Shown piece by piece: positions 1-64,000 of a stretch of DNA of 64,000 nucleotides. Made by a program: the position numbers and the translations under genes. A model generated the notes under the pieces. That model was not told the origin of the DNA. It was given only the letters and a program-made list of their open reading frames with translations, and did not search any database. Location of the stretch: positions 8,957-72,956 of the forward strand of contig JALHNQ010000010.1 of NCBI GenBank assembly GCA_022843405.1, given 5' to 3'. How positions within the stretch are numbered: position 1 is the stretch's first letter; each line of letters starts with the position of its first letter. Origin of the DNA: Methylocystis sp. Its GTDB lineage: Bacteria; Pseudomonadota; Alphaproteobacteria; Rhizobiales; Beijerinckiaceae.

Positions 1-1079
1 ACCGTGGCGCCTTCGGGCACGCCTTCGAGCACCGAGACTTCGTCCCCGCGCGACTCGCCGAGCCTAACGAAGGCCTGATGCGCGACGAGGCCGGAGCCTT
101 GCGGCGCCTTCTTGTCGGCGCTCTCCTCGCTTTTTTGCGCAAGGAACACCGAATTGCCGAAAGGCGCATAGACGATCGCCGTTTGCGGCAACGTGATGAG
201 GCGCTGGGGCTTGCCGGTCGCGATTTCCACCGAAGCGAACATGCCGGGCCGCAGCTTGCGTTCGGCATTGGCGAGGCTTGCGCGAATCTGCACGTTGCGA
301 CTCGCGAGATCCACCTTGGAGCTGATAGCGTCGATCTTGCCGGTAAAGCTCTGGCCGGGAAAGGCGTCGACGGTCGCGGCGATCGTCTGTCCGACCGTGA
401 CGCCATTCAAGTCCTGCTGGGGCAGGACAAAGTCGAGAAAGATCGGATCGAGCGCCTGCAAAGTCACGATCACCGTTCCGGCGCCGATATATTGGCCAAG
501 ATCGATCTGACGGATGCCGAGCCTTCCGGCAAAAGGCGCGAGCAGGGTCTTTTGCGCGATCACCGCCTCCTGCTGCACGACCTGGGCGTTGGCGCTTCGC
601 AGATTGGCGATGTCCGTATCCACAGTCGCCTGACTCGCGGCGCGGATTTTGAGCTGCGACTGGTCGCGGCGCAGGTTGATGGCGTTGAGCTCCGCCGTGG
701 CTTTCAAGGCTTCGAGCTGGGCGTTATCCGTATCCTTGCGCAGCTCGATGAGTATTTGCCCCGCCTTGACGTCCTGGCCCGACTGGAAGTGGATCTTCTC
801 CACGATGCCGGAGGTTTCGAGCGCGAGGTCCGCGCCATTGACGGCGCGGAATGTGCCGATGGCGGAAAACTTCGGGCGCCATTCCCGATAGGCGGCCGTC
901 GTCACCGACACGGTCTGCGGCGGATTGGCCATGGAGGCGAGGAACCGCCCGATCATCATCGAGCGGAAGCTGACGAAGCCGTAAAGGCCTGCGAACACGA
1001 GGGCGACGATCGCCAGCATGATCATCATGGGCTTGAACATCGATCCGAGACGGTCTTGCAAAAGCGTGTTAACGGGCAC
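1..1079 (-). CDS. RND efflux periplasmic adaptor (membrane fusion protein, MexH/AcrA-like), 3' end outside the window
   Basis: Not in the ORF track. Manual reverse translation gives (V)PVNTLLQDRLGSMFKPMMIMLAIVALVFAGLYGF...PPQTVSVTTA...FSAIGTFRAVNGADLALETSGIVEKIHFQSGQDVKAGQILIEL: an N-terminal TM anchor plus a lipoyl-like half-motif. Directly downstream of the outer-membrane factor. Start is GTG 1079 or ATG 1040. Confidence 0.85.
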   Translation of the reverse strand, partial: MPVNTLLQDRLGSMFKPMMIMLAIVALVFAGLYGFVSFRSMMIGRFLASMANPPQTVSVTTAAYREWRPKFSAIGTFRAVNGADLALETSGIVEKIHFQSGQDVKAGQILIELRKDTDNAQLEALKATAELNAINLRRDQSQLKIRAASQATVDTDIANLRSANAQVVQQEAVIAQKTLLAPFAGRLGIRQIDLGQYIGAGTVIVTLQALDPIFLDFVLPQQDLNGVTVGQTIAATVDAFPGQSFTGKIDAISSKVDLASRNVQIRASLANAERKLRPGMFASVEIATGKPQRLITLPQTAIVYAPFGNSVFLAQKSEESADKKAPQGSGLVAHQAFVRLGESRGDEVSVLEGVPEGAT

Positions 1080-2778
1080 GGGAGTGTTCCTCAGCCTCGG
1101 CGCGTATCGCCGCTGCGATCGGCAGGGTTGAAACAAGGTCGGTGGGTTTGGGAAGCGACGCCGGCGTCTCGTCGAGGCGATTCCACCAACCGCCGCCGAG
1201 CGCCTGCATCAGCGCCGCGGTATCGGAGAAGCGCGCCGCCTGCGCCTGGACGCGATTAAGACGGGCGCTGAGCAGGGTCTGCGCGGCGTTGAGCACCGTC
1301 GGATAGGTCGTCGAGCCGGCCAAATATTGGGCTTGCGAAATATCCAGGCTTTCGGCGGCGGCCTTTTCCGCCGCCACCTGCGCACGCAGCGTCTCGGCGT
1401 CATGCTTGATCGCCTGCAAGGCGTTGGCGACATTTTGGAAGGCGCTGATCACGGTCGCGCGATATTGCGCTTCCGCCTGTTCCAGCGCGGCCAGCTTCGC
1501 CTCGCGCTGATGGAATAATTTGCCGGCGTCGAACGCCTGGCCGGAGAGCTGCGCCGCAAGATTGTAGACCGAGGTCTGCGGCAAAAACAATTGCGCGAAA
1601 TTCGACGCCTGACTGCCGCCGCTGCCCGTCAGCGTGATCTGCGGCAGCATATTGGCCGTGGCGACGCCGACATTGGCGCTCGCCTGATGCAATTGCGCTT
1701 CCGCTGAAAGAACGTCGGGACGCTGGCGCACCAGATTGGACGGCAGGCTGAGCGGCAGATCCCGCGGTAGATGCAGATGCTCAATGTCGATCGCTTCGCC
1801 CTTATCGTCATTGGGAAAGCGGCCGAGATAGGCCATGAGCTGATTGCGCGTCTGCGCGCGCGCTTTTTCGAGCGGCGGCAGCGTCGCTTGCGCCTGAGCG
1901 ACGAGCGCCTTTTCCGACACCACGTCGGCCGCGCTCACGGCGCCGAGCTCAAAGCGCTTCTGCAATATGTCGAGTTGCTTCTGATAGGCGGCGATGAGAT
2001 CGCGCGTGACCTTGATCTGCGAGGCGTAGGATGAATCGGCGATCGCAGCGGTCACGACATTGGCGGCCAGCGCCAGATAGGTCGCCTCAAGCTGGAATCG
2101 CTGATACTCGGCCGCGGCGAAATCGCTCTCAACCGTGCGCATCGTCTTGCCGAAGACGTCGGGCGTAAACGATACGGCGACATTCGAATTATGGAGCGTA
2201 TAGAGCAGCGCCGTTGGTCCGCTCGACGAGGAGCTTTGCGAGAAGCCGCCGAATTGCGCCGTCGTCATTTGCGTGCGCGCCACGCTTTGGCTCAGAGTGG
2301 CCGACGGAAGGAAAGACGCCGCATCGGCTTCCGTGGTTTCTCGCGCCTGGCGAAGCGCCGCTTCGGCAGCCGCGATGTTGGGATGGTTGGTCACCGCCTC
2401 GGCCACCAGCGCCGAAATCTGCTTCGAGCGGAACAATCGCCACCATTCGCCCGGAATGTCGCGGCCTGACACCAGCCTTTGCGCGCCGCCGCCCGCGATG
2501 GGAGCCGATTGGGTGATGTTAGCAGGCTTGCCCACCGCATAGCCCGCGCCCAGGGGCGCCTCGGGCGCGACAAAGTCGGGGCCGACGGCGCAACCGGAAA
2601 GAACCGCCGCCTGTAGAAGTCCTAGAATCGCGGCCCACGCCTTTGATCTGCCCGATGTCCCTGGGCGCCGAAGGCTCGACGCGTTGTTTGGCGCGGTCGG
2701 CGACTCTGGGCGAATAGGACGGCGATCCCGCGCGAGCGGGCCGAACAATGGCCGTGATATTTGTGCCGTCCATTCCAT
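1069..2778 (-). CDS. Outer-membrane efflux lipoprotein, NodT/OprM (TolC) family
   Basis: Lipobox LSGC-AVGPDF, WWRLF, NHPNIAAAEA, LVRQRPDVLSAEAQL and ALMQALGGGWW motifs. Start may lie downstream of 2778. Confidence 0.93.
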   Translation of the reverse strand: MEWTAQISRPLFGPLARDRRPIRPESPTAPNNASSLRRPGTSGRSKAWAAILGLLQAAVLSGCAVGPDFVAPEAPLGAGYAVGKPANITQSAPIAGGGAQRLVSGRDIPGEWWRLFRSKQISALVAEAVTNHPNIAAAEAALRQARETTEADAASFLPSATLSQSVARTQMTTAQFGGFSQSSSSSGPTALLYTLHNSNVAVSFTPDVFGKTMRTVESDFAAAEYQRFQLEATYLALAANVVTAAIADSSYASQIKVTRDLIAAYQKQLDILQKRFELGAVSAADVVSEKALVAQAQATLPPLEKARAQTRNQLMAYLGRFPNDDKGEAIDIEHLHLPRDLPLSLPSNLVRQRPDVLSAEAQLHQASANVGVATANMLPQITLTGSGGSQASNFAQLFLPQTSVYNLAAQLSGQAFDAGKLFHQREAKLAALEQAEAQYRATVISAFQNVANALQAIKHDAETLRAQVAAEKAAAESLDISQAQYLAGSTTYPTVLNAAQTLLSARLNRVQAQAARFSDTAALMQALGGGWWNRLDETPASLPKPTDLVSTLPIAAAIRAEAEEHSRAR

Positions 2779-2791
2779 TTCTCACCCGGAC

Positions 2792-2813
2792 TAAACTGAA
2801 CAGTTCAGTTTTA
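2792..2813. promoter_or_regulatory. Putative TetR operator 1 (TAAACTG-AACAGTT-CAGTTTT)
   Basis: AAACTGAAC-A-GTTCAGTTT is a perfect inverted repeat in the divergent OMF/tetR intergenic region. Confidence 0.7.
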
Positions 2814-2840
2814 TCCTTGCCATGAGATAGGTGTCAACGT

Positions 2841-2861
2841 TAAACTGAACCGAGCAGTTTA
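2841..2861. promoter_or_regulatory. Putative TetR operator 2 (TAAACTG-AACCGAG-CAGTTTA)
   Basis: Second copy of the TAAACTG-N7-CAGTTT palindrome, 49 bp from the first. Confidence 0.7.
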
Positions 2862-3040
2862 GTTTGGATGCATTCGCAGCAAGGCGACGCAACACCATTC
2901 AAGACACGCGCAATTTATGGGGTCTGGCTCGACCTGGTATGCGGAGGCTCACATGCGTGTATGCTAGAGGAGGCAAAGGCTTGACAGCGAAGGAAGTCGG
3001 CGGCGCTGCGCGCCTGACGACTGAAACAGGGGAGCCCGCG

Positions 3041-3757
3041 ATGAAGCGTCCATCCACGGAATGCCCGTCGACGGCGAAATCGGCGGAAGCGCATGTTGCG
3101 GGACCGAAGGAATGTTCCGTGATCGCGGCCGCCCGGAAATTATTCCTTGAGCAGGGATTCGCCGAGACGAGCATGGATGCGATTGCGCGGGCTGCGTGTG
3201 TGTCGAAGGCGACGCTTTACGCTTATTTTCCGAGCAAGGAGGCTTTGTTCGCCCATTTGATCGAAGCGGAATGCCGCCTGAAAACCAGCAGGCTGCAGAT
3301 GCCGGATCTCGACATCGGCCTTGTCGAGACGCTTCGAAGCTTCGCCCGCCAATTTGTCGAGGTGTATATGACGCCGGAGTCGATGGCGTTCTTTCAGGCG
3401 ATATCCAGTGAGCGCATGCGCTTTCCGCAACTCTGCAGGCTCTTTTTTGAAAGCGGGCCGAAAAACGAACTCATGCGCGTCGCGGCGTTGCTCGAAGAGG
3501 CCAAAGCCCGCGGCTTTCTGACTTTCTCCGATGCGACCATAGCGGCGAACCATTTTTTGAGCCTCGTCCGAGGCGATCTGCCGCTCCACACGGCGCTCGG
3601 TCTCGAACCGAAGGCTGAGGCGTCGGTCGACGCGACGGTTGACGCTGGAATCGCCGTTTTTTTGAAGGCCTACGGAACGGTAGGGGCGCCAATTCCTTGG
3701 CACGAATTGTCGCAGAGGAATTGCGACGCAATCTCCCGGCAAGGCGAGAGGCATTAG
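3041..3757 (+). CDS. TetR/AcrR family transcriptional regulator
   Basis: HTH AARKLFLEQGFAETSMDAIARAACVSKATLYAYFPSKEALF. ATG 3041 follows a GGGGAG RBS. Divergent from the efflux genes. Confidence 0.93.
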   Translation: MKRPSTECPSTAKSAEAHVAGPKECSVIAAARKLFLEQGFAETSMDAIARAACVSKATLYAYFPSKEALFAHLIEAECRLKTSRLQMPDLDIGLVETLRSFARQFVEVYMTPESMAFFQAISSERMRFPQLCRLFFESGPKNELMRVAALLEEAKARGFLTFSDATIAANHFLSLVRGDLPLHTALGLEPKAEASVDATVDAGIAVFLKAYGTVGAPIPWHELSQRNCDAISRQGERH

Positions 3758-3788
3758 GATGTGAGCCGCTCAAAGGGCGACGTTACAC

Positions 3789-3816
3789 TTGACATACTCG
3801 GCTCATGATTTAGTAT
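3789..3816 (+). promoter_or_regulatory. Sigma70-like promoter overlapping the left IR of the IS
   Basis: TTGACA (3789-3794), 16 bp, TAGTAT (3811-3816). The ATG at 3824 implies a near-leaderless transcript. Confidence 0.5.
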
Positions 3817-3823
3817 TCAAGGC

Positions 3824-4207
3824 ATGATCGAATTTCCGCTCGGCCTCAGCCTCACCGAAACCGAAGACGGGTTCCTGCTCGTTCGAAAGGCTGAGAATGG
3901 CGAACTCACGCGTCTTTACCTTTCTGAGCCCGAGATGATTGGTCTAAAGGCCAAATGCGACGCATGGGCTGCGCAATTTCTACAACGCGCACAGGCCAAA
4001 TCCGGCTCGGTCCAAGCAATTGTCGCTCATCCCGTGTCAGAGGTCGCGGCAACAATCGACGCTTTTTCTGAGAATGCTCTTCTGCAGATGCGCGCTCCAA
4101 CAGGCGAGCAAATGACGCTCTCCCTGAGTCTTGGGGCGACGGAAGCGCTCCTTGCAGAACTTCCGGGTCTACTGGCGCGGATGAAGACCGCCCCAACCTC
4201 GAATTAG
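3824..4207 (+). CDS. Hypothetical passenger protein (127 aa)
   Basis: Clean ORF between the IRL promoter and the transposase (11-bp gap). Plausible globular composition; no recognised family. Confidence 0.65.
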   Translation: MIEFPLGLSLTETEDGFLLVRKAENGELTRLYLSEPEMIGLKAKCDAWAAQFLQRAQAKSGSVQAIVAHPVSEVAATIDAFSENALLQMRAPTGEQMTLSLSLGATEALLAELPGLLARMKTAPTSN

Positions 4208-4218
4208 GGTCATCCGAC

Positions 4219-5142
4219 ATGGCTTCCTCGGTTCTCAACGCTCCGCACTTCCAGCACGAAGACGCCGCTTTCGCTTATGTCGAAGCGCATCTGTGGCCGA
4301 ACGGGCCGGTCTGCCCGCATTGCCAGAATGCCGACGAAACTCGGCTGCGGCGGATGCAGGGCAAGACTACCCGCAAGGGCCTCATCAAGTGCAACGAGTG
4401 CGGCAAGCCCTTCACCGTCCGCATGGGGACCATCTTCGAATCGTCCCACCTGCCGCTGCATCTGTGGTTGCAAGTCATTCATTTGATGTGCGCCAGCAAG
4501 AAAGGCATTTCGACCCGCCAAATTCAGCGGATGCTCAATTGCAGCATGAAAACCGCATGGTTTCTGACCCATCGCATCCGGCACGCCATGGACCCAGGTT
4601 CGTCCACTCCCATCGGCGGGCTCGGCAAGATCGTCGAGGCGGATGAAACCGCGCTGACCAACTCCCAGAAGACCAAGCGCGGACCAGAGCGCAAAAAGCC
4701 CCATACCGTCGTTTTCAGCCTTATCGATCGCTCCGGGCCAATTCGCTCGATTATCCTCGACCATCGTGGCGTCCGGCCGCATCTCTGGGAACATCTCGAC
4801 CGCAGAAGCCGCCTCATGACCGATATGGCCATGCACTACCGGAATTTCGTGCCGGTCGGGCAGCATGAAGCTGTCGACCACTCCAAGCGCGAATACGTCA
4901 GGGGCGAAGCCCACACCAACACCCTTGAAGGCTTCTTTTCGATCTTCAAGCGTGGGCTCATCGGCGTCTATCAGCACGTCGACAAGCGCCATCTGCATCG
5001 CTATCTCGCGGAGTTCGATTTCCGGCAGAATAATCGGCAGAAGCTCGGCATTGATGATACCGCGCGCGCGGAAATCGCCCTCAAAGGCTTCAAAGGCAAG
5101 AGATTGACCTATGAAACAACTCAAAGCGAAGCCTCCGCATAA
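4219..5142 (+). CDS. IS1595-family DDE transposase
   Basis: Zn-ribbon WPNGPVCPHC...CNECGKPFTV, KKGISTRQIQRML HTH, VEADET, MTD, HTNTLEGFFSIFKRG and YLAEFDFRQN motifs. Confidence 0.96.
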   Translation: MASSVLNAPHFQHEDAAFAYVEAHLWPNGPVCPHCQNADETRLRRMQGKTTRKGLIKCNECGKPFTVRMGTIFESSHLPLHLWLQVIHLMCASKKGISTRQIQRMLNCSMKTAWFLTHRIRHAMDPGSSTPIGGLGKIVEADETALTNSQKTKRGPERKKPHTVVFSLIDRSGPIRSIILDHRGVRPHLWEHLDRRSRLMTDMAMHYRNFVPVGQHEAVDHSKREYVRGEAHTNTLEGFFSIFKRGLIGVYQHVDKRHLHRYLAEFDFRQNNRQKLGIDDTARAEIALKGFKGKRLTYETTQSEASA

Positions 5143-5151
5143 AGGGAAGGA

Positions 5152-5433
5152 ATGACCCTCATGGCTGAGCAAGAGCGCGTCTTATTAGCCCGGCCCTGTC
5201 GCTATGTTTTGCCAGACGATCTAACGTTTGAAGGTCTAGCCCTTCCTCAAGGTAGAGAAACAGCCCGAATCCGTTTTTCCCGGCCGGGCGGAACAACACT
5301 GGAAATTCCTTTGTCGGCAAAATCCCTCGCCTTTCTAGCTCAGTGTCTCGCGCCCTTGCACGGGCTGCTGCCGAATGAAATTCCTGATGAGCTTGCAGTG
5401 CTTCGCAAGAACGTTGGTTTTCTGGATGATTAG
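5152..5433 (+). CDS. Hypothetical passenger protein (~90 aa)
   Basis: ORF 9 bp after the transposase stop with a purine-rich RBS; no recognised family. Confidence 0.6.
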   Translation: MTLMAEQERVLLARPCRYVLPDDLTFEGLALPQGRETARIRFSRPGGTTLEIPLSAKSLAFLAQCLAPLHGLLPNEIPDELAVLRKNVGFLDD

Positions 5434-5442
5434 ACGAGTGGC

Positions 5443-5691
5443 TCATGGTGACGATTCTCCGTAGCATCGGATGACAAATTTCGGCTTGGCGATAGAATCA
5501 TCGTCCTTGGAAAATCCGCAGCTCTGAATTGCGCCAGTGCGCGCATTGAGACGCCAGACGAACGGATTGCCATCAGCCCCTGTAAAAGCCGCGATCTGGT
5601 ACTTGATCACAAATTGAGAAGTGACGATCGTGATGCCAATGATGAGAGCGGCCACAATCACTGCTAGCGCGACAATGCTTTCACTCTTCAT
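5443..5691 (-). CDS. Small membrane-anchored passenger protein (82 aa)
   Basis: GGAG RBS, then MKSESIVALAVIVAALIIGITIV (TM/signal), followed by VWRLNARTGAIQSC. Confidence 0.6.
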   Translation of the reverse strand: MKSESIVALAVIVAALIIGITIVTSQFVIKYQIAAFTGADGNPFVWRLNARTGAIQSCGFSKDDDSIAKPKFVIRCYGESSP

Positions 5692-5720
5692 GGCTGCTCC
5701 CTCCGGTCTGTGATAGGTTG

Positions 5721-5924
5721 ATGTCCATGCCCGCAAAACAATCGAAACTGACCGACGCTGAGCGCCACAAGCGCTTTCTTGATATGGCGAAAGAAGTCGA
5801 GGCTTCCGAGCAGAAAGAAGATTTCGACAAGGCGTTCAAGAAAGTGACGGCCGTCATTAAGGAACCTCCCAAACACCTTGTCGAAGACGATGCGCCGAGC
5901 AAATCTGGTCGTAATCCCAGATGA
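5721..5924 (+). CDS. Small charged helical passenger protein (~67 aa)
   Basis: ERHKRFLDMAKEVEASEQKEDFDKAFKKV. It resembles small ORFs I recall inside alphaproteobacterial IS1595 elements (not verified). Confidence 0.5.
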   Translation: MSMPAKQSKLTDAERHKRFLDMAKEVEASEQKEDFDKAFKKVTAVIKEPPKHLVEDDAPSKSGRNPR

Positions 5925-6681
5925 TGCCGCTCACCGGAGCCGCCTTTTCCATCAAAGCGCCGAGAGACTTGCGAGGCGGCCGTAGGCCGGTTTCAGCCGC
6001 CCACTTCTCAAAGGTGAGCCAACGTTCGTCTTCATCCATGGGTCGGCTTTGCATCGAATGCCAGTCGTCGGCATTCAGATGATTGCGTTGCAGTTCCCAA
6101 GTAAAAAAGTCAGCGATTTGCAGCGGCGCAAGCTGGCTGGCCGTGATGCCTTTTTGGAGTGGGAATAGGCCAACGTTTTCGAGCGCCTTGCCGTAATAGC
6201 GGTCTGATTCTCCATAGGATGTCGCTTTTTCAAGCTTCGAATGCACTTTCTCGACGCGATCAAAAAACACTTCCGATGTCAGATCGCCATACTCCTTCGT
6301 GATCATCAATAGGCAACCGTATGCCGCTAACGGATAGGGTTCGAGATTGGCGCCCGTCTCTGAATTGAACCGATCAAGGTCAGCCAGCCTGACAATCGAC
6401 CAGAAACCGGTTAGCCAGCATTCGGAAATCAGGTCCGTTACATCGCTGAAAAACGCGGCCAATTCCGCATTATGCTCTTTGAGCGGATGCCACTTGGCGT
6501 ATGGCCCGTTCGGGCGTCCAAATTCCTTCATATGGAGATAGGGGACGCCGTGCTTGGCCAAGAGCTTTGGCCATTTGTCGTCGAAACACTCCCACTTGAG
6601 ATCGTTTCCGATATAGCCGCCAATCGCCCAAATCCGGTCGCCCGGACGGCTGTCATCGGCATAGCCTTTGAGAATCGCCAT
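5857..6681 (-). CDS. DUF3800-like protein (predicted RNase H-like fold)
   Basis: N-terminal LKGYADDS...IWAIGG and C-terminal PLQIADFFTW match the Y-x-D-E/D-S and Q-x-A-D hallmarks of DUF3800. Start assumed at MAILK (6681). Confidence 0.7.
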   Translation of the reverse strand: MAILKGYADDSRPGDRIWAIGGYIGNDLKWECFDDKWPKLLAKHGVPYLHMKEFGRPNGPYAKWHPLKEHNAELAAFFSDVTDLISECWLTGFWSIVRLADLDRFNSETGANLEPYPLAAYGCLLMITKEYGDLTSEVFFDRVEKVHSKLEKATSYGESDRYYGKALENVGLFPLQKGITASQLAPLQIADFFTWELQRNHLNADDWHSMQSRPMDEDERWLTFEKWAAETGLRPPRKSLGALMEKAAPVSGIIWDYDQICSAHRLRQGVWEVP

Positions 6682-7349
6682 GACGCTTGGCCTCGGCGAC
6701 CTGTTGAACATCGAAAGCTGAGAAAATCGGATTTTTTCGTGAGCGCCGGATCGCTCTTGGCCGCTCATCTAGCATACCCCTTGTTCGAGGTATCGCAAGT
6801 GTAACGTCGCCGCTCAAAGCGACTATTGGGATCGCTGACGTGATCCCTCTTTGCTTCGGCCGCTTCAAGCCGCCACAGGATCAACCAATCCATTGGAAGT
6901 TTTTGAGATGCTCAATGGAGCCTGGCGGAACGCTCAACTTGGCGGGAAGCTGCGCCCGAATCAAATTCACGATTCGCTCAACAGCAGTCTCTGGTCCACC
7001 ACGCGCCGTTTCGATCCGGCTAACTCTACAGTCCTGCGGTCGAGTTGCAATCGCAGCGCTTCGAGCTCCTTTTGAGCATGCTCTATGACGGCGGACATCC
7101 ACTCGACTTGAGTCTCGGCCAAGCGCAGCATTGTCTCTGCGCGCTCAGCCCACAGCTCAGCGCGGCCCAAATCCTCCCTCAGGCGTCGGCGCCTCCTGGG
7201 CGCGCATTAGCGCATGGGCCGCCTGCTCCTCGAATGCTTTGATCGCCGCCGCTGTTCGAACACAAGATTTAGCGCGGCTCACGGGCAGGCTCATGCGTCG
7301 AACCATCGTTCTTGCGGATGGGTTCGTCCGCCGCCTGGTCAAAATCTGG

Positions 7350-8066
7350 CGCAGCACGACTTCTTTGTCGCCGATCGCGCGCTTGGTTCGAACGGCGCCG
7401 GCAATCTCGTCGACCTTTTTCGATAGCGGCTTTGTTCCCGGCAGGTGGGCATGCGCGACGTCGCAGGTGTCATCGATGTCGAGCATCACCGAAGACGGCG
7501 GCTTTTCGTAGGACGCCATCCATTGATCGACGAACGCAAAAGTGAAACGGATCACGTTGCGCAGCCCCCGCGTGTTCTCGAGGCGCAACAGCGTCGGTTG
7601 CGAGCACAGATCCTACCCCATGCAGGTCAGCGTCCGCAGGCGAGTTTGAAAGCCTGATCGAAGCACTGCGAGTCGAGATCGTCGGCGTCCTCGTAGCCGC
7701 GGGCAATTGCGAAAATGCGGGCGTGGATCATGTCGGCGAAGCTGAGCGCGATGTGCGACGGATTGCGGGCAGTCGGGAATGCGGCGCACGAGCCGTTCGG
7801 CGATCCCGAGCCGGCGCTCGGCCAGCGACAGAGGCATGACGCCGCCTTCCGAATTGATCCGACCGCGCCACCGAAGGCGCCGGTGATTTCTTGCGGGTGA
7901 CGGCGGGAAAGGAGAAGGCGACGGACGCATCGTCAAGCATGGCGGGCGTGGCGCGCGGATTTGGCGGACAAGATTGGCGTAGACGACCAAAGCTTATTCC
8001 CTATCAGCCTCTCACGCTACGCCCGCCAACCTCTCCCGCGACACGTCATGAATAGGATGAGCTAGG
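7350..8066 (-). pseudogene. Degenerate IS1380-family element (frameshifted, internally deleted transposase)
   Basis: Fragments in shifting frames: MLDDASVAFSFPAVTRKK, SEGGVMPLSLAERRLGIAERL, FADMIHARIFAIARGYEDADDLD, DLCSQPTL, MLDIDDTCD, LSKKVDEIAGAVRT. A probable end CCTAGCTCATCCTATTCATGA lies at 8046-8066. Confidence 0.8.
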
Positions 8067-8449
8067 TGTTTGGCTCCGGCACCTTAACGATGACAATAGC
8101 ATCGAAAGTGAAAACGCCAAGGAATTCAGTCGGGGGGATCGACGGTAGCGCTCCTCCGCTACCATGAACGATGTTTTATATTATATTTCTGTATGTTAGA
8201 AAAGTTTTCTCCTGTGCGGTCACACGCGATGGCGCGACGGAGCCGCTACCAGATGTGCAGAAGAGCAAAGCTTAGACGGCGAGCGGCGCGTTTGAACTTT
8301 TGAGTGTAAATGACCGTGTCGTTCAATAGATGGTCGAACGCTTCAACACTGATGACGTCGAAGCGCTTCTTCTCCGCAGCGCGTCTTGCCGCGCCAGTCA
8401 TTGGACGATCCCCGATCACCGATCTGTCAGTCGCGCTGGCGAAGCGCCG

Positions 8450-9886
8450 TCAATCGGCGACCGGCGTTGAATCGCTTTGGACGCCACGTCCGATCACGAT
8501 CTGGCCGACCGACCCTTCGACGTGAAACGCGAGGCCCGTCATTTTGGCGAAGAGGTCGATATCGCCGACGCCAATCGCGCAGGCGCCGATCTCCATCTCG
8601 GTCGCCATCAGATAGAGCGTCTGCATCAGCACGCCGACATGTTTTAGAACAAGCGCATAGGCGAAGCCGCTGTATTTCCATGACACGCGGCTAAAACGCG
8701 CCGCCATTGTGACGAGGACTTGCGGGACCCCCGGCGCGCCCATGGCGAATTGCGCGTCCTCCAGCATCGCGGCAAGCCAATGTTCACTCGTCTCGATCAG
8801 AACAAGAGCGTGGCGGTTGGCGTCGTAATGATAAAAGCCGCGCGCCAAACCCTCACATCTGTCGACGGCGAGATAGAGCTCCAATTCGTAGCTCGCGCCG
8901 CCGGACGGATAGGGACGAGGGGCGACCTCCAACTCCGGCCCTTCCTCGTCTTCGTCGGGCGATCGCTCCCGCGATATAATTCGCGCGGCGCCGCCGAGGA
9001 GCCGCGCGACCTCCGCCAGCGTGATCGGGCGCCGCTCATCGAAGGCGCGCGTCGAGCGCCGCCGTCTCAACAGTGAGGCAAAGGCCGAGGGCGGCGCCGT
9101 ATCAAGCGTCGTCAGGTCGATCGCCGGCCCTGGCCAACTCGGCCGTATCGCAGGCGGCGGCGCTGCGAGATGCGCGTGGGCGTAGAGCCCGCCGGTGGGA
9201 TTGGCGTGCCGTCCGTTGGTGCTGCGGGTATGGAACAGCAGATCGTGGAAGTCCCATAGAACGAGATCGCCGTCGCCTTCGGCCGCGCGCAGCCCTTGGT
9301 CGGCGTCGCGACCGGGCGCGAATAGAATCTGGCCGTCGAGGAGCAGCGCCAGCAGCTCGACGCCCGGAAAGTCCGCCGATTCACGAAGCTCTCTCACATT
9401 ACGCGCCGCCGACAGATGTGCGATCATTGCTGTGACGCTTGGGTCGCACAGTCGGAAAAGCGCACTCGCGCGCGGGGATTCGAGCACCAGGTCTGCGCCG
9501 CGCCGTCGCATATAGGCGAAGCGTGACAACGTCAGCGCGCGATCCTCGTCGATCTCGACCATCCGTGGCGCATAGTCGCGCATCTGCGGCTCGATGACGA
9601 TGAGATCGGGATCGCCCGGCGCGCGAGCCAGCCGATATTCGACGAGACCGTAAAGCGCCAGCCTTCGAACGAGTTCGCTTATCTCCGCGTCCGCATCCCC
9701 ATCGAACGCAACGCCGGTCTCGAAGTCGGCGGCGCGCGCTGTGACGTCGGCGCCGAACTTTCCGAACGCCACGGTTCGACCGTCGAAAATGGCTGAGAGG
9801 CCGCCCGCAGCGTTGGGCTCGAGCGTGATGCCAGGATTAAGTCGAGCGAAGAGCCGCGCCGGCGGTGGGGACGAATCGCTAAGCAA
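8450..9886 (-). CDS. SagB/ThcOx-family FMN-dependent azoline oxidase (RiPP dehydrogenase)
   Basis: RRRRSTRAF, RPYPSGGASYELELY, catalytic-type WKY (RVSWKYSGFAY) and GVLMQTLYLMAT. TTG start 1 nt after the YcaO stop. Confidence 0.92.
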   Translation of the reverse strand: MLSDSSPPPARLFARLNPGITLEPNAAGGLSAIFDGRTVAFGKFGADVTARAADFETGVAFDGDADAEISELVRRLALYGLVEYRLARAPGDPDLIVIEPQMRDYAPRMVEIDEDRALTLSRFAYMRRRGADLVLESPRASALFRLCDPSVTAMIAHLSAARNVRELRESADFPGVELLALLLDGQILFAPGRDADQGLRAAEGDGDLVLWDFHDLLFHTRSTNGRHANPTGGLYAHAHLAAPPPAIRPSWPGPAIDLTTLDTAPPSAFASLLRRRRSTRAFDERRPITLAEVARLLGGAARIISRERSPDEDEEGPELEVAPRPYPSGGASYELELYLAVDRCEGLARGFYHYDANRHALVLIETSEHWLAAMLEDAQFAMGAPGVPQVLVTMAARFSRVSWKYSGFAYALVLKHVGVLMQTLYLMATEMEIGACAIGVGDIDLFAKMTGLAFHVEGSVGQIVIGRGVQSDSTPVAD

Positions 9887-9887
9887 G

Positions 9888-12155
9888 TCAGGTGCGGGGA
9901 AACAATGGATTGAGATCGGCTTCCCGTACCGGCCGCTTGCGCAGACCTAACGCGACGGGAACGTCATAGAGGCGGCCGGGACCAAAGCGGCGATAGAAAT
10001 GCCGCAGCCCCGGAACGATCACTCGGACCACCGGCACGTCAATGTCGGGGCGCGTCTGATCGAGGACGAGGAAATCATATCCAGCCCGCGCGGCGAGCTT
10101 GACGCAGGCCAGAACCTGGTCACGGCCGTCGAGCTGGGCAAAGTTCTTGAACCGCGACCGCCCGAACGACGCTTTGCCCTGCGGCCGCAAATAGGCGTGC
10201 TTGCGCAAGGGCAAAGGGTCGCTTCCGTAATCGTCGTCTGGCCCGGGCGCAGGGCGGCCGCCGAGGCTCTCGATGGCAAGAAACTGGTTGAGCTCGGTCA
10301 TGGCGCGTAGCGTCGCGATTCGTGGATCGAAATGGGCGCCCGCCGCGACTTCGATATATTCCCGGCCGTCCTCGGTCCAATGGGCGACGGCGACGACGAC
10401 CGGAATGCCGAGATCGCTCGTTACGTCCAGCGCCCAGACGTCGCGGCCCATCCTGGCGAAGACGGCGCGGAGGTCGTTCACATAGCTGTCGCCGAGCTTG
10501 TCGAGATCGATCTCCGGACAACGCAACCGGTTGTACCACCAGATTGCATATGCATCACGCTCAACGAGTTCGAGGAAGCCTTGGATAATCGCTTCCTCGA
10601 TCGTATTGCCCGCCGCGCAACCGTTCGAATCAGCGCTGATCTCATTCGCGCAGCCGGACTCGTGGAAGAAATACAGAAGCCCGGTGGGAACGTATTTGAA
10701 GCCCTCGTCGCGCAGCGACCACACGGGCGACCATTCCGTCTCCGCGGCGGGATCGAAGCGCTGCGCGCCCTCGCCGCAGCCGCCGCTTTTTGCGCCCTGC
10801 TCATATTGCGCGTCGCTATAGTGCAAAATGTCGTTAGGCAGGATCGCCTCGCCCGCCGGGAAATCCGTATATCGCCGGACGGTCCTGATCTCGTCGCCCT
10901 GGAAAATCCCGCAGTAGCGCTCGATCGCCTCCATCAGCGCGCTTGCCTCGCCCTGTTCGGCGACGCTGCCCTTGCCATAGCTGTCGCCGCTCAGCCCGGC
11001 CTGAAGGGCGTCGACCGTTTCGGGGCGCGGCGAAAAATTGTGTCTGGCGACAAAGCTCGCGTCGAGCGGCTGTTGGCTCTTGATCCGATCAAGATGCGAT
11101 ACGACGCCGGTCAGCGGGCTGACATGCTTGCGATTGCGGGCAAGGGTGTCGCCCGGCGCGACTGATCGATAGCCCCCGCTCGTCACGACGCTCGCGCTGC
11201 CGGCATGCAGCGGGATGGGCGTGGGCGTTCGCGCGGGATCGCGCAGCTCGGGGTCGCCGCAGCTTGGGCATTGCGGCCGAGCCGGCACATAATGCCGTGC
11301 GACGGTCGAGCCCATCAGATCCAGGCTCACGATATGCTGGTGCAGATCGGTGCGGAAGCCGCTGGCGATCGCCTTGGCGATCTCCGCGGCGGCGAGGCCA
11401 GCGCCGCTCAGCCCGAGCGGATGGGCGCCGAGCGGCGAGACGGCGACGCAGCGCGCCTCCTTGCGGCCGAGGAACGCCTTGACCTGTCGGTTCCAGTTCA
11501 TCCGATCGGTGAGGCATCTCCAGCAGGCGCTCTTGCCAGGGCTGAAGATCGGGCCGACCAGCGGGAAAACGCCGGACGGCTGAACCAGCAGCCACTCCTG
11601 CTTTTCCTCGAGCCGCCGGCGGTTGAACTCCGCGAGCTGGCTTTCGAGATAATCGCCGACTAGGGCGACGATCAGATCGCCGCCGCGCTTCACGACCTTG
11701 ACGCCGAAAACGTCCAGCGCCTCCGCCAGCGCGCCCGCGCCGCCTATCCCGAGGGATTCGATCCGAACGGAGACCTTTTGCAGATTTTTTTCGGCGACGT
11801 CGGGCGGCAGGCCGAGACTGGCCCAATAGGCCGCCGCGATCCCATCGGATGCGGCCGCCGGGATGACGAAACGGCGATCAAGCAGGCGCTTGAACGCCTC
11901 GTCTATGGCGTCGACCGGAAACTCTGCGGAGAGCGCATCACGTATGGCGTGGGCGTCCTCTCCCGCGCCGATCCGCTCCGCCAGCGCGCAGTAGAGCGCG
12001 CCATGCAGAAAAAACTTTCTGTCCTCGGAATAAAGGCAGACAGCGTCAGGCGGCAGCACATAGACAGAAAAATTGGGCGAGAATCGAAGGGCGTCGCCAA
12101 ACGGCGCTTCTGGAACCTGCTTCCGCGAAAGCGATCCGGATGCTTCAACTGTCAT
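9888..12155 (-). CDS. Fused E1-like/RRE - YcaO cyclodehydratase (azoline-forming, C-D fusion)
   Basis: E1-like part with CWRC...CPSC Zn motifs and LVGPIF. YcaO motifs SYGKG, SALMEAIERY, DSNGCAAGN, ELVERDAYAIWW, VVRVIVPGL and a Pro-containing C-terminus LNPLFPRT. Confidence 0.95.
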   Translation of the reverse strand: MTVEASGSLSRKQVPEAPFGDALRFSPNFSVYVLPPDAVCLYSEDRKFFLHGALYCALAERIGAGEDAHAIRDALSAEFPVDAIDEAFKRLLDRRFVIPAAASDGIAAAYWASLGLPPDVAEKNLQKVSVRIESLGIGGAGALAEALDVFGVKVVKRGGDLIVALVGDYLESQLAEFNRRRLEEKQEWLLVQPSGVFPLVGPIFSPGKSACWRCLTDRMNWNRQVKAFLGRKEARCVAVSPLGAHPLGLSGAGLAAAEIAKAIASGFRTDLHQHIVSLDLMGSTVARHYVPARPQCPSCGDPELRDPARTPTPIPLHAGSASVVTSGGYRSVAPGDTLARNRKHVSPLTGVVSHLDRIKSQQPLDASFVARHNFSPRPETVDALQAGLSGDSYGKGSVAEQGEASALMEAIERYCGIFQGDEIRTVRRYTDFPAGEAILPNDILHYSDAQYEQGAKSGGCGEGAQRFDPAAETEWSPVWSLRDEGFKYVPTGLLYFFHESGCANEISADSNGCAAGNTIEEAIIQGFLELVERDAYAIWWYNRLRCPEIDLDKLGDSYVNDLRAVFARMGRDVWALDVTSDLGIPVVVAVAHWTEDGREYIEVAAGAHFDPRIATLRAMTELNQFLAIESLGGRPAPGPDDDYGSDPLPLRKHAYLRPQGKASFGRSRFKNFAQLDGRDQVLACVKLAARAGYDFLVLDQTRPDIDVPVVRVIVPGLRHFYRRFGPGRLYDVPVALGLRKRPVREADLNPLFPRT

Positions 12156-12243
12156 TTGGTTGTCGCGCGCTCCCCCGTCTTGTCGCGCCCAGCCGCGACA
12201 AGATTCGCTCGATCAGGAATCGGAGACAAGGCGCACGGGCGAC

Positions 12244-12299
12244 GTGGTGAAGCACTTCCGCACCACGCGACCGCCTCGGCCTGCGGCGCAGCCCGAGGC
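12244..12299 (-). promoter_or_regulatory. Two GC-rich hairpins between precursor and YcaO (possible mRNA stabiliser or attenuator)
   Basis: GTGGTG-AAGcaCTT-ccg-CACCAC (12244-12266) and GCCTCGG-c-CTGC-ggc-GCAG-c-CCGAGGC (12273-12299). No clear U-tract. Confidence 0.4.
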
Positions 12300-12337
12300 C
12301 TAACCCACCGCTCAGCCATTAAATGTGCGTCGGCGCG

Positions 12338-12682
12338 TCACCAGCAACCACGGCAGCCGCAGCCGCGACAGCCCCTGCAGCCGCACCCGCGGCACCCGCA
12401 GCCCCTACAGCCGCGGCATCCCCACCACCATGCGACCTGCTCGGTCTTCACGGCCGGGACTTCTTCGCGATCGAAAAGGCGGAATGAATTCAGCCCCACA
12501 TCGAACACTTCCTGTTCGCGGAGGTCGATTGTGCGCGTCCTGCTCGTTTCCGGCGTCGCTGCGGCGTCAGCAGGAGAGCTGTCCACGCAGGCGGCGCCCG
12601 CGAGTGACAAGGATACGCCCATCACGCCGAGCGCCTTTTTGCCTCGGCCTTTGCTCTGTGGGCTGTCCGATGAGCGCGCCAT
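12338..12682 (-). CDS. RiPP (linear azole-containing peptide) precursor, 114 aa, with a Gly-Cys/Arg repeat core
   Basis: GGAGG RBS 6 nt before ATG 12682. Ends ...EQVAWWWGCRGCRGCGCRGCGCRGCRGCGCRGCW. First gene of the operon with YcaO and SagB. Confidence 0.9.
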   Translation of the reverse strand: MARSSDSPQSKGRGKKALGVMGVSLSLAGAACVDSSPADAAATPETSRTRTIDLREQEVFDVGLNSFRLFDREEVPAVKTEQVAWWWGCRGCRGCGCRGCGCRGCRGCGCRGCW

Positions 12683-13176
12683 TAGAGTCCTCCCCAACGA
12701 TATTCAAAAACGCATCAGGGCAGATAATAGCGCTCATCTGGCGGCGGTCAATGCTCGCTCCAGGCTCAGCCCATATGAGACGGCTTACCTTGGCTGAGAG
12801 CTTGGGCATACTTTGCTAAGGTTTTTTCCGCCAAGCGCGTCGTGCGGCCTGTGGTGATTGAATCGATAAGCGAAGTCATAGGTGGCGTTGAGCTCGCATC
12901 GACAGGTTGATTGGGCGCGCTCGACGCAGCCGTTAACCCTGTGCGCGGACTGTGACGGACTGATGCGCCACGGTGAGGACGTTGCGCCCATCCGGTCGGA
13001 CTCCTTTCGTTGCGACACAGCATGAGCGCCGCCGCCATGCCTACCTCAACCGCATCATGGTCTTTCTTTGAGTTGCGTAGTGACGTCCTCGCCGCACGCA
13101 GCGCTTTTTTGGCGATGATGACTGATTTCGGGTCGGCATCTTGCGCGCGCGCTCACGAGAGGCCGACGTGTTTCAG

Positions 13177-14763
13177 CTATCCAATCTTGATCACAACGCC
13201 TTCATTGCCACGAAGCTCGAGCTTGGCGTGGACACGGTCACCGCTTCGCCCGCTATGTGTCGACAGCGCGATCGCGCCGGAAAGACCATTTGGCAGCGAA
13301 AAACTTCGGGTGTCATGACAAAAATTCAGCGCGACCAAAATCTGGTCGGCGCCGTGAAGCCGCTCATAGGCAAGAACATGATCGCTCGCGTGAAGCAGCC
13401 GCTGAGAACCTATGCCGAGCGCGGGGTGCGCGCGTCTGTAATGAAGCAGCTTGCTGGTGAGGCGGAGAATAGACGTGTCGTCCTCACGCATTGTCGCAAC
13501 GTTTCGCGTCGCAAAATCAGGCGTGAGCGGAAGCCAGGGCTCGCGCGTCGAGAATCCTGCGAAGGCGCTGGCGTCCCATTGCATCGGCGTTCGCGACGGA
13601 TCGCGGCCGACGCCAAGATCGGGCTCTCGCATGCTCCAGGGGTCCTGCGCGCGTTCCGGCGCAATATCGACGTGGCCGATTCCGATCTCATCGCCATAAT
13701 AGAGCGTCGGCGTACCGTGCAGCGTCAAGAGTAGCATCGTCGCGAGCCGCGCTTGTGCGGCGCCAACGCGCGCCGCGATGCGCGGCCTGTCGTGATTGCT
13801 GAGCACCCAATTCGGCCAGGCGCCCCGCGGCAAAGCCGCTTCATACTTTTCGATAATGTTGGCGATCGACGCAGCGTCCCAGCGCGCGTCGAGCAACTGA
13901 AAATTGAACGGCAAGTGTACGCCGCCAAGCTCTTTCCCGTAATAGGCGACCAGCCTCTCGATCGGCAGATAGATTTCGCCGATCAGCACCCGGTCGGGAA
14001 ACTCATCGACGACTCGCCGAATCTCCGCGATCACGTCGTGAACCTCAGGCTGATCGGACGAATAGGTCTGCGCAAGCCGCGCAATATCCGGCCCCTCGCC
14101 GGCGAAATTCGGATTGGCCGGATTGTCCCGGAAGGCGGCGTCCTTAACAATATGCGAGATGACGTCGACGCGAAAACCGTCGACGCCGCGCCGCAGCCAG
14201 AAGCGCAGCACATCGTGCATCGCGGCGCGCACTTGCGGATTGCGCCAGTTGAGATCGGGCTGCTCAGGCAAGAATGAATGCAGATAATATTGCCGCGTTC
14301 CCTCGTCCAAGCTCCAAGCGCTTCCTCCGAAGTGGCTGAACCAATTGTTGGGCGGTCCGCCATCGGGCGCGGCGTCGCGCCAGAGATACCAGTCGCGCAA
14401 GGGATTATCGCGACCGCTTCTGCTCGCGAGAAACCAGGGATGTTCATTGGAAGTGTGGTTGGGCACGAAGTCGATGATGATTTTCAGGCCCTTCGCATGC
14501 GCCGCCGAGACCAGCGCGTCAAAATCATCCAGGGATCCGAATAGCGGATCGACGTCGCAATAGTCCGAAACGTCATAGCCAAAGTCATGCATCGGAGAGG
14601 GATAGAAAGGCGAAAGCCAGATCGCGTCTATCCCCAGCCAGACGAGATAGTCGAGCCGTTGACGCACGCCATCGAGATCGCCGACGCCGTCGCCATTCGT
14701 ATCTTGAAAGGAGCGTGGATAGATTTGATAGATCGTCGCCGCTCGCCACCAGTCGTCGGGCAT
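13177..14763 (-). CDS. GH13 alpha-glucosidase / oligo-1,6-glucosidase family
   Basis: WWRAATIYQIYPRSFQD, DFVPNHTS, GFRVDVI, IGEIY and LSNHD catalytic motifs. Start MPDDWW at 14763. Confidence 0.95.
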   Translation of the reverse strand: MPDDWWRAATIYQIYPRSFQDTNGDGVGDLDGVRQRLDYLVWLGIDAIWLSPFYPSPMHDFGYDVSDYCDVDPLFGSLDDFDALVSAAHAKGLKIIIDFVPNHTSNEHPWFLASRSGRDNPLRDWYLWRDAAPDGGPPNNWFSHFGGSAWSLDEGTRQYYLHSFLPEQPDLNWRNPQVRAAMHDVLRFWLRRGVDGFRVDVISHIVKDAAFRDNPANPNFAGEGPDIARLAQTYSSDQPEVHDVIAEIRRVVDEFPDRVLIGEIYLPIERLVAYYGKELGGVHLPFNFQLLDARWDAASIANIIEKYEAALPRGAWPNWVLSNHDRPRIAARVGAAQARLATMLLLTLHGTPTLYYGDEIGIGHVDIAPERAQDPWSMREPDLGVGRDPSRTPMQWDASAFAGFSTREPWLPLTPDFATRNVATMREDDTSILRLTSKLLHYRRAHPALGIGSQRLLHASDHVLAYERLHGADQILVALNFCHDTRSFSLPNGLSGAIALSTHSGRSGDRVHAKLELRGNEGVVIKIG

Positions 14764-14780
14764 GACGTTTTCTCGCTGCG

Positions 14781-16970
14781 TTAAGCGCAGACAATGCGCA
14801 GACGCGCGGAGAGTAGCCTGTCCGGATCGGCGCTGAGTCCAGCAAAAATATCGACATCGCCCGGCTCGACGACAGGCTCCATATCCTCCCCGGGAAACTG
14901 GAACGCCTCCGCGCTCAGAGCGAAGTCGACCGTCGCGGTTTCTCGCGGTTGTAGAGCGACTTTCGTCCAATCCTTCAGCTCGATCAGCGGGCGCGCCACG
15001 CTCGCAATCCTGTCGCGCGCAAAGAGAAATATCGTTTCCTCGGTCGCGATGTCGCTCTCGCTGCGCACGTCGACTCTGACTTTCGCCGGTTGGCTTGTGT
15101 TCAGTTCGGCGCAGTCGACGCGCAAATTCGATAAGGTCGTGCGCGAAAAGGAAAGGCCGTGGCCGAAGGGAAACTGTGGATCGTTCGAACAGTCGAGATA
15201 TCTACTCGTGTAAGGATTGGCGGCGTCGAAAGGCCGGCCAGTCGATCGCGCCGAATAGAAAATCGGAACTTGTCCGACCTCTTGCGGCCAGGTGACGGCG
15301 AGCCGGGCGCTAGGATTGAAGCGGCCCGTCAGAATGTCGGCGATCGCCTCGCCTGCCCTATCGCCGAGAAACCATGCGGCGACGACCGCCTGCGCACGTT
15401 CGAAAAGCCAGGGGACAGCCAGCGGCCGCCCGCAGAACAGTAGCGCGACCGTCGGCGCGCCGGCGCTCATAACGCGCTCCGCAAGCTGGCGCTGCTTTCC
15501 AGGCAGGCCGAGCGCGGCGCGGCAGGCGGCCTCGCCGCTCATGCCCGCTGACTCGCCCAGACAGAGCACGACGGCGTCAGCGCCTTTCACCAGAGCGCAG
15601 GCGGGTGCGATGCCGCTCTCGTCGTCGCCCTCGATCGCGACGCCGCTGTGATGCGCTATCTCGCAGTTCGGTAGAGCGCGGCGCAGTCCTGCGAAGGTCG
15701 TGACGCAATTCTCGGCGCCGCCTGCCGCGGACCAGGGACCGAGCATATCCGCGCCCGCATCAGCGAGAGGTCCGATAATGGCGATGCGGCGCACGTTGGC
15801 GGAAAGCGGCAGAAGACCGCGATTGGTTAGGAGAGTCGCAGACCGCCGGGCCGCTTCCAGCGCAAGCCTGCGATGAGTTTCCTTGGCGCCGGCGTCCAAC
15901 CGGACGACACGATAGGGGTCGTCGAAAAGCCCCAGGCGATCCTTCAACTGCAGCACGCGTGCGACAGCGGCGTCGATATCGCGCATATCGACGAGGCAGC
16001 GATCGAGCGCTTCCGGCAGATGCGCGAGATAGACGCCGCTGACCATATCCATGTCTACGCCCGCCTTGAGCGCGATCGCCGCCGCCTCGACCGAATCGGC
16101 GGCGACGCCGTGCTCCACTAGTTCAGCGATCGCCGTGTAATCGCTCATGATGACGCCGTCGAATTTGAGCCGGCGCCGCAGATATCCATTCAACAGTCGG
16201 CGTTGCGCAGCCATGGGCGCGCCATTCACATTGTTGAACGCCGTCATGACCGCCGCGCAGCCGGCCTCCAGGGCGGCGCGAAACGGCGGTAGATAGACTT
16301 CATGCAGCGCGCGTTCGGAGACGTCCACAGCGGCATAGTCGCGCCCTGCCGTCGCGGCGCCGCCGGCGCAAAAATGCTTGGCGGTCGCCGCGAGGGGATA
16401 AAATCGCGAGAAGTCGTCGCCCTGAAAGCCTCTTACCTTCGCCTGCGCGAATTTTTCTCCCACCAACGGATCCTCGCCAGGACCTTCGGCGATGCGGCCC
16501 CAACGCGGGTCGCGGGACACATCGAGCATCGGCGCGAAGGTGAGATGGATTCCCTCGCTCGCCGCCTCCAACGCCGCGGCGCGGGCGGTGCGCTCCCATA
16601 ATCGAGAATCGAAGGCGCCGGTTTCCGCAAGCGGAATGGGAAAAATCGTTCGGTGTCCGTGCAGCACGTCGAGTCCGAAGAGCAGCGGCACGCCTAGCCG
16701 GGTCTCTTCAACCGCGCTGCGCTGCGCGCACGCCAGCGCGTCTAGTCCCCAGAGGTTGAAAACGCCGCCCACTCGACCAGCGCATATGTCTTTGGTCGTA
16801 TCGCCGCAGACGACGGGACCAGTGACCGCTTGGCCGGCCGTCACGAGGTTGAGCTGGCCAAGCTTTTCTTCCAGCGTCATCGCGCGCAACAGGCAATCGA
16901 TACGGCTCAAGGCGTCGTCCCGCAGTTTGGCAGTGCGCCGCAGCAGAACATGACCCTCGCTTCGGCGCAA
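14781..16970 (-). CDS. GH3 beta-glucosidase (BglX-like)
   Basis: MTLEEKLGQL, DVLHGH, RDPRWGRIAEGPGEDP, KHF, nucleophile MSDY, GESAGMSGE, FPFGHGLSF and an Fn3-like tail. Start uncertain. Confidence 0.93.
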   Translation of the reverse strand: MRRSEGHVLLRRTAKLRDDALSRIDCLLRAMTLEEKLGQLNLVTAGQAVTGPVVCGDTTKDICAGRVGGVFNLWGLDALACAQRSAVEETRLGVPLLFGLDVLHGHRTIFPIPLAETGAFDSRLWERTARAAALEAASEGIHLTFAPMLDVSRDPRWGRIAEGPGEDPLVGEKFAQAKVRGFQGDDFSRFYPLAATAKHFCAGGAATAGRDYAAVDVSERALHEVYLPPFRAALEAGCAAVMTAFNNVNGAPMAAQRRLLNGYLRRRLKFDGVIMSDYTAIAELVEHGVAADSVEAAAIALKAGVDMDMVSGVYLAHLPEALDRCLVDMRDIDAAVARVLQLKDRLGLFDDPYRVVRLDAGAKETHRRLALEAARRSATLLTNRGLLPLSANVRRIAIIGPLADAGADMLGPWSAAGGAENCVTTFAGLRRALPNCEIAHHSGVAIEGDDESGIAPACALVKGADAVVLCLGESAGMSGEAACRAALGLPGKQRQLAERVMSAGAPTVALLFCGRPLAVPWLFERAQAVVAAWFLGDRAGEAIADILTGRFNPSARLAVTWPQEVGQVPIFYSARSTGRPFDAANPYTSRYLDCSNDPQFPFGHGLSFSRTTLSNLRVDCAELNTSQPAKVRVDVRSESDIATEETIFLFARDRIASVARPLIELKDWTKVALQPRETATVDFALSAEAFQFPGEDMEPVVEPGDVDIFAGLSADPDRLLSARLRIVCA

Positions 16971-17018
16971 TAATCCGTTCTAAGCTGAAACTACCATTGG
17001 CAGATTTCTAGACCGCAA

Positions 17019-18872
17019 ATGTCAAAGCCGTTGCGGTCGGCGACGAGAATTGGGGCGATCAATCCTAAGATGGCGAATACGAAAACCCAGCCGTCACAAG
17101 CGCGAAGGATTGCGGCCGAAAGCCTCTCGTCGCACCTGAGATTGACGCTCGACGCAGTGAGAGGGTCCCGCCAGCGGTCCGCGCTGATCTGGCTTGGCGC
17201 CGGTCTTGCGGTCATCATCGCCGCAACGGCCTATGGGCAGATTCGGCTCAATGCCTGGAACAAGCCCTTTTATGACGCGCTCGCCCGCAAGGATCTCGCC
17301 GGCTTCGGCGATCAGCTCATCGTCTTCGCGATCATCGCCGGCGCGCTGCTCATCCTCAACGTCACGCAGACTTGGCTCGCGAACCTGACTAAGCTGAAAC
17401 TGCGGGAGTCGTTGACGCGAGACTTATTCGATCAGTGGCTAACGCCGCATCGCAGCTTCCGCATCGCCGGCATGGGCGAAATCGGCGTCAATCCCGATCA
17501 GCGCATACATGCCGACGCGCAACATCTCGCCGAGCTGTCGACGGATCTCGGCGTCGGCCTGCTACAGGCGACATTGCTGCTCATAAGCTTCATCGGCGTG
17601 CTGTGGGCCTTATCCGCGGGCGTGACCTTCGACATTTTCGGAACAAGGATGATCATTCCAGGCTACATGGTATGGAGCGCGCTGCTCTATGCCAGCATCG
17701 CTTCCTTCGGCAGCTGGCGCGTCGGCCGGCCGCTCGTCGAACTCGGCGCCGAGCGTTACGGGCGCGAATCCGACCTGCGCTTTGCGTTGATGCATGTCAA
17801 TGAGCATGTCGAGGCGATCGCCGTCTGCCGCGGCGAAGCCATCGAGGAAAACGGTCTGCATCAGGAGTTTGACCGCCTGCTGACGGTGTTGCGTCGGCTC
17901 GTGACAGCGACGACCAATCTGACCTGGGTCACCGCCGGATACGGCTGGTTCACCATCGTCGCGCCGATCATCGTCGCCACGCCCGCCTATTTCGCCGGAA
18001 ATCTCACATTTGGCGGCTTGCTGATGGCGGCCGGCGGCTTTTCGCAGGTGCAGCAATCGCTTCGCTGGTTTGTCGACAATGCCGGCGTCATCGCAGATTG
18101 GCGCGCGACCCTGCATCGCGTGGCGGGTTTTCGCGAGGCGCTGCTTGAACTCGACAAAGCCGTTCCAGATGCGCGCCGCATTGCTTTCGAAGAAACAGGA
18201 AATGATCTGCTCGTTCTCGACGATCTGCGGATCCTCTCCTATGCCGGCCACACGACCTTGAGTGAATCCCACGTCGAAATTGCGCCCGGGGAACACGTGC
18301 TGATCGTCGGCGAACGCAAATCGGGCAAAACTCGCTTGTTTCAAACGATCGCCGGTTTGTGGGCGGCTGGAAGCGGCAAGGTCCGCACGCCGCCTGCTGA
18401 GCGCGTTCTCTTCGTTCCCATGCGCGCTTACCTTCCAGACCTTTCTCTGCGAAGCTCGCTTTCTTATCCTTTGCCGCCAACGAGCTTTCCAGACGAAGCC
18501 TATGTGGCCGCCCTGACGCGGCTTGATCTTGGACATTTCGTTCCCTGGCTCGATCGCGTCGCGCGATGGGAACAGGAGCTGACTGATATTGAGCAGCAGG
18601 AACTGGCTTTTACCAGAATCCTGCTTCACAAGCCGCGCTTCGTCATCGTCGATGAGGCGCTCGACTCTCTCTCGTCCCACGCCCGCCAGCTTCTTTTCGC
18701 CGCGCTCGAAAAGGAACTCACGACGACGGCGTTTATCCATATTGGCGGACCAAAGAGCGGTGACCGCTTTTTCCGGCGCGTTCTGCATCTGACTCTGGAC
18801 GCGTCGCGCCAATCGGCCGAGGCGCAACCACGTCAACCGCCGGAAACACTGGCGCCGCAGGATGCGCCTTAG
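17019..18872 (+). CDS. Fused ABC transporter permease/ATPase, YddA/BclA/ABCD (SbmA-BacA-like TMD) family
   Basis: LNAWNKPFYDAL, VNPDQRIHAD, ESDLRFALMHVNEHVEAIA (EAA-like), Walker A GERKSGKT and Walker B VIVDEA. Confidence 0.88.
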   Translation: MSKPLRSATRIGAINPKMANTKTQPSQARRIAAESLSSHLRLTLDAVRGSRQRSALIWLGAGLAVIIAATAYGQIRLNAWNKPFYDALARKDLAGFGDQLIVFAIIAGALLILNVTQTWLANLTKLKLRESLTRDLFDQWLTPHRSFRIAGMGEIGVNPDQRIHADAQHLAELSTDLGVGLLQATLLLISFIGVLWALSAGVTFDIFGTRMIIPGYMVWSALLYASIASFGSWRVGRPLVELGAERYGRESDLRFALMHVNEHVEAIAVCRGEAIEENGLHQEFDRLLTVLRRLVTATTNLTWVTAGYGWFTIVAPIIVATPAYFAGNLTFGGLLMAAGGFSQVQQSLRWFVDNAGVIADWRATLHRVAGFREALLELDKAVPDARRIAFEETGNDLLVLDDLRILSYAGHTTLSESHVEIAPGEHVLIVGERKSGKTRLFQTIAGLWAAGSGKVRTPPAERVLFVPMRAYLPDLSLRSSLSYPLPPTSFPDEAYVAALTRLDLGHFVPWLDRVARWEQELTDIEQQELAFTRILLHKPRFVIVDEALDSLSSHARQLLFAALEKELTTTAFIHIGGPKSGDRFFRRVLHLTLDASRQSAEAQPRQPPETLAPQDAP

Positions 18873-19681
18873 GCTCCTTGACGGAGTCGCGCGAGCGCGC
18901 CCCACAACCCACCGTAGTCGCCGAGCGCCGCGTGGACGATGTCGGGAAGCGCGGGGTTCTTTCGCGGTAGCGCCCGTAGATAGGTCGCGGTCTGTTCAAT
19001 TGAGATGCCGATCTCGCGCATCATCGAGCCACCCATTACGATTCGGTCTGGCGACCAATGGGCGATGGCGTTGTGCAGCGCGCGCGCAGTAATATTGGCG
19101 AGCTCATCCCATATTGGATGATCCTTTCCGAGCGCGCGGGGTTCGACGCCAAAGCGGTTCGCGACGGCGCGTCCCGAGACAAGCTCTTCGAAATTGAGCG
19201 CGCCGGCGTCGATATATTGCTCGCCGATTTCGAAGCCATAGGTCGCACGGTCAATTCTCCCGTCGACGATGCGCGCACCGTTCACGCCAGTGGAGATGGT
19301 GACATATGCGAGGATGGCGGAACCTTGCCCAGCGCCGGCGGTCGCCTCCCCTAACCCCACAAGCGCCGTGTCGTTCTCCAGTAAGACCGGCGCGCCGAGA
19401 CTGGCCTCAACGTCTTCGGCCAATGTCGCGCCATTCCAAATTGGCAGGTTGGGGGCATTGACGAGGACGCGCTTGTCGCGCGACAGCACGCCAGGCACGC
19501 CGATCGCTACAGCATGAATTCGGTCGCCGGCCGCCGCCTTCAAAGCCGCAGCGCGCAAAAGCTCTAGCCCGTCACCATATTCGCTCGGCGTTTTGAGGAT
19601 CACGGCCTCGGTAAGTTCGGCAAGATCGGACGAGCCGGCGACTCGCGTTTTCGTCCCGCCGATGTCGACGACAACATACAT
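18869..19681 (-). CDS. ROK-family sugar kinase
   Basis: VDIGGTKT, LENDTALVGLGE, ISTGVNG and GFEIGE motifs. Confidence 0.85.
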   Translation of the reverse strand: MYVVVDIGGTKTRVAGSSDLAELTEAVILKTPSEYGDGLELLRAAALKAAAGDRIHAVAIGVPGVLSRDKRVLVNAPNLPIWNGATLAEDVEASLGAPVLLENDTALVGLGEATAGAGQGSAILAYVTISTGVNGARIVDGRIDRATYGFEIGEQYIDAGALNFEELVSGRAVANRFGVEPRALGKDHPIWDELANITARALHNAIAHWSPDRIVMGGSMMREIGISIEQTATYLRALPRKNPALPDIVHAALGDYGGLWGALARLRQGA

Positions 19682-19996
19682 CGATGCGCTCCGTCCGGCT
19701 GGTCAACTCGTCCCCTTCACGCGCCACTTTCGTTGCGAGCGCATCGATCGGGGGCTTCGACTACTTCTTCGTCGCTGATATGGCGAAGGTCCGGATAGAA
19801 ACAACCGGCGGCGAATCAGCTCCGTCGGCTACGCTCGCATTGCAGGAGCGGCCGGTCATGACCTAACATCCGATCCGGACCACGCCATGGGGCCCGTCAG
19901 CCCGAAAAATTGTGTACGCTGAACTTACCGGAAGACATCACAAATAAAATGACATTCCGCTTCGATCATAACAAACCCGGAACCAGGATACGGCCA

Positions 19997-21274
19997 ATGG
20001 CCTTCAAAGCTCCTCGCAGCGTGTGGAAAGGCCTTATCGCGGTCGCTCTCGTCGCCGCCGTAGCATTCCCCGCGACGATGTTCCTTATCAGGGCGGAAAA
20101 CGCGCCGATAAAGGTCGGAATTCTGCATTCGCGCTCCGGGCCGATGGCGATCAGCGAAAATTCAATGGTCGACGCGGAGCTGCTCGCGATTGAGGAAATC
20201 AATGCGAGAGGCGGATTACTGGGACGCAGGATTCAGCCGATCATCGCCGACGGCAAATCCGATTGGCCGACCTTCGCGAAAGAGGCCGAGCGCCTGATCA
20301 CCCAGGAAAACGTATCCGTGATCTTTGGATGCTGGACTTCCGCGAGCCGTAAGACGGTCGCGCCCATTATCGAGAAATACGGTCAGCTCATGGTCTATCC
20401 CATGGCTTATGAGGGACTCGAACAGTCCCCCAATATTATCTACACGGGCGCGGCGCCCAATCAGCAGGTCATTCCAGCCATCAAATGGAGCCTCGATCAC
20501 ATTGGCAAAAAATTCTATTTGATCGGCTCAGATTATGTTTGGCCGCACAGCATCAACGAAATTATGAAGGACACGATTCGCGCGCTTGGCGCGGAGCTTG
20601 TGGGCGAAGACTATATTTTCTTCGGAAGCGCCAATGTTTCTCGAGCGGTCCAAAAAATCAAGCTGGCGCAGCCGGACGTTATTATCAGTTCAGTCGTGGG
20701 CGATTCCAACAAGGCGTTCTATCAGGCGCTGTCCGACGCTGGGCTTTCCGCTAACAAGTTGCCGGTTGTCTCCGTCAGCATCGGCGAGGAGGAGCTTCGC
20801 AGCCTGCCGATCGCCAGCCTTCAAGGCCATTACAGCGCCTGGAGTTATTTCGAGGCAATCAAAAAGCCGGAAAACGAACGGTTCATTCGCGCCTTTCGTC
20901 AAAGATATGGCGCCGACCGTGTGACGGGCGACGTTATTGCGACCTCATACTTCAGCGTCATTTTATGGGCAAAGGCGGTTGAGGAGGCGCAGTCCATCGA
21001 CGTCCAGAGGGTTAAGCGCACCATGCTGACCGAAACCCTCGACGCGCCCGAAGGTCTGGTGTCGGTCGATCCATACACCCAGCATACTTGGCGGTCTTTT
21101 TCTGTAGGCAAGATTCGAACCGATGGCGTGATCGAGCTTGTCTGGACGATCGATCGCCCGATCCGTCCCGTGCCCTATCCGCCGACTCGCACGAAAGCCG
21201 CGTGGGAGGAATTTCTGACCGCCTTGTATACCGGATGGGGCGGCAGATGGGCGAATCCGGTAGAGGCGGACTGA
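19997..21274 (+). CDS. UrtA/AmiC-like periplasmic substrate-binding protein (urea/amide type)
   Basis: IKVGILHSRSGPMAISE, FGCWTSASRK, YEGLEQSPNIIYTGAAPNQQ and GSDYVWP. N-terminal hydrophobic anchor. Alternative start 19949. Confidence 0.9.
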   Translation: MAFKAPRSVWKGLIAVALVAAVAFPATMFLIRAENAPIKVGILHSRSGPMAISENSMVDAELLAIEEINARGGLLGRRIQPIIADGKSDWPTFAKEAERLITQENVSVIFGCWTSASRKTVAPIIEKYGQLMVYPMAYEGLEQSPNIIYTGAAPNQQVIPAIKWSLDHIGKKFYLIGSDYVWPHSINEIMKDTIRALGAELVGEDYIFFGSANVSRAVQKIKLAQPDVIISSVVGDSNKAFYQALSDAGLSANKLPVVSVSIGEEELRSLPIASLQGHYSAWSYFEAIKKPENERFIRAFRQRYGADRVTGDVIATSYFSVILWAKAVEEAQSIDVQRVKRTMLTETLDAPEGLVSVDPYTQHTWRSFSVGKIRTDGVIELVWTIDRPIRPVPYPPTRTKAAWEEFLTALYTGWGGRWANPVEAD

Positions 21275-21277
21275 TCG

Positions 21278-24049
21278 ATGAAGCTTCCCAGGCTCGATTT
21301 TCTCCGGCGCTCCATCGGCGCCAAGATCATCTTCTGGTTCCTTGCGATCAATATCGTCTCCTGCGGCCTCCTTGCCTGGCGAACTTATGACATTTCGCGC
21401 GAGTCGCTCGAACAGGCGATTCAGACGTCGCTGCAGGTTGTCGCCAAGAAGAAAGTGGAGCAGCTGGAGGCTCTGACGCTTGAAAAAATCCGAAGCGTCG
21501 AGTCCTTGATGCACAGCGCGTCGATTGGCGAAGCCGCCCGAGAATTTTCCGAAGCCATAAGGACGAGTGGGAGAGAATCGGAAGCCTATCGCCAGGCGAT
21601 CGCGAAACACGGCCCGACTCTCAAGCGTCTCTCCGACACGTTCAACTACGTCGGCTGCGCGATTGTCTCTTCCGAAGGCGTCACGCTTTTCGCCCAATCG
21701 GACATGGCGCCGTTCAACGCAAATTCGCTCGGCGGACCGCTCAAGGAAACGGAGCTTTCGGACACGATCGATCGGGCGCGCACATTGCTGCAAGCCGAAA
21801 TCTCGGCGTTTCAAATCTACCCGGGGCAAAAAGAGCCTGCCGCCTATATAGCGGGGCCTGTCCTCGACAATGGCGTCGTGATCGCGGTCGTCGTCTTCCA
21901 GCTCGATAACCAGGAGATTTACAGCCTCATCAACGACTATACCGGTCTCGGCGAGACGGGAGAGGTGCTGGTCGCGGCGCAATTCGATCAGGGCCAATTG
22001 GTCGTGGTCAACCCGCTGCGGCACGACGCTTCCAAGGCTTTCAGCATCAGGGCGCCGCTCAATGGCGGCGCTTTTCCAGCGCTCGCCAGGGCGCTCGCCG
22101 GCGTCCATGGCTCGGGTCTTTTCGATGATCTCGAGCACAGACCCGTTGTCGCCTCGTGGACTTATGTTCCGTCCTTTCGCTGGGGCATGGTCGTGCAGCA
22201 GAGCACGGCGGAGGCCTTTGCGCTCACCCGTGCGCAAAAAGAGGCAACGCTCTGGCTGCTGTTTTTTATGATTCCGCCGATTATCGCTCTGGCGATGGGC
22301 GTCGCGCGCACGATCACCAGGCCTATCAAGACCGCTGTCGGCGTGGCCGAGAGGGTCGCCGCGGGGGACCTCGACGCAAATTTCGAGATCGATAGCCGCG
22401 ACGAAACGGGGCTTCTGCTGACGGCGATCCGCTCCATGACCGGGGAACTCCGCGAACTTTACGACTCCATGGAGGACAAGATACGGGCCCGCACGCGCGA
22501 ACTTCAGCTCGCGAACGAGGAATTGTCGATCGCGCGCATGGCGGCCGAGGAAGCCAGCAAGACAAAGAGCGCCTTTCTAGCCAATATGAGCCATGAGCTG
22601 CGCACGCCGCTCAACGCCATCATCGGTTATAGCGAAATGCTTCAGGAGAACGCGCTCGACAACGGCGACCCAGAGCCGATCGAGGACCTGAAGAGGATCG
22701 AGAGCGCGGGCCGACACCTGCTTGGCCTGATCAACGATATTCTCGATCTTTCCAAAATCGAAGCCGGAAAGATGGAGGTCTTCATCGAGCGGGTGGAGAT
22801 CCGGCCGCTCGTGAACGAGGTTATTTCGATCGTTCAGCCTCTGGCCGACAAGAACGGCAATGCGCTAGAACTCTGCTGCGCGGACGATGTGGGCGGCTTT
22901 CTATCCGACGAAACGAAGGTCAAGCAGTGCCTGCTCAATCTCATGAGCAATGCAAACAAATTCACGAGCCACGGAAAAGTCACCCTGACCGTTGAGCGGG
23001 ACGCCGACGCTTCCGTGGTATTCCACGTGTCGGACTCGGGGCTCGGCATGACGGAGGAGCAGCTTGCCCGCCTGTTCGAAGCCTTCACCCAGGCTGACGC
23101 CTCGACCACGAAGCGCTTTGGCGGGACGGGGCTTGGGCTCGCGATCACCAAGCATTTCTGCGCGGCGCTCGGCGGCGATGTTTCGGTTGAAAGCGCGCCG
23201 GGCGTCGGCTCGACCTTCACGATCAGGCTTCCGGACCGGCAAGAGCCGGTCGAGACGAAGGATCGGGCCGAGGCGACTTCGTCCCGGCCGCTCCCGACGA
23301 TACTGGTCGTCGATGACGACGCTATGGCGCGCGACCTGCTCACACGAACTTTGGAGAGCAAGGGCTATCGCGTCATCGCCGCGCGTCACGGGCTGGAGGC
23401 GATGTCTCTCGCGAGACAGCACAGGCCACAGGCCATAACGCTCGATGTGATGATGCCGCAGCTCGATGGCTGGGGCGTGCTCAGGCAGCTCAAGGAGGAT
23501 GAAGAACTGCGAAACATTCCCGTCATCATGGTGACGATTCTCAGCGAGCGCGCCCTGGCGATTCCGCTCGGGGCGGCGGAGTTTTTGACAAAGCCGATCG
23601 ACCGTCAGCGCCTGACCGCCCTGATAACGCACTATTGCGGGGCCTCGAGCGAAAATACGGTTCTGATCATTGAGGATGACCCCGCGACGCGCGAGCTTCT
23701 TCGCCGCTGCGTTTCGGGCGCCGGCTACAAGGCCGAAACCGCGATCAACGGTCAGGATGGGCTCGACTGGATCGCTGAAAATCCGGTTCCGGATCTTATC
23801 CTTCTCGACCTGATGATGCCAAATCTCGATGGATTCGGTTTCTTGAGTGAATTGCGTAAGCGCCGCGCCTATGACCATTTGCCGGTCATCATCGTCACAG
23901 CGAAGGATCTCAGCGACGAGGATATTTGCAAATTGAGAGAATTCAGGGCTGACATCATCACAAAGGACCACGACTATCTTGAAGAACTGGTGACGATTAT
24001 GCGTCAATGCCTCAATCCCAGCGTGGCGGACGCTGCCCAAGTGCATTGA
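21278..24049 (+). CDS. Hybrid sensor histidine kinase (TM-Cache-like-TM-HAMP-HisKA-HATPase-REC-REC)
   Basis: [44 protein letters not shown] and two receivers (LDVMMP, LDLMMP). Confidence 0.95.
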
Positions 24050-24066
24050 CATTGGAGAATGGGCTG

Positions 24067-24438
24067 GTGGTGAAGATTTTGCTTGTCGAAGATAATGAGA
24101 TGAACCGGGATATGCTGTCGCGGCGTCTCAGGCGAAATGGCTATGAAGTCGTCATCGCCACGGACGGCCAACAGGGTGTCGAGATGGCCGCCTCCGAGGC
24201 GCCCGATCTCATCCTGATGGACATGAGCCTGCCGGTCATCGATGGATGGGAGGCGGCCCGCCGGGTTAGAGAAAACGAAGCGACGCGCAAGATTCCGGTG
24301 ATCGCCCTCACAGCCCATGCGATGGCAGGGGACCGGGAGAAGGCGATCGAAGCGGGCTGCGACGACTATGACACCAAACCTGTGGAGATCACGCGTCTTC
24401 TGGGCAAGATCACGGCCCTGATTGAATCCGGCGCTTAG
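24067..24438 (+). CDS. Single-domain response regulator (DivK/CheY-like)
   Basis: KILLVEDN, LMDMSLP, IALTAHA and TKP. GTG start after a GGAG RBS. Confidence 0.93.
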   Translation: MVKILLVEDNEMNRDMLSRRLRRNGYEVVIATDGQQGVEMAASEAPDLILMDMSLPVIDGWEAARRVRENEATRKIPVIALTAHAMAGDREKAIEAGCDDYDTKPVEITRLLGKITALIESGA

Positions 24439-24568
24439 CATCGTCTGATCAGGCCGTCACGCCGAGCGAACTCTGGCGGTCCCATCGGTTGTAAGAGCTC
24501 ATGACAAACACGACTGACGCATCTTGGACGGCGGACGCCGGCGCGCTTCGGATTTCTGGAAACATAAA

Positions 24569-26209
24569 ATGACATCGCATGGCTTCCAGCCGCCGGCCGA
24601 TAGAAGCGATCGCGCGCTGCTTGCTTATCTACAGCAGGAGCTGAGCGCGCCTGCCGAGGCGATCGCGGGCTATGCCGAAATTTTGCTGGACGAGGCCGAG
24701 CGGAGCGGCCACGGAGAATTTCGTGACGACCTCGAGAAAATTCACGCCGCCAGCCGTTCGCTGATTGATTACATCGCGTCCCTCGTCAGTCGGTCCCGCG
24801 CGTCGGCGCGTGGGCCAAGCCAAGATTCCGAGGACTATCGTCGTCTCTTGCGGCACGATCTGCGCACGCCCATCAACGCCATCAAGGGATTTGGCGAGAT
24901 GCTGCGCGAAGACGCAGCGGGCGTCGACGACGCGCGGGCGCTGGTCTCGGACCTCAATCGACTTCTAGAGGAGGCGTCCCGCTTCCTTGAGCGTATCGAC
25001 GGCTTGGTGAGTTTTTCGTTCCCCGAAAACGAGGCGACGAACGCCGGGGTTGGCGCGGAACCCGTCTCCGCCATGGTCGCACATCGCTTCGTCGCCTCCG
25101 TCCAGCCGATCTCAGAAGGCGAAGCCGACAGTGTCGCCGTACTGCCGAGCCGCATCCTCGTGGTCGACGACAACGCATCCAATCGCGAACTCCTGAAGCG
25201 CCGTCTGGAACGACAGGGCCACTCAGTCGCGCTGGCTGAGAGTGGGTCTCGCTCGCTGGAAATGGTGAGGGAGGCGCCCTTTGATCTCATTTTGCTCGAT
25301 CTGCTGATGCCGGATATCAGCGGCCTCGATGTTCTTTCGGTCCTCAAGTCTGATGACGCCTTGAGAGACATTCCAGTCATCATGATATCGGCCCTGAACG
25401 AGATCGACTCGATCGTCAGATGCATCGAAGCGGGCGCCGAGGATTATCTCGCGAAACCCTTCGATCCGGTGCTTCTTCGCGCGCGCATCGGATCGTCATT
25501 GGAGAAAAAGCATCTGCGAGATCGGGAACGCGAGGCGCTCGAGGCGTTGCGCATCGAAAAAGCGCGCTCCGAGCAGCTTCTCCTCAATATTCTTCCGGCG
25601 CCGATTATCGCGCGCCTGAAGAACGGCGAAACGGTCATCGCCGATCATATCAGCAACGTCTCCATTCTGTTTGCGGATTTCGTCGGCTTCACCGAGCTTT
25701 CTTCCAGACTGCCGGCTCCTGAAATTGTCGGCGTGTTGGGACGCGTTTTTTCGGCCTTCGACAGGCTCGCGCTCAAGTTTGGCGTCGAGAAGATCAAGAC
25801 GATTGGCGACGCCTACATGGTCGCCTGCGGGCTGTTCGGCAGGCGGGACGATCACGCGCACGCCGTCGCGGACATGGCGCTGGCAATGGCTGAAACCCTG
25901 GAGATTCTCAACGAGACATTGCCTGCGCCGCTCGAAATCAGGATGGGCATAAACTCCGGCGATGTCGTCGCGGGCGTGATCGGCGCGCACAAGTTCGTTT
26001 ACGATATATGGGGCGATGCGGTGAACATCGCGAGCCGGCTCGAGTCGAACAGCCTGCCAGGCCGCATTCAAGTTTCACGGTCGACCTATGAGCATCTGGG
26101 CAAGGACTTCATTTTGGCGCCGCGTGACGGCCTGAAGATCAAGGGAAAGGGCGCGATAGAGGCCTTTTTTCTGACCGGGAGAAAACAGGGCGCAGCTTAC
26201 CCCCGTTAG
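24569..26209 (+). CDS. Class III adenylate cyclase with DHp-like repeats and a receiver domain
   Basis: ILFADFVGFT, EKIKTIGDAYM, YDIWGDAVNIASRLES (Lys/Asp indicate adenine specificity), REC LLDLLMP, and HisKA-like HDLRTPINAI. Confidence 0.92.
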   Translation: MTSHGFQPPADRSDRALLAYLQQELSAPAEAIAGYAEILLDEAERSGHGEFRDDLEKIHAASRSLIDYIASLVSRSRASARGPSQDSEDYRRLLRHDLRTPINAIKGFGEMLREDAAGVDDARALVSDLNRLLEEASRFLERIDGLVSFSFPENEATNAGVGAEPVSAMVAHRFVASVQPISEGEADSVAVLPSRILVVDDNASNRELLKRRLERQGHSVALAESGSRSLEMVREAPFDLILLDLLMPDISGLDVLSVLKSDDALRDIPVIMISALNEIDSIVRCIEAGAEDYLAKPFDPVLLRARIGSSLEKKHLRDREREALEALRIEKARSEQLLLNILPAPIIARLKNGETVIADHISNVSILFADFVGFTELSSRLPAPEIVGVLGRVFSAFDRLALKFGVEKIKTIGDAYMVACGLFGRRDDHAHAVADMALAMAETLEILNETLPAPLEIRMGINSGDVVAGVIGAHKFVYDIWGDAVNIASRLESNSLPGRIQVSRSTYEHLGKDFILAPRDGLKIKGKGAIEAFFLTGRKQGAAYPR

Positions 26210-26374
26210 CATAGGCGGCGTCGGCTTGAACGCCCAAGTCAATTTTGAGCCAAGGCTCCGTCGGGGATCGAAAGAGGTCGAGCCATCAGATGCTGGCCGC
26301 CATGCCGCCAGCGTCTTGAATCTCAATCCAAACCAAATTGGAATCGATTCCATTCAGCAACAGTGTAAAGCGCT

Positions 26375-27151
26375 CTAATTCATAAACCAGCCGTGACTGA
26401 CGACGATGGATTCTCCGGTGAGCGCATTCGTCTGAAAAGAGGCGAGCATCAACGCAACTTCGGCCACGTCCGAGATCATGGTGAATTGCTTGTCGACGGT
26501 CTCGCCCAGCATCACGTCCTCGACGACTCGCTGTTCGGTAATGCCGAGATCATGCGCCTGCTGGGGAATTTGCTTTTCGACCAGCGGCGTCCTCACGAAG
26601 CCGGGGCAAATCGTGTTGGCGCGCACGTTATGTTTCGCGCCTTCCTTCGCCATCACTCTGGCCAGACCAAGAATTCCGTGTTTGGCGGCGACATAGGCGG
26701 ATTTCAGCGGCGACGCCTCATGGCTATGCACCGAGCCCATATAGATGAGCGCGCCCGATTTCTGAGGATACATGTATTTCACGCATGACTTGGTTGTCAG
26801 AAAGGCGCCGTCAAGATGTATCGACAGGAGCTTTTTCCATTCTTCGAAGGGAAACTCCTCAATCGGATGAACGATCTGAATGCCCGCATTGGAAACGAGT
26901 ATGTCGATCGTTCCAAAGGCTTTAGCGGCCGCGTCAACCCCAGAACGCACTTGCTCTTCATTGGTGACGTCCATTGCAACCGCAATGGCGACGTCGTCGC
27001 CGCCGATTTGCTCCGCCGCCGATTTTGCAGCGTCAATGTTCAGATCGGCGATGCACACCCTGCCGCCAGCGTTCGCAAAGCGTTGCGCAACGCCATGGCC
27101 GATGCCGCTCGCGGCGCCCGTAATCAATGCGACCTTGCCGTTCAGTTCCAT
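26375..27151 (-). CDS. bdhA: D-3-hydroxybutyrate dehydrogenase
   Basis: [42 protein letters not shown] and [15 protein letters not shown]. Confidence 0.92.
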
Positions 27152-27163
27152 CAGAATGTTCCC

Positions 27164-27901
27164 TTAGGCGAGATAATCATAAACCACTCTGCCAAGTCCG
27201 AGCGTGAGGTCGGCGAGAATATGCGTCGCTGAAACAATCTCGCGTATCGGCAATGCGGCGACCGGCGCCAGCGCATGTGTGTTCAGTTCAAGGGACGCCG
27301 GCCCCGTGTAGGCGCTTTTCACGGTAATGTCCTCAAGGCGATAATCAACGAGTTCGAGAATGCGGGGAGAGCCGTCGACATGCGGAATAATTTTCAGCAG
27401 ATAATTGGGAAGCTTGAGCGCGCGGAGTATGTCGGCGCTATCGAGAGCGCTGTGCTTATATCCCATGACGCCGCGCGCGACCCGAACTGAGCCATAATCA
27501 AGAACCCCCACGAGGGCGTCGCGTTCCACGGCCAGAGAGGGATTGGCGAACTTCTTTGGGAATCCCCATAATTCCCGACCGCCATAGATCGGCGGCCCGT
27601 CATTGAGATACATGGCATGCGTATATTGGCCGGGATTGCCGTTGAAATAGACGGGGATCGCCTGACCTGACTCGCAATAGTCGCCAAACCCCGTCGAATC
27701 CGGCATGCGGATAAACTCATATTTGACCAGGTCGTCCCGAACTTCCAAAGGTTCGGGCACGACCCGCTCCAAAGCTTCGCGATCGGTGCGATAAGTGATC
27801 ACAAGATATTCGCGATTGAAGAACCGGTACGGTCCCCGCGGATAGGCGGGACTCGTGAGCGGCATCGCGAAGGCAGTATTGCGTACATCGTCGATTTTCA
27901 T
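27164..27901 (-). CDS. adc: Acetoacetate decarboxylase
   Basis: [41 protein letters not shown] (Schiff-base Lys) and [13 protein letters not shown] overlap with the patatin stop. Confidence 0.93.
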
Positions 27902-29031
27902 GAGCGCCCTCTCTTCTTGTCCGCTTGGTACAGCTCTTTGGTGCAATCGAATATGACAACGTCTTCGTCCGGGCGACTCCTGGAAACCCATTTGGGGTTG
28001 GTCAATGTCGCAACGGCGTCGGCGGCGCCGGCCTTCCAATGATCGTCCATCGAGAGTCTTGAAAAGTCATAGTCTTTGGCGCCGGTCTCGTAGGCTGCGC
28101 GACGATGAATGAGCTGCACGATCGTGACGCCCGCAAGATCGCCGAAGTCGCTCAGCGCCAGCCAGTCAGGATCCTGAAGGAGCTCTGGTCGAATTTTTTT
28201 CGAAAGCCGGTTCACTGTCACGCGAAGATCATGCGCGCGTTTGAGGAGATCGGTATTGAACCGGGTCCGGCTCGAATAGCGAATTTCCTTTTCCCGGTGA
28301 AGGACATCGAAGAGCGTCTCAGGCGCCGGCCCGCGCGCGCTGAATAAATCGACCTGAAACAGGCATAAATTGGTTTTGGGATCACAATTGTCCAATATGT
28401 ACTGAAGCGGCGTATTGGAGACGAGGCCGCCATCCCAATAAAGCTCGCCCTTGATCTCGACTGGCGGAAAGCCAGGGGGAAGCGCGCCGCTGGCAAGGAT
28501 GTGATCCAGGCTGATCTTCTCGGTCATATTGTCGAAATATTGAAAGTTGCCGGTCCGCACATTGACCGCGCCGACGCTAAGACGATTCCGCTTGGCGTTA
28601 ATGAGATCAAAATCGACAAGTTCCGAAAGCGTATCCCGCAAGGGCTGCGTATCGTACAAGCTGAGCGACGTCGGCGGATACGGCCAGAGCGGCGCCTCCG
28701 GCGGCAGCCGGGGAGCAAAAAACCCTGGCGCGCCAAATAGGGCGGCCGTACTGGCGCCCACGTCGGCGGATACGGCGCTCATGATCTCAGGCGCGCCGAA
28801 GTACATGGATGCGCCGCTCGTAATCCTCTCCCAGAATTCGCGCAGTCGAGCAACGCGTCTGTCCGGCGGGTTGCCGCATATGATCGCGGCATTGATCGCG
28901 CCGATCGAAATTCCCGCATACCAGTAAGGAGAATATCCTCCGGCGTTCAACTCTTCGAACGCTCCCGCCTGATAGGCGCCAAGGGCGCCGCCGCCTTGCA
29001 GCACGAGACCGATAATTTCCGTTCCCGCCAT
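27898..29031 (-). CDS. Patatin-like phospholipase/esterase with a DUF3734-type C-terminus (candidate PHB depolymerase)
   Basis: [13 protein letters not shown] (nucleophile Ser), [10 protein letters not shown] and YWDGG. Confidence 0.88.
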
Positions 29032-29214
29032 CCTTGCCGATCCCTCAGTCAAGACGCCACTGCTGCCGTCATTGACGGTCGGCTCTAGGCGCGATTTTCA
29101 AGCAACTGGCGGCGCCGCTTTCACATTGGCGTTCCGTGCGGCTCGCGTAACGCTCAATACGCTCACGATGTTCCACGACTTGGATTTGGAAGCGACAGTC
29201 TGCTGCATGCGGCG

Positions 29215-30057
29215 CTATTGTCCGCCATCGAGCTTCGTCGCCAACAACGCGATTGTCTTCGCGTAGACGCGCGCCTTGTTCCACTCGAGGAAGACCGCGA
29301 AATTCGGCTCTCCTTCAGCCCAGCCCTCTCCTGTGCGCCAGCCTTTGCCCTTAAGGAAATTCGCCGTCGAGGCGAGCGCGTCCGCCGTTGATCTAATGAG
29401 ATCGCGCCTGCCGTCGCCGTCGAAATCGACGCCATATTTGAGATAGGACGACGGCATGAACTGCGTTTGACCGATTTCGCCGGCCCAGTCGCCGCGCATC
29501 TGGGCGGGCGACATGTCGCCGCGCTCGACGATTTTCAGCGCCTCGTTCAATTCCTCCCTGAACTGCGCGGAGCGCCGGCAGTCATAGGCGAGAGTCGCGA
29601 CCGCCTGCATTGTCTTAAAGCGCCCATTGTCGGCGCCATAGCCGGTTTCCAACCCCCAGATCGCCACCAGCACCGGGCCCGGCACGCCATAGCGCGCTTC
29701 GATCTGCCGCAACAGCGCGGCGTGGCGCTGCATCAGCGCCCGGCCCTTGCTTAAACGGCTGGGCGTCACCAGACGGCTCGAGAATTTCTCGAAGCTCAGA
29801 TGAAAAATCCGCTGCCCCCGATCGCGGCCGATCACCGCATGATCATAGGATATGTCCGCCAGAGCGGCGTCGAGCGTGCGCTGGGAAAGGCCATTTGCGC
29901 GAGCCTCCCGCTTAATGTCCTCAAGCCATTGGCTGAAGCCTGACGCCGACGATCCGCAGGACTCGGCGCGCGCGGGTCCGGCGCAGCCAAACACGGCCAG
30001 AACGCCGATGGCGAGCCATGCGCCGAGCACGCCGGCGCGTCGTATAAGCGTAATCAT
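29215..30057 (-). CDS. Lytic murein transglycosylase (MltB/SLT_2 family)
   Basis: Signal peptide, LVAIWGLETGYG, GEIGQTQFMPS and DFDGDGRRDL. Confidence 0.92.
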   Translation of the reverse strand: MITLIRRAGVLGAWLAIGVLAVFGCAGPARAESCGSSASGFSQWLEDIKREARANGLSQRTLDAALADISYDHAVIGRDRGQRIFHLSFEKFSSRLVTPSRLSKGRALMQRHAALLRQIEARYGVPGPVLVAIWGLETGYGADNGRFKTMQAVATLAYDCRRSAQFREELNEALKIVERGDMSPAQMRGDWAGEIGQTQFMPSSYLKYGVDFDGDGRRDLIRSTADALASTANFLKGKGWRTGEGWAEGEPNFAVFLEWNKARVYAKTIALLATKLDGGQ

Positions 30058-30167
30058 CGCCGGGCACTGTAATCAGGCCGAGAACGCGCTGCAATAAAGT
30101 TGATCGTCAGCGCGTCGCCGCCGCATGGCGAACGGCCTTTCACGCCCGTCACCGACAAGGCGCCGGA

Positions 30168-30395
30168 TCAGCGGCCCTTCTCCATGAACTGGCGCTTGCA
30201 TGCCTTCGAAAGTTGGCCCACATGCGCCCGCAAGCATTTTTCGACCGCGATCGCATTGGGCTCTTCCGCCGCGCAGAATTTGTGGGAATCGCGCTCACAG
30301 GCCGAGCGCTGCCTGTCCATGGCGGCGCGCGCGGCCGCTGCATCGAGCGCGGCGAAGCCAATGAAGGCCGCGAGAATAAAAATCAGCTTTCTCAT
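30168..30395 (-). CDS. Small secreted cysteine-rich protein (75 aa)
   Basis: Signal peptide MRKLIFILAAFIGFAALDAAAA, then C-x6-FC-x12-CL-x10-C pattern (CERDSHKFC...KCLRAHVGQLSKAC). Confidence 0.75.
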   Translation of the reverse strand: MRKLIFILAAFIGFAALDAAAARAAMDRQRSACERDSHKFCAAEEPNAIAVEKCLRAHVGQLSKACKRQFMEKGR

Positions 30396-30557
30396 CGATC
30401 GACTCTTTGCTGTTAACGCCTGACCGCTCCCGTTCAATAGCGCGGCCAGCCCGATACCTGTCGCGAGCGCGACCGATATCAAGTGCGGGCGCCAGCGCGG
30501 GGTCTAATCGCCTCTGATCAAGGCAAAGCTCGTCGCGCTGTCGAAGCTGGCGGCCCC

Positions 30558-31604
30558 CTAGACAGTCCGATCGAGATAATGGATTTCGGAAACCTCGCGA
30601 AGACGCGCCGCCGCCGCTTCCGGCGTGATGTCGCGCTGGGGTTCGCCGAGCATTTCGAACCCCACCATGAATTTGCGCACGCTCGCCGATCGCAAGAGCG
30701 GCGGATAGAAATGCGCATGAAAATGCCAGCCGGCGTGGGGCGCGCCGTCGGTGGGACGCTGGTGAAACCCCATCGAATAGGGAAAATCGGTCTCAAACAG
30801 ATTGTCGTAGCGAATGGTCAGGCGACGAAGGATGTCGGCGAACGCGCTGGCCTCCTCGGCGGCAAGCTCGTCAAAAGCGCCGATATGCCGTGTCGGCAGC
30901 ACCATGGTTTCGAACGGCCAGATCGCCCAGAACGGAACCAGCGCAACGAAATGATCGTTGCGGCAAACGATCCGCTCGGCGCGCCTGAGTTCGAGCGCCA
31001 AATAGTCGCACAGCAGACAGGAGCCGTTCCGTTCCAGATAGGCGCTTTGCCGTATCGATTCCTTGACGGCTTCATTGGGAATGCTGTGCGTCGCCCAAAT
31101 CTGGCAATGCGGATGCGGATTGCTCGCGCCCATCGCCGCGCCGCGATTTTCGAAAATCTGAACGTAATTGATCATATCGAGGGCGCCGAGACGCATGGTT
31201 TCCTCGCGCCACGCCTCGATGACAGGATCAATCTCCGCAACGCTCATGCGCGACAAGGTCAGATCGTGGCGCTCTGAAAAGCACAGCACGCGGCATCGGC
31301 CGGGTTCGCTTAGCGCGACAAGCAGTCCGTCATGAACGACATTCTGCGCTGACGCTTGAGACGTGAGCGCGGCGAAGTCGTTGTCGAAGGCGAAAACGCC
31401 CTTATAGGGCTGATTCCGTTCGCCATTGGCCCGTTCATTGCCGGGACAAAGATAGCAGGTCGGATCGTATCGGGGTCGATCCGCGTGGCGCACTTTCTCG
31501 ACCTGTCCTTGCCAGGGCCGGCTCGTGCGATGCGGCGACACCAGAACCCACTCGCCGGTGAGCTGATTGAGCCGGCGATGCGAGGCGCTATCGAGCAGCG
31601 ACAT
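30558..31604 (-). CDS. galT: Galactose-1-phosphate uridylyltransferase
   Basis: [43 protein letters not shown] and [11 protein letters not shown]. Confidence 0.97.
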
Positions 31605-32775
31605 GCGCCGCTCCCATCAGACCGGCCGGGCCCGCGCCGGGACCGGGGACGCAGGTAAGGATCGGCGGGCTCACGCCCATCGCGGTTCGATATCTCTCCG
31701 CCATTGTCTGCGCGAATGCTTCGGTGCGCGTTCCGTCGACGAGATTGATCGTGCAGCCGCCAAAACCGCCGCCCATCATCCGCGCGCCATAGACTCCCGG
31801 AACGCCGCGCGCGATTTCGACCATCAGGTCGAGTTCGGCGCAGCTCACTTGATAGTCGTCGCGCAGGCTGTCATGCGAAAGATTCATCAGACGGCCGCAT
31901 TCCTCGAGGTCTCCCGCATCGAGCGCCGCGGCGGCGCGCAGCGTTCGATCGATCTCGCCAACGACATGGCGCGCGCGGCGAAACACAAGCTCGGACATCG
32001 AATCGGCGTAGCGCATCAATTGATCGAAGGTCACGTCACGCAACGCCGATATGCTGGCGATCCGACTCGACAGCGCCGCGACCGCGCGCTCGCAGTCCGT
32101 GCGACGCGCGTTATATTCATCGGCTGCGAGCCGGTGGCGCACCATGGTGTCGCAAAGGACAAGACGCGCTTTCGGATCGATCGAAACTTTCCGCGCGGTC
32201 AGACTGCGGCAGTCAAGCAGTAGCGCGCTCCCTGTGACGGCGCAGCAGGATATATATTGGTCCATAATGCCGCAGCGCACGCCGACGAATTGATTCTCGG
32301 CGCGCTGGCAAATCTTGGCGAGTTCGACTCTGTCGATCTTAGCGCCGGAGATCGACAGGAGGGCAAAGCCCGCCGAGACTTCGAACGCCGCTGAGGCCGA
32401 GAGTCCGGCGCCGATCGGGAGATTGCCGTTAAAGACGAGATCGGCGCCGCTCAGCCTGTAGCCGGCCTGCTCAAGAAAAATCGCGACGCCACGGATATAG
32501 TCGCTCCAGTCGCCTCGCGGCCGCGCCGCCGGATCGTCGAGATCGAATTCGACGATCTCGTCCATGATCAGCGAGCGCAGGCGCAGGCGGCGGTCGGAGC
32601 GCGGGGCGATCGCGGCCCAGATTGAAAGGTCGAGCGCCGCGGGCATGACGAAGCCGTCATTATAGTCGGTATGTTCGCCAATCAGGTTGATGCGGCCAGG
32701 CGCCCGAAACAGGCGCGGCGCGCGCTGGAAGCTCTGGCGGAAGGCGGCGATCAGATCGCGCTCGATCGATTCCAT
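31588..32775 (-). CDS. galK: Galactokinase
   Basis: [34 protein letters not shown] and [12 protein letters not shown]. Confidence 0.96.
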
Positions 32776-32858
32776 TCCACCACAGTCCCGTTGTCATCAA
32801 ACCGTCAAAGCGACGCCGCATCGAACGCGCGACAAGGAAATCAAATGTTCGTCTGCGC

Positions 32859-34823
32859 ATGACACGTCAACGCCTGGGCGTTTGCTACTATCCCGAACAT
32901 TGGCCAAAGTCACGCTGGCGCGACGACGCGGCCATGATGAAGGAGATTGGTCTTTCCTTCGTGCGTATCGGCGAATTCGCCTGGTCGCGGCTGGAGCCCT
33001 GCGACGGCGTCTATGATTTCGCCTGGCTCGGCCAAGCGATCGATGCGCTCGATCGCGCCGGCCTCAAAATCGTGCTGGGAACGCCCACCGCGACGCCGCC
33101 GAAATGGCTTGTCGACAAGATGCCGGATATGGCCGCGCTCGACGCCAATGGGCGGCCGCGCAAATTCGGTTCGCGCCGGCATTATTGTTTCAGCCATGAA
33201 GGCTATGCTCAGGAATGCGACCGCATCGTCGAGCGTTTGGCGGAAAGTTTCGGCGCGCATCCCGCCATCGCCGCGTGGCAGACCGACAATGAATATGGCT
33301 GCCACGACACCGTGCTGAGCTATTCGCCGGCGGCGCTGCGAGCGTTTCGCCGCTGGTGCGAGACGAAATATCGCCGCATCGAAACGCTGAACCAGGCCTG
33401 GGGCAATGTGTTCTGGTCGATGGAACTTCGTAGCTTCGATGAGATCGAACTTCCGAATATGACCGTCACCGAAGCCAATCCATCGCATCTGATGGATTTC
33501 CAGCGTTTCTCGTCGGATCAGGTCATCGCCTTCAATCGACGCCAGATTCAGATCATCAGACGCCATGCGCCGAGCGCGACGATCCTTCACAACTTCATGG
33601 GCTCATTCGTCGACTTTGATCATTATGCGCTCGGCGACGATCTCGATGTCGCCGCCTGGGACAGCTACCCGCTCGGCTTTCTCGAACGCTCGTCGCATGA
33701 CGACGCCTTCAAGCTGCGCTACATGCGGGTCGGCGATCCCGACTTTCAGGCCTTTCATCACGATCTCTATCGCGCCTGCGGCCGCGGTAGATGGCAGGTG
33801 ATGGAACAGCAGCCGGGGCCGGTGAATTGGGCGCCGTGGAATCCCGCGCCCGCCGAAGGCGCGGTGCGCCTCTGGACCTTCGAGGCCTTCGCCGCGGGGG
33901 CCGAGGTCGTGAGCTATTTTCGCTGGCGCCAGGCGCCCTTCGCGCAGGAACAAATGCACGAAGCGCTGTTGCTGCCCAACGCCATGCCAAACGAGGGCTA
34001 CGACGCCGTCGCGCGCATTTCGCAGGAACTCGCCATGCTTGACGCGCGGGTCGAAACGGCGCGCGCGCCTGTCGCGCTGATCTTCGACTATGAGAGCGCC
34101 TGGGCGTGGCGCATCGAACCGCAAGGCCAGGACTTCGCCTATTTCGACCTCATCCTGTCAATTTACCGAGGTCTGCGGCGCGCCGGTCTTTCCGTCGACG
34201 TCATTGCGCCGACCGCCGCGGCCGTCGCCGCGCGCCGGCTGATCGTCGCGCCCGCGCTGTTTGCGCCATCTCTAGAATTTGCGGAGGCGCTGGCGGAAAG
34301 CGGCGCGACACTCCTGCTCGGCCCCCGCGCTGGATCGAAGACCGCCGACTTCCAGATTCCGGCCGATCTGCCGCCGGGAGCGCTGCGACGCCTCATCGAC
34401 ATTCGCGTCAGACGGGTCGAGAGCCTTCGTCCCGGCGCATCGATTAAGATATCCGGCGGGGGCGCCTTCGTGCGGTGGCGCGAATTTTTGCTGCTCGGAG
34501 AGAGCGTTCGGCGCGAACTCGCATCGGACGACGACGAGACGGCGCTCGCGCGATGCGGCAACGTCTTCTATCTCTCAGGCTGGCCCGATGAAAAACTGCT
34601 GGCGAGCGTCCTGCGTCGGGTTTTTCGCGCTGCTGAAATAGCGACGCTCGATCTCGCCGAAAATATCCGCATCCGCGACAATGGCGCGATGCGCTACATT
34701 TTCAACTATGGCGCCGAGGCGACGGATGTCTCGGCGCTCATCGGCGAAGAAACGCTGTTGCTCGGCGAGCCGATTCTGGAACCTTGCGGCGTCGCCGCCT
34801 TCAGACGCGCGACCGACCGCTGA
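32859..34823 (+). CDS. GH42 beta-galactosidase
   Basis: LGVCYYPEHW, RIGEFAWSRLEP, WQTDNEYG (acid/base Glu), VMEQQPG (nucleophile Glu) and YFRWR. Confidence 0.95.
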   Translation: MTRQRLGVCYYPEHWPKSRWRDDAAMMKEIGLSFVRIGEFAWSRLEPCDGVYDFAWLGQAIDALDRAGLKIVLGTPTATPPKWLVDKMPDMAALDANGRPRKFGSRRHYCFSHEGYAQECDRIVERLAESFGAHPAIAAWQTDNEYGCHDTVLSYSPAALRAFRRWCETKYRRIETLNQAWGNVFWSMELRSFDEIELPNMTVTEANPSHLMDFQRFSSDQVIAFNRRQIQIIRRHAPSATILHNFMGSFVDFDHYALGDDLDVAAWDSYPLGFLERSSHDDAFKLRYMRVGDPDFQAFHHDLYRACGRGRWQVMEQQPGPVNWAPWNPAPAEGAVRLWTFEAFAAGAEVVSYFRWRQAPFAQEQMHEALLLPNAMPNEGYDAVARISQELAMLDARVETARAPVALIFDYESAWAWRIEPQGQDFAYFDLILSIYRGLRRAGLSVDVIAPTAAAVAARRLIVAPALFAPSLEFAEALAESGATLLLGPRAGSKTADFQIPADLPPGALRRLIDIRVRRVESLRPGASIKISGGGAFVRWREFLLLGESVRRELASDDDETALARCGNVFYLSGWPDEKLLASVLRRVFRAAEIATLDLAENIRIRDNGAMRYIFNYGAEATDVSALIGEETLLLGEPILEPCGVAAFRRATDR

Positions 34824-34850
34824 ATTCTTCGAAGTCTCTTAATGCGCGGC

Positions 34851-35864
34851 TCAGAACACAAGAAAGGACGCGACGACGAAATAGGTCAGAAGCGAAAAAG
34901 TGTCCTGCACCACGGTGGCGACCGGGCCTGAGCCGAGCGCGGCGTCAAAGCCAAGCCGCGCAAACAGCCAGGGCATCAGAAAGCCGAAGGCCGTGGCGAT
35001 GGTGCTCGCGACCGCCAACGAAATCCCGACGGTCGCGGCAAGCCCGACGCTCGAAAAAAAGAACCAGACGACCGGAAAGGCGAGAAAGCCAAGCATCGCG
35101 CCGAGCAGCGCGCCGGTGCCGAGTTCGCCCGCAAACAGCGGCAGCAGGGCGGAATCGGTCAGGGAGAGCCCGCGAACGACCACGACTTCAGATTGCGTGC
35201 CAACCGAATCAGCAAGATAGATGATCGCCGGGATAAAGAAGGCGACCGCGATATGCGCGCTGAGCGCGGACTCAAAGCGCGACATCATCGCAGTCGCCGC
35301 GGCGCTACCCGCCATGCCGACCAGCAACCAGGGCAATCGATAGAGCGCGCGACGATGCGGCGCGGCCGTCAGGGCGTCTTTTGCGGCCTCTGACTTGCCG
35401 AGGATGCCCGCCATATGATGCAGATCCTCGAGATGCTCGTCGCGCAAGATCGTCATCAGCGCGCGCGCCGGCACGGCGCCGAGAAACCTGCCTTCCGCAT
35501 CACAGACGGCCAATATTGACAGACCTGCATGAATCGCGACGCTGGCCGCAGCTTCGCGATCCGTGTCAATGGAAACGCTATAGGCCTCGGCCGTTCGTGC
35601 GATGTCATGCAGCTGGGTCGTCTCCGGCGCGCCAAGCAGATCGCGTATGGCGACGACGCCGGTGAGACGACCATCCTCGGCAAGCGCGAAAACATGCGAG
35701 GCGTCGTCGAAGCGTCGCCCGATCAATCGCGCCCGCGTCTCGCCGGCGCTCTCCTGCCAGCCGGCGATGGGGACCGACGTTACAAGATAGCGTCCGACGG
35801 TCTGGCCGCTCATCTCCGCTGGAGGCAGGCGGTCTGGCGTCGGGATACGGGACATTGCGGTCAT
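34851..35864 (-). CDS. MgtE-family divalent cation transporter (CBS pair plus MgtE TM domain, no N-domain)
   Basis: CBS region, RLPWLLVG, FFIPAIIYLADSVGTQS and SGPVATVVQD (metal-binding Asp). Confidence 0.88.
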   Translation of the reverse strand: MTAMSRIPTPDRLPPAEMSGQTVGRYLVTSVPIAGWQESAGETRARLIGRRFDDASHVFALAEDGRLTGVVAIRDLLGAPETTQLHDIARTAEAYSVSIDTDREAAASVAIHAGLSILAVCDAEGRFLGAVPARALMTILRDEHLEDLHHMAGILGKSEAAKDALTAAPHRRALYRLPWLLVGMAGSAAATAMMSRFESALSAHIAVAFFIPAIIYLADSVGTQSEVVVVRGLSLTDSALLPLFAGELGTGALLGAMLGFLAFPVVWFFFSSVGLAATVGISLAVASTIATAFGFLMPWLFARLGFDAALGSGPVATVVQDTFSLLTYFVVASFLVF

Positions 35865-36087
35865 GGCGTCTCATGATGCTCTTGAGAGTCGAGCGGCGTC
35901 CCGGCAGATTTAGGCGTCGTGCAGCCGCCGCTCATAGGAACGCGCTATGTTACAGTTATGTGACGGCGTCCTCACGCTCTTTTCGCGATTTGCGTCGATT
36001 GCTGCATGATAGGATGTCTTGATAGAATTCTTGGCCGTCGCCGCTTCGCCCCGACGGCGCAAAGCGGATCGGACCGGAGTCGAAGCG

Positions 36088-36435
36088 ATGAAACCCTTTG
36101 GATTTGCATTGGGCGTTCTGACAGGGGCCGCTGCGGTTTTGCTGCTCACCCGTCAGGAAACGCGGCGCGTGCGTCCGGTCGCCAAAGCGGCGCTGAAGGC
36201 GGCGATGATGGCCTATCATGAAGCGCGCGTGCAAGGCGCCGAACTCGCCGAAGCCGCCGAGGATCTCTTTGCCGAAGCGAAGACCGAGGCGGCCGCCGAT
36301 ATTTTCGCCGCGGCGATGGCCGCCGCTCAGGCGAAAGCGAAGCACGAAGCAAAGTCCGACGCGGCCTCTAAATCCGAGACCGGCGCGGCGACGGCCGAAG
36401 CCTCGGCGTCGCGCGCCGCGGGCGAGAGCGCATAA
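36088..36435 (+). CDS. DUF5132-like protein
   Basis: Hydrophobic N-terminus, then RPVAKAALKAAM...AELAEAAEDLFAEAKTE and an Ala-rich tail. Confidence 0.7.
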   Translation: MKPFGFALGVLTGAAAVLLLTRQETRRVRPVAKAALKAAMMAYHEARVQGAELAEAAEDLFAEAKTEAAADIFAAAMAAAQAKAKHEAKSDAASKSETGAATAEASASRAAGESA

Positions 36436-36879
36436 ATGCCCCAAATATCTCCGCCCTTGGCGCAGGTCGCCCACGCCATGCCGGGCCGCGCGCGACTGCG
36501 AATCGCCGACCGTCGCGGCGACGACGCTTACTTCGCTTCGGTCGCCAAGGCCCTTTCGGCGATCGCCGGCGTTCGCGCCGTCGAGGTGGCGCCGATGACG
36601 GGCAGCGTTCTCATTCAGCACAGCGGTCCTTTGGCGCGCATCGGCGTCGCCGCGCAGGAGGCGCAGCTTTTTGTCGTCGGCGAAGCGCCTGTGGCGCCGC
36701 GTGAGGCGCCGCAAGTCTCCATCGATCCGAAAATCGTCGCAGCGTTGGCGCTGTTCGCTGCGGCGCTCTGGCAAATGTCAAGAGAGCGCTTCTTGCCGCC
36801 GGCGGTCACTTTGCTTTGGTACGCCAGCCGGCTCGGCGGCCTATGGTCGCTCGACGGCGATGCCGATAATAGCGAGTAG
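36436..36879 (+). CDS. HMA2-like domain protein with a C-terminal membrane segment
   Basis: AHAMPGRARLRI...GVRAVEVAPMTGSVLI, then hydrophobic IVAALALFAAALWQ. Confidence 0.75.
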   Translation: MPQISPPLAQVAHAMPGRARLRIADRRGDDAYFASVAKALSAIAGVRAVEVAPMTGSVLIQHSGPLARIGVAAQEAQLFVVGEAPVAPREAPQVSIDPKIVAALALFAAALWQMSRERFLPPAVTLLWYASRLGGLWSLDGDADNSE

Positions 36880-36881
36880 GC

Positions 36882-38063
36882 CTAGCTCTTTAGCGCCTCA
36901 GCGACGTCGATCGCTTCCCACGGGAGATTGAGATCGGCGCGGCCGAAATGTCCATAGGTCGCGAGCGGCAGATAAAAGCCCTTCGCGCCGGCTGTTTGCG
37001 GGGCCGTGCGCAAGCCAAAGCGGCGGACGATCGCAGCCGGACGGAAGTCAAGAAGCTCTGCGAGCCTTCTGGCGAGCTTGTCGTCGGCGAGACGGCCGGA
37101 GCCGAAGGTCTCGACCGAGAGACTGAGCGGTTCCGCCTGCCCCGCCGCGTAAGCCAAATGAACCTCGCAGCGCTCGGCGAGGCCCGCCGCGACGATGTTT
37201 TTGGCCGCATGCCGAGCGGCGTAAGCGCCGGCGCGTTCGATGCGCGAAGGATCCTTGCCTGAAAGCGCCGAGCCGCTCTGGCGCGCAATCTCGCCATAGG
37301 TGTCGATGCCGTTCTTGCGCCCGGTCAGGCCCGCGTGACGCGCCGGCCCGCCGATGTCGAACGGCTCCCCGGCGTTGACATGAACGCTGGTCCGAGCGTC
37401 GGGCGCCATCTCGCCGACCGATAGCGCATCGAGCGCGATCGCGCGCAATCGTTCGAACCTGTCGCCATCCAGCGCCGCGCCGTCAAAGGCGACCGTGAGC
37501 GACACGCCGTGAATGCGCGTCGGGCGACCGCCACAAAATTCGACCGACACTTGCGTCTTGGCGTCGGGCGACAGTGACGCAAATCCGTCGCGGCGCGCGG
37601 CGTCAAGCGCGCGCGCGATCCTATGCGCGAGAACGATCGGCGCCGGCATGAATTCGGGCGTATCGCGGCAGGCGTAGCCGAAAACATTGGCTTGCTCATG
37701 CGCGACGCGCCTGCCGATCGCCTCGTCATCGGCGAGGGCCGCGAGCGGCGGCTCGCGCGCGTCGAGCGGCAATTCGACGAAGCTCGTGAGAATCGAGCAA
37801 TTGCGCGCATCAAAGCTCCCGGCGGCATAGCCGGCGTCTTGCATCACCATGCGCGCGAGCGCCGGCAAATCGACGAGCGCATCGGCGGCGTAGCGCGCGG
37901 CGAGAAAGACAACGCCCGTCGCCAGGGCGCACTCCACCGTCGCGCGCGCGCGCTCGTCTTCGCGCAGCAATGCGTCAATGGCCGCGTCGCTGATCTGATC
38001 GCAGAGCTTGTCGGGATGCCCCGGCGTCACCGACTCCGACGTGAAGATCATGTCAGGAGACAT
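36882..38063 (-). CDS. metK: Divergent methionine adenosyltransferase (MetK) paralogue
   Basis: FTSESVTPGHPDKLCDQISD, DAKTQV, GLTGRK, DTYG, SGKD and ATYGHFGR. Start MSPDM at 38063 overlaps the ATPase stop. Confidence 0.85.
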   Translation of the reverse strand: MSPDMIFTSESVTPGHPDKLCDQISDAAIDALLREDERARATVECALATGVVFLAARYAADALVDLPALARMVMQDAGYAAGSFDARNCSILTSFVELPLDAREPPLAALADDEAIGRRVAHEQANVFGYACRDTPEFMPAPIVLAHRIARALDAARRDGFASLSPDAKTQVSVEFCGGRPTRIHGVSLTVAFDGAALDGDRFERLRAIALDALSVGEMAPDARTSVHVNAGEPFDIGGPARHAGLTGRKNGIDTYGEIARQSGSALSGKDPSRIERAGAYAARHAAKNIVAAGLAERCEVHLAYAAGQAEPLSLSVETFGSGRLADDKLARRLAELLDFRPAAIVRRFGLRTAPQTAGAKGFYLPLATYGHFGRADLNLPWEAIDVAEALKS

Positions 38064-41000
38064 GGCTTTCTCCATTAGCGCGCGGCGGCGATTCCTCGCG
38101 ATCCGCAATTCTGCCGACGACATCGTTGGCGAGCGAACTGCCCAAAGCGATTGCGCCGATTCGCAAGAGATCGCCGGGGCCAAGCGGCGAGAGGCCGAGA
38201 AGGCGCCGGGACAATGGAAAGAGCTGCACGCCAAGCTGCAACAGCAGGGTGGCGCCGACGCCGCCGTAAAGCATCGCATTCGGCGACCTGCCGAGCTCAA
38301 AGCTCAATCCCCGTCGCTCGGATCGGCAGGCGAGGCTATGGAGCAACTGGCCGCACGTAATGCCGTGAAAGGCGACGGTGCTGGCGCGCGCCCCGCCGGC
38401 GGCGCCGCCGAGACTGAAATAGCCCAAGAGCGCGGCGACGCCCATCACCGAGCCTTCTCGAAGAATCCGCCGGAAGTCGGAAGCGGCGAGAATCGGCGCT
38501 TTCGGATCATGGGGCGGCCTGTCGAGCACATCGGGCTCCGGCGGCTCGATTCCAAGCGCAATCGCCGGCAGCGCGTCGGTCGCGAGATTGAGCCAAAGCA
38601 ACTGCATCGGCGTCAGCGGCTCACCGCCGACCAGCGCGGCGCCGAACATGGCAATGGTCTCTGACGCGTTGGTCGAGACGAGATAACGAAGCACCTTGCG
38701 GATATTCGCGTAAGTGGCGCGGCCGAGCCTGATCGCCTCGACAATGCCGTTCATGTCGTCCGTCGCGAGCACGATGTCGGCGACCTGACGGGCGACGTCG
38801 GCGCCTTCTCCGCCCATCGCGATGCCGACATTCGCGGCCCGCAAGGCGGGCCCGTCGTTGACGCCGTCGCCGGTCATCGCGACAATATGGCCATGCCCTT
38901 GCAGCGCCTTGACGATGTTGAGTTTGTCGACGGGGCTGACGCGCGCGAACACATGCGGCTGTCGCGCCAGCGCTTCGAGAGTCTCTGGCTGCATTTTCGC
39001 CATCTGGCCGGCTTCGAGCACGCGCAGTTCGCCGCCGTCATTAAGATCAAGCCGTCGCGCGATCGCGAAAGCGGTCGCGCTCTGATCGCCGGTGATCATG
39101 ACCGTGCGCACGCCGGCGCGATGCAGCTGTTTGAGCGCCGGCGCGACGCTGGCCCGAATAGGATTCGCCATGCCGGCGAGGCCGAGCCAAGTTAGCTGTC
39201 GTTCGTCGCGGGGATCGCCGCCGGCTTCGCCTACTGCGACGCCGAGGACGCGCAGCGCGTCGCCGGCCATGCGCTCATTGGCCTTGAAAATGGCCGTGCG
39301 CACCGCATCGTCGAGCGGCGCGACGCCATTGGCGGTCCCGCGCGCGGCGCAGCGTGCGAGCACCTCGGCAGGATCGCCTTTGACACAAAGAATGCGCGCG
39401 CCGTCGGCCGCTTCGTGAAGCGTGCTCATGCGCTTGCGGCCTTCGCCGCGCGCCACGCTTGTCGCCAGAGGCGCGGAGCGGCGCAGCGCGATTGGATCGA
39501 CTCCCATCGCCACGCCCGCTTCGATCAGCGCGGTTTCCGTCGGCGTGCCGTCGATCTCCCAGCCTTTCGCCGCGGGCTTCACGACGGCTTCACTGCACAG
39601 CGTCGCCGCTTCGAACAGGCGCCGCGCAATGGCGATCGCATCGACAGTCGCATCGGCGCCGTCGCGCAGCAGATGTCCATCCTGCAGATCGAACGCACCG
39701 TCGTCGACGTGAACGCGGACGGTCGCCATGCGATTTTCAGTCAGCGTGCCGGTCTTATCAAGTCCGATCGTTTCGATCGCCCCGAGGGTCTCGACGGCGT
39801 CGATCTTGCGCACCAGCACCTTGCGCTTGCGCATGTCCTGCACGCCAAGAGCGAGCGTGGTGGTTGCGACTGCGGGCAGTCCTTCAGGAATTGCGGCCAC
39901 GGCAAGCGAAATCGCGCTGCGCAAAGTGGGAATGAGCCCATGGCCGCGCAAAAGGCCAAGAGCGAAGACGCTCACGCAAATCAGACCGTTGACGACGACG
40001 AGCTCGCGCTCGACGTCGCCCAGTTCGCGTTGGATTGGAGTCGGCGGCGGCCGCAGCGCGCCGAGCAATCGTTGCACGCGGCCGATCTCCGTCTGCGCCC
40101 CGATCGCGGTGACGATCGCCATGCCCGATCCGCCGGTCGCCGCCGTTCCGCGAAACACCATGTTGCGACGATCCGAAATTCCCGTTTCCAGCGACAAAAC
40201 CACATCCTTGTCTTTAGGCGCCGGTTGAGCCTCGCCGGTGAGCGGCGATTCATTCACAGTCAGATCGTCGCTGGCGATCAGGCGCGCGTCGGCCGCAACG
40301 AACGCGCCGCGTTCGATCAGCAAGAGGTCGCCCGGCGCGAGATCGCGCGAGTCGATCCTCAGGCGCGCGCCGTCTCGGATGACGGCGGCGTCCGACGGCT
40401 CCTCGCCGGCAAGGCCCAAAATCGCGCGATCCGCCTGGCGCTCGGTGGCCGTGGCGATGCCGGCGTTGACGAACACCACGGCGGCGATCATCACCGCATC
40501 GGCGATTCCGCCGGTCGCCAGCGACACCACCGCCGATGCGGCGAGCAAAGCGACAGGCAGGCTGGACATCTGCTCGGCGAAAATGCTCGCCGCCGAGCGC
40601 GGCTCCTCGCGGCGCAGCTCGTTGCGCCCCCATTTCTCCAATCTTGCGGCCGCTTCCTCTGTCGATAGCCCTCGAGCGACGTCCGTTTTCAATCGCGCCG
40701 CGAGCGTCGCGATCGTCTCGGCATGAGCGGCGCGTTCCGGAGTACGCGAATCGTCCGCGTTGCGCGCGGGCGCGTCGGCGATCGCCGCTTCAAGCGCCTG
40801 CATCAGCCGCGCGGTCGTCATCGGCGGCTGAAATTCGACGAGCGTCGAACCGGTCAATTCGCTTGCCCGCACCCGGCGCACGCCGGGAAGATGGCGAAGT
40901 CGCTCCTCGACGGCCCGCGCCAGCGGCGCGCGGCCGCGCAAGCTCATGTGGCGCATGCGCACGCGGCCGGCGCAAGCGTCGTGAACAAGCTCGGCGCTGG

Positions 41001-41085
41001 GTTGCGCGCGCGCCTCGACGCCGAAGCGACGCGAATTTATGGGAGCGATATCTGCATCCGTCTCGGCGAGGATCATCGAGCACAT
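38053..41085 (-). CDS. P2-type (Ca2+-like) cation-transporting P-type ATPase with an N-terminal HMA2-like domain
   Basis: TGEA, AIPEGL, DKTGTLT, KGDP, MITGD, GDGVNDGPAL, TM5 STNASE and TM6 WLNLATD. Confidence 0.95.
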   Translation of the reverse strand: MCSMILAETDADIAPINSRRFGVEARAQPSAELVHDACAGRVRMRHMSLRGRAPLARAVEERLRHLPGVRRVRASELTGSTLVEFQPPMTTARLMQALEAAIADAPARNADDSRTPERAAHAETIATLAARLKTDVARGLSTEEAAARLEKWGRNELRREEPRSAASIFAEQMSSLPVALLAASAVVSLATGGIADAVMIAAVVFVNAGIATATERQADRAILGLAGEEPSDAAVIRDGARLRIDSRDLAPGDLLLIERGAFVAADARLIASDDLTVNESPLTGEAQPAPKDKDVVLSLETGISDRRNMVFRGTAATGGSGMAIVTAIGAQTEIGRVQRLLGALRPPPTPIQRELGDVERELVVVNGLICVSVFALGLLRGHGLIPTLRSAISLAVAAIPEGLPAVATTTLALGVQDMRKRKVLVRKIDAVETLGAIETIGLDKTGTLTENRMATVRVHVDDGAFDLQDGHLLRDGADATVDAIAIARRLFEAATLCSEAVVKPAAKGWEIDGTPTETALIEAGVAMGVDPIALRRSAPLATSVARGEGRKRMSTLHEAADGARILCVKGDPAEVLARCAARGTANGVAPLDDAVRTAIFKANERMAGDALRVLGVAVGEAGGDPRDERQLTWLGLAGMANPIRASVAPALKQLHRAGVRTVMITGDQSATAFAIARRLDLNDGGELRVLEAGQMAKMQPETLEALARQPHVFARVSPVDKLNIVKALQGHGHIVAMTGDGVNDGPALRAANVGIAMGGEGADVARQVADIVLATDDMNGIVEAIRLGRATYANIRKVLRYLVSTNASETIAMFGAALVGGEPLTPMQLLWLNLATDALPAIALGIEPPEPDVLDRPPHDPKAPILAASDFRRILREGSVMGVAALLGYFSLGGAAGGARASTVAFHGITCGQLLHSLACRSERRGLSFELGRSPNAMLYGGVGATLLLQLGVQLFPLSRRLLGLSPLGPGDLLRIGAIALGSSLANDVVGRIADREESPPRANGESHVS

Positions 41086-41636
41086 TGTCTGACGCGCATC
41101 GAAGCCCGCATTTCACGACCGTTCGATGACATATATAAGTTGCGGCATCGCTTGACGCGAGAACCGCGCGGCGCGCCTCGCGATCTTTCAGCGTCACCAT
41201 AATAGCGTGAAGGGCAGGCGCAACCGGCGAGACCCCGTTTCATGTCCGAAAGAGGCGCGTCTAAAGCGCGCGCCGCCGCGTCGATCACGGCGCATGGCGC
41301 GGGATGCGCCGGATTTTCGCATTGCACATTGACGTCGCTCGCCGGAACCTTAACGATCCGCCGGGCGTTTCCCGGGGAACAGCGCGCTTGCCTATATCGC
41401 CACTCGCCAGGCAAGACGACATCCCATCATTTCTTGCGCCGCCGCTGTCGCCCGACAGCTTGAAGACAGCGGCGATCGTCAAGAAAATCAAGCAGACCCG
41501 TCTCGGCAATCCGCTCGAAAGCGCGTATTTTCCGCAGCCTCTTCCTCTATGGCCCCTAGAAGGTCGCGAAATTGTGAAACATGCCTAGAAGCGCTGAAAC
41601 GACGCCCATGCCGAAACATCCGACCGAATTTCCAAT

Positions 41637-43457
41637 ATGGCCGTGGCGGCGTCTCTGATGCGCGCCTTCTCGCGCGTTTCATTTGCCGCATGCATGGCGC
41701 TGGCGATGCGCGCCTGTTTGGACGCGCCGGCTTTGGCGCAGACGACGCTCTCCAACGGCGATTGGCGCGCGGAACAGGCAAAGCGTCTGAACGCGCTCGA
41801 CGCCTATATCAGCCGGAAGCCGATCGCCTACCGGTGGTTTGCGGATTTTCCGTTTAGCCGGACGGACGGCGCGCCCTTCATCATCCTGAAGCTCTTGCCG
41901 AAGCTCGCGCCGGAAGAATGGGGAAGCGCGAATAATTTTCTCGATGTCGCCGGCCTCTTCGTCGACGAGCGCGACCCAACCTATCCGATCGCGCGCGGCT
42001 TCGGTTGGACGGGCTTGGCGCGCGAGGATCCAAACGGCGGCGTCGATTACGCCGCGATGAGTTGCGGCGCGTGCCACATCGGCCGCGTGCGGCTCGACGA
42101 CGGCAGTCTTCGCTATCTCGACGGCGGCGTGAACGCGCAGTTCAACCTCATTCAATATCGCGTCAGAGTGATCAACACGATCAAGAAGATCACCGAAGGG
42201 GCCGCAACGCTTGAGGAAAAGGTCGAACGCGCGACGCAGGAGATTGTCTCGACGCTCGACAAAATCCATGCTCAAGACAAGAATTTCTTTTACAGGAACT
42301 ACACATTCGCCGGCCGCCGGTTCGACGCCGCCTATGAGGCGCGGCAGATCGAACTCTTCAAGCAGGACGCCGCCGCGATCGTCGGAAAATATCTTGCCCG
42401 CGCCGGACTCGAATTTTTCTCGCTGCTCGATCTCATCTCCAAGAACTACCGAGGCTTCGAGGAGCAAATGACGCAAGGCCTCGGCGGCATGGTCGATGCG
42501 GCCGGCGTCGGCGCGTCGATGGCCTATGTCGCCGCCGAAGCGCGCGGCGAAATTCCCGACCCGAAGACATATCTGCCGCCGACGCCAGGAATCGCCGATA
42601 TCATGGCGGTTTGGGAGCAGCGTAAGCGCCGGCCGCGCTGGTCTGCGGATCATACGCAGCTTGTCGACGGCGGCGCCCAATGGACCGGCGACATTCCGAT
42701 TCCGATCTTTAGTGGCCTCGCCGCGCAATTGACGCTGGAGTCCGGACCCGACGTCGACATTCGCATCGCCGCCTTCAGCGAAGACTTGCTGCGCGATCTG
42801 CCGGCGCCGGCCTATCCCTTTCCCGTCGATCTCACGCTCGCAAAGAAAGGCGCGGCGCTCTTTGAAGAGAATTGCGCCCCATGTCATCGGCCGCATAACG
42901 GCAAGGTCTATGATCTGGGCGCCGATCTCAGCCGGGCGCGCGCCGTCAGCGAAACGATCGCGAAAAACGTCCGCGACAGCTTCGCAAAGATTTGTCCGCC
43001 GACAAAAGTCATCGAGATGCCGCCCTCGGGCGATCGCATCGCGCCCTGCGCGAAATTCGACGGCGTGTCGCTCGAGAACCGCGCCGACCTCTCCATGGCC
43101 GATCCCAATAAGCGTGAAGGCTATAATGCGCTTCCGCTCGGCGGCGTCTGGGCGCAGGCGCCCTATCTGCACAATGGCTCAGTGCCGACGCTGTATCATC
43201 TTCTCGTTCCGCGCGAGCGCCCGGCGGTTTTCGTGAAAGGCCGGCTCGACTACGACAAGAAGCTCGTCGGCTTCTCCTGGGAGCCGGCGCAGACGCTCTC
43301 GCGCGAGGGCTATCGTTTCGACACGACCTCCTTTCTGGCGCTCTCCAACAAGGGGCACGACAAGGATGTGGTCGAGGACGGCAAGACGTTGAAGCTCGAC
43401 TGGTCGAACGACGTCGCCGGCGCCATGGCCATCGTCGAATATTTGAAGACGAAGTGA
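41637..43457 (+). CDS. Exported di-haem c-type cytochrome (RoxA/di-haem peroxidase-like)
   Basis: Signal peptide, two CxxCH motifs (CGACH, CAPCH) and PLGGVWAQAPYLHNGSVPTL. Confidence 0.8.
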   Translation: MAVAASLMRAFSRVSFAACMALAMRACLDAPALAQTTLSNGDWRAEQAKRLNALDAYISRKPIAYRWFADFPFSRTDGAPFIILKLLPKLAPEEWGSANNFLDVAGLFVDERDPTYPIARGFGWTGLAREDPNGGVDYAAMSCGACHIGRVRLDDGSLRYLDGGVNAQFNLIQYRVRVINTIKKITEGAATLEEKVERATQEIVSTLDKIHAQDKNFFYRNYTFAGRRFDAAYEARQIELFKQDAAAIVGKYLARAGLEFFSLLDLISKNYRGFEEQMTQGLGGMVDAAGVGASMAYVAAEARGEIPDPKTYLPPTPGIADIMAVWEQRKRRPRWSADHTQLVDGGAQWTGDIPIPIFSGLAAQLTLESGPDVDIRIAAFSEDLLRDLPAPAYPFPVDLTLAKKGAALFEENCAPCHRPHNGKVYDLGADLSRARAVSETIAKNVRDSFAKICPPTKVIEMPPSGDRIAPCAKFDGVSLENRADLSMADPNKREGYNALPLGGVWAQAPYLHNGSVPTLYHLLVPRERPAVFVKGRLDYDKKLVGFSWEPAQTLSREGYRFDTTSFLALSNKGHDKDVVEDGKTLKLDWSNDVAGAMAIVEYLKTK

Positions 43458-43525
43458 CATTAGAAAATTTAGCCAGCGCCGGCTGGCGCCCTGCTTGTTC
43501 TTCCGTGGCGATTGGATGAAGGTTT

Positions 43526-43646
43526 CCTCATCCTGAAGAGCGTGCGCAGCACGCGTCTCGAAGGACGAGGAAACCAAATTATGCGCCATCCTTGGGACCT
43601 CGCCCTCGCGCTTCAAGACGCGCCCTCGGCGCTCCTCAGCATGAGG
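43526..43646. repeat. Alphaproteobacterial REP/RIME-like nested palindrome
   Basis: Outer arms CCTCATCCTGAAGAGCG / CGCTCCTCAGCATGAGG (15/17 complementary). Inner arms CGCGTCTCGAAG / CTTCAAGACGCG (11/12). Confidence 0.8.
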
Positions 43647-43654
43647 GCGAGCCA

Positions 43655-43870
43655 ATGAAAGCCTTTGCCTCTGAAATTTACGCCGCCGTCCGCTCTGGGA
43701 AACTGCGCGAGCCATTCACAGCTACGACAGCAAAGCTCGCCTGTCCTGGGTGGGCAGACGCCACTTACAAAGTGTTCTTTAACAAGCATCGGGTTGGCAA
43801 TCCTGGGAATACGACGGAACTTTTTATCCGCGTCGCACCTGGTCAGTTTCGCATCATAAATTCAAACTGA
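43655..43870 (+). CDS. Small hypothetical protein (71 aa)
   Basis: MKAFASEIYAAVRSGKLREPF...CPGWADATY...KHRVGNPG...LFIRVAPGQF. Visibly lower GC than its neighbours. Confidence 0.6.
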   Translation: MKAFASEIYAAVRSGKLREPFTATTAKLACPGWADATYKVFFNKHRVGNPGNTTELFIRVAPGQFRIINSN

Positions 43871-43888
43871 GCCCCCTAACCCCGTCGC

Positions 43889-43933
43889 TTGACTCTCCCA
43901 CACCAGGAGTCATTATAGGAACATAACAGGAAC
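43889..43933 (+). promoter_or_regulatory. imuA promoter with an alphaproteobacterial LexA (SOS) box
   Basis: TTGACT (43889), CATTAT/TATAGG -10 region, and GAAC-ataacag-GAAC at 43919-43933, 7 bp upstream of the ATG. Confidence 0.88.
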
Positions 43934-43940
43934 ACATGAG

Positions 43941-44738
43941 ATGACCCATCCGCTGGCGTCGCTGCGGAAAAGCCTGGCTTGCGCCCATCCGGCCGCAGCT
44001 TCCGAGACGATCGCGCTCGGCGCGCCCGCCCTCGATCGGCGGCTCGGCGGCGGGATTCTCCGCGCCGCGCTGCATGAGGCCTATGCCGGGACCGCCGCCG
44101 ACGCCCCGGCGGCGACGGGCTTCGCTTTGGCGCTCGCCAGACGCGCAATGGCGGGAAAGCAGAAGCCGCTGCTCTGGGTCCGGCAGGAGGCGCTGAGCAC
44201 CGAAGCGGGCGCGCCCTATCCGCCGGGCCTCGCCGACATCGACATCGACCCCGCCGCCGTCGCCTTCATTCGCGTGCGCGACGCCAAGGAGGCGCTGCAG
44301 GCGGGCGCGGAGGCCGGACGCTGCGCAACTGTGGGCGCGACGCTGATCGAACTCTTCGGCGCAGCGCGCGCCTATGACCTCACCGCGAGCCGTCGCCTCG
44401 CTCTGGCCGCCGCCGCCGCCGGCGCGCCGATCTTCATCGTCCGCGCAGGCGCCGCCCCCGCGCCAAGCGCCGCCGCAAGCCGCTGGCTTGTGCGGGCGCT
44501 CCCCTCCCGCCCGCGCGCGGCGAATGCGCCGGGGTCTGCGGCCTTTGCGATTTTTCTGCTGCGCCAGCGCGGCGGCGCGGCGGGGCATGCGTGGCGTGTG
44601 GAGTGGAACCGTGACCGTGGCGCCTTCAAGGACAGAACTTTCGACGCACCGTCGCTATCTCGCCCTGTGGCTTCCCTTTCTGTCGGCGGAGCGCCTGACG
44701 AAGTCGCGCCGCAGACAGCCGGACGCAAATTCGGATGA
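43941..44738 (+). CDS. imuA: ImuA (RecA-like, inactive) mutasome protein
   Basis: LDRRLGGGILRAALHE, LLWVRQ, SRRLALAA and LLRQRGG. First gene of the SOS-boxed cassette. Confidence 0.88.
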   Translation: MTHPLASLRKSLACAHPAAASETIALGAPALDRRLGGGILRAALHEAYAGTAADAPAATGFALALARRAMAGKQKPLLWVRQEALSTEAGAPYPPGLADIDIDPAAVAFIRVRDAKEALQAGAEAGRCATVGATLIELFGAARAYDLTASRRLALAAAAAGAPIFIVRAGAAPAPSAAASRWLVRALPSRPRAANAPGSAAFAIFLLRQRGGAAGHAWRVEWNRDRGAFKDRTFDAPSLSRPVASLSVGGAPDEVAPQTAGRKFG

Positions 44739-46200
44739 TTCGCCGCTCGTCCTCGTCAAAAAAGAGCGCAGCGCGTTGCGCATCGACGCGCTCGATCGAA
44801 AGGCGATCGCGCTCGGCTTGACGCCGGGCATGACGCTCGCCGACGCCAAAGCGCGCGCGCCCCATCTCGCCGTCGCGCAGGCCGACGCGGCGGCGGACGA
44901 GCGGCTGATGCTGCGGCTTGCCGCCTTTTGCGAACAGTTCACGCCGCTCGTGGCGCTCGATCCGCCTTGCGGCCTCATGCTCGACGCGACCGGCTGCGCG
45001 CATCTTTTCGGCGGCGACGCGGCGATGCGCGCTTACGTCTTACGAGCGATGGCGCGCCTCACTTTCTCGGGACGCGCCGCTGTCGCCGGAACGCCGGACG
45101 CCGCGCGCGCCCTGGCGCGTTTTGGCGAGACGGCCGTCGCGCCTCCGGGCGAAGAGGAAGTTTTTGCCCGGCCGCTCTCCATCGCCGCGCTCGAAGCGCC
45201 AAGAGAGACGAGCGTCGCGCTGACGCGCGCCGGCCTCACGACATTGGGCGATCTCGCCGATCGTTCTTCGGCCGCGCTGACGGCGCGTTTCGGCGATGAA
45301 ACGATGCGGCGGCTGACGCGCATTCTGGGACGCGAAGACGCGCGCATCACGCCCTTGCGGTCCCTGCCGGAATGCATGGTCGAGCGGCGCTTCGCCGAAC
45401 CTTTTCTCGATCTCTCCGCGATAGAAAACGTTCTGCGCCCATTGATCGTGGAAGCGACGGGCATTCTCGAAAAGCGCGGCGAAGGCGGCCGCGCGTTCGA
45501 AGCGCGCTTCTTTCGCACCGACGGCGCCGTCGCGTCCCTACGCTTCGAAACCGGCGCGCCCTCGCGCAATGTCGAGGCGCTGCTGCGGCTCTTTCGCCTG
45601 AAGGCCGACTCGCTCGCCGATCCGCTCGATCCGGGATATGGCTTCGACGTCATCCGCTTTTGCGTCCTCAACGCCGAAACTCTGGCGCAAAGCCAGATCG
45701 GCTTCGAACGGCAGGACGCGCAAGATGGCGATTTCGCCGATCTCGTCGATCGTCTCGCGGCGCGTTTCGGCCGCGAATGCGTGCTGCGCTTTGCGGCGCG
45801 TGACACGCATGATCCCATGCGCGCCGCCGCCTATGTCGACGCCGCCGCGTCTCCTTCTTCCCCGCCCAGTTCCTGGCCGAAGCCTGAGCCGGGCGAGCCG
45901 CCCTTGCGGCCGCTGTTTCTGTTCGATCCGCCGCAGCCCATCGAAACCATGGCGGAGACGCCGGACGGTCCGCCGATGCATTTCAAATGGCGCCGCGTGC
46001 GCCATTTGATCGCCCGCGCCGAAGGGCCGGAGCGCATCGCGCCGGAATGGTGGCGCAACGCCGCCGGCGCGCGCCCGCGAACACGCGACTATTACCGCCT
46101 CGAAGATCGCGACGGCCGTCGCTTCTGGGTGTTTCGCGAAGGGCTCTATGAAAGCGAAACCGCCGCGCCGCGCTGGTTCCTGCATGGGCTCTTCGCATGA
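44587..46200 (+). CDS. imuB: ImuB (Y-family polymerase-like, inactive)
   Basis: RRYLALWLP, GLTPGMTLADA, FTPLVALD, LDATGCAHLFGG and EGPERIAPEWW...RDYYRLED. Start approximate. Confidence 0.92.
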   Translation: MRGVWSGTVTVAPSRTELSTHRRYLALWLPFLSAERLTKSRRRQPDANSDDSPLVLVKKERSALRIDALDRKAIALGLTPGMTLADAKARAPHLAVAQADAAADERLMLRLAAFCEQFTPLVALDPPCGLMLDATGCAHLFGGDAAMRAYVLRAMARLTFSGRAAVAGTPDAARALARFGETAVAPPGEEEVFARPLSIAALEAPRETSVALTRAGLTTLGDLADRSSAALTARFGDETMRRLTRILGREDARITPLRSLPECMVERRFAEPFLDLSAIENVLRPLIVEATGILEKRGEGGRAFEARFFRTDGAVASLRFETGAPSRNVEALLRLFRLKADSLADPLDPGYGFDVIRFCVLNAETLAQSQIGFERQDAQDGDFADLVDRLAARFGRECVLRFAARDTHDPMRAAAYVDAAASPSSPPSSWPKPEPGEPPLRPLFLFDPPQPIETMAETPDGPPMHFKWRRVRHLIARAEGPERIAPEWWRNAAGARPRTRDYYRLEDRDGRRFWVFREGLYESETAAPRWFLHGLFA

Positions 46201-49200
46201 GCTCGCCTTTCGCCGAACTCGTCGCGGCGACGAATTTCTCCTTCCTGCGCGGCGCGTCGCATCCGTCAGACATGGCGCTGACGGCGCTGCTGCTCGGCCA
46301 TAGCGGAATTGGCATCGCCGACCGCAACAGCGTCGCCGGGGTCGTGCGCGCCTATGCCGCGCTGAAGGAACTGCGCGAAAAATTAAGCGATCCGCCGGCC
46401 GGCGACGAGGTGACGCTCGCGCAGCTCGGTGCAGAGCGCGCCCAATCCTTCAAGCTCGCCGTCGGCGCGCGGCTCGTCTTCGCCGACGAGACGCCGGACA
46501 TCATCGTATATCCGCAAAATCGCAACGGCTGGGCAAAGCTCACGCGGCTGCTGACGATAGGGAATCTTCGCGCCAGGAAAGGCGAATGCCATCTTTATGT
46601 CGACGATCTCGCGCGGGCCGCCCGCGATCTGCTGCTGATCGTCATGCCGTCGCGCAATCTGGCGCGCCTGCCGTCGACGCTCGCGCTTTTGCGCGATCTT
46701 GCGCAAGGCGACGTCTGGCTCGGCGCGACCATGCCGCGGCGCGGCGACGACAGGCGCCGTCTCGCGAAACTGAAAGAGATCGCCGCGCGCGGGGGGACGC
46801 CGCTGCTTGCGACGAATGACGCGCTTTACGCCGATCCCGGCCAGCGCGATCTGCAAGACGTCATGACCTGCATTCGCGAAGGCGTGACGCTCGCGCAAGC
46901 CGGGCGCCGGCTGGAGGTCAACGCCGAACGCCATTTGAAGACGCCCGACGAAATGGCGCGTCTCTTTACCGACGCGCCGGAGGCGATCGAAGAGACGCAA
47001 TGTTTTCTGGCGCGCGTCGATTTCTCGCTCGATCAGCTGAAATATGAATATCCGGACGAGCCTATTCCGCCGGGGCGAAACCCCCAGGAATGGCTCGAGG
47101 AACTGACCTGGCGTCACGCCGCGATGCGCTATCCGCAAGGCGTGCCGGAGCAAGTCGATAAGCTCCTGCGCGAAGAACTGGCGCTCATCGAGACACTCGA
47201 CTATGCGCGCTATTTTCTTACCATTCACGACATCGTGCGGATCGCCGAAGACAAGGGGATTCTCTGCCAGGGTCGCGGCTCCGCCGCCAATTCCGCCGTC
47301 TGTTACGTGCTCGGCGTCACCTGCGTCGATCCGGCGGAGAACGACCTGCTCTTCGCCAGATTCATCTCGCAGGAGCGCAAGGAGCCGCCCGACATTGACG
47401 TCGATTTCGAGCATGAGCGGCGCGAAGAGATCATCCAGCATATTTACGGCAAATACGGCCGCGAACGCGCCGGGCTCGTCGCGACCGTCATCAGCTACCG
47501 GCCGCGCAGCGCCATTCGCGAAGTCGGCAAGGTCTTCGGACTGACCGAGGATGTGACCGCCGCGCTCGCCGGCATGCAATGGGGCAGCTGGGGCTCCGAC
47601 ATTCCGCTGGCCTACATCCGCCAGACCGGGCTTGATTCCGAAAATCCAATCATCCGCCGCGCCATTCATTTCGCCAAGCGGCTGCTTGGCTTTCCGCGCC
47701 ATCTCTCGCAGCATGTCGGCGGCTTCGTTCTCGCGCGCGGGCGGCTCGACGAGCTGACGCCGATCGCCAACGCCGCGATGCCCGACCGCACCTTCATCGA
47801 ATGGGACAAGGACGACATCGACGCGCTCGGCCTGATGAAGGTCGATGTGCTGGCGCTCGGCATGCTCACCTGCATTCGAAAATGTTTCGACTATTTGCGC
47901 GCCCATGAAGAAAGGGACATCGGCCTCGCCGACGTCCCGTCCGACGACAAAGCGACCTACGACATGCTGTGCAGAGGCGACTCGATCGGCGTCTTTCAGG
48001 TCGAAAGCCGCGCGCAGATGAACATGCTGCCGCGCCTGAAGCCGCGTGAATTCTACGATCTCGTCATTCAGGTGGCGATCGTGCGGCCGGGACCCATACA
48101 GGGCAATATGGTGCATCCCTATTTGCGTCGCCGCTCCGGAAGCGAGCCGGTGATCTATCCTTCGCCCGCGCCCGAGCATGGGCCGGCGGACGAATTGCGC
48201 AAGGTGCTCGAAAAGACCAAGGGCGTGCCGCTCTTTCAGGAGCAGGCGATGAAGCTCGCCATGGTCGCGGCGAAATTCTCCGATGTTGAAGCCAATCGTC
48301 TGCGCCGCGCCATGGCGACCTTCCGCAATGTCGGCACGATCCATCAATTCGAATCAATGATGGTCGAGCGCATGGCGGCGCGCGGCTATGACCGCGGCTT
48401 CGCGCAAAGCTGTTTCGAACAGATCAAGGGCTTCGGCTCTTATGGCTTTCCAGAGAGCCACGCCGCGTCCTTCGCCAAGCTCGTCTATGTCTCTTCCTGG
48501 ATCAAATGCCACTATCCGGCGATCTTCGCCTGTGCGCTGCTCAATTCACAGCCGATGGGCTTTTACGCGCCGGCGCAGATTGTGCGCGACGCGCGCGAGC
48601 ATGGCGTGGAGGCGCGCGCTGTCGACGTGAATTTCAGCGAATGGGACAATACGCTGGAGCACGCGGAAAACGGAGATTTGGCGCTGCGTCTCGGCTTTCG
48701 ACAGGCGGACGGCGTGCATGAAAGCGAAGGAAGACGCATCGTCGAAGCGCGAACCAAATCCTATGACAGCGTCGAAGATCTGGCGCGGCGCGCGGCGCTC
48801 AACGCCGCGACGATGCGCGCGCTCGCCGACGCTGACGCTTTTCGCTCCTTGCAGAGCGACCGCCGCGACGCGCTCTGGGCCGTGCGGCGTCTGCCGGACG
48901 CGAAGCCCCTGCCGCTCTTTGCGGCCGCGGACGCGCGCGAACTCGCCAAGGAAGAAGATCCGCTGCTGCCGCAGATGTCGCTTGGCGAACATGTCGCCGC
49001 CGATTACCAAACGCTGCGGCTGTCGTTGAAAGCGCATCCAATGGCGGTGCTGCGGCCGATTTTTGCGCGCGAGCGCATCAGGACCTGCGCGGAAGCAAAC
49101 GCGCTTGCCGACGGCGCCTTTGCGCGCGCGGCGGGCGTCGTGCTGGTGCGACAGCGGCCTGGACAGGGCAACGCTATTTTCGTCACGCTCGAGGATGAAA

Positions 49201-49493
49201 CCGGCATCCTCAATATCGTCATCTGGGCGCGGCTCTTCGAGCGCTACCGCCGCGAGACGATGGCGTCACGACTCATGCTGGTGGAAGGAAGGGCGCAGAA
49301 GAGCCCGGAGAATGTCATGCATCTGATGGCGCAGCGGATCATCGACCGCAGCGGCGATTTCAACAGGCTGTCAGAGGCGCATCGGCCCGAAATCGCCCTG
49401 TCGCGCGCCGACGAATTGATCCGTCCTCAACATCCGCGCAGCCGTCACCCGCGCGACGTTCGAATCCTGCCGAAATCGCGGGATTTTCACTAA
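46197..49493 (+). CDS. dnaE2: Error-prone DNA polymerase III alpha subunit (DnaE2/ImuC)
   Basis: FSFLRGASHP, QGRGSAANS, PPDIDVDFEH, KVDVLALGML, YGFPESHAASF and a C-terminal SRDFH motif. Confidence 0.97.
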   Translation: MSSPFAELVAATNFSFLRGASHPSDMALTALLLGHSGIGIADRNSVAGVVRAYAALKELREKLSDPPAGDEVTLAQLGAERAQSFKLAVGARLVFADETPDIIVYPQNRNGWAKLTRLLTIGNLRARKGECHLYVDDLARAARDLLLIVMPSRNLARLPSTLALLRDLAQGDVWLGATMPRRGDDRRRLAKLKEIAARGGTPLLATNDALYADPGQRDLQDVMTCIREGVTLAQAGRRLEVNAERHLKTPDEMARLFTDAPEAIEETQCFLARVDFSLDQLKYEYPDEPIPPGRNPQEWLEELTWRHAAMRYPQGVPEQVDKLLREELALIETLDYARYFLTIHDIVRIAEDKGILCQGRGSAANSAVCYVLGVTCVDPAENDLLFARFISQERKEPPDIDVDFEHERREEIIQHIYGKYGRERAGLVATVISYRPRSAIREVGKVFGLTEDVTAALAGMQWGSWGSDIPLAYIRQTGLDSENPIIRRAIHFAKRLLGFPRHLSQHVGGFVLARGRLDELTPIANAAMPDRTFIEWDKDDIDALGLMKVDVLALGMLTCIRKCFDYLRAHEERDIGLADVPSDDKATYDMLCRGDSIGVFQVESRAQMNMLPRLKPREFYDLVIQVAIVRPGPIQGNMVHPYLRRRSGSEPVIYPSPAPEHGPADELRKVLEKTKGVPLFQEQAMKLAMVAAKFSDVEANRLRRAMATFRNVGTIHQFESMMVERMAARGYDRGFAQSCFEQIKGFGSYGFPESHAASFAKLVYVSSWIKCHYPAIFACALLNSQPMGFYAPAQIVRDAREHGVEARAVDVNFSEWDNTLEHAENGDLALRLGFRQADGVHESEGRRIVEARTKSYDSVEDLARRAALNAATMRALADADAFRSLQSDRRDALWAVRRLPDAKPLPLFAAADARELAKEEDPLLPQMSLGEHVAADYQTLRLSLKAHPMAVLRPIFARERIRTCAEANALADGAFARAAGVVLVRQRPGQGNAIFVTLEDETGILNIVIWARLFERYRRETMASRLMLVEGRAQKSPENVMHLMAQRIIDRSGDFNRLSEAHRPEIALSRADELIRPQHPRSRHPRDVRILPKSRDFH

Positions 49494-49510
49494 ACTGCTG
49501 CAGACGCCGC

Positions 49511-49852
49511 TCAACTGCTCTTCAGCCGCTTGTCGGCCGGCAGGCTGGCCAGCGCCTGCTGGCGCAGCTTTTCGACTTCGACGCGCGTCTTGCGCGCCTC
49601 GGCGCGCGCGACCTTGGCGGCGCGGCGCACCGGCAGATGCCCAAGCCAGGAAGAGATTCCGCCGGCGAGCACGCCAATGGCGATCGACGCCAGAACGACG
49701 AGGAAGATCGGCGCCTCGAAAGAGGGACCGGATCCATCATTGGGCGCGAAGGGATCGAGGCCGATGCGAACCGATCCACGATTGGCCATCGAGAAAAACA
49801 GAATGACGAGCGCCAGCGGCACGAAAATGATGACGCGCAGGATGGACTTCAT
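49511..49852 (-). CDS. LapA/DUF1049-family membrane protein
   Basis: FSMANRGSVRIGLDPF and a second TM segment, in the usual position after ihfB. Confidence 0.8.
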   Translation of the reverse strand: MKSILRVIIFVPLALVILFFSMANRGSVRIGLDPFAPNDGSGPSFEAPIFLVVLASIAIGVLAGGISSWLGHLPVRRAAKVARAEARKTRVEVEKLRQQALASLPADKRLKSS

Positions 49853-49966
49853 GACATCTCCTCTTGCCGGTCGCCGCGCGACACGCGGGGCAGCCGCAAC
49901 CTACAGCCGCCGCACGCCATTGCCGCGCGTCCAGAGATCGAGAGGACGCAGCCGCCTTAGATCGTC

Positions 49967-50257
49967 TCAGCCCTGATAGTTCTCATTGAGGCGCTCGCGC
50001 ATCTCTTTGCCCGTCTTGAAGAAAGGCACGCTCTTTTCCTGAACCGAGACCTGCGCGCCGGTGCGCGGATTGCGGCCGGTGCGCGCATCGCGCTTCTTGA
50101 CCGAAAAAGCCCCAAAGCCCCGCAATTCGACGCGATCGCCGCGCGCCAGCGCGCTGGTGATCTCGTCGAGAATCGTGCTGACGATCGTCTCGACATCGCG
50201 CTGGTAGAGATGGCCGTTTCGCCGCGCGATGCGTTGAATGAGTTCCGACTTTATCAT
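49967..50257 (-). CDS. ihfB: Integration host factor beta subunit
   Basis: [11 protein letters not shown]...[10 protein letters not shown]...GRNPRTG...[15 protein letters not shown]. Confidence 0.96.
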
Positions 50258-50310
50258 GAGCCGATCCAATAGCTTGGCGTCGAAAAAGCTAGTCCGCGAC
50301 GCCCCCCGAG

Positions 50311-51282
50311 TCAGTTCGCGGCCGAATGCTGCCAAATCGCCAATAGGCCGTCAAGCTCGCCGCTTCGTCCGAGCACGATTGTTTTTTCTAAAAAATCTGC
50401 GATCGAAGCCAATCCGGCGACCCGCGCGATTCCGGCCGCGCCCTCAATCAGCCCAAGCCGCTCAAGGCTGGATTTCTTCTTCCATTCCCGGACCGGCAGG
50501 TCCTTCGCAACGCCCTTGTTGGCGACAAGCCAGTCGATGGCCTCGCGCTGACCGCCGATGAGATCGACGAGCTTGAGCGGCACGCCCTGGCGCGCGGTGA
50601 ATATGCGTCCGTCGGAAATTTTCGCGAGCTGCGCGTCGTCGAGATTGCGCCGCTCCTGCACGAGGCCTTTGAACCAAGCATAGGAATCGGCGACAAGGCT
50701 CGCCACCGCCTCCCGAGCCGCCGGACTCGTCGGCTCGAAGCCGCTCGGCGCCGCCTTGAGCGGCGACGATTTGATCGTTTCGACCTCGACGCCCCAATTA
50801 TTCAATAGCTTCGAGACATTTGGATATTGGAACAGCACGCCGATCGAGCCGACGAGCGAATTGCCCCGGGCGACGATCGTATCTGCTGCAAGCGCGGCGA
50901 TATAGGCGCCGGAAGCAGCCACCGTGCCGACCACGGCGACGACCGGCTTCTTCTCGGCTACCCGCCGCAACTCATCATAAAGTCGCTCAGAGCCGGTCGT
51001 CGTTCCGCCGGGGCTTTCGATCTCCAGCAGCAAGGCCTTGGCCTGGTTCGACGCGCCGATCTTCTTGATCAGATCGATCGTATCGTCGTCGCCGAGGATC
51101 ATGCCCTGCAACTCGAAACGCGCGATATGCGGCGTGAGCTTATCGGCTGAGTCGGCGCCGCCGAGCCGAAACACTGCGACAAGTCCGGCGACGCCCAAGG
51201 CGCCAAGAGCGGCAAGGCGCCACCAGCCAAGCTTCCGGCGAAGCCTTCGGCGGTCAATGAGATAGTCCGTGGGAGTCGACAT
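50311..51282 (-). CDS. sppA: Signal peptide peptidase SppA (S49)
   Basis: [27 protein letters not shown] and KSSPLK. Confidence 0.93.
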
Positions 51283-51368
51283 CGGCACATCCGGGTTGGC
51301 GGCGCGGCGCGCAGCGCGCCATTGCGCAGGAAGGTAATTCCGCACTAGGCGATTTGGAAGACGCTGGC

Positions 51369-51686
51369 CTATCGGCGCGTGGCGTCGATCGCCCAGGCAA
51401 GATAATCAGGGTCCGCCTCGGCTACGTCGACGCGCAGGATTTCCGGCGTCTCATAGCTGTGCTGGCGGCGGACCAGTTCGGCGAGCGCGCGATAGTCCTC
51501 GCCACGCGCTTTCATGTGCAGCAAAAATTCCGTCTCTTCGCGCATCTCGCCCTTCCAGACGTAGCAGCTTCGAATGGGCATGATCTGAACGCAAGCGGCG
51601 AGTCTGGCGGAGAGCGCCATCTGGGCCAGCGCGCGCGCCTGTTCCTCGTCATCGACGGTCGTAACCAGGATCGCGAGCCCGCTCAT
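51369..51686 (-). CDS. cutA: Divalent-cation tolerance protein CutA
   Basis: RLAACVQI, YVWKG, EFLLHMK and HSYETPEI. Confidence 0.93.
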   Translation of the reverse strand: MSGLAILVTTVDDEEQARALAQMALSARLAACVQIMPIRSCYVWKGEMREETEFLLHMKARGEDYRALAELVRRQHSYETPEILRVDVAEADPDYLAWAIDATRR

Positions 51687-51692
51687 GCGCGC

Positions 51693-53135
51693 TCAGCCGC
51701 CGATCACGGTGGTGAGCACCTGGCCGCCTCGCGCCAGCGTGATTTTCCAATAGTAGGCGCGTCCCGCCGTGATCTTCTCCAATTCGCGCGTCGTCTCGAT
51801 CTTTTGATCGTTGACCGCGAGAATGACGTCGCCGCGCTGCAGATTGAGCTGTTGCGCGACAGTGCCATCGTCGATCTCGGAAACGACGACGCCATTGGCC
51901 GCTCCCTGGACGGACATTTCTTCGATGACCGCAGGGGAAATATTGACGACCGTCGCGCCCGCGAAGGGCGACGCGCCCTTGATCTTCACTGCGTCGCGCG
52001 GCGGCGTTTCGGGCGCCGGCGCGAGGCGGATTTGCGCCGCGATCTTCTTGCCGCCGCGCAGCACGCCGAGCGTCGCCTGGCCGCCGAGCGGCTTGGTCGC
52101 CAGACGATAGCCGACCGACTCAGGGTCGTCGGCCGTCTGTCCGTCGACCGATACAATCACGTCGCCGCGCTTCAAGCCGGCTTCGGCGGAGGGCCCTTTC
52201 GGGTCGACGTCGGCCAAGAGCGCGCCGGTCGGACGATCGAGCCCGAGACCGTCGGCGATTTCCTGCGAAAGCGTTTGCAGGCTCGCGCCCATCCAGGCCC
52301 GCTTCACCTGCTTGCCGCCGCCCTTCGCCGCGGCGATCACGCTTTTCACCATATTGGCGGGAATCGCGAAGCCGATGCCGACCGATCCGCCGGATTTGGA
52401 GAAAATCGCCGAATTGATGCCGACGACGCGGCCGTTCATATCGACGAGCGGCCCGCCCGAGTTGCCGGGATTGATCGCGGCGTCGGTCTGGATGAAGAAT
52501 CCGTAGTCGGAAATGCCGACATGGGTGCGCGCCAGCGCCGAAATGATGCCCTGCGTCACCGTCTGGCCGACCCCGAAAGGATTGCCGATCGCAAGCGTCA
52601 GATCGCCGACTTCAAGCGCGTCGGAATCGCCAAGCTCGATCATCGGAAAATTGGCGCCTTCAGTCAGTTTGAGCACGGCGAGATCGGTGCGCGGATCGCG
52701 CAGCAGAATCTTCGCGGGGATTTCGCGCTTGTCGGCGAGCGCGACTTTCACGTCGGTCATGCCCTCGATGACGTGATTATTGGTCACGACGAGGCCGCTC
52801 TGATCGACGATCACGCCGGAGCCCAGCGACTGCGCCATGTTGCGCCCGGGCATGCCGCCGCCCCCGCCAAAGAAGCGCTGGAAGACCGGATCCTCGAACA
52901 GCGGATTGGCCGGCATGCGCTCGACGCGCGAAGCGAAGACATTGACGACCGCCGGCTGCGCCTTTTTGACGATGGGCGCGAAGGACAGAGCAATGTCGGC
53001 GCGGCTTGTCGGAACCACGCGCTCCAGCGCAGGCTGCGCCTGCGCGCAGCGCAATTGCCCGCCCTCGACAAAAGGCGCAATGCCAGCGGCGCAGACGAGC
53101 GCCGCAAAAAAAATCTGACGCAAAGACAGGCGCAT
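51693..53135 (-). CDS. DegP/DegQ (HtrA) periplasmic serine endoprotease with two PDZ domains
   Basis: SLGSGVI, TNNHV, DLAVL and INPGNSGG. Start MRLSL at 53135. Confidence 0.95.
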   Translation of the reverse strand: MRLSLRQIFFAALVCAAGIAPFVEGGQLRCAQAQPALERVVPTSRADIALSFAPIVKKAQPAVVNVFASRVERMPANPLFEDPVFQRFFGGGGGMPGRNMAQSLGSGVIVDQSGLVVTNNHVIEGMTDVKVALADKREIPAKILLRDPRTDLAVLKLTEGANFPMIELGDSDALEVGDLTLAIGNPFGVGQTVTQGIISALARTHVGISDYGFFIQTDAAINPGNSGGPLVDMNGRVVGINSAIFSKSGGSVGIGFAIPANMVKSVIAAAKGGGKQVKRAWMGASLQTLSQEIADGLGLDRPTGALLADVDPKGPSAEAGLKRGDVIVSVDGQTADDPESVGYRLATKPLGGQATLGVLRGGKKIAAQIRLAPAPETPPRDAVKIKGASPFAGATVVNISPAVIEEMSVQGAANGVVVSEIDDGTVAQQLNLQRGDVILAVNDQKIETTRELEKITAGRAYYWKITLARGGQVLTTVIGG

Positions 53136-53202
53136 CGGCCGCTCCCATGAATCGCTAACGCAAATATAGCCTGAATCGGGACAGCGATAAGGAGGCATCG
53201 AC

Positions 53203-53394
53203 TCAGCGTGGCGCGAACGAAGCGCGGCCGCCGATGCAACCGATGGCGCCGACGCGCGGACCGACGAGATAGCCGAGAAGCGGTAGATCGGGGATCAGGA
53301 ACAGCAGAGCGAACCGGCCCCAGCTCGCACCCAACCGCCAATACGCAAAAGAGGCGGCCGCCAGAAGCGCCGCCCCTTCGAATCGCAACGGCAT
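53203..53394 (-). pseudogene. Truncated DUF4260-like membrane protein fragment
   Basis: LRFEGAALLAAASFAY...LFLIPDLPLLGYLVGPRVGA resembles the N-half of DUF4260. The ORF ends after about 63 aa. Confidence 0.6.
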
Positions 53395-53444
53395 TGTCGG
53401 CCCGCCCGAAACATCGGATCGCGACTCAGGCCGGATCATCATCG

Positions 53445-53858
53445 TTACGCCGCTTGTTCCTCGCTTTTGGCTGGCCCGGAATCCTGGCCTTTGGCGTCGA
53501 CGTCGCGGTCGACGAATTCGATCACAGCGAGCGGCGCGTTGTCGCCATAGCGGAAGCCCGCCTTCAACACGCGCGTATAGCCGCCGTTACGGTCTTTGTA
53601 GCGAGGCCCCAGCACGTCGAAGAGCTTGCCGACGAGCTTCACGTCCTTGATCTGCGCGATCGCCTGACGGCGCGCATGGAGATCGCCGCGCTTGCCGAGC
53701 GTCACCAGCTTCTCGACGACGGGGCGAAGGTCCTTCGCCTTGTATAGCGTCGTGACAATCTGCTCATGCTTGATGAGCGCCTGCGCCATATTGGCGAACA
53801 TCGCCTTGCGGTGCTCATGCGTGCGCCCGAAGCGGCGCTTCTTGTGACCGTGATACAT
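53445..53858 (-). CDS. rplQ: 50S ribosomal protein L17
   Basis: [10 protein letters not shown]...HEQIVTT...GGYTRVLK. Confidence 0.98.
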
Positions 53859-53911
53859 GCGGCTCTCCGTTGATTATGCGGCCGCCGTGCCAAGGAACGG
53901 CCGTCGTTTAT

Positions 53912-53980
53912 CGGCAGTCGGCAAATTGGCAATAGGCAGTCGGGAAAAACCAACTGCCGACTGCCGAAGACCGACTGCCG
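53912..53980. repeat. Heptamer-based palindromic element (GGCAGTC units), copy A
   Basis: CGGCAGTCGG...GGCAGTCGG-gaaaaa-CCAACTGCCGACTGCCG...CCGACTGCCG, directly after the rpoA stop. Confidence 0.8.
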
Positions 53981-55000
53981 TCAATAATGCTCCTCGAATC
54001 TCTTCGCGAGATCGTCGATATTCTCCGGCGGCCAGCCGGGCACTTCCATGCCGAGATGCAGGCCCATTTGCGCCAGCACTTCCTTGATCTCGTTCAATGA
54101 CTTGCGGCCGAAGTTCGGCGTGCGCAGCATTTCCGCTTCCGACTTCTGGATGAGGTCGCCGATATAGACGATATTGTCGTTCTTCAGACAGTTCGCCGAA
54201 CGCACCGAAAGCTCCAATTCGTCGACCTTCTTCAGCAGCGCCGGATTGAAGGCGAGCTGCGGGATCGACGGGGCGGCCTCTTCGCGGCGCGGCTCTTCGA
54301 AATTGACGAAGACGTTGAGCTGGTCCTGCAGAATGCGCGCCGAAAAGGCGAGCGCGTCTTCGGGAGTCATGGCGCCGTTGGTTTCGAGCGTCAGCGTCAA
54401 CTTGTCATAGTCGAGAACCTGGCCCTCGCGGGTGTTCTCGACGCGATAGCTCACCTTCTTCACCGGCGAATAGAGGCTGTCGATCGGAATGAGGCCGATT
54501 GGCGCGTCTTCGGCGCGGTTGCGGTCGGCGGGCGCATAGCCCTTGCCGGTCGCAATGGTGAATTCGATGCGGATCTCAGCGCCCTCGTCGAGCGTGCAGA
54601 TGACGAGATCTGGGTTCAGAATCTGGACGTCGCCCGACGTCTGGATGTCGCCAGCGGTGACGACTCCCGGTCCGGTCTTCTTGAGCGTCAGGCGCTTCAC
54701 GCCCTCGCCCTGATATTTGATGGCGATGTCCTTGATGTTGAGGACGATGTCGGTCACGTCCTCGCGCACGCCGGGGATCGACGAGAATTCATGCAGCACC
54801 CCGTCGATGTGAATCGACGTGATCGCCGCGCCCTGCAAGGACGACAGCAGGATGCGGCGAAGGGCGTTGCCGAGCGTCACGCCGAAGCCGCGCTCGAGCG
54901 GCTCGGCGACGGCCGTCGCCACGCGCTTCGGATCGTCTCCGGCGGTGACGTCGAGCTTGTTCGGCTTGATGAGTTCCTGCCAGTTCTTCTGGATGCTCAC
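53981..55000 (-). CDS. rpoA: RNA polymerase alpha subunit
   Basis: [21 protein letters not shown] and [14 protein letters not shown]. Confidence 0.99.
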
Positions 55001-55089
55001 TTGGAGGCCTTTCCTTGAAGCTCCTGAACGCGGCGTCGGGGCATGTGTCGCGCGCCGCGCGAAATCAAATCGGGCAATCTGAAATAACC

Positions 55090-55479
55090 TCAGACGCGGC
55101 GCCGCTTGCGCGGCCGGCAGCCGTTATGCGGAATGGGCGTCACGTCGCGGATCGAGGTGACGGTGAAGCCCGCCGCCTGCAGCGCGCGCAACGCCGACTC
55201 GCGACCCGAGCCCGGGCCGGAGACTTCCACTTCGAGCGTGCGCACGCCGTGCTCGCCGGCCTTGCGGGCGGCGTCTTCGGCGGCCATCTGCGCCGCGTAG
55301 GGCGTCGATTTGCGCGAACCCTTGAAGCCCATCGCCCCTGCCGACGACCAGGAAACTGTGTTGCCCTGCGCGTCGGTGATGGTGATCATGGTGTTGTTGA
55401 ACGTCGAATTCACATGCGCGACGCCGGAAACGATGTTCTTGCGCTCGCGGCGACGAACGCGCGTTGTGTCCTTGGCCAT
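55090..55479 (-). CDS. rpsK: 30S ribosomal protein S11
   Basis: [23 protein letters not shown]. Confidence 0.99.
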
Positions 55480-55533
55480 TGTTCAGTTTGCCTTTCGATA
55501 TCGACGCCGCCGTAATTCCAGCGGCTCCACCTG

Positions 55534-55600
55534 GGCAGTCGGCAGTCGGGCTTCGGCAGTCGGAAAAAACCGAATGCCGAATGCCGACTTACGACCGCCG
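55534..55600. repeat. Heptamer-based palindromic element, copy B
   Basis: GGCAGTCGGCAGTCGG...CGGCAGTCGG-aaaaaa-CCGAATGCCGAATGCCGAC..., directly after the rpsM stop. Confidence 0.8.
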
Positions 55601-55603
55601 GAA

Positions 55604-55972
55604 TTATTTCTTCTTGCCGGCGATCGGCTTCGCCTTGCCCTTGCGGGTGCGGGCGTTGGTGTGTGTGCGCTGGCCACGCACGGGCAATTGCCGGCGATGG
55701 CGCAAACCGCGATAGCAGCCAAGGTCCATCAGGCGCTTGATATTGATCGACACCTCGCGGCGCAGATCGCCCTCGACCATGTAATCGCGGTCGATGGTCT
55801 CGCGAATTTGCAGCACTTCCGCGTCGGTGAGCTGCGCCACGCGCCGCTCCGACGGAATGCTCACCTTCTCGCAAATCTCCGCCGCTTTCTTGGGGCCGAT
55901 GCCGTGGATATATTGGAGCGCGATAACGACGCGCTTGTTGGTCGGTATATTGACGCCTGCAATACGGGCCAC
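55604..55972 (-). CDS. rpsM: 30S ribosomal protein S13
   Basis: [16 protein letters not shown]...[12 protein letters not shown]. Confidence 0.99.
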
Positions 55973-56291
55973 TGTGCCTCTCCATTAGGGGGAGCTGTCG
56001 CTCCCAAGTTGACGCCCGCGTCCGGTGGAGCCCGGCCCTTGCGGACGGCTGCGAACCGTTTTCATACGAAAACGGGCCCCGCCCCCCAAGCCGGGAGCCG
56101 GAGCCGCCTGTTCGACAACGTGAAGAGCGTTTATTTAGGGGCGAACGGCCAATGGGTCAAGCGGCTTCATGAAAATACTGGAGCGTGCTTCGAAAACGCG
56201 CAACCCGACTTTTCGCGCGGAGCGCGCTCCCTACGTTTGAGATCGATCACGAAAACCACATTCCGGCGATCGCGCCCTAAGGCGGCGTGAT

Positions 56292-56891
56292 CTAGCCGCG
56301 GTCGATCGTCGCGCCGACAAGCGCGCGATCGATCGCCGCCGTCACCTCGTCGATCGGCGCCATGCCGTCGATCCTGGTCAGTTGGCTGCGCCCGGCATAA
56401 TGGGCCGACACGGGCGCGGTCTGGACGCGATAGGCCTCGAGCCGCGTCTTGAAGCTCTCCGGATTGTCGTCGGCGCGCACGGCGCCGCCAGCGGCGACGG
56501 TCTCGTCCACCCGCTTGCGCATCCGATCGACCAGCGCGCCCTCGTCGACGACAAGCTCAAGCACGGCGTCGAGCGCCATGCCCTTGCGAGCGAGAAGCTC
56601 GCGCAGCGTCTCGGCCTGGGCCACGGTGCGCGGAAAGCCGTCAAGGATGAACCCCTTGGCGCAGTCCGGCGAATCCAGGCGCTCGTCGATCAGTCCGATC
56701 ACCACCGCGTCCGGCACTAGAGCGCCGGCGTCCATGATCTCCTTGGCCTTGAGCCCGATCGGCGTTTTCGCGGCGACCGCGGCGCGCAGCATGTCGCCGG
56801 TCGAAAGCTGCGGCACGCCGTGCCTTTCGACCAGACGCATCGCCTGCGTTCCCTTGCCGGCCCCCGGCGGACCGAGCAGCACCAGCCTCAT
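56292..56891 (-). CDS. adk: Adenylate kinase (short LID)
   Basis: [24 protein letters not shown] and RADDN. Confidence 0.97.
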
Positions 56892-58228
56892 CGCGCGCGC
56901 TTTCCGCCGCGAAGCTTGGTTTTGCGGATCAGCCCCTCATATTGCTGCGCCTGCATGTGGCCGTGAATTTGCGACACCGTATCCATCGTCACGCTAACGA
57001 CGATCAGCAGCGACGTGCCGCCAAAATAGAATGGCAGGTTGGCGTAGGCGATCAGCGCTTCTGGGATGAGACAGATAATGGCGAGATAGGCGGCGCCGAG
57101 CACGGTGATTCGCATCAGAACGTCGTCGATGAATTTCGCGGTGCGCTCGCCCGGGCGAATGCCAGGCAGGAAGCCGCCATGCTTCTTGAGATTGTCCGCC
57201 GTCTCGACCGGATTGAACACGATCGCGGTATAGAAGAAGGCGAAGAAGACAATCAATCCGACATAGGCGAGCATATACAGCGGCCGGCCGTGGCCGAAAT
57301 AAGCGGAAATCGTCGCGAAAACGCTTTCGCTGCCGGTCGACTGATAGAAATTCGCGACCGTCGTCGGCAAAAGCAGCAACGACGAGGCGAAGATCGGCGG
57401 AATGACGCCGGAGGTGTTGAGCTTCAGCGGCAGGAACGACGTCTGTCCCTCATAGACCCGATTGCCGTGCTGGCGCTTGGGATAGGTGATCAGCAGGCGC
57501 CGCTGCGCGCGCTCCATGAAGACGATAAAGGCGACGACGCCGAAGGACATGACGATGACGCCGATGATCAGCGCGGTCGAGATCGCGCCCTGACGCCCCA
57601 GCTCCAAAGTCGACACGATCGCCGACGGGAAAGCGGCGACGATGCCGGCGAAGATGATCAGCGAGGAGCCGTTGCCGATGCCGCGCGAGGTGATCTGCTC
57701 GCCAAGCCACATCAGGAACATCGTGCCGCCGACGAGCGTCACGACCGTGGTGATGCGGAAGAAAATGCCCGGATCGGTGACGACGCCCGGCTGGCCCTCG
57801 AGCCCGATCGCCATGGCGTAGGCCTGGAAGGTCGCGAGCGCGACGGTCAGGTAGCGCGTATATTGATTGAGGACTTTGCGCCCCTGCTCGCCCTCTTTCT
57901 TCAGCGTTTCGAGCGTCGGAATGACCGACGTCAGCAGCTGGATGATGATCGAGGCCGAAATATAGGGCATGATATTGAGCGCGAAAATCGCGCGGCGCTG
58001 CACCGCGCCGCCCGCGAACATGTTGAAAAGCTCCAGCATGCCCTTCGACTGGCCGAAGAAGCTTTTCGCGAAGGCTTCGGGGTCGATGCCGGGCAGCGGC
58101 ACGTAAGTGCCGAGGCGGTAGACGATCAGCGCGCCCAGCGTGAACCAGATGCGCTTCTTCAACTCCTCGGATTTGCCGAAGGCGGAGAGATTGACGTTGG
58201 CCGCGAGCTGCTCGGCTGCCGATGCCAT
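56888..58228 (-). CDS. secY: Preprotein translocase subunit SecY
   Basis: [33 protein letters not shown] and GGTSLLI. Start MASAAEQ at 58228. Confidence 0.98.
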
Positions 58229-58376
58229 GTAGGAACTCCCCTGTCGCGCCGCCAAGCATGCGACGCATTTTGTTGGGCGGAGGGCGAGCGCTTCGCCGAG
58301 GCTCGCCCGGCTCCGCAAGGAGCGCTTGATATAAAACAGCGCGGCCGCTCATGCGAGAGCGGCCGCGCATTTTGCT

Positions 58377-58853
58377 CTATGGCGCCGTCGACTCGCCGGC
58401 GAGAAGCTTTAACGAACCGCCCGCCGCTTCGATCGCGGCGACCGCCGACTTCGAGGCCGCCGCGACCTCGAAGGCGAGCTTGGCCTTCAACTCGCCCTGG
58501 CCGAGTATTTTGACGCCGTCGCGGGGCTTGGCGACAACGCCCGCCGCCAGCAGCGCGTCGAGCGTCACCGGCGCATTGGCGTCGAGCTTGCCGGCGTCGA
58601 CCGCCTGCTGGATGCGCCCGAGATTGACCTCGTTGTAGTCGACCGAGAAGGGATTGTAGAATCCGCGCTTGGGCAGGCGGCGATGCAGCGGCATCTGGCC
58701 GCCCTCGAATCCCTTGATCGCGACGCCGGTGCGCGCCTTCTGACCCTTGACGCCGCGGCCGCCGGTCTTGCCCTTGCCAGAGCCGATGCCGCGGCCGACG
58801 CGCATGCGGTTCTTGCTTGCGCCCGAATTGTCGGAAAGTTCGTTGAGTTTCAT
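58377..58853 (-). CDS. rplO: 50S ribosomal protein L15
   Basis: [19 protein letters not shown]. Confidence 0.98.
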
Positions 58854-58863
58854 GGCCGCGTCC

Positions 58864-59073
58864 TCACTTCCCGTCGCTCGTTTCGCCGTCGACGATTTTG
58901 ACGAGATGCGCCACCTTGGCGATCATGCCGCGCACGGCCGGCGTATCTTCCAGCGCGCGGCGACGGCCGATGCGCGTCAGGCCGAGGCCGAGAAGCGTGC
59001 GACGCTGGCGCTCGGGACGGCCGATCGGGCTGCCGGTCTGCTCGACGACGATCTGCTGCTTGTTCTTGGTCAT
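58864..59073 (-). CDS. rpmD: 50S ribosomal protein L30
   Basis: SPIGR...TLLGLGL...VRGMIAKV. Confidence 0.96.
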
Positions 59074-59084
59074 GGGTCGCCTCC

Positions 59085-59657
59085 TTACGCGTCGACGGCG
59101 TCGGCGTCGACGCCTTGACGGCGCGACTGCAGCACCGAGACTTTGAGCGAGCGGCGCGCCGCGACCGAGCGCGGCGAATCCTCGTGGCCGAGCGCGTTGA
59201 AGGTCGCGCGGATCATGTTGTAGGGGTTGGAAGAGCCTTGGCTCTTCGCCACCACGTCATGCATGCCGAGCGTCTCGAAGACGGCGCGCATCGGCCCGCC
59301 CGCGATGATGCCCGTGCCCGCCGGCGCCGCGCGGAGAATGACGCGGCCCGCGCCATGGCGGCCCTGCACGTCATGATGCAGCGTGCGCCCTTCGCGCAGC
59401 GGCACGCGGATCAACGCGCGCTTCGCCGCTTCGGTCGCCTTGCGGATCGCTTCAGGCACTTCGCGCGCCTTGCCGTGTCCGTAGCCGACGCGACCCTTCT
59501 GGTCGCCGACGACGACGAGCGCGGCGAAGCCGAAGCGCCGGCCGCCCTTCACCACCTTGGCGACGCGATTGATATGGACCAGCCGATCCACAAATTCGCT
59601 GTCGCGGTCGTCTCGATCCCGGTCGCGACCGCGACCGCCTTCTCCATCACGCGCCAT
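59085..59657 (-). CDS. rpsE: 30S ribosomal protein S5
   Basis: [22 protein letters not shown]. Confidence 0.98.
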
Positions 59658-59710
59658 TTTCTCTTCCGTCACTTACGCAGCGCATCGCCGCGCCGCTCGC
59701 TTCGTTTCGT

Positions 59711-59735
59711 CCCGCTCCCGCGAGCGGGAGAAGGG
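59711..59735. repeat. Short REP-like hairpin (CTCCCGC-GA-GCGGGAG) between rplR and rpsE
   Basis: 7-bp perfect stem at 59715-59730, resembling the common alphaproteobacterial CCCTCTCCC...GGGAGAGGG repeat. Confidence 0.5.
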
Positions 59736-59737
59736 AT

Positions 59738-60100
59738 TTAAAATTCCAGGCCGCCCTCTCGGGCGCCTTCGGCCAGCGCCTTGACGCGGCCGTGATACAT
59801 GTAAGCGCCGCGGTCGAACACGACCTGTTTGACGCCCTTGGCGACGGCGCGTTCGGCGAGCAGCTTGCCGACGACCTTCGCCGCCTCGACATTCGCGCCG
59901 GTCTTCAGACCTTCGCGATTGTCCTTCTCAAGCGAAGAGGCGGCGACGACCGTCGCGCCCTTCTCGTCGTCGATGATCTGGGCGTAAATCTGCTTCGACG
60001 AGCGAAACACCGACAGACGCAGACGCCCATAGGCGCGCTCACGGATCGCCCGGCGCACGCGCGCCTTGCGACGCTGCTCGACATTGACATCCCTGGGCAT
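59738..60100 (-). CDS. rplR: 50S ribosomal protein L18
   Basis: [26 protein letters not shown]. Confidence 0.98.
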
Positions 60101-60109
60101 GGCGGGTCC

Positions 60110-60643
60110 TTACTTCTTCTTGCCTTCCTTGCGGAAGATGAATTCATTGGCGTATTTGACGCCCTTGCCCTTATAGGGCTCGGGGCCGCGCAAGGCGCGA
60201 ATTTCGGCGGCGACCTGGCCGACCTGCTGCTTGTCCATGCCGCTGATGGTGATTTCCGTCGGCTTCGGCGTCACGATCGCGATGCCGGCCGGAATCGGAA
60301 AATTCACGTCATGCGAATAGCCAAGCGCGAGCTGCAGAGTCTTGCCCTGCACCGCGGCGCGATAGCCGACGCCGGTGATTTCGAGCTTCTTTTCAAAGCC
60401 CGCCGTCACGCCGACGACGATATTGTTGATCCGCGCCCGCGCCGTTCCCCACAGCGCGCGCGCGCGCTTGGTTTCATTGCGCGGGTCGACCTTGAGGGCG
60501 TTGTCCTGCTGGACGACGGAAACCTCGTCGGGAACCAGGAACTCCAGCTGGCCCTTCGCGCCCTTCACCTGCACGAGCTGACCGTCCACCTTGGCGGTGA
60601 CGCCGGCGGGAACGATGACAGGCTTCTTGCCGATACGAGACAT
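60110..60643 (-). CDS. rplF: 50S ribosomal protein L6
   Basis: [14 protein letters not shown] and PEPYKGKG. Confidence 0.98.
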
Positions 60644-60675
60644 TGTTGCAAATCCTGTTTGATGAGGCGCAAGGT

Positions 60676-61074
60676 CTAGAAGACCTTGCACAGCACCTCG
60701 CCGCCGACATTGTTTTCGCGCGCCGCGTGATCGGCCATCACGCCCTTCGGAGTCGACACGATGGTGACGCCGAGGCCGTTCGCGACGCGCGGCACCGCGC
60801 CGACCGCCGCATAGACTCGGCGGCCCGGACGCGACACGCGTTCGATCTGCTTGATCACCGGCTCGCCATCGAAATATTTCAGCTCGATCTCGAACTCGGT
60901 GCGGCCATTGCCGAAGTCGGCGCTGCTATAGCCGCGGATATAACCCTCTTCCTTCAGCACGTCGAGCACATGGGCGCGCAGCTTGGAGCCCGGTGAGGAC
61001 ACCTTGTCCTTGCGGCGCATCTGCGCATTGCGGATGCGGGTGAGGAGATCGCCCAATGGATCGTTGATCGCCAT
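60676..61074 (-). CDS. rpsH: 30S ribosomal protein S8
   Basis: [17 protein letters not shown] and STPKGVM. Confidence 0.98.
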
Positions 61075-61086
61075 TTATTCGTCTCC

Positions 61087-61392
61087 TTACCAGCTCGACT
61101 TCACAAGGCCGGGCACGAGGCCGCGGGAGCCGAGTTCGCGCAGCGCGATGCGCGACATTTTCAACTTGCGATAAAAGGCGCGCGGACGGCCAGACACTTC
61201 GCAGCGGTTGCGCACCCGTACGGACGCCGAATTGCGCGGCAGCGCGGCAAGCTTGAGTCGGGCCTCGAACTGCTCTTCGACGGTCAGCGCCTTGTCCTTG
61301 GCGACCGCCTTCAGCCGCGCGCGCCGCCCCGCGTAGGACTTCACGAGCCTTTGCTTCCGCTTGTTGTTCTCAATCGCGCTTTTCTTCGCCAT
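61087..61392 (-). CDS. rpsN: 30S ribosomal protein S14 (long, Zn-independent form)
   Basis: [18 protein letters not shown] and GLVKSSW. Confidence 0.98.
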
Positions 61393-61439
61393 TGCCAGTT
61401 TTGCCTTTCGGTATCCGCGTTTGAGGAGCTGTTACGCCC

Positions 61440-62141
61440 TCACTGCCGGAACGGGAAATTGAACGCCTTCAGCAAGGCGCATGCTTCTTCGTCGGTCTTG
61501 GCCGTCGTGCAGACGATGACGTCCATGCCCAGGATCGACTCGGCCTTGTCGTAGTCGATTTCAGGGAACACGATGTGCTCCTTGATGCCGAGCGCATAAT
61601 TGCCGCGGCCGTCGAACGACTTCGGATTCAATCCGCGGAAGTCGCGCACGCGCGGCAATGCGACGGTGATCAGCCGGTCGAGGAACTCGTACATGCGCGT
61701 CTTGCGCAGAGTCACCTTCGCGCCGATCGGCATGTTTTCGCGCAGCTTGAAGGTCGAAATCGCCTTGCGGGCGCGGGTGACGACCGGCTTCTGCCCGGCG
61801 ATGAGGCCGAGATCCGCCGCGGCCGCCGCCGCCTTCTTGCTGTCGTTGACGGATTCGCCGACGCCCATGTTGAGCACGATTTTCTCGATCGTGGGCACTT
61901 CAAGCACGTTCTTGTAGCCGAACTGCTTGGTGAGCGCCTCGCGCACGACCTCGTCATAGTGCTTCTTCATGCGCGGCGTATAGCCGGGGTCGAGAGCTGC
62001 GACCTTCGCCGGCTTTTCCTTGGCGACGGGCTTCTCGGCCGATTTGGCGGCCTTCTTCGGCTCTTTGGCCTCCGCGCCCTCGGCGGCGGGCTTTTGAGCC
62101 TTGGCGGGCTTTTCGGCCTTGGGCTTCTTTTCCTCAGCCAT
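61440..62141 (-). CDS. rplE: 50S ribosomal protein L5 with an N-terminal Lys/Ala/Pro/Glu-rich extension
   Basis: [14 protein letters not shown] and RVRDFRG. About 50 extra low-complexity residues at the N-terminus. Confidence 0.98.
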
Positions 62142-62451
62142 CGATCAATTCTCCGGAACGCTTGGCGACGCGGACCTTGCGGCCGTCGTCGAGAATCTTG
62201 AAGCCGACGCGCGTCGCCTTGCCGTCCTTGGGATCGGCGAGCGCGAGGTTCGACAAATCGATCGGCGCGGCCTTGTTGATGATGCCGGCTTCGCGATCCT
62301 TGGTCTGGCGCTGATGACGCTTTACAATGTTGACGCCGTCGACGACGGCGCGGCCTTCGTCAGGAATCACGCGCAGCACCTCGCCCTTCTTGCCCTTGTC
62401 GCGGCCGGCGAGAACGACGACCTTGTCGCCCTTCTTGATCTTGGCGGCCAT
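62134..62451 (-). CDS. rplX: 50S ribosomal protein L24
   Basis: [25 protein letters not shown]. Confidence 0.98.
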
Positions 62452-62819
62452 TACAAAACCTCCGGGGCGAGCGAGATGATCTTCATGTGATTCTTGGCGC
62501 GCAGCTCGCGCGGCACCGGTCCGAAAATACGGGTGCCGATCGGCTCCTTCTGATTGTTGATCAGCACCGCGGCGTTCGAGTCGAAACGAATCACGGAGCC
62601 GTCGGAACGCTTGATGTCCTTCGCGGTGCGCACGACGACCGCCTTGAGCACGTCGCCCTTCTTCACGCGGCCGCGCGGGATCGCCTCCTTGATCGACACG
62701 ACGATGATGTCGCCGACCCCAGCGTATTTGCGCTTGGAGCCGCCCAGCACCTTGATGCACATCACGCGGCGCGCGCCGGAGTTGTCGGCGACGTCGAGAT
62801 TGGTCTGCATCTGAATCAT
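62451..62819 (-). CDS. rplN: 50S ribosomal protein L14
   Basis: [15 protein letters not shown] and ISLAPEVL. Confidence 0.99.
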
Positions 62820-62889
62820 GGCTTACCCGCCTTTCGTTCCGGTCTGGTTTCGACTCGCGCCGACTTCGTCCGGAGGTTTGTACGTTCGA

Positions 62890-63132
62890 CTACGCCTTGG
62901 CCGCCTCTTCGACGACGCGCCAACGCTTCAATTTCGAAATCGGCGCGGTCTCTTCGATCGTCACCGCGTCGCCCACCTTGAACGCGCCACTCTCGTCATG
63001 GGCGTGATAGTTTTTCGTGCGGCGCACCGTCTTCTGAAACAGCGGATGGGTGAAACGGCGCTCGACCTTCACCACCACGGTCTTGTTCTGCTTGTCGCTG
63101 ACGACGACGCCCTGGAGAATTCGCTTCGGCAT
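62890..63132 (-). CDS. rpsQ: 30S ribosomal protein S17
   Basis: GVVVSDK, HAHDE and PISKLKRW. Confidence 0.98.
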
Positions 63133-63138
63133 GGCGCT

Positions 63139-63351
63139 TTAACCCTGCTTTTCGGCGCGCTTATGCGCGGCGATGGTTTTCGTGCGGGCAATGTCGCGAC
63201 GAACGACGCGCACGCGTGAGGTGTTCTCGAGCTGGCCGGTCGCCCGCTGGAAGCGCAGATTGAACTGCTCTTTCTTAAGCTTCAGCACTTCGTCTTTGAG
63301 CTGATCTTCGGTCATCGCCTTGATGTCGGAGAGGCGCTGTTTGGATTTCAT
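63139..63351 (-). CDS. rpmC: 50S ribosomal protein L29
   Basis: [11 protein letters not shown]...RRDIAR. Confidence 0.97.
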
Positions 63352-63361
63352 CACGTTCCCC

Positions 63362-63775
63362 TTATTCGGCGATGCGTTCGATGAAGCGCGTCTTAATCGG
63401 CAGCTTCGCGGCGGCAAGCGTCAAGGCCTCCCGCGCGATAGGCGCCGGCACGCCGTCGATCTCGAACATGATGCGGCCGGGCGCGACGCGCACCGCCCAG
63501 AATTCCGGTGCGCCCTTGCCCTTACCCATGCGCACTTCGGTCGGCTTCTTGGACACCGGCACGTCAGGGAAGATGCGGATCCAGACCCTGCCGGCGCGCT
63601 TCATATGGCGCGTCATGGCGCGGCGCGCGGCTTCGATCTGGCGCGCGGTCACGCGGTCCGGCTCCAGCGCCTTGAGGCCGAACTGACCGAAGTCGAGCGA
63701 ATAGCCCGCCTTGGAGGCGCCCCGGATGCGGCCCTTGAAGGCCTTTCGGAACTTGGTGCGTTTGGGTTGCAGCAT
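63362..63775 (-). CDS. rplP: 50S ribosomal protein L16
   Basis: [16 protein letters not shown] and MGKGKG. Confidence 0.99.
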
Positions 63776-63799
63776 GATTGCGCTCTTTAATCTTGTTCG

Positions 63800-64000
63800 T
63801 TACGCCGCGTCGCGCGGTTCGCGCGGCTCGCGACGACGGCGTTCGCCGCCGCGATCGCGGTCATGATGATCGCCGCCGCCGGCAGCTTGTTCGGCGGCCT
63901 TTTTGTCCTGCGCCATCGGATCGTGCTCGAGGATTTCGCCCTTGAAGATCCAGACTTTGATTCCGCAAGCGCCATAGGCGGTATGCGCGGTCGCCGTGCC
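63800..64000 (-). CDS. rpsC: 30S ribosomal protein S3, C-terminal part (5' end outside the window)
   Basis: Manual translation: [34 protein letters not shown]...RDAA*. Confidence 0.95.

Follow-up and report, generated by a model that had tools for sequence, protein, structure and literature searches.

The closest described relatives of this locus are the cyanobactin systems, in which a D-protein fusing RRE, E1-like and YcaO domains with Zn and ATP motifs (LynD, TruD, PatD, or MusD of the linear muscorides) acts with an oxidase of the ThcOx/CyaGox type, and leader-directed chemistry takes Cys to thiazoline and then to thiazole. PatA/PatG proteases, macrocyclisation and PatE-type recognition sequences also belong to these systems. 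In heterocycloanthracin and sonorensin, TOMMs of Bacillus (TIGR03601), a fused cyclodehydratase accompanies a core of Cys-Xaa-Xaa repeats whose copy number differs between strains. Microcin B17 is made from the Gly-rich precursor McbA, whose Gly-Cys units are turned into thiazoles by a YcaO protein together with an FMN dehydrogenase and an E1-like protein. There, B, C and D are individual proteins that assemble into an octameric synthetase; Ser-Cys pairs give rise to fused bis-heterocycles, TldD/E cleaves off the leader, and mcbEFG serve as dedicated export and immunity genes. Azole formation by a YcaO protein paired with an FMN oxidase has also been described in a methanotroph: the Mpr proteusin cluster of Methylovulum psychrotolerans encodes the cyclodehydratase MprC and the oxidase MprD, and is set apart by a gammaproteobacterial host and NHLP-type leaders with a protein-like fold (PMC12455567).

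The azole operon and its enzymes

The window, a 64,000-nucleotide stretch of Methylocystis sp. DNA, carries at 8450–12682 on the minus strand three co-oriented genes, listed among its ORFs in the order precursor, RRE/E1-like/YcaO fusion and oxidase. The features of the locus are given below with the basis of each in brackets.

12785..13018, minus: degraded IS3-type integrase-core fragment (rve_3), upstream of the promoter (weak match, E 2e-4)
12724..12751, minus: sigma-70-type promoter, TTGACC-16 nt-TATTAT (scan, 10/12 matches)
12338..12682, minus: precursor gene, 114 aa plus stop (ORF listing, homologue searches, alignment)
12563..12682, minus: signal-peptide-like segment, precursor residues 1–40 (read from sequence)
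12431..12562, minus: acidic leader, residues 41–84, net charge -3 (alignment of 33 sequences)
12341..12430, minus: core WWW(GC/RGC)x10-W, residues 85–114 (translation, alignment)
12156..12337, minus: precursor–YcaO spacer with three GC-rich hairpins and no T-run (fold energy -94.6 kcal/mol, z = -2.06)
9888..12155, minus: RRE (winged helix)/E1-like/YcaO fusion, 755 aa (TIGR03882, TIGR03604, PF02624)
8450..9886, minus: FMN-dependent azoline oxidase, 478 aa, ThcOx N-domain plus nitroreductase/SagB domain (TIGR03605, PF22767, PF00881)
8377..8401, minus: amidase 5' stub M-T-G-A-A-R-R, 7 codons (comparison with amidase-bearing relatives)
7157..7731, minus: degraded DDE transposase fragments (PF13701), downstream of the operon (domain match)

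All three genes are intact and single-copy in their own genome, match their orthologues in full length and are under purifying selection (dN/dS 0.06–0.23 across the three). The fusion protein matches TIGR03882 (138.8 bits), TIGR03604 (246.3, cutoff 219) and PF02624 (309 bits), with LynD (E 6e-137, residues 23–751), TruD (7e-133) and MusD (3e-122) as PDB matches. Its Zn motifs CWRC and CPSC and the YcaO ATP motifs EAIER and AAGNTIEEAIIQGFLELVERD align with their LynD counterparts, and its dN/dS is 0.06–0.16. By homology, it is an ATP-dependent cyclodehydratase of LynD/TruD (cyanobactin D-protein) type. The oxidase (dN/dS 0.14–0.23) matches TIGR03605 (166 bits), the ThcOx model PF22767 and PF00881, and, among solved structures, CyaGox (5lq4 and 8pz5, E 3e-53, residues 96–468). 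The preliminary description of a co-oriented azole RiPP operon is borne out in its ORFs, gene order and enzyme families, down to the TTG start of the oxidase 1 nt past the YcaO stop, a gap of equal length in relatives. It had rightly recognised an E1-like/YcaO fusion with Zn and ATP motifs and a SagB-type oxidase, but the pair is cyanobactin-type, not generic SagBCD or McbBCD.

The likeness to cyanobactins extends over the full-length fusion with its motifs and the ThcOx-type oxidase including its N-terminal domain, and homology leads us to expect the same leader-directed chemistry. In contrast, the host is alphaproteobacterial, the precursor begins with a signal peptide and ends in a repeat core of 30 residues, ten of them Cys, and the cyanobactin proteases, macrocyclisation and recognition sequences are all absent. 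The repeat core, its strain-dependent copy number and the fused cyclodehydratase recall heterocycloanthracin and sonorensin, which were overlooked when the peptide was said to match no characterised azole peptide; TIGR03601 is matched below its threshold by one distant member of the family (23 bits, cutoff 35). The window precursor itself matches no Pfam or NCBIfam model, TIGR03601 and NHLP included. Unlike heterocycloanthracin, the present family has an unrelated leader, Arg/Gly-rich repeats, an N-terminal signal peptide and Gram-negative hosts. With microcin B17, the locus shares the Gly-rich precursor, the expected Gly-Cys to thiazole conversion and the three kinds of enzyme, whereas the separate synthetase proteins, mcbEFG, leader removal by TldD/E and bis-heterocycles are absent here.

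The promoter lies some 40 nt ahead of the precursor start; after it come a T-rich 5' UTR and, before the ATG at 12682, GGGGAGG as the Shine-Dalgarno sequence. Across about 30 related loci from both clades, the two hexamers stay in place while the spacer between them varies in sequence, and the Shine-Dalgarno position is likewise conserved across clades. No palindromic operator was found in the conserved promoter-proximal 100 bp. The TTG at 12697, the precursor start in the ORF listing, was rejected for lack of conservation: MARSSD is the N-terminus in all relatives. A terminator scan of the precursor–YcaO spacer found no intrinsic terminator; judged by eye, other lineages have GC hairpins of different sequence at the matching place. 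Through RNA stabilisation or attenuation, these hairpins may determine how much precursor is made relative to the enzymes.

Precursor architecture and family

The precursor is tripartite, with a Sec-type signal followed by an acidic, conserved leader and a core of (R/G)GC repeats. Its n-region is basic (computed net charge +4), and the h-region, ALGVMGVSLSLAGAA, is moderately hydrophobic over 15 residues (Kyte-Doolittle maximum 1.57); candidate cleavage sites are of the A-x-A type (between ADA and A) or between AAC and V. This signal-like architecture is conserved family-wide, with G19, G22, S24 and A28 at 90% or above, and most members have an A-x-A-type site after the h-region. The h-region motif GxxGxSLSLAG is conserved beyond what ordinary signal peptides show, and it might therefore serve in recognition or anchor the peptide in the membrane instead of being cleaved off. 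Export by the Sec-type signal is what the architecture suggests; no conserved ABC exporter, protease or immunity gene was found beside the operon in the related loci compared, which fits export via the general Sec pathway. The preliminary description had left this N-terminus unused, and it alters the likely site of action.

The leader holds the most conserved motif of the family, L-x-E-x-E-x-F-D-V-x-L-x-S-F-R-L-F-D-R-E, with E58, F67 and F70 invariant and L54, E56, D61, L64, D71 and E73 conserved in at least 90% of the 33 aligned sequences. By analogy with LynD–PatE, this is presumably where the heterocyclase binds through its RRE domain. The core, WWWGCRGCRGCGCRGCGCRGCRGCGCRGCW, contains 10 Cys, 10 Gly, 6 Arg, 4 Trp and no Ser or Thr, exactly the composition first reported; Gly precedes every Cys, and the C-terminal residue is Trp (TGG). 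The Cys of this Arg/Trp-rich peptide, up to all ten, would most likely become thiazole rings. The (R/G)GC pattern is present in all family members, and the number of units differs among strains with near-identical leaders; for residues 1–84, dN/dS is 0.06–0.21.

The homologue search suggested at the outset to define the family returned 57 precursor homologues by word search and, by profile search, 638 clusters (50% identity) at E<=1e-10 or 1164 at E<=1e-3. The precursor is no orphan but a member of a large family without a Pfam or NCBIfam model, found in about 28 Methylocystis or related genomes and, more widely, in non-methanotroph Alphaproteobacteria (L031, Xanthobacteraceae). Its pairing with the YcaO fusion persists down to 55% enzyme identity (loci L006 and L038–L041). 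The number of homologues, together with the purifying selection on all three genes, indicates that the operon is more than a chance arrangement.

Amidase loss and genomic context

The three-gene cluster of the preliminary description holds for this genome, but it is a derived state. In about 23 of 30 related loci, a fourth co-oriented gene encodes an amidase with a Tat signal, accompanied in one clade by an upstream carbamoyltransferase, and the ancestral operon comprised four genes including this amidase. Here, homology to amidase-bearing relatives stops at about 8377, leaving only the stub, and no orthologue was found elsewhere in the genome. The amidase N-terminus is twin-arginine in three lineages (TRRAFL, TRREVL, ARRDVL), and its closest solved relatives are urethanases and ClbL, not peptidases. 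Its presence covaries perfectly with the precursor C-terminus: the peptide ends in G, GG, GA or AG in all 23 loci with the amidase and in Trp in all seven without it. Both states occur in M. rosea, where strain GW6 has the amidase and a peptide ending in GCG, and strain SV97 has no amidase and a peptide ending in GCW. Four loss events were placed by a YcaO+SagB tree, and remnants and deletion borders differ among them, which argues for their independence. We infer that the amidase is periplasmic and acts on the precursor C-terminus; the precursor signal, the Tat amidase and the covariation together point to cytoplasmic thiazole formation, then export and periplasmic C-terminal trimming.

Syntenic DNA of the host is 86–90% identical at the nucleotide level to Methylocystis rosea, and pmoA is present in its genome; the host is indeed a methanotroph, a case that the preliminary description had considered. 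Neither flanking transposase nor integrase fragment has a second copy in the genome, and the neighbourhood differs even from that of L009, a MAG locus 94–96% identical, and of L011. In 11 M. rosea-like loci, nikR (NF002815, 178 bits) divergently adjoins the precursor, with a TonB-dependent receptor in nine; this adjacency is limited to one subclade, flanks in other clades are unrelated, and here nikR and the receptor lie on contig C24, separate from the operon. The pair is the sole metal-related context and is not conserved with the operon.

Maturation and possible roles of the product

In the route we propose, the near-consensus promoter would drive strong precursor transcription, and the hairpins ahead of the enzyme genes would probably favour the precursor transcript. 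In the cytoplasm, the winged-helix (RRE) domain of the LynD-like enzyme would bind the leader motif, its YcaO domain would cyclodehydrate the ten Gly-Cys units at the expense of ATP, and the ThcOx-like FMN oxidase would convert the resulting thiazolines to thiazoles. The product would then be a string of (Gly-thiazole) units with six Arg in between and Trp residues as caps. The N-terminal signal would carry the modified peptide over the inner membrane. In most relatives, the Tat-exported amidase-signature enzyme would then act on the one or two small residues past the last Cys; in this genome, with the amidase deleted, the peptide would terminate in Trp. Sec export in a Gram-negative cell ends in the periplasm, and nothing points to a route by which the product would cross the outer membrane.

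Such an exported Cys/thiazole-rich peptide might bind a metal such as copper or nickel, either in the periplasm or outside the cell, resembling a chalkophore or nickelophore or serving as a periplasmic buffer. The methanotrophic host, the metallothionein-like CxxC/CxC spacing, a periplasmic location suited to metal delivery and the nikR–receptor neighbourhood are consistent with this, as is a strongly conserved core composition that resembles a physico-chemical function rather than an arms-race antibiotic; patellamides, cyanobactins from homologous enzymes, reportedly bind Cu(II). However, thiazole formation would consume the strong ligands, namely the thiolates, the nikR adjacency is confined to its subclade, uptake or export genes do not accompany the operon, no palindromic operator precedes it in the 100 bp scanned, and non-methanotrophs also hold the family. 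A metal-handling role is accordingly unlikely, and less likely than an antimicrobial one. We also consider it improbable that the product is a classical antibacterial LAP acting inside target cells on gyrase, ribosomes or nucleic acids, as do microcin B17, klebsazolicin and phazolicin, with the hydrophobic N-terminus as part of a long leader. A basic, hydrophobic N-terminus with A-x-A is conserved family-wide, the co-evolving amidase carries a Tat signal, the core composition is conserved instead of hypervariable, and the operon is not consistently accompanied by an immunity gene, an efflux pump or an exporter of its own. Still, to our knowledge every characterised LAP is antimicrobial or cytolytic, (Gly-azole)n chains with guanidinium groups look like minor-groove binders, and repeat number, tailoring genes and genomic site vary by strain in a bacteriocin-like manner. 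Binding of nucleic acids, ribosomes or copper by the product is pure speculation, and no result of the analysis speaks for copper binding.

The unusually conserved small-xxx-small pattern of the h-region (GVMGVSLSLAG) and the missing outer-membrane route would suit a peptide that is never released, its N-terminus serving as an uncleaved signal-anchor and its polythiazole/Arg tail forming part of the envelope, displayed from the inner or intracytoplasmic membrane towards the periplasm. The short, only moderately hydrophobic h-region and the A-x-A-type sites behind it in most members make this quite improbable. IS debris on both sides and the amidase reduced to a stub mean that the operon could be decaying here despite purifying selection, having moved or been rearranged between IS elements and lost a functional product; the neighbourhood unlike even those of L009 and L011 agrees with this. 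We regard decay as very unlikely: the three full-length ORFs have dN/dS of 0.06–0.19 against close relatives, and promoter and Shine-Dalgarno sequence are intact. Moreover, the amidase-less, terminal-Trp state has four separate origins and is maintained in cultured species (M. rosea SV97, M. borbori and Methylocystis sp. H62), which argues for a viable alternative.

Together, our results indicate that the operon is probably a working azole RiPP system of LAP/TOMM type, in which cyanobactin-type enzymes act on a precursor from a large undescribed alphaproteobacterial family. The enzymes are of known kind; the precursor family is the undescribed part. Product function is the least certain step of this explanation, and our best single guess, offered tentatively, is that the peptide may act outside the cytoplasm as a cationic antimicrobial or competition peptide.

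Operon layout and modification enzymes

The operon lies on the minus strand and encodes a 114-aa precursor, a 755-aa fusion of RRE, E1-like and YcaO domains, and a 478-aa ThcOx/SagB-type FMN oxidase. The following features were identified.

12751-12724, minus strand: promoter-like site, TTGACC-16 nt-TATTAT (10/12 matches)
5' of the precursor ORF, minus strand: strong Shine-Dalgarno sequence, GGGGAGG
12682-12338, minus strand: precursor ORF, 114 codons
Between the precursor and YcaO genes, minus strand: spacer of 182 nt containing three GC-rich hairpins and lacking a T-run
12155-9888, minus strand: YcaO fusion ORF, 755 codons
9886-8450, minus strand: oxidase ORF, 478 codons, starting one base after the YcaO ORF

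The -35 and -10 hexamers occupy the same positions in about 30 loci that represent both major clades, while the spacer sequence between them changes, the pattern expected of a real promoter. For the precursor, a TTG start at 12697 was dropped in favor of the ATG at 12682, which carries the conserved MARSSD start and the Shine-Dalgarno sequence. All three ORFs are full length compared with their orthologues, and their dN/dS values lie between 0.06 and 0.23 in four comparisons; together with the retained promoter hexamers, this is evidence at the sequence level that the operon is alive. A search of the host's own genome found no second copy of the precursor, YcaO or SagB gene, and a tblastn search of PLSDB with a typical family member gave no match on plasmids. 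Long antisense ORFs run across the operon (e.g., 11778-12797, plus strand; up to 339 aa, overlapping the precursor and YcaO genes) and were taken to be high-GC artefacts.

The 755-aa protein matched PF02624 (309 bits) and the SagD-type cyclodehydratase model TIGR03604 (246 bits, cutoff 219). The TOMM leader-binding/E1-like domain TIGR03882 was located at residues 187-352 (138.8 bits, cutoff 36.9), and residues 26-94 gave a weak winged-helix match. Among solved structures, residues 23-751 align with LynD (E 6e-137) and TruD (E 7e-133), and also with MusD. The alignment with LynD extends through domains 1 and 2, including CWxC and CPxCG, and retains both Zn-binding pairs (CWRC and CPSC), the YcaO nucleotide-site motifs MEAIERY and AAGNTIEEAIIQGFLELVERD, and the C-terminal block VPGLRHF...GRLYDVP; ExxER and AAGNTxEEAxxxGxxELVERD are likewise aligned, with the ATP/Mg-binding site intact. 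The oxidase combines a ThcOx N-terminal domain (PF22767) with a nitroreductase domain (PF00881), matches the SagB model TIGR03605 (166 bits, cutoff 78), can be aligned from residue 96 to 468 with CyaGox, a cyanobactin oxidase (E 3e-53), and contains the W-K-Y motif. These alignments place the enzyme pair with the cyanobactin enzymes and not with the SagBCD or McbBCD types. The formation of thiazoles by a YcaO enzyme and an FMN oxidase is textbook enzymology, and, judged by its motifs, the pair has everything needed for the predicted ATP-dependent conversion of Cys to thiazoline and the FMN-dependent conversion of thiazoline to thiazole.

Every feature by which a linear azol(in)e-containing peptide (LAP/TOMM) cluster can be recognized from sequence was found: a YcaO cyclodehydratase, its E1-like/RRE partner (fused), a SagB-type dehydrogenase, and an adjacent precursor with a leader and a Cys-rich core. 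The operon is thus classified as such a cluster, with azole rings as the predicted modification. Although it shares a PatD/LynD-type heterocyclase and a ThcOx-type oxidase with the cyanobactins, it lacks PatA/PatG, with Peptidase_S8 absent from the gene tables of four neighbourhood types, and a single 30-residue C-terminal repeat core stands in place of a PatE-like precursor with recognition sequences flanking short cassettes; without these proteases and a PatE-type precursor, the operon is not a cyanobactin operon. Microcin B17-type clusters have separate McbB, McbC and McbD proteins, whereas the E1-like and YcaO domains are fused here, and no counterpart of the mcbEFG export/immunity genes is conserved with the operon. 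Methanobactin systems differ in relying on MbnB/MbnC enzymes, MbnA, a TonB-dependent receptor and transport genes rather than on YcaO-based chemistry, and a DUF692/MbnB-type gene is absent from the gene tables of the cluster and its related neighbourhoods. Among named precursors, the closest type is the heterocycloanthracin/sonorensin family, which has a tandem Cys-Xaa-Xaa core comparable with the C-R-G, C-G-G and C-G units found throughout the present family and, in heterocycloanthracin, a fused cyclodehydratase acting on such repeats. However, the window precursor does not match TIGR03601, for which a distant relative, the family sequence P0067, reaches 23.2 bits against a cutoff of 35. Compared with all these systems, the apparent novelties are a signal-bearing precursor family and a co-evolving, predicted periplasmic amidase.

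The precursor family

The precursor ends in WWWGCRGCRGCGCRGCGCRGCRGCGCRGCW, with 10 Cys, 10 Gly, 6 Arg, 4 Trp and neither Ser nor Thr, in exact agreement with the core composition given in the preliminary description. It matched no Pfam or NCBIfam model. A word-based search retrieved 57 homologues, all annotated as 'hypothetical' and mostly from Methylocystis, and a profile search of 1.8 billion representatives returned 1164 clusters with E<=1e-3, of which 638 reach E<=1e-10; counted in clusters at 50% identity, the family size is therefore at least 638 at the stricter threshold. Most sampled Methylocystis species carry the family, and ten wider-family representatives looked up by cluster were all metagenome proteins. 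The locus scan used leader motifs from 15 closer sequences, which biases the genome list towards Methylocystis-like leaders; the 33-sequence alignment contained no block conserved enough to serve as a scan pattern. No description of the family was found in the full-text literature covered, which did not extend to subscription journals.

All family members share one architecture: a basic N-terminus, a hydrophobic stretch, an acidic leader, A-W-W, and a core built of (R/G)GC or GC units, to which distant members add a GCCxSWGxCRxC tail. In the hydrophobic stretch the pattern GxxGxSLSLAG is conserved, with A-x-A-like sites after it, and the leader follows the motif LxEEExFDVxLxSF(R/Y)(L/V)FD(R/K)E, with E58, F67 and F70 unchanged throughout the 33 sequences aligned. 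Two other readings of the N-terminus were rejected: a lipoprotein signal at LAGAAC, whose Cys lacks conservation and which has Gly at -3, and a Tat signal, as the window copy has no RR and the RR of relatives lacks the RRxFL context. Comparison of the window core (12341-12430) with those of L007-L022 revealed a repeat-unit polymorphism: strains with leaders of 95% identity or more differ in how many GC, RGC and GGC units they have and in how these are ordered, always in whole-codon steps, and the Gly-Cys rule is never broken.

More than 30 loci have adjacent precursor and YcaO genes. In M. bryophila (L006) and in the metagenome contigs L038-L041, the gene directly downstream of the precursor encodes the same fusion enzyme with 55% identity, so the precursor-enzyme link holds at depth. 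Family members were also observed apart from this enzyme. Locus L037 encodes two divergent paralogues (7205-7612, minus strand; 7944-8357, plus strand) that keep the signal and an EEEIFDVxLATF leader, have short Cys-containing tails of another type and have no YcaO gene within 8 kb; perhaps they are orphans, or a different enzyme modifies them. At L008:10001-10372, a precursor copy (P0039) with a decayed or frameshifted core lies amid IS110 and integrase genes without a modification enzyme.

Locus variants and amidase-C-terminus covariation

A tblastn survey of relatives, covering 37 loci, revealed two ancestral layouts. The first, carbamoyltransferase-precursor-YcaO-oxidase-amidase, occurs in 13 loci with varied flanks; its NodU/CmcH-type carbamoyltransferase is located directly upstream of the precursor (L001:8219-9898, L004:8148-9827 and 11 more loci of one clade) and, because its flanks vary, is probably part of the operon. 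The second, typical of the M. rosea-like clade, is nikR-precursor-YcaO-oxidase-(amidase), with a bona fide nikR (NF002815, 178 bits) divergent from the precursor (L007:6634-9649, and L012, L013 and L015-L022) and, in most of these loci, a TonB-dependent receptor beyond nikR, of which there are two variants (~70% and ~98% identity). In the host's own genome, the nikR-receptor pair resides on a separate contig (C24:21127-24143). The gene tables of related neighbourhoods and the locus survey revealed no exporter, immunity gene or protease conserved with the operon. An S9 (prolyl-oligopeptidase family) peptidase is encoded just upstream of the operon in three separate lineages (L001:5953-7908, L033:4068-5981 and L031:6662-7654, all minus strand) and is a candidate leader peptidase; no homologue was found in the own genome at E<=1e-5.

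In the window, homology to relatives is limited to ~8377 to ~12854, and the operon is flanked by IS debris and a glycosidase, with an IS3-type integrase fragment upstream of the promoter. Unrelated genes spanning 7-13 kb separate it from its former neighbours, as revealed by comparison with the related locus L011 and the metagenome-assembled locus L009.

8401-8381, minus strand: amidase stub, first seven codons (MTGAARR), then DDE-transposase debris downstream
12855-19940 (against L011) or 12855-26267 (against L009): inserted DNA between the operon and the SBP/kinase/cyclase region (19941-26201)
13177-14970: alpha-amylase-family gene within the DNA inserted beside the operon

By this comparison, the window locus is a rearrangement hot spot and its operon copy a derived form. 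For neither the amidase nor the carbamoyltransferase does the own genome have an orthologue; the search returned paralogues of 26-42% identity only.

The amidase belongs to the amidase-signature enzymes (NF004816/PRK06170), and among solved structures it is closest to the urethanases UMG-SP1 to SP3 and to ClbL. In three lineages its N-terminus is a twin-arginine signal (TRRAFLMGAG, TRREVLIGAG and ARRDVLIGAG), which points to a periplasmic site of action. Its presence covaries with the end of the precursor. In all seven loci without the gene (the window, L009, L010 and L019-L022) the precursor ends in ...GCW, and in all 23 loci with it one or two small residues (G, GG, GA or AG) follow the last Cys; in L006 and L036, the two deeper lineages that also lack the amidase, the tails are hydrophobic or aromatic. 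A maximum-likelihood tree built from YcaO and oxidase (supports 81-100) puts the Trp/no-amidase state at four separate positions, and Fitch parsimony counts four changes. Independence of the losses is confirmed by their differing scars: the 5' stub in the window, a 54-residue internal remnant in L009, a degenerate start region in L010, and clean deletions with different left borders in L021 and L019/L020. The stop after the Trp codon is TGA in one group and TAA in the other.

Because 4 kb of DNA containing the enzyme genes separates the last precursor codon from the amidase gene, their recurrent joint change indicates functional coupling. Most simply read, the amidase would act on the residue(s) that follow the last (thia)zole, and a Trp end would make it dispensable or, conversely, Trp would compensate for its loss. 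As the urethanases hydrolyse carbamates, the idea of a cycle arises, in which the peptide would gain a carbamoyl group in the cytoplasm and lose it again in the periplasm; by eye, the precursor alignment displayed no feature covarying with the presence of the carbamoyltransferase.

Proposed maturation and product function

From gene content, homologies, conservation and covariation, all of them observed, we infer the steps of maturation as follows. By analogy with LynD and PatE, the RRE domain would bind the acidic leader, and Gly-Cys would be converted to Gly-thiazole in up to ten units. The peptide would then be exported by the Sec system and cut by signal peptidase: the n-region has a net charge of +4, and the 15-residue h-region (Kyte-Doolittle maximum 1.57) is followed by ADA|A or AAC|V sites. 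To our knowledge, bacteria rarely export RiPPs via the general secretory pathway; a periplasmic amidase co-evolving with the peptide C-terminus independently supports the passage of the modified peptide across the inner membrane suggested by its signal-like N-terminus. The acidic leader (net -3) may shield the cationic core (+6) up to its own removal by a protease at the conserved A|WW junction, and in relatives the C-terminus would be trimmed by the amidase.

The preliminary description had raised the possibility of a methanotroph host, and the own genome does encode PmoA (C67:10295-11050, PF02461, 361 bits). Together with syntenic DNA 86-90% identical to Methylocystis rosea CP034086 and the 94-96% identity to the MAG contig L009, this identifies the host as a Methylocystis-type methanotroph.

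An antimicrobial or competition peptide is a tentative assignment, if the likeliest of those we can specify: the core is rich in Arg and Trp, the loci differ between strains and move around the genome, and every characterised LAP known to us has such a role. A metal-related role we regard as rather unlikely. The methanotroph host, the fitting Cys spacing, the predicted periplasmic location of the product and, in one subclade, the nikR and TonB receptor genes beside the operon speak for it, but that adjacency is missing in other clades and in the own genome, thiazole formation would remove the thiolate ligands, and no operator-like palindrome occurs in the conserved promoter region. Alignment of the nikR-precursor intergenic region in 11 loci neither supports nor refutes NikR control of the operon; the window shares only the promoter-proximal ~100 bp, which is palindrome-free, and the conserved block beside nikR lies 350 bp from this shared region. 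The remaining weight falls on other or unknown roles. Unlikely as a whole is a new maturation logic in which the peptide would be modified in the cytoplasm and exported through Sec by its own signal, and a Tat-exported amidase of a RiPP tailoring or processing-enzyme class not previously described would cleave off, in the periplasm, the small 'follower' residue(s) behind the last thiazole; the mature polythiazole/Arg peptide would then remain in the periplasm or the intracytoplasmic-membrane lumen of methanotrophs and handle Cu or Ni.

Together, our results outline a large precursor family without a Pfam or NCBIfam model or a paper that we could find, whose members carry a conserved signal peptide ahead of the leader and have no dedicated transporter. 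The covariation of the amidase with the last residue yields a concrete, testable prediction of a new processing step and its compartment. Methylocystis is culturable and offers natural strain pairs, such as M. rosea GW6 (amidase, ...GCG) and SV97 (no amidase, ...GCW), which make this prediction directly testable. Should the product bind metals, it would represent a second, unrelated peptide system in methanotroph metal biology; should it be antimicrobial, it would provide a new LAP scaffold, (Gly-thiazole)n-Arg.

Follow-up and report, generated by a model that had tools for sequence, protein, structure and literature searches.

A putative azole RiPP precursor family of Methylocystis and Bradyrhizobium with a signal-peptide-like N-terminus ahead of a separate, presumed recognition block

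The window, the whole 64,000-nt stretch of Methylocystis sp. DNA that was analysed (GCA_022843405.1, JALHNQ010000010.1:8957-72956), contains on its minus strand an ORF (12338-12682) that translates into a 114-residue peptide made up of five parts. This precursor peptide gene comprises 114 codons and a TAA stop at 12338-12340, and translation of 12338-12697 on the same strand gives MARSSDSPQSKGRGKKALGVMGVSLSLAGAACVDSSPADAAATPETSRTRTIDLREQEVFDVGLNSFRLFDREEVPAVKTEQVAWWWGCRGCRGCGCRGCGCRGCRGCGCRGCW up to the stop. It is the sole precursor copy in the genome, which likewise has one such YcaO. The start codon is the ATG at 12682, preceded at a spacing of 6 nt by a Shine-Dalgarno sequence read from the DNA (GGGGAGGA; 12688-12695, minus strand); the TTG at 12697, given as the start in an ORF listing, was rejected because it overlaps the Shine-Dalgarno sequence. 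Further upstream is a sigma-70-like promoter, TTGACC-16-TATTAT (12724-12751, minus strand; 10/12 matches), within a block shared with M. rosea that ends at 12756. Met1 is retained in 132 of 134 family members, and in the N-terminal third synonymous differences far outnumber non-synonymous ones (residues 2-16, dN/dS 0.32; residues 17-33, 0.18; 14 Methylocystis-type genes), which indicates that this third is translated. The initial annotation, which was silent on the minus-strand placement of the gene, had marked 12431-12682, and this span corresponds exactly to residues 1-84, i.e. the leader; the strings that it had quoted all occur in the translation, and the Cys that it had pointed out is indeed residue 32.

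Downstream of the precursor gene, across an intergenic region (12156-12337, minus strand) in which folding predicts stable hairpins (196 nt folded, 12150-12345: -94.6 kcal/mol, z = -2.06) and with no T-tract terminator found between precursor and enzyme gene, lie two enzyme genes on the same strand. The first encodes a fused RRE/E1-like/YcaO cyclodehydratase of 755 aa (9888-12155; TIGR03882, TIGR03604, PF02624), which aligns with LynD (4v1t) over residues 23-751, N-terminal peptide-binding domain included (E = 6.4e-137). The second encodes a SagB-type FMN dehydrogenase of 478 aa with a ThcOx N-terminal domain (8450-9886; TIGR03605, PF22767, PF00881), which matches CyaGox (5lq4) with E = 2.6e-53. 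Heterocyclase and oxidase are thus full-length relatives of LynD/TruD and CyaGox. Both require cytoplasmic cofactors, ATP and FMN respectively, and neither has a signal-like N-terminus. The position of the ORF directly upstream of the fused E1-like/YcaO protein and the SagB dehydrogenase bears out the earlier assignment of a RiPP precursor, and three marks of a TOMM/LAP precursor were seen: a YcaO with an E1-like/RRE partner, a SagB dehydrogenase and a Cys-rich C-terminal core.

We clustered all ORFs within 10 kb of 80 related loci, which were kept from the 208 found in a scan of species genomes and come from Methylocystis, Bradyrhizobium, Pseudolabrys and other Xanthobacteraceae. Precursor, YcaO and SagB genes follow one another in this order, adjacent and co-oriented, at 44 of these loci. 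Neither a conserved ABC/MFS exporter nor a leader protease emerged from the clustering of these 10-kb surroundings, the 44 linked clusters included, in keeping with the earlier suggestion that the peptide does without a dedicated transporter. Recurrent neighbours were an amidase (Methylocystis-type clusters), a tandem VOC/bleomycin-resistance-like protein, a carbamoyltransferase (16 loci), OpgC and housekeeping genes; in one genome, NikR and TonB-receptor genes neighbour the cluster. The tandem VOC/bleomycin-resistance-like protein, which is cytoplasmic, occurs in 30 of 31 Bradyrhizobium-type clusters at two different positions; these clusters have it in place of a periplasmic enzyme and lack the amidase, and the role of the product could accordingly be intracellular there. 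Two candidate exporters in the window were rejected: RND components (3-2778) with a TetR gene (2864-3757), both separated from the cluster by IS elements, and an SbmA/BacA-like ABC gene (17019-18872), 4.3 kb off and outside the block shared with M. rosea. In one Bradyrhizobium genome, a paralogous system of LynD type comes with an S41 peptidase of its own, and its precursor lacks a signal-like N-terminus.

The peptide, encoded throughout on the minus strand, runs from a basic N-terminus through 17 uncharged residues and a variable spacer to the block IDLREQEVFDVGLNSFRLFDRE and then a core of (R)GC repeats. Residues 1-16 (MARSSDSPQSKGRGKK; 12635-12682) form a basic n-region with a computed net charge of +4. 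Residues 17-33 (ALGVMGVSLSLAGAACV; 12584-12634) form an uncharged h-region that ends in small residues and contains the invariant G19, the near-invariant G22 and Cys32; its best 19-residue Kyte-Doolittle mean is 1.5, the usual cut-off for a transmembrane helix being 1.6, a hydropathy that looks signal-like rather than anchor-like. Residues 34-53 (DSSPADAAATPETSRTRTID; 12524-12583) are the variable spacer, here of net charge 0 and with an alternative A-D-A↓A site, and are followed by the conserved acidic-aromatic block, the presumed heterocyclase recognition sequence (residues 54-73, LREQEVFDVGLNSFRLFDRE; 12464-12523). A variable linker, EVPAVKTEQVA (residues 74-84; 12431-12463; entropy ~2.5 bits, dN/dS 0.42), joins the block to the core (residues 85-114, WWWGCRGCRGCGCRGCGCRGCRGCGCRGCW; 12341-12430), whose 30 residues, the last of the peptide, include 8 Arg and 11 Cys, each Cys preceded by Gly. 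An AlphaFold2 model of the precursor (40-sequence alignment) was disordered (pLDDT 52) and uninformative either way.

This five-part layout recurs in all 134 non-redundant relatives, from Methylocystis, Bradyrhizobium and Xanthobacteraceae. A protein search returned 57 relatives, the named ones from Methylocystis, and together with the genome scan it confirmed the suggestion of the initial annotation that similar precursors of the type LxEEEIxDVSLATFYVFDKE occur in Bradyrhizobium-like genomes: they are present in Bradyrhizobium and are homologous to the peptide described here. Of the 80 loci, 36 are orphan copies with the same leader and other Cys/Gly-rich tails. Since 10 of the 12 orphan genomes tested encode an orthologous YcaO elsewhere (the two exceptions being MAGs), the orphans are probably extra substrates encoded apart from the enzyme. 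When a leader-only profile was searched against 1.84 billion representative proteins, it retrieved 1,487 clusters at E ≤ 1e-3, of which 858 reached E ≤ 1e-10, with the leader domain N-terminal in most of the best 150 of the 1,487. The tails are Cys/Gly-rich or correspond to that repeat in a shifted frame; low-Cys tails of metagenomic relatives look like frame-shifted GGC/TGC repeat, and the idea that they represent other cargo was rejected. No model in Pfam or NCBIfam covers the leader, and TIGR03601 (heterocycloanthracin) gives weak matches, via the core, in 12 of 40 relatives (best E = 1.7e-5), all far from a confident assignment. The cluster is patchily distributed, being present in 7 of the 151 genomes from the host's family and in two of the five sampled from its genus.

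Within the leader the acidic-aromatic block is the least variable part (~0.8 bit per column over the 134 non-redundant members). E58 is invariant, L54, E56, D61, L64, F67, F70, D71 and E73 are each retained in 87% of members or more, and D61, F67 and E73 are near-invariant in the family. Among the 14 Methylocystis-type genes, purifying selection is strongest on the block (dN/dS 0.047) and on the core (0.035), compared with 0.32 for the n-region, 0.18 for the h-region, 0.28 for the spacer and 0.42 for the linker. Moreover, between linked and orphan copies, which are bound to share one enzyme, the block is nearly unchanged and the h-regions differ. Because the block is constrained and is kept in orphans whose genomes encode YcaO elsewhere, its retention fits a recognition sequence for the LynD-like RRE domain of the heterocyclase. 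The initial annotation had proposed just this role, with the RRE/E1 domain as the binding partner, and conservation supports it, the block being the best-conserved part of the leader and present in all 36 orphan copies. The block presumably resembles the acidic cyanobactin leader motif bound by LynD; a literature search on that motif found nothing, and a profile search of the leader against the PDB, LynD-bound peptides included, gave a single match at chance level (E = 0.38).

The N-terminus, with its basic n-region (net +4) followed by 17 uncharged residues, has a Sec-type layout. We put it to a home-made rule-based test: the net charge had to be positive; 14-32 uncharged residues had to follow, with a Kyte-Doolittle mean over 10 residues of 1.4 or more; the residues at -3 and -1 had to be small; and the five residues that come next had to be free of K/R. 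This test is passed by the window peptide and by 119 of the 134 relatives (89%), compared with 118 of 3,127 (3.8%) high-GC3 likely coding ORFs of the same genome, so that by these rules the signal-like pattern exceeds chance. In all 134 members the n-region is positively charged (net +1 to +10, median +6) and variable in sequence (~1.9 bits), and the uncharged stretch spans 14-31 residues. At positions 31 and 33, 84% of the family have small residues (ASA in 43 members, ACA in 41), 1.5% have K/R no more than five residues from position 33, and the spacer, variable in length and sequence (~2.5 bits), is neutral or negative in 98.5%. The window peptide reads A-C-V at residues 31-33, with Val at -1 of the conserved site, so cleavage here would need one of the alternative sites, AGA↓A or ADA↓A. 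A Tat signal on the precursor was considered and rejected: the n-region has KGRGKK, without a twin-arginine motif of the form S/T-R-R-x-F-L-K, and matches neither TIGR01409 nor PF10518. The h-region motif LGxxGxSLSLAG (G19 invariant, G22 in 132 of 134) is more conserved than a generic signal needs, which hints at an additional specific partner. The modified core, rigid and with a charge of +8 that opposes the membrane potential, may also be a poor Sec substrate.

Information on where the peptide goes also comes from a fourth gene. In 16 of 16 other Methylocystis-type clusters, SagB is followed by an amidase (PF01425, NF004816), and a twin-arginine signal, for example TRRDFLLKAG or ARRDVLIGAG, opens all 16 amidases; amidase-bearing clusters in M. 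rosea and strain ATCC 49242 lie in unrelated genomic surroundings. A Tat-exported, periplasmic fourth enzyme in the sister clusters argues well, if indirectly, for arrival of the peptide in the periplasm. The features of the N-terminus, their family-wide conservation and the Tat amidase of the sister clusters all point to routing via Sec, and Sec export of the peptide appears plausible, if unproven, from these sequences.

In the window itself, a remnant of the Tat-signal amidase gene is left (8376-8401, minus strand), with an ATG at 8401 and the codons for M-T-G-A-A-R-R, after which homology to M. rosea ends; the identity between the two clusters (88% at the DNA level) is limited to 8382-12756. 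A fragment of a DDE transposase (7157-7588, minus strand; PF13701, E = 9e-7, 50 of 435 profile positions) lies by the break point, and no orthologous amidase was found elsewhere in the genome. Since amidase homology stops, a transposase adjoins and the genome holds no other such amidase, the cluster is a truncated, three-gene version in which the precursor and both core enzymes are intact.

Loss of the amidase and the IS debris alongside mean that the cluster may be non-functional here. That it is in this genome a decaying remnant which yields no finished product is a reading compatible with the others and a real, if minority, possibility: the fourth gene is cut after about eight codons beside a transposase fragment, its function is not supplied by an orthologue elsewhere in the genome, and the cluster is patchy within the family of the host (7/151 genomes). 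Against decay, the precursor, YcaO and SagB genes are intact, with promoter and Shine-Dalgarno sequence, the 88% DNA identity to M. rosea comes without any frame disruption, and Bradyrhizobium-type clusters work without any amidase.

Anatomy, conservation, gene context and enzyme homology are established. The reading that we favour, at a probability of about 0.6, is that this gene specifies a precursor to a linear polythiazole peptide and that the three-part leader of the precursor directs modification in the cytoplasm, export through Sec and finishing in the periplasm. Residues 54-73 would dock on the N-terminal RRE domain of the LynD-like heterocyclase, and heterocyclase and ThcOx-like oxidase would then, in the cytoplasm, turn the Gly-Cys units of the core into thiazolines and subsequently thiazoles, as the enzyme families suggest, with an expected mass change of -20 Da per Cys and up to -220 Da in all. 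Residues 1-33 would serve as a Sec-type signal peptide. Because the peptide has 114 residues and its h-region is moderately hydrophobic, targeting would probably be post-translational, which would leave time for modification before export. The linear, unfolded product of modification would cross into the periplasm by way of SecA/SecYEG; there, signal peptidase I would probably cut near residues 30-42, and the rest of the leader would be removed, or the peptide otherwise finished, the candidate enzyme in sister clusters being the twin-arginine-exported amidase. In this genome, with the amidase truncated, the pathway may end at a leader-bearing periplasmic peptide, or be in decay.

The N-terminus could instead be a second docking element, contacting the RRE-like domains of the ThcOx-type oxidase or mediating self-association, with a product that stays in the cytoplasm or leaves through an unlinked transporter. 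The glycines G19 and G22 and the fixed LGxxGxSLSLAG motif, which go beyond a generic signal, would fit such a role, as would the ThcOx N-terminal domain of the oxidase, the cytoplasmic VOC/bleomycin-resistance-like protein of the Bradyrhizobium-type clusters and the SbmA/BacA-type ABC transporter 4.3 kb away in the window. We nonetheless consider docking unlikely. The charge, hydrophobic stretch and small residues of a signal are all there, and the segment is N-terminal in the best-scoring matches, likely gene-call extensions aside; the n-region conserves charge and not sequence; the h-region is held more loosely than the acidic block (dN/dS 0.18 versus 0.047) and diverges more than the block between linked and orphan copies that share one enzyme; and in other genomes the cluster has no SbmA/BacA-like gene close by.

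An uncleaved signal anchor in an N-in/C-out orientation, which would display the polythiazole tail in the periplasm on a membrane-tethered peptide, seems improbable. It would draw on the strong charge dipole across the segment, on the uncharged stretches of 23-31 residues in Bradyrhizobium-type members, on a conserved small-residue face (G19, G22, S26, G29/A30, A33) that could pack against another helix and on the Val at -1 of the conserved site in the window peptide. In the Methylocystis clade, however, the stretch mostly measures 17 residues and never exceeds 23, its best 19-residue hydropathy of 1.5 is weak for a stable helix, and A-x-A ends the stretch in 84% of members.

The initial annotation had also entertained a lipid anchor at Cys32. 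The window peptide presumably satisfies a loose PROSITE-type lipobox pattern, and a Cys occurs at this position in 58 of 134 members from two clades (LAGAAC in Methylocystis, ASGAC in Bradyrhizobium orphans). RiPPs processed by signal peptidase II have precedent (PMC13056109), and in clades that keep Cys32 the product could be lipid-anchored. A lipoprotein signal with Cys32 as +1 (LAGAA↓C), giving a diacylglycerol-anchored polythiazole peptide like the DAG-RiPPs, is nevertheless very unlikely and at best a possibility for some clades, since position -3 is Gly or Ser (Gly in the window peptide) and not Leu, Val or Ile, the lipoprotein candidates of the genome have the boxes LAG, LAA, VAG, LSG and LSA, with GAA in none that is plausible and otherwise in one obvious false positive, and Ser, Tyr, Ala, Phe or Val replaces the Cys in 57% of members, close Methylocystis relatives included.

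Taken over the family, Sec export with prior modification would make these Hyphomicrobiales peptides (~1,500 clusters at 50% identity) the first class of azole (YcaO) RiPPs to leave through the general Sec pathway, an internal recognition sequence holding the peptide on the LynD-like heterocyclase until the thiazoles form and finishing taking place in the periplasm, by the Tat-exported amidase in Methylocystis; to this wider claim we assign about even odds. The periplasm may then also be where the product acts, for example by binding metals or the envelope, and not by being secreted as an antibiotic. If the claim is true, the export logic of MNIO peptides extends to the best-studied heterocycle chemistry, that of YcaO, and raises the kinetic question of how cytoplasmic modification is completed before Sec takes the peptide. 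The family, which Pfam and NCBIfam leave uncovered and to which we draw attention here, is tractable, with a minimal cluster of three or four genes and hundreds of natural variants, among them precursors encoded apart from the enzymes, and its hosts, methanotrophs and rhizobia with a high metal demand, lend it ecological interest.

By the usual account, azole-containing RiPPs such as microcin B17, plantazolicin, cyanobactins and phazolicin depend on dedicated exporters and leader proteases, and Sec-signal RiPPs were, to our knowledge, first established in 2024 and for MNIO enzymes only. Microcin B17, also a linear azole peptide from a Gram-negative bacterium, has a core rich in Gly and Cys; its short leader lacks a signal peptide and is removed by TldD/E, its export is through the dedicated McbEF, and its McbB, McbC and McbD are separate proteins. 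The heterocycloanthracin/sonorensin group (TIGR03601) likewise has a repetitive Cys/Gly core, a fused cyclodehydratase and a SagB protein. Unlike the Bacillus heterocycloanthracin system, the heterocyclase described here keeps its own N-terminal domain and its substrate has an unrelated leader with a signal-like N-terminus; TIGR03601 did not match the window peptide, and no ocin-ThiF-like F protein was found among the neighbours. Searches of the literature, including those on YcaO or linear azole peptides combined with a signal peptide, on YcaO in Methylocystis and Bradyrhizobium and on amidase-signature enzymes in RiPPs, found no description of the family and no comparable export logic for YcaO peptides.

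The enzymes are closest to those of cyanobactins: the heterocyclase, of the LynD/TruD/PatD type, aligns end to end with LynD, leader-binding domain included, the oxidase matches CyaGox and has the ThcOx domain, and an acidic recognition block appears to be shared with cyanobactin leaders. In contrast to cyanobactins, the peptides here come from alphaproteobacteria, lack macrocyclisation signals and a multi-cassette core, and start like a signal peptide, a segment absent from cyanobactin precursors; no subtilisin-like protease of the PatA/PatG type, such as brings about N-to-C macrocyclisation in cyanobactins, was found among the conserved neighbours or annotated contexts, and the precursor has no flanking cleavage motifs.

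In its export logic the family instead recalls the MNIO RiPPs. The bufferin study presents these peptides as the earliest known case of RiPPs with Sec signals (PMC11626156), and ChrA, MelA1 and the lipobox peptide DybA are further heterocycle-bearing RiPPs with Sec or lipoprotein signals (PMC13056109). As in BufA1/2, ChrA, MelA1 and DybA, the precursor here is Cys-rich and has a signal-like segment at its start, and no dedicated transporter or protease accompanies it; in those systems Cys residues become heterocycles in the cytoplasm ahead of export (PMC11626156, PMC13056109), as we propose for this one. The two differ in chemistry, with YcaO and SagB predicted to make thiazoles here and an MNIO/DUF2063 pair making thiooxazoles in bufferins; no MNIO (DUF692) or DUF2063-type enzyme occurs in the contexts surveyed, YcaO and SagB being the only modifying neighbours. 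They also differ in the substrate, predicted to be disordered here and a small folded protein in bufferins, and in the separate internal recognition sequence that lies here between signal and core; bufferin modification required neither the signal peptide nor a separate leader in overexpression tests (PMC11626156). The family would thus represent an azole RiPP built on cyanobactin-type enzymes and combined with a Sec-signal logic, plausible but as yet unproven for this peptide, that has so far been known only from MNIO peptides.

Folding of the intergenic region between the precursor gene and the heterocyclase gene (window 12156-12337, minus strand) revealed stable hairpins (-94.6 kcal/mol, z = -2.06 for the 196 nt folded, 12150-12345), with no T tract; they may determine how abundant the precursor transcript is relative to the enzyme transcript. 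Immediately after SagB, we identified the remnant of a Tat-signal amidase gene (window 8376-8401, minus strand) comprising about eight initial codons (M-T-G-A-A-R-R), beyond which alignment to the intact Methylocystis rosea gene ends; a transposase fragment (window 7157-7588) lies beside this break point.

Among related loci in other genomes (L-numbers), a cytoplasmic tandem VOC/glyoxalase/bleomycin-resistance-like protein is encoded next to 30 of the 31 Bradyrhizobium/Xanthobacteraceae-type clusters (L019-L080; for example, L073:8844-9797, minus strand). Its gene lies upstream in divergent orientation in 19 of them and follows SagB convergently in the other 11, and the protein is a candidate for a role in immunity or tailoring. 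A NodU/CmcH-type carbamoyltransferase, which may be a tailoring enzyme, adjoins the cluster on either side in 16 loci from both clades (as in L082:7219-8898 and L073:14324-16147, the latter on the minus strand). In M. rosea (CP034086.1; L084:5634-8649), the one genome where this was seen, divergently transcribed genes for a NikR-type regulator and for a TonB-dependent receptor lie immediately upstream of the precursor, which hints at a metal connection.

Precursor copies without adjoining YcaO and SagB genes include a Bradyrhizobium type, 126-127 aa long, which has a GCGAGCGCSFGCAYW core together with a Pro/Lys-rich tail and is present in L025, L027, L030, L031, L040-L044, L050, L058, L060, L061, L067, L070, L072 and L081, at around position 10000 in most. 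This orphan is carried on a DNA block of 0.44-0.76 kb (mostly 0.6-0.76 kb) with 88-98% identity between species, around which no common flanks were found across these loci, and of which B. erythrophlei GAS478 has two copies. The block looks like a small mobile cassette. Elsewhere, in L017, L026, L045 and many metagenome protein representatives (P0064-P0105), the core appears out of frame, as RLRRLRRL tails, AAAEAAA tails or split ORFs; these forms could stem from errors in sequencing the GGC/TGC repeat or from real slippage.

Bradyrhizobium sp. Tv2a-2 has a second LynD-like system (L085:1643-8053), whose heterocyclase is a paralogue (37% identity) with SagB alongside, and which also encodes an S41 peptidase and a 352-aa precursor built of repeated GTTFTAGSAFTSPTMGTIGTQGSIGAAGGSSSQLSG cassettes and devoid of any signal-like N-terminus. 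Lastly, 4.3 kb from the precursor gene, the window encodes a 617-aa ABC transporter with an SbmA/BacA-like membrane domain (17019-18872, plus strand; PF05992, PF06472, PF00005). The block that the window has in common with M. rosea does not include this gene, so its link to the precursor is probably accidental; in other bacteria, SbmA/BacA-type transporters import azole peptides and bleomycin.

What the first reader, a model, noticed from the sequence alone, without database searches (positions are those of the whole stretch)
36882..38063. MetK paralogue with substituted substrate-binding residues, coupled to a cation pump
Seen, against the E. coli MetK sequence as I recall it: GAGDQG becomes VAHEQA (D118E), GGPMGDCGLTGRK becomes GGPARHAGLTGRK (D238H), HGGGAFSGKD becomes QSGSALSGKD, and SKVDRS becomes SRIERA (K269R, D271E). 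GHPDK, DAK, GRK and SGKD, which handle phosphate and metal, are kept. The start overlaps the P-type ATPase stop by 11 bp. Established: D118, D238 and K269 contact the methionine/ribose moiety. Inference: a non-housekeeping enzyme with a different nucleophile or nucleotide, a stand-alone tripolyphosphatase, or an ATP/Mg/K-sensing partner of the pump.
Basis: partly seen in the sequence, partly recalled or inferred. Interest (0 to 1): 0.68.

Follow-up and report, generated by a model that had tools for sequence, protein, structure and literature searches.

The report
Pump-linked MetK look-alike, not SAM synthetase
This Methylocystis gene has the fold of the enzyme that makes S-adenosylmethionine, but it belongs to a separate, unstudied family that has replaced the methionine pocket, kept the magnesium-triphosphate site and always sits directly behind one kind of calcium-type ion pump, so its database name is probably wrong and its real job, perhaps in phosphate-starvation cation or polyphosphate handling, is unknown.

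Summary
Window 36882-38063 (-) encodes a 393-aa MetK-fold protein whose ATG overlaps the stop of a 1010-aa P2-type ATPase by 11 bp.

All the quoted motif changes are present.

A canonical metK (468 bits against 310 on TIGR01034) lies on another contig, as it does in every other carrier genome checked.

The His238/Arg269 proteins form one clade found in several phyla:
- The metal and triphosphate residues are kept family-wide.
- The methionine ligands are replaced by basic residues.
- dN/dS is 0.13.

In every locus examined, about 30, the gene directly follows an orthologous ATPase with an N-terminal HMA_2/CoBaHMA domain, usually with a 4-bp overlap. DUF5132 and CoBaHMA-TM genes lie nearby. Distances in the two genes co-vary (Mantel r 0.80).

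In Methylocystis both promoters carry conserved Pho-box-like repeats.

Best reading: this is not a SAM synthetase. It is a triphosphate-handling partner of the pump, and its substrate is unknown. I found no publication describing it.

The parts
36882..38063 (-). MetK-like CDS (393 aa, P0001). It belongs to the His238/Arg269 pump-linked clade. In P0001 numbering it keeps H16, D18, K19, E44, D167, K169, R249, K250, K270, D271 and R277. Changed residues are R57, H122, E123, A125, H243, Q262, S263, S265, R274, E276 and A307.
38053..38063 (-). 11-bp overlap between the ATPase stop codon and the MetK-like ATG, indicating translational coupling. The Shine-Dalgarno sequence GGAGAA is at 38068-38073.
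   Evidence: the same overlap is seen in 11 other Methylocystis loci; 4-bp overlaps in other phyla
38053..41085 (-). P2-type (Ca2+-pump-like) P-type ATPase, 1010 aa, with an N-terminal HMA_2/CoBaHMA domain (residues 34-89).
41115..41132 (-). Pho-box-like direct repeat ATGTCAT-CGAA-CGGTCGT, 47 nt upstream of the ATPase ATG. The block TGTCATCGAACGGTCGTGAAA is conserved in other Methylocystis genomes whose flanking sequence differs.
36436..36879 (+). Small CoBaHMA (HMA_2) protein with a hydrophobic C-terminal part, 147 aa. It converges on the MetK-like gene, with the two stop codons 2 bp apart.
36019..36435 (+). DUF5132-like small membrane protein. The ORF runs from TTG 36019, and the likelier start is ATG 36088, just before the hydrophobic segment. 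Its stop abuts the CoBaHMA ATG.
   Evidence: weak Pfam hit, E 2.8e-4, below cut-off; DUF5132 recurs beside the module in L112, L115 and L117
35949..35966 (-). Pho-box-like direct repeat CCGTCAC-ATAA-CTGTAAC in the divergent promoter region, about 85-100 nt upstream of the MgtE-like ATG.
34851..35864 (-). MgtE-like divalent-cation channel (CBS domain plus MgtE membrane domain, 337 aa). It flanks the module in all 12 Methylocystis loci.

Best explanation
The gene does not encode the cell's SAM synthetase. It belongs to an undescribed offshoot of the MetK family, the His238/Arg269 clade.

Shown by tool results:
- A canonical metK exists elsewhere in the genome.
- The protein keeps the MetK fold, probably the dimer salt bridge (E42-R244), and the residues that bind two Mg2+, K+ and the triphosphate chain and that cleave it.
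- The acidic and amide ligands of methionine have been replaced by basic residues (Arg57, His243, Arg274).
- The gene is made from the same mRNA as a CoBaHMA-headed, Ca2+-pump-like P2 ATPase, to which it is translationally coupled. It has co-diverged with that pump across phyla.
- The module also contains a CoBaHMA-TM protein and a DUF5132 protein. In Methylocystis it additionally has an MgtE-like channel.
- In Methylocystis both promoters carry conserved repeats that resemble the Pho boxes of this genome's pstS, PstS-like, phosphate-porin and phosphatase genes.

Inferred:
- The protein binds a Mg-triphosphate unit (PPPi, short polyphosphate or the triphosphate of ATP) and probably hydrolyses it.
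- Its rebuilt basic pocket takes an anionic group where methionine used to sit.
- It works as a stoichiometric partner of the pump in divalent-cation handling when phosphate is scarce. One example would be releasing Pi from tri- or short polyphosphate while the pump expels the Ca2+ or Mg2+ that polyphosphate held.
For: Family membership and the second copy:
- All three MetK Pfam domains are present, and TIGR01034 scores 310.5 bits against a cut-off of 309.4.
- The AF2 model has pLDDT 85, and its best Foldseek hits are MATs at TM 0.85-0.89.
- The canonical metK scores 467.8 bits on contig C4.
- 16 of 36 Methylocystis genomes carry the paralogue, always alongside a canonical copy. Eight further carriers also have both.

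Active site:
- The residue map shows H14, D16, K17, E42, R244, K245, K265, D266, D271 and R272 kept family-wide.
- D238H, K269R and E55R/H are fixed.
- The clade is monophyletic with support 0.93, and dN/dS is 0.13.

Literature (PMC6850014):
- Glu70, Gln113 and Asp258 hold methionine.
- Human D258G and K289N lose SAM synthesis but keep phosphatase activity.
- Gating-loop mutations cut SAM formation more than 200-fold without affecting PPPi hydrolysis.

Linkage to the pump:
- The ATPase is immediately upstream on the same strand in 12 Methylocystis loci, 6 loci from other phyla or families, 5 other Alphaproteobacteria and 6 metagenome loci.
- Among 400 evenly drawn Alphaproteobacteria, all 5 orthologous ATPases have a MetK-like gene behind them. 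None of the 6 generic P2 ATPases checked does.
- The Mantel correlation of pairwise distances is r 0.80, p 2e-4.

Pho boxes.

PhoX and a Metallophos gene lie beside the module in L019 and L017.
Against: - There are no biochemical data and no expression data.
- This subclade keeps D163, K165 and an aromatic residue at position 230, so ATP binding and adenosyl transfer to a different nucleophile remain possible.
- The pocket may simply be plugged by its own side chains. I could not inspect model coordinates.
- The Pho-box evidence is a consensus match confined to Methylocystis. The ATPase box is only a 6+5 of 14 match, and the same scan found nothing consistent beside the module in other genera or phyla.
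- Other OmpR-type regulators bind similar repeats.
- Gene adjacency and coupling show shared function, not a physical complex.
- The protein still scores just above the curated MetK equivalog cut-off.
Confidence: 0.6

Rival explanations
1. It is a new ATP-dependent adenosyltransferase. The enzyme still displaces triphosphate from C5' of ATP, but its nucleophile is an anionic molecule lacking an alpha-amino group, bound by Arg57, His243 and Arg274. The product is a non-SAM 5'-adenosyl compound used with the pump system.
For: This subclade keeps D163, K165, an aromatic residue at 230 (F or Y in 103 of 120 close homologues) and a full-length gating loop. The new pocket residues are nearly invariant (118-120 of 120), as expected for a specific ligand. 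The catalytic His14 is kept.
Against: Across the whole family K165 is kept in only 10 of 21 representatives. F230 is not conserved, the GAGDQG motif is relaxed, and the gating loop is deleted in about half of the members. The pump linkage is nevertheless universal. A function shared by the whole family therefore cannot depend on adenosine binding. No candidate nucleophile or downstream enzyme is conserved in the neighbourhood.
Confidence: 0.17
2. It is a non-catalytic regulatory subunit. The MetK fold serves as a sensor of ATP, Mg2+, K+ or polyphosphate that docks on the pump, or on its CoBaHMA head, and gates transport.
For: Translational coupling and co-divergence fit a stoichiometric complex. 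The MAT catalytic subunit is known to bind a regulatory protein partner, MATbeta (PMC6850014). CoBaHMA domains are proposed regulators with a basic patch.
Against: Pseudoenzymes usually lose catalytic residues. Here His14, both Mg2+ ligands, the K+ ligand and all triphosphate-binding basic residues are kept in 18-21 of 21 divergent representatives.
Confidence: 0.15
3. It is a second, specialised SAM synthetase isozyme that supplies SAM locally or under stress.
For: Databases annotate it as methionine adenosyltransferase, and it scores 1 bit above the TIGR01034 cut-off. The fold and the ATP-side residues are intact.
Against: E55, Q98, D238 and K269 are 93-100% invariant in 94 canonical representatives and are all replaced here. 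Mutating D258 or K289 in human MAT abolishes SAM synthesis. No SAM riboswitch lies in 34000-42500. The gene is never the only metK. The strict link to a cation pump has no rationale for SAM supply.
Confidence: 0.05

Closest known systems
Methionine adenosyltransferase / SAM synthetase MetK (EC 2.5.1.6; TIGR01034; Pfam PF00438, PF02772, PF02773; E. coli 1FUG/1RG9, L. plantarum 7R3B)
   Same: It has the same three-domain fold (Foldseek TM 0.85-0.89) and 37-41% identity. It shares the GHPDK, GLTGRK and SGKD motifs, the Mg2+ ligands D16 and D271, the K+ ligand E42 and the E42-R244 interface pair.
   Different: The methionine ligands are replaced: E55R, Q98 lost, D238H and K269R. GAGDQG has become VAHEQA and GGGAF has become SGSAL. 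It is an accessory gene present in 16 of 36 Methylocystis genomes and about 1% of sampled Alphaproteobacteria. It is always a second copy and always lies behind a P2 ATPase.
MAT variants that keep only tripolyphosphatase activity (human MAT1A D258G and K289N; monomeric R264H/R265H; E. coli gating-loop mutants)
   Same: Changes at the same positions (E. coli D238 and K269, and the gating loop) abolish SAM synthesis but leave PPPi hydrolysis intact (PMC6850014).
   Different: Those are disease or laboratory mutants. Here the changes are fixed, conserved under purifying selection and shared by a clade spanning several phyla. The new residues are basic rather than simply absent.
ccyA (calcyanin) neighbourhood of Microcystis aeruginosa PCC 7806, candidate locus for intracellular amorphous CaCO3 (bioRxiv 10.1101/2024.07.07.602159)
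   Same: DUF5132 proteins and CoBaHMA (HMA_2) proteins with a membrane hairpin sit beside a Ca2+ transporter and are co-expressed with it.
   Different: The transporter there is a CAX exchanger, not a P-type ATPase. The paper mentions no MetK-like gene ('adenosylmethionine' has 0 occurrences). I did not test whether this genome has a calcyanin.
P2A Ca2+-ATPases (Listeria LMCA1 6ZHF, SPCA1, SERCA)
   Same: The partner pump's best solved relatives are LMCA1 (454 bits), SPCA1 (405 bits) and SERCA (about 390 bits). It has the PEGL, STNASE and NLATD membrane motifs.
   Different: It carries an extra N-terminal CoBaHMA domain. It scores below every NCBIfam equivalog cut-off. It has an obligatory MetK-like gene downstream.
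Ferrosome (fez) gene clusters
   Same: By analogy only: a P-type ATPase with small membrane proteins in a compact accessory cluster.
   Different: FezB is a P1B-6 ATPase (my own knowledge). This pump has Cation_ATPase_N and Cation_ATPase_C domains and is P2-type. The one review retrieved for ferrosomes held no usable text.

Membership tests
MetK / methionine adenosyltransferase (functional SAM synthetase) | Three-domain MetK fold | tested here: met
   PF00438, PF02772 and PF02773 are all matched. The AF2 model has pLDDT 85 and pTM 0.87, and its Foldseek top hits are MATs at TM 0.85-0.89.
MetK / methionine adenosyltransferase (functional SAM synthetase) | Score above the curated equivalog cut-off of TIGR01034 | tested here: inconclusive
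   The score is 310.5 bits against a cut-off of 309.4, whereas the genome's canonical metK scores 467.8. Other family members score 261-361 bits.
MetK / methionine adenosyltransferase (functional SAM synthetase) | Mg2+, K+ and triphosphate residues (H14, D16, K17, E42, K165, R244, K245, K265, D271) | tested here: met
   All are present, with D271 conservatively changed to E.
MetK / methionine adenosyltransferase (functional SAM synthetase) | Methionine ligands E55, Q98 and D238 (human E70, Q113, D258), plus K269 | tested here: not met
   E55R, Q98 lost, D238H and K269R. The residue roles come from PMC6850014.
MetK / methionine adenosyltransferase (functional SAM synthetase) | Invariant GAGDQG and GGGAFSGKD loops | tested here: not met
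   They read VAHEQA and SGSALSGKD here. Canonical representatives are 93-100% invariant at these positions.
MetK / methionine adenosyltransferase (functional SAM synthetase) | Catalyses ATP + L-methionine -> SAM + PPi + Pi | not testable with these tools
   This needs an enzyme assay or complementation.
Pump-linked His238/Arg269 MetK-like clade (undescribed) | His at E. coli position 238, Arg at 269 and a basic residue at 55, with placement inside the clade | tested here: met
   All 32 signature-bearing sequences form one clade with support 0.93, and P0001 lies inside it.
Pump-linked His238/Arg269 MetK-like clade (undescribed) | Gene lies immediately downstream of, and overlaps or abuts, an orthologous P2 ATPase with an N-terminal HMA_2/CoBaHMA domain | tested here: met
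   There is an 11-bp overlap here. The same arrangement is seen in all loci examined.
Pho regulon (PhoB-controlled genes) | Pho box (7-bp direct repeats 11 bp apart) in the promoter | tested here: inconclusive
   There is a 6+6 match at 35949-35966, with 0.002 expected by chance. It is one of 48 such hits genome-wide, which include pstS, a PstS-like protein, Porin_O_P and Exo_endo_phos. There is a 6+5 match at 41115-41132. Both are conserved in Methylocystis. No box was seen in other lineages. Binding and induction are untested.
Ferrosome fez cluster | P1B-6 type ATPase FezB | tested here: not met
   The pump has Cation_ATPase_N and Cation_ATPase_C domains and its nearest relatives are LMCA1, SPCA and SERCA.
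Calcyanin (ccyA) iACC locus | Presence of a calcyanin gene with the (GlyZip)3 domain | not tested
   Only the shared DUF5132 and CoBaHMA neighbours were established.

The most novel reading that the evidence does not exclude
The MetK fold has been recruited as a phosphate-starvation-induced tripolyphosphatase or short-chain polyphosphatase, or conversely as an enzyme that releases PPPi from ATP. In this reading its built-in basic residues take the place of the activating SAM cation. The enzyme forms a stoichiometric complex with a CoBaHMA-gated Ca2+-type pump. Together with the DUF5132 and CoBaHMA membrane proteins, the pair would constitute an undescribed bacterial system. That system would either mobilise or build a Ca/Mg-(poly)phosphate store.
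Probability: 0.2. Interest if true: 0.85.

Novelty: new variant of a known kind. Interest (0 to 1): 0.7.

Why it matters
MetK is one of the most conserved enzymes known, and it is usually treated as having a single function.

- **A natural experiment in enzyme repurposing.** This is a widespread family under purifying selection that keeps the triphosphate chemistry but discards methionine. It also gives a concrete handle on free tripolyphosphate or short-polyphosphate metabolism, which is poorly understood in bacteria.
- **A testable cofactor for an uncharacterised module.** The strict pairing with a CoBaHMA-headed Ca2+-type pump offers an enzymatic partner for a cation module whose small proteins also occur at the cyanobacterial intracellular-carbonate locus.
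- **A practical annotation problem.** Most members score just above the TIGR01034 equivalog cut-off, so pipelines name them 'methionine adenosyltransferase'. This inflates apparent metK copy number and hides the family.

Tried and rejected
- **Riboswitch or other known RNA upstream.** An Rfam E-value scan of 34000-42500 gave only two chance-level hits.
- **Literature.** Searches for MetK-like or MAT-like paralogues, for FUPA or P-type ATPase together with SAM synthetase, and for Pho regulon together with SAM synthetase and cation ATPase returned nothing relevant. The CoBaHMA paper (Proteins 2024) is not held. The ferrosome review held no usable text.
- **Ferrosome analogy.** Rejected as membership, because the pump is P2-type rather than P1B-6.
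- **Genome-contig scan with the family alignment.** It was swamped by canonical metK genes. Only the top six loci were family members.
- **A first loose motif search for the ATPase operator.** It hit an ArsR/ArsC operon, which was a false lead.
- **Pho-box scan beside the module in other genera and phyla.** It gave no consistent hits, so the Pho link is claimed for Methylocystis only.
- **Natural fusions of MetK-like proteins to pump or CoBaHMA domains.** None were found. Long MetK hits are intein-bearing or unrelated fusions of canonical MetK. P0134 only has an uncharacterised C-terminal tail.
- **Model coordinates.** They are not available to scripts, so the geometry and electrostatics of the pocket could not be measured.
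Full report
**1. The observation**

The minus strand of 36882-38063 encodes a 393-aa protein (P0001). Its ATG is at 38063, preceded by GGAGAA. The upstream gene, 38053-41085 (-), encodes a 1010-aa P-type ATPase whose stop codon overlaps that ATG by 11 bp.

P0001 matches all three MetK Pfam domains. On the NCBIfam equivalog TIGR01034 it scores 310.5 bits against a cut-off of 309.4. Its best solved relatives are bacterial MATs at about 40% identity.

Aligned to E. coli MetK (taken from NC_000913; mature numbering), the residues sort as follows:
- Kept: H14, D16, K17, E42, D163, K165, R244, K245, S263, G264, K265, D266, R272.
- Changed: E55R, G117H, D118E, G120A, S186T, D238H, H257Q, G258S, G260S, K269R, D271E, I302A.
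- Gln98 is lost. HMMER aligns a Leu at that position and MAFFT an Arg, and the loop contains no Gln in either alignment.

These are two of the three direct methionine ligands.

**2. It is a second copy**

The same genome has a canonical metK on contig C4 scoring 467.8 bits. Source names for close homologues place the organism in Methylocystis.

Of 36 other genomes of the genus, 16 carry the paralogue, and each of those also has a canonical copy. Eight further carriers from five more genera also have both: canonical at 465-506 bits and the paralogue at 261-361 bits.

In 400 evenly drawn Alphaproteobacteria only 4 besides this genome showed the paralogue at E <= 1e-85. A fifth, more divergent copy turned up behind an orthologous pump.

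**3. It is a distinct, constrained family**

Among the best 150 cluster representatives from an exhaustive phmmer search, about 20 share His at position 238 and Arg at position 269. In a FastTree phylogeny with canonical MetKs, all 32 signature-bearing sequences form one clade (support 0.93) with nothing else inside it.

I compared 21 divergent family representatives with 94 canonical ones.
- Fifty positions that are invariant in canonical MetK stay invariant in the family. They include every metal and triphosphate residue: H14, D16, K17, E42, R244, K245, K265, D266, D271 and R272.
- Two positions switch cleanly: D238 to H (21 of 21) and K269 to R (20 of 21).
- E55 becomes Arg or His in 19 of 21.
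- Other features are relaxed:
  - The gating loop is deleted in about half of the members.
  - The GAGDQG motif varies.
  - K165 is kept in only 10 of 21.
  - F230 is not conserved.
  - The GGG loop varies.

Among 120 close homologues, R55, H238 and R269 are present in 118-119. Twelve Methylocystis orthologues give a median pairwise dN/dS of 0.13. The AF2 model is confident (pLDDT 85, pTM 0.87). Only the triphosphate loop 247-269, which lies at the dimer interface in MATs, is uncertain. Foldseek returns MATs at TM 0.85-0.89.

**4. What the substitutions mean**

PMC6850014 gives the following for human MAT2A:
- The amino group of methionine bonds to Glu70 and Asp258, and its carboxylate bonds to Gln113. 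These are E. coli E55, D238 and Q98.
- Asp258 also holds the ribose O3'.
- The patient variants D258G and K289N lose SAM synthesis but keep phosphatase activity.
- Gating-loop mutations in the E. coli enzyme cut SAM formation more than 200-fold without touching PPPi hydrolysis.
- The R264-E57 salt bridge builds the dimer interface. Both residues are kept here, as R249 and E44.

From my own knowledge of Taylor and Markham (1999), D238N lowers kcat for SAM synthesis about a thousand-fold, and D16 and D271 are the Mg2+ ligands.

The pocket that binds a zwitterionic amino acid in MetK has therefore gained roughly three to five positive charges, while the triphosphate-cleaving machinery is intact. 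SAM synthesis is very unlikely. Binding, and probably hydrolysis, of a Mg-triphosphate unit is likely.

**5. The link to the pump**

The ATPase has Cation_ATPase_N, E1-E2, HAD and Cation_ATPase_C domains, plus an N-terminal HMA_2 domain. It falls below every NCBIfam equivalog cut-off. Its nearest solved relatives are Listeria LMCA1 (454 bits), SPCA1 and SERCA.

HMA_2 is the CoBaHMA domain of Gaschignard et al. 2024, as described in bioRxiv 10.1101/2024.07.07.602159.

Converging on the MetK-like gene are a DUF5132-like gene (36019-36435) and a small CoBaHMA protein (36436-36879). Beyond them lies an MgtE-like channel (34851-35864).

An orthologous ATPase lies immediately upstream on the same strand in every family locus I could examine:
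- 12 Methylocystis genomes, with the same 11-bp overlap.
- Thermodesulfobacteriota, Nitrospirae, Desulfovibrio, Binatia, Acidobacteriota and Acetobacteraceae contigs. Five of these six have 4-bp overlaps.
- Five other Alphaproteobacteria.
- Six metagenome contigs carrying the most divergent representatives.

HMA_2 and DUF5132 genes recur beside the pair.

The ATPase scores in 400 Alphaproteobacteria show a clear gap. Five orthologues score 677-780 bits with the CoBaHMA head aligned, and generic P2 pumps score 507 bits or less. All five orthologues have a MetK-like gene behind them, and none of the six generic pumps examined does.

Pairwise distances of the two proteins across 13 loci correlate (Mantel r 0.80, p 2e-4), and the two diverge at similar rates. 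The two genes are thus inherited and expressed as a unit. A physical complex is plausible but not shown.

**6. Regulation**

The genome's pstS promoter carries TTGTCAC-AAGA-CTGTAAT-CTTT-TTGTCAC. I scanned for two [CT]TGTCA[TC]-like heptamers 11 bp apart with at least 6 of 7 matches each. This finds 48 sites in the whole genome. Among them are pstS (twice), a second PstS-type binding protein, a phosphate-selective porin and an Exo_endo_phos protein.

One of the 48 is CCGTCAC-ATAA-CTGTAAC at 35949-35966. It lies in the divergent promoter region between the MgtE-like and DUF5132 genes. Chance expectation for that 154-bp region is 0.002. The box recurs, at 11-12 of 14 matches, in 10 of 12 orthologous loci.

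The ATPase-MetK-like operon has ATGTCAT-CGAA-CGGTCGT 47 nt before its ATG (a 6+5 match, with 0.07 expected per 550 bp). The block TGTCATCGAA[CT]GGTCG is kept (with GTGAAA after it in five) in six other Methylocystis genomes whose flanks differ. The first half-site persists in four more distant ones.

The same scan found nothing consistent beside the module in other lineages. The Pho link is therefore a supported lead for Methylocystis only. PhoX and a Metallophos gene sit beside the module in two other phyla.

**7. Mechanism**

Shown:
- The gene is not the housekeeping metK.
- The methionine ligands are gone.
- The triphosphate and metal site is kept.
- The gene is obligately coupled to the pump.
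- It is under purifying selection.

Inferred:
- The protein handles a Mg-triphosphate unit, with an anionic group in the former methionine site.
- It acts with the pump in divalent-cation handling, probably under phosphate starvation.

My preferred concrete version is a tripolyphosphatase or short-polyphosphatase that frees Pi while the pump removes the counter-cations. The built-in cations would substitute for the SAM that stimulates PPPi hydrolysis in MetK. This last point is my own speculation.

The rivals are an adenosyltransferase for an anionic nucleophile, a non-catalytic sensor subunit, and, least likely, a true SAM synthetase isozyme.

**8. Novelty**

I found no paper describing this family or the pairing. 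Databases call the protein methionine adenosyltransferase.

Several earlier notes from this scan reached the same general reading in other genomes. They are not independent evidence. I re-derived each point here and added the Methylocystis distribution, the co-divergence test and the Pho-box test.

I rate it a new variant of a known kind: a known fold with a new, undetermined function and a new obligatory partner.

Noticed in passing
L018 2065-3324 (-) and L019 9639-10808 (+): ArsA/Get3-like ATPases (ArsA_ATPase plus the ArsA_HSP20 domain) sit beside the pump/MetK-like module in a Desulfovibrio contig and a Binatia contig. They could insert the tail-anchored CoBaHMA-TM and DUF5132 proteins.
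   Followed up: no
L017 6012-6980 and 7270-7760; L019 399-2393: In a Nitrospirae contig a CorA Mg2+ channel and a Metallophos phosphoesterase follow the MetK-like gene. In Binatia a PhoX alkaline phosphatase lies upstream. Different lineages therefore add a Mg2+ channel (MgtE-like here, CorA there) and phosphatases to the same core.
   Followed up: partly
G000:C23 around 40137 (- strand): A beta-carbonic anhydrase (Pro_CA) has a 7+6 Pho-box-like repeat, CTGTCATATTGCTGTCGC, 66 nt upstream. This is curious given the link between CoBaHMA/DUF5132 genes and intracellular carbonate in cyanobacteria.
   Followed up: partly
Protein P0134 (metagenome representative), residues about 360-468: One family member carries a C-terminal tail of about 110 aa with a glycine-zipper-like hydrophobic segment (AIPVVGSLGLGSYAYF). 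Pfam finds nothing in the tail.
   Followed up: partly
TIGR01034 scores in G000, G003, G019, G022, G099, G225, G242, G370: Seven of eight further paralogues, and this one, score 313-361 bits (this one 310.5), just above the equivalog cut-off of 309.4. Annotation pipelines therefore name them methionine adenosyltransferase. The cut-off does not separate the two families.
   Followed up: yes
window 43941-49493 (+): Three consecutive ORFs of 265, 608 and 1098 aa look by eye like an imuA-imuB-dnaE2 error-prone polymerase cassette.
   Followed up: no
window 30558-34823: There is a galactose-use cluster. It comprises galT-like (30558-31604, -) and galK-like (31588-32775, -) ORFs, identified by motif by eye, and a GH42 beta-galactosidase (32859-34823, +; Pfam).
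   Followed up: partly
window 41637-43457 (+): A 606-aa secreted protein with RoxA-like and cytochrome c domains is divergently transcribed from the ATPase. It is not found beside the module in other lineages.
   Followed up: partly
window 35956-36774 (-): A 272-aa Arg-rich ORF lies antisense to the DUF5132 and CoBaHMA genes. It is almost certainly a high-GC artefact and not a gene.
   Followed up: no
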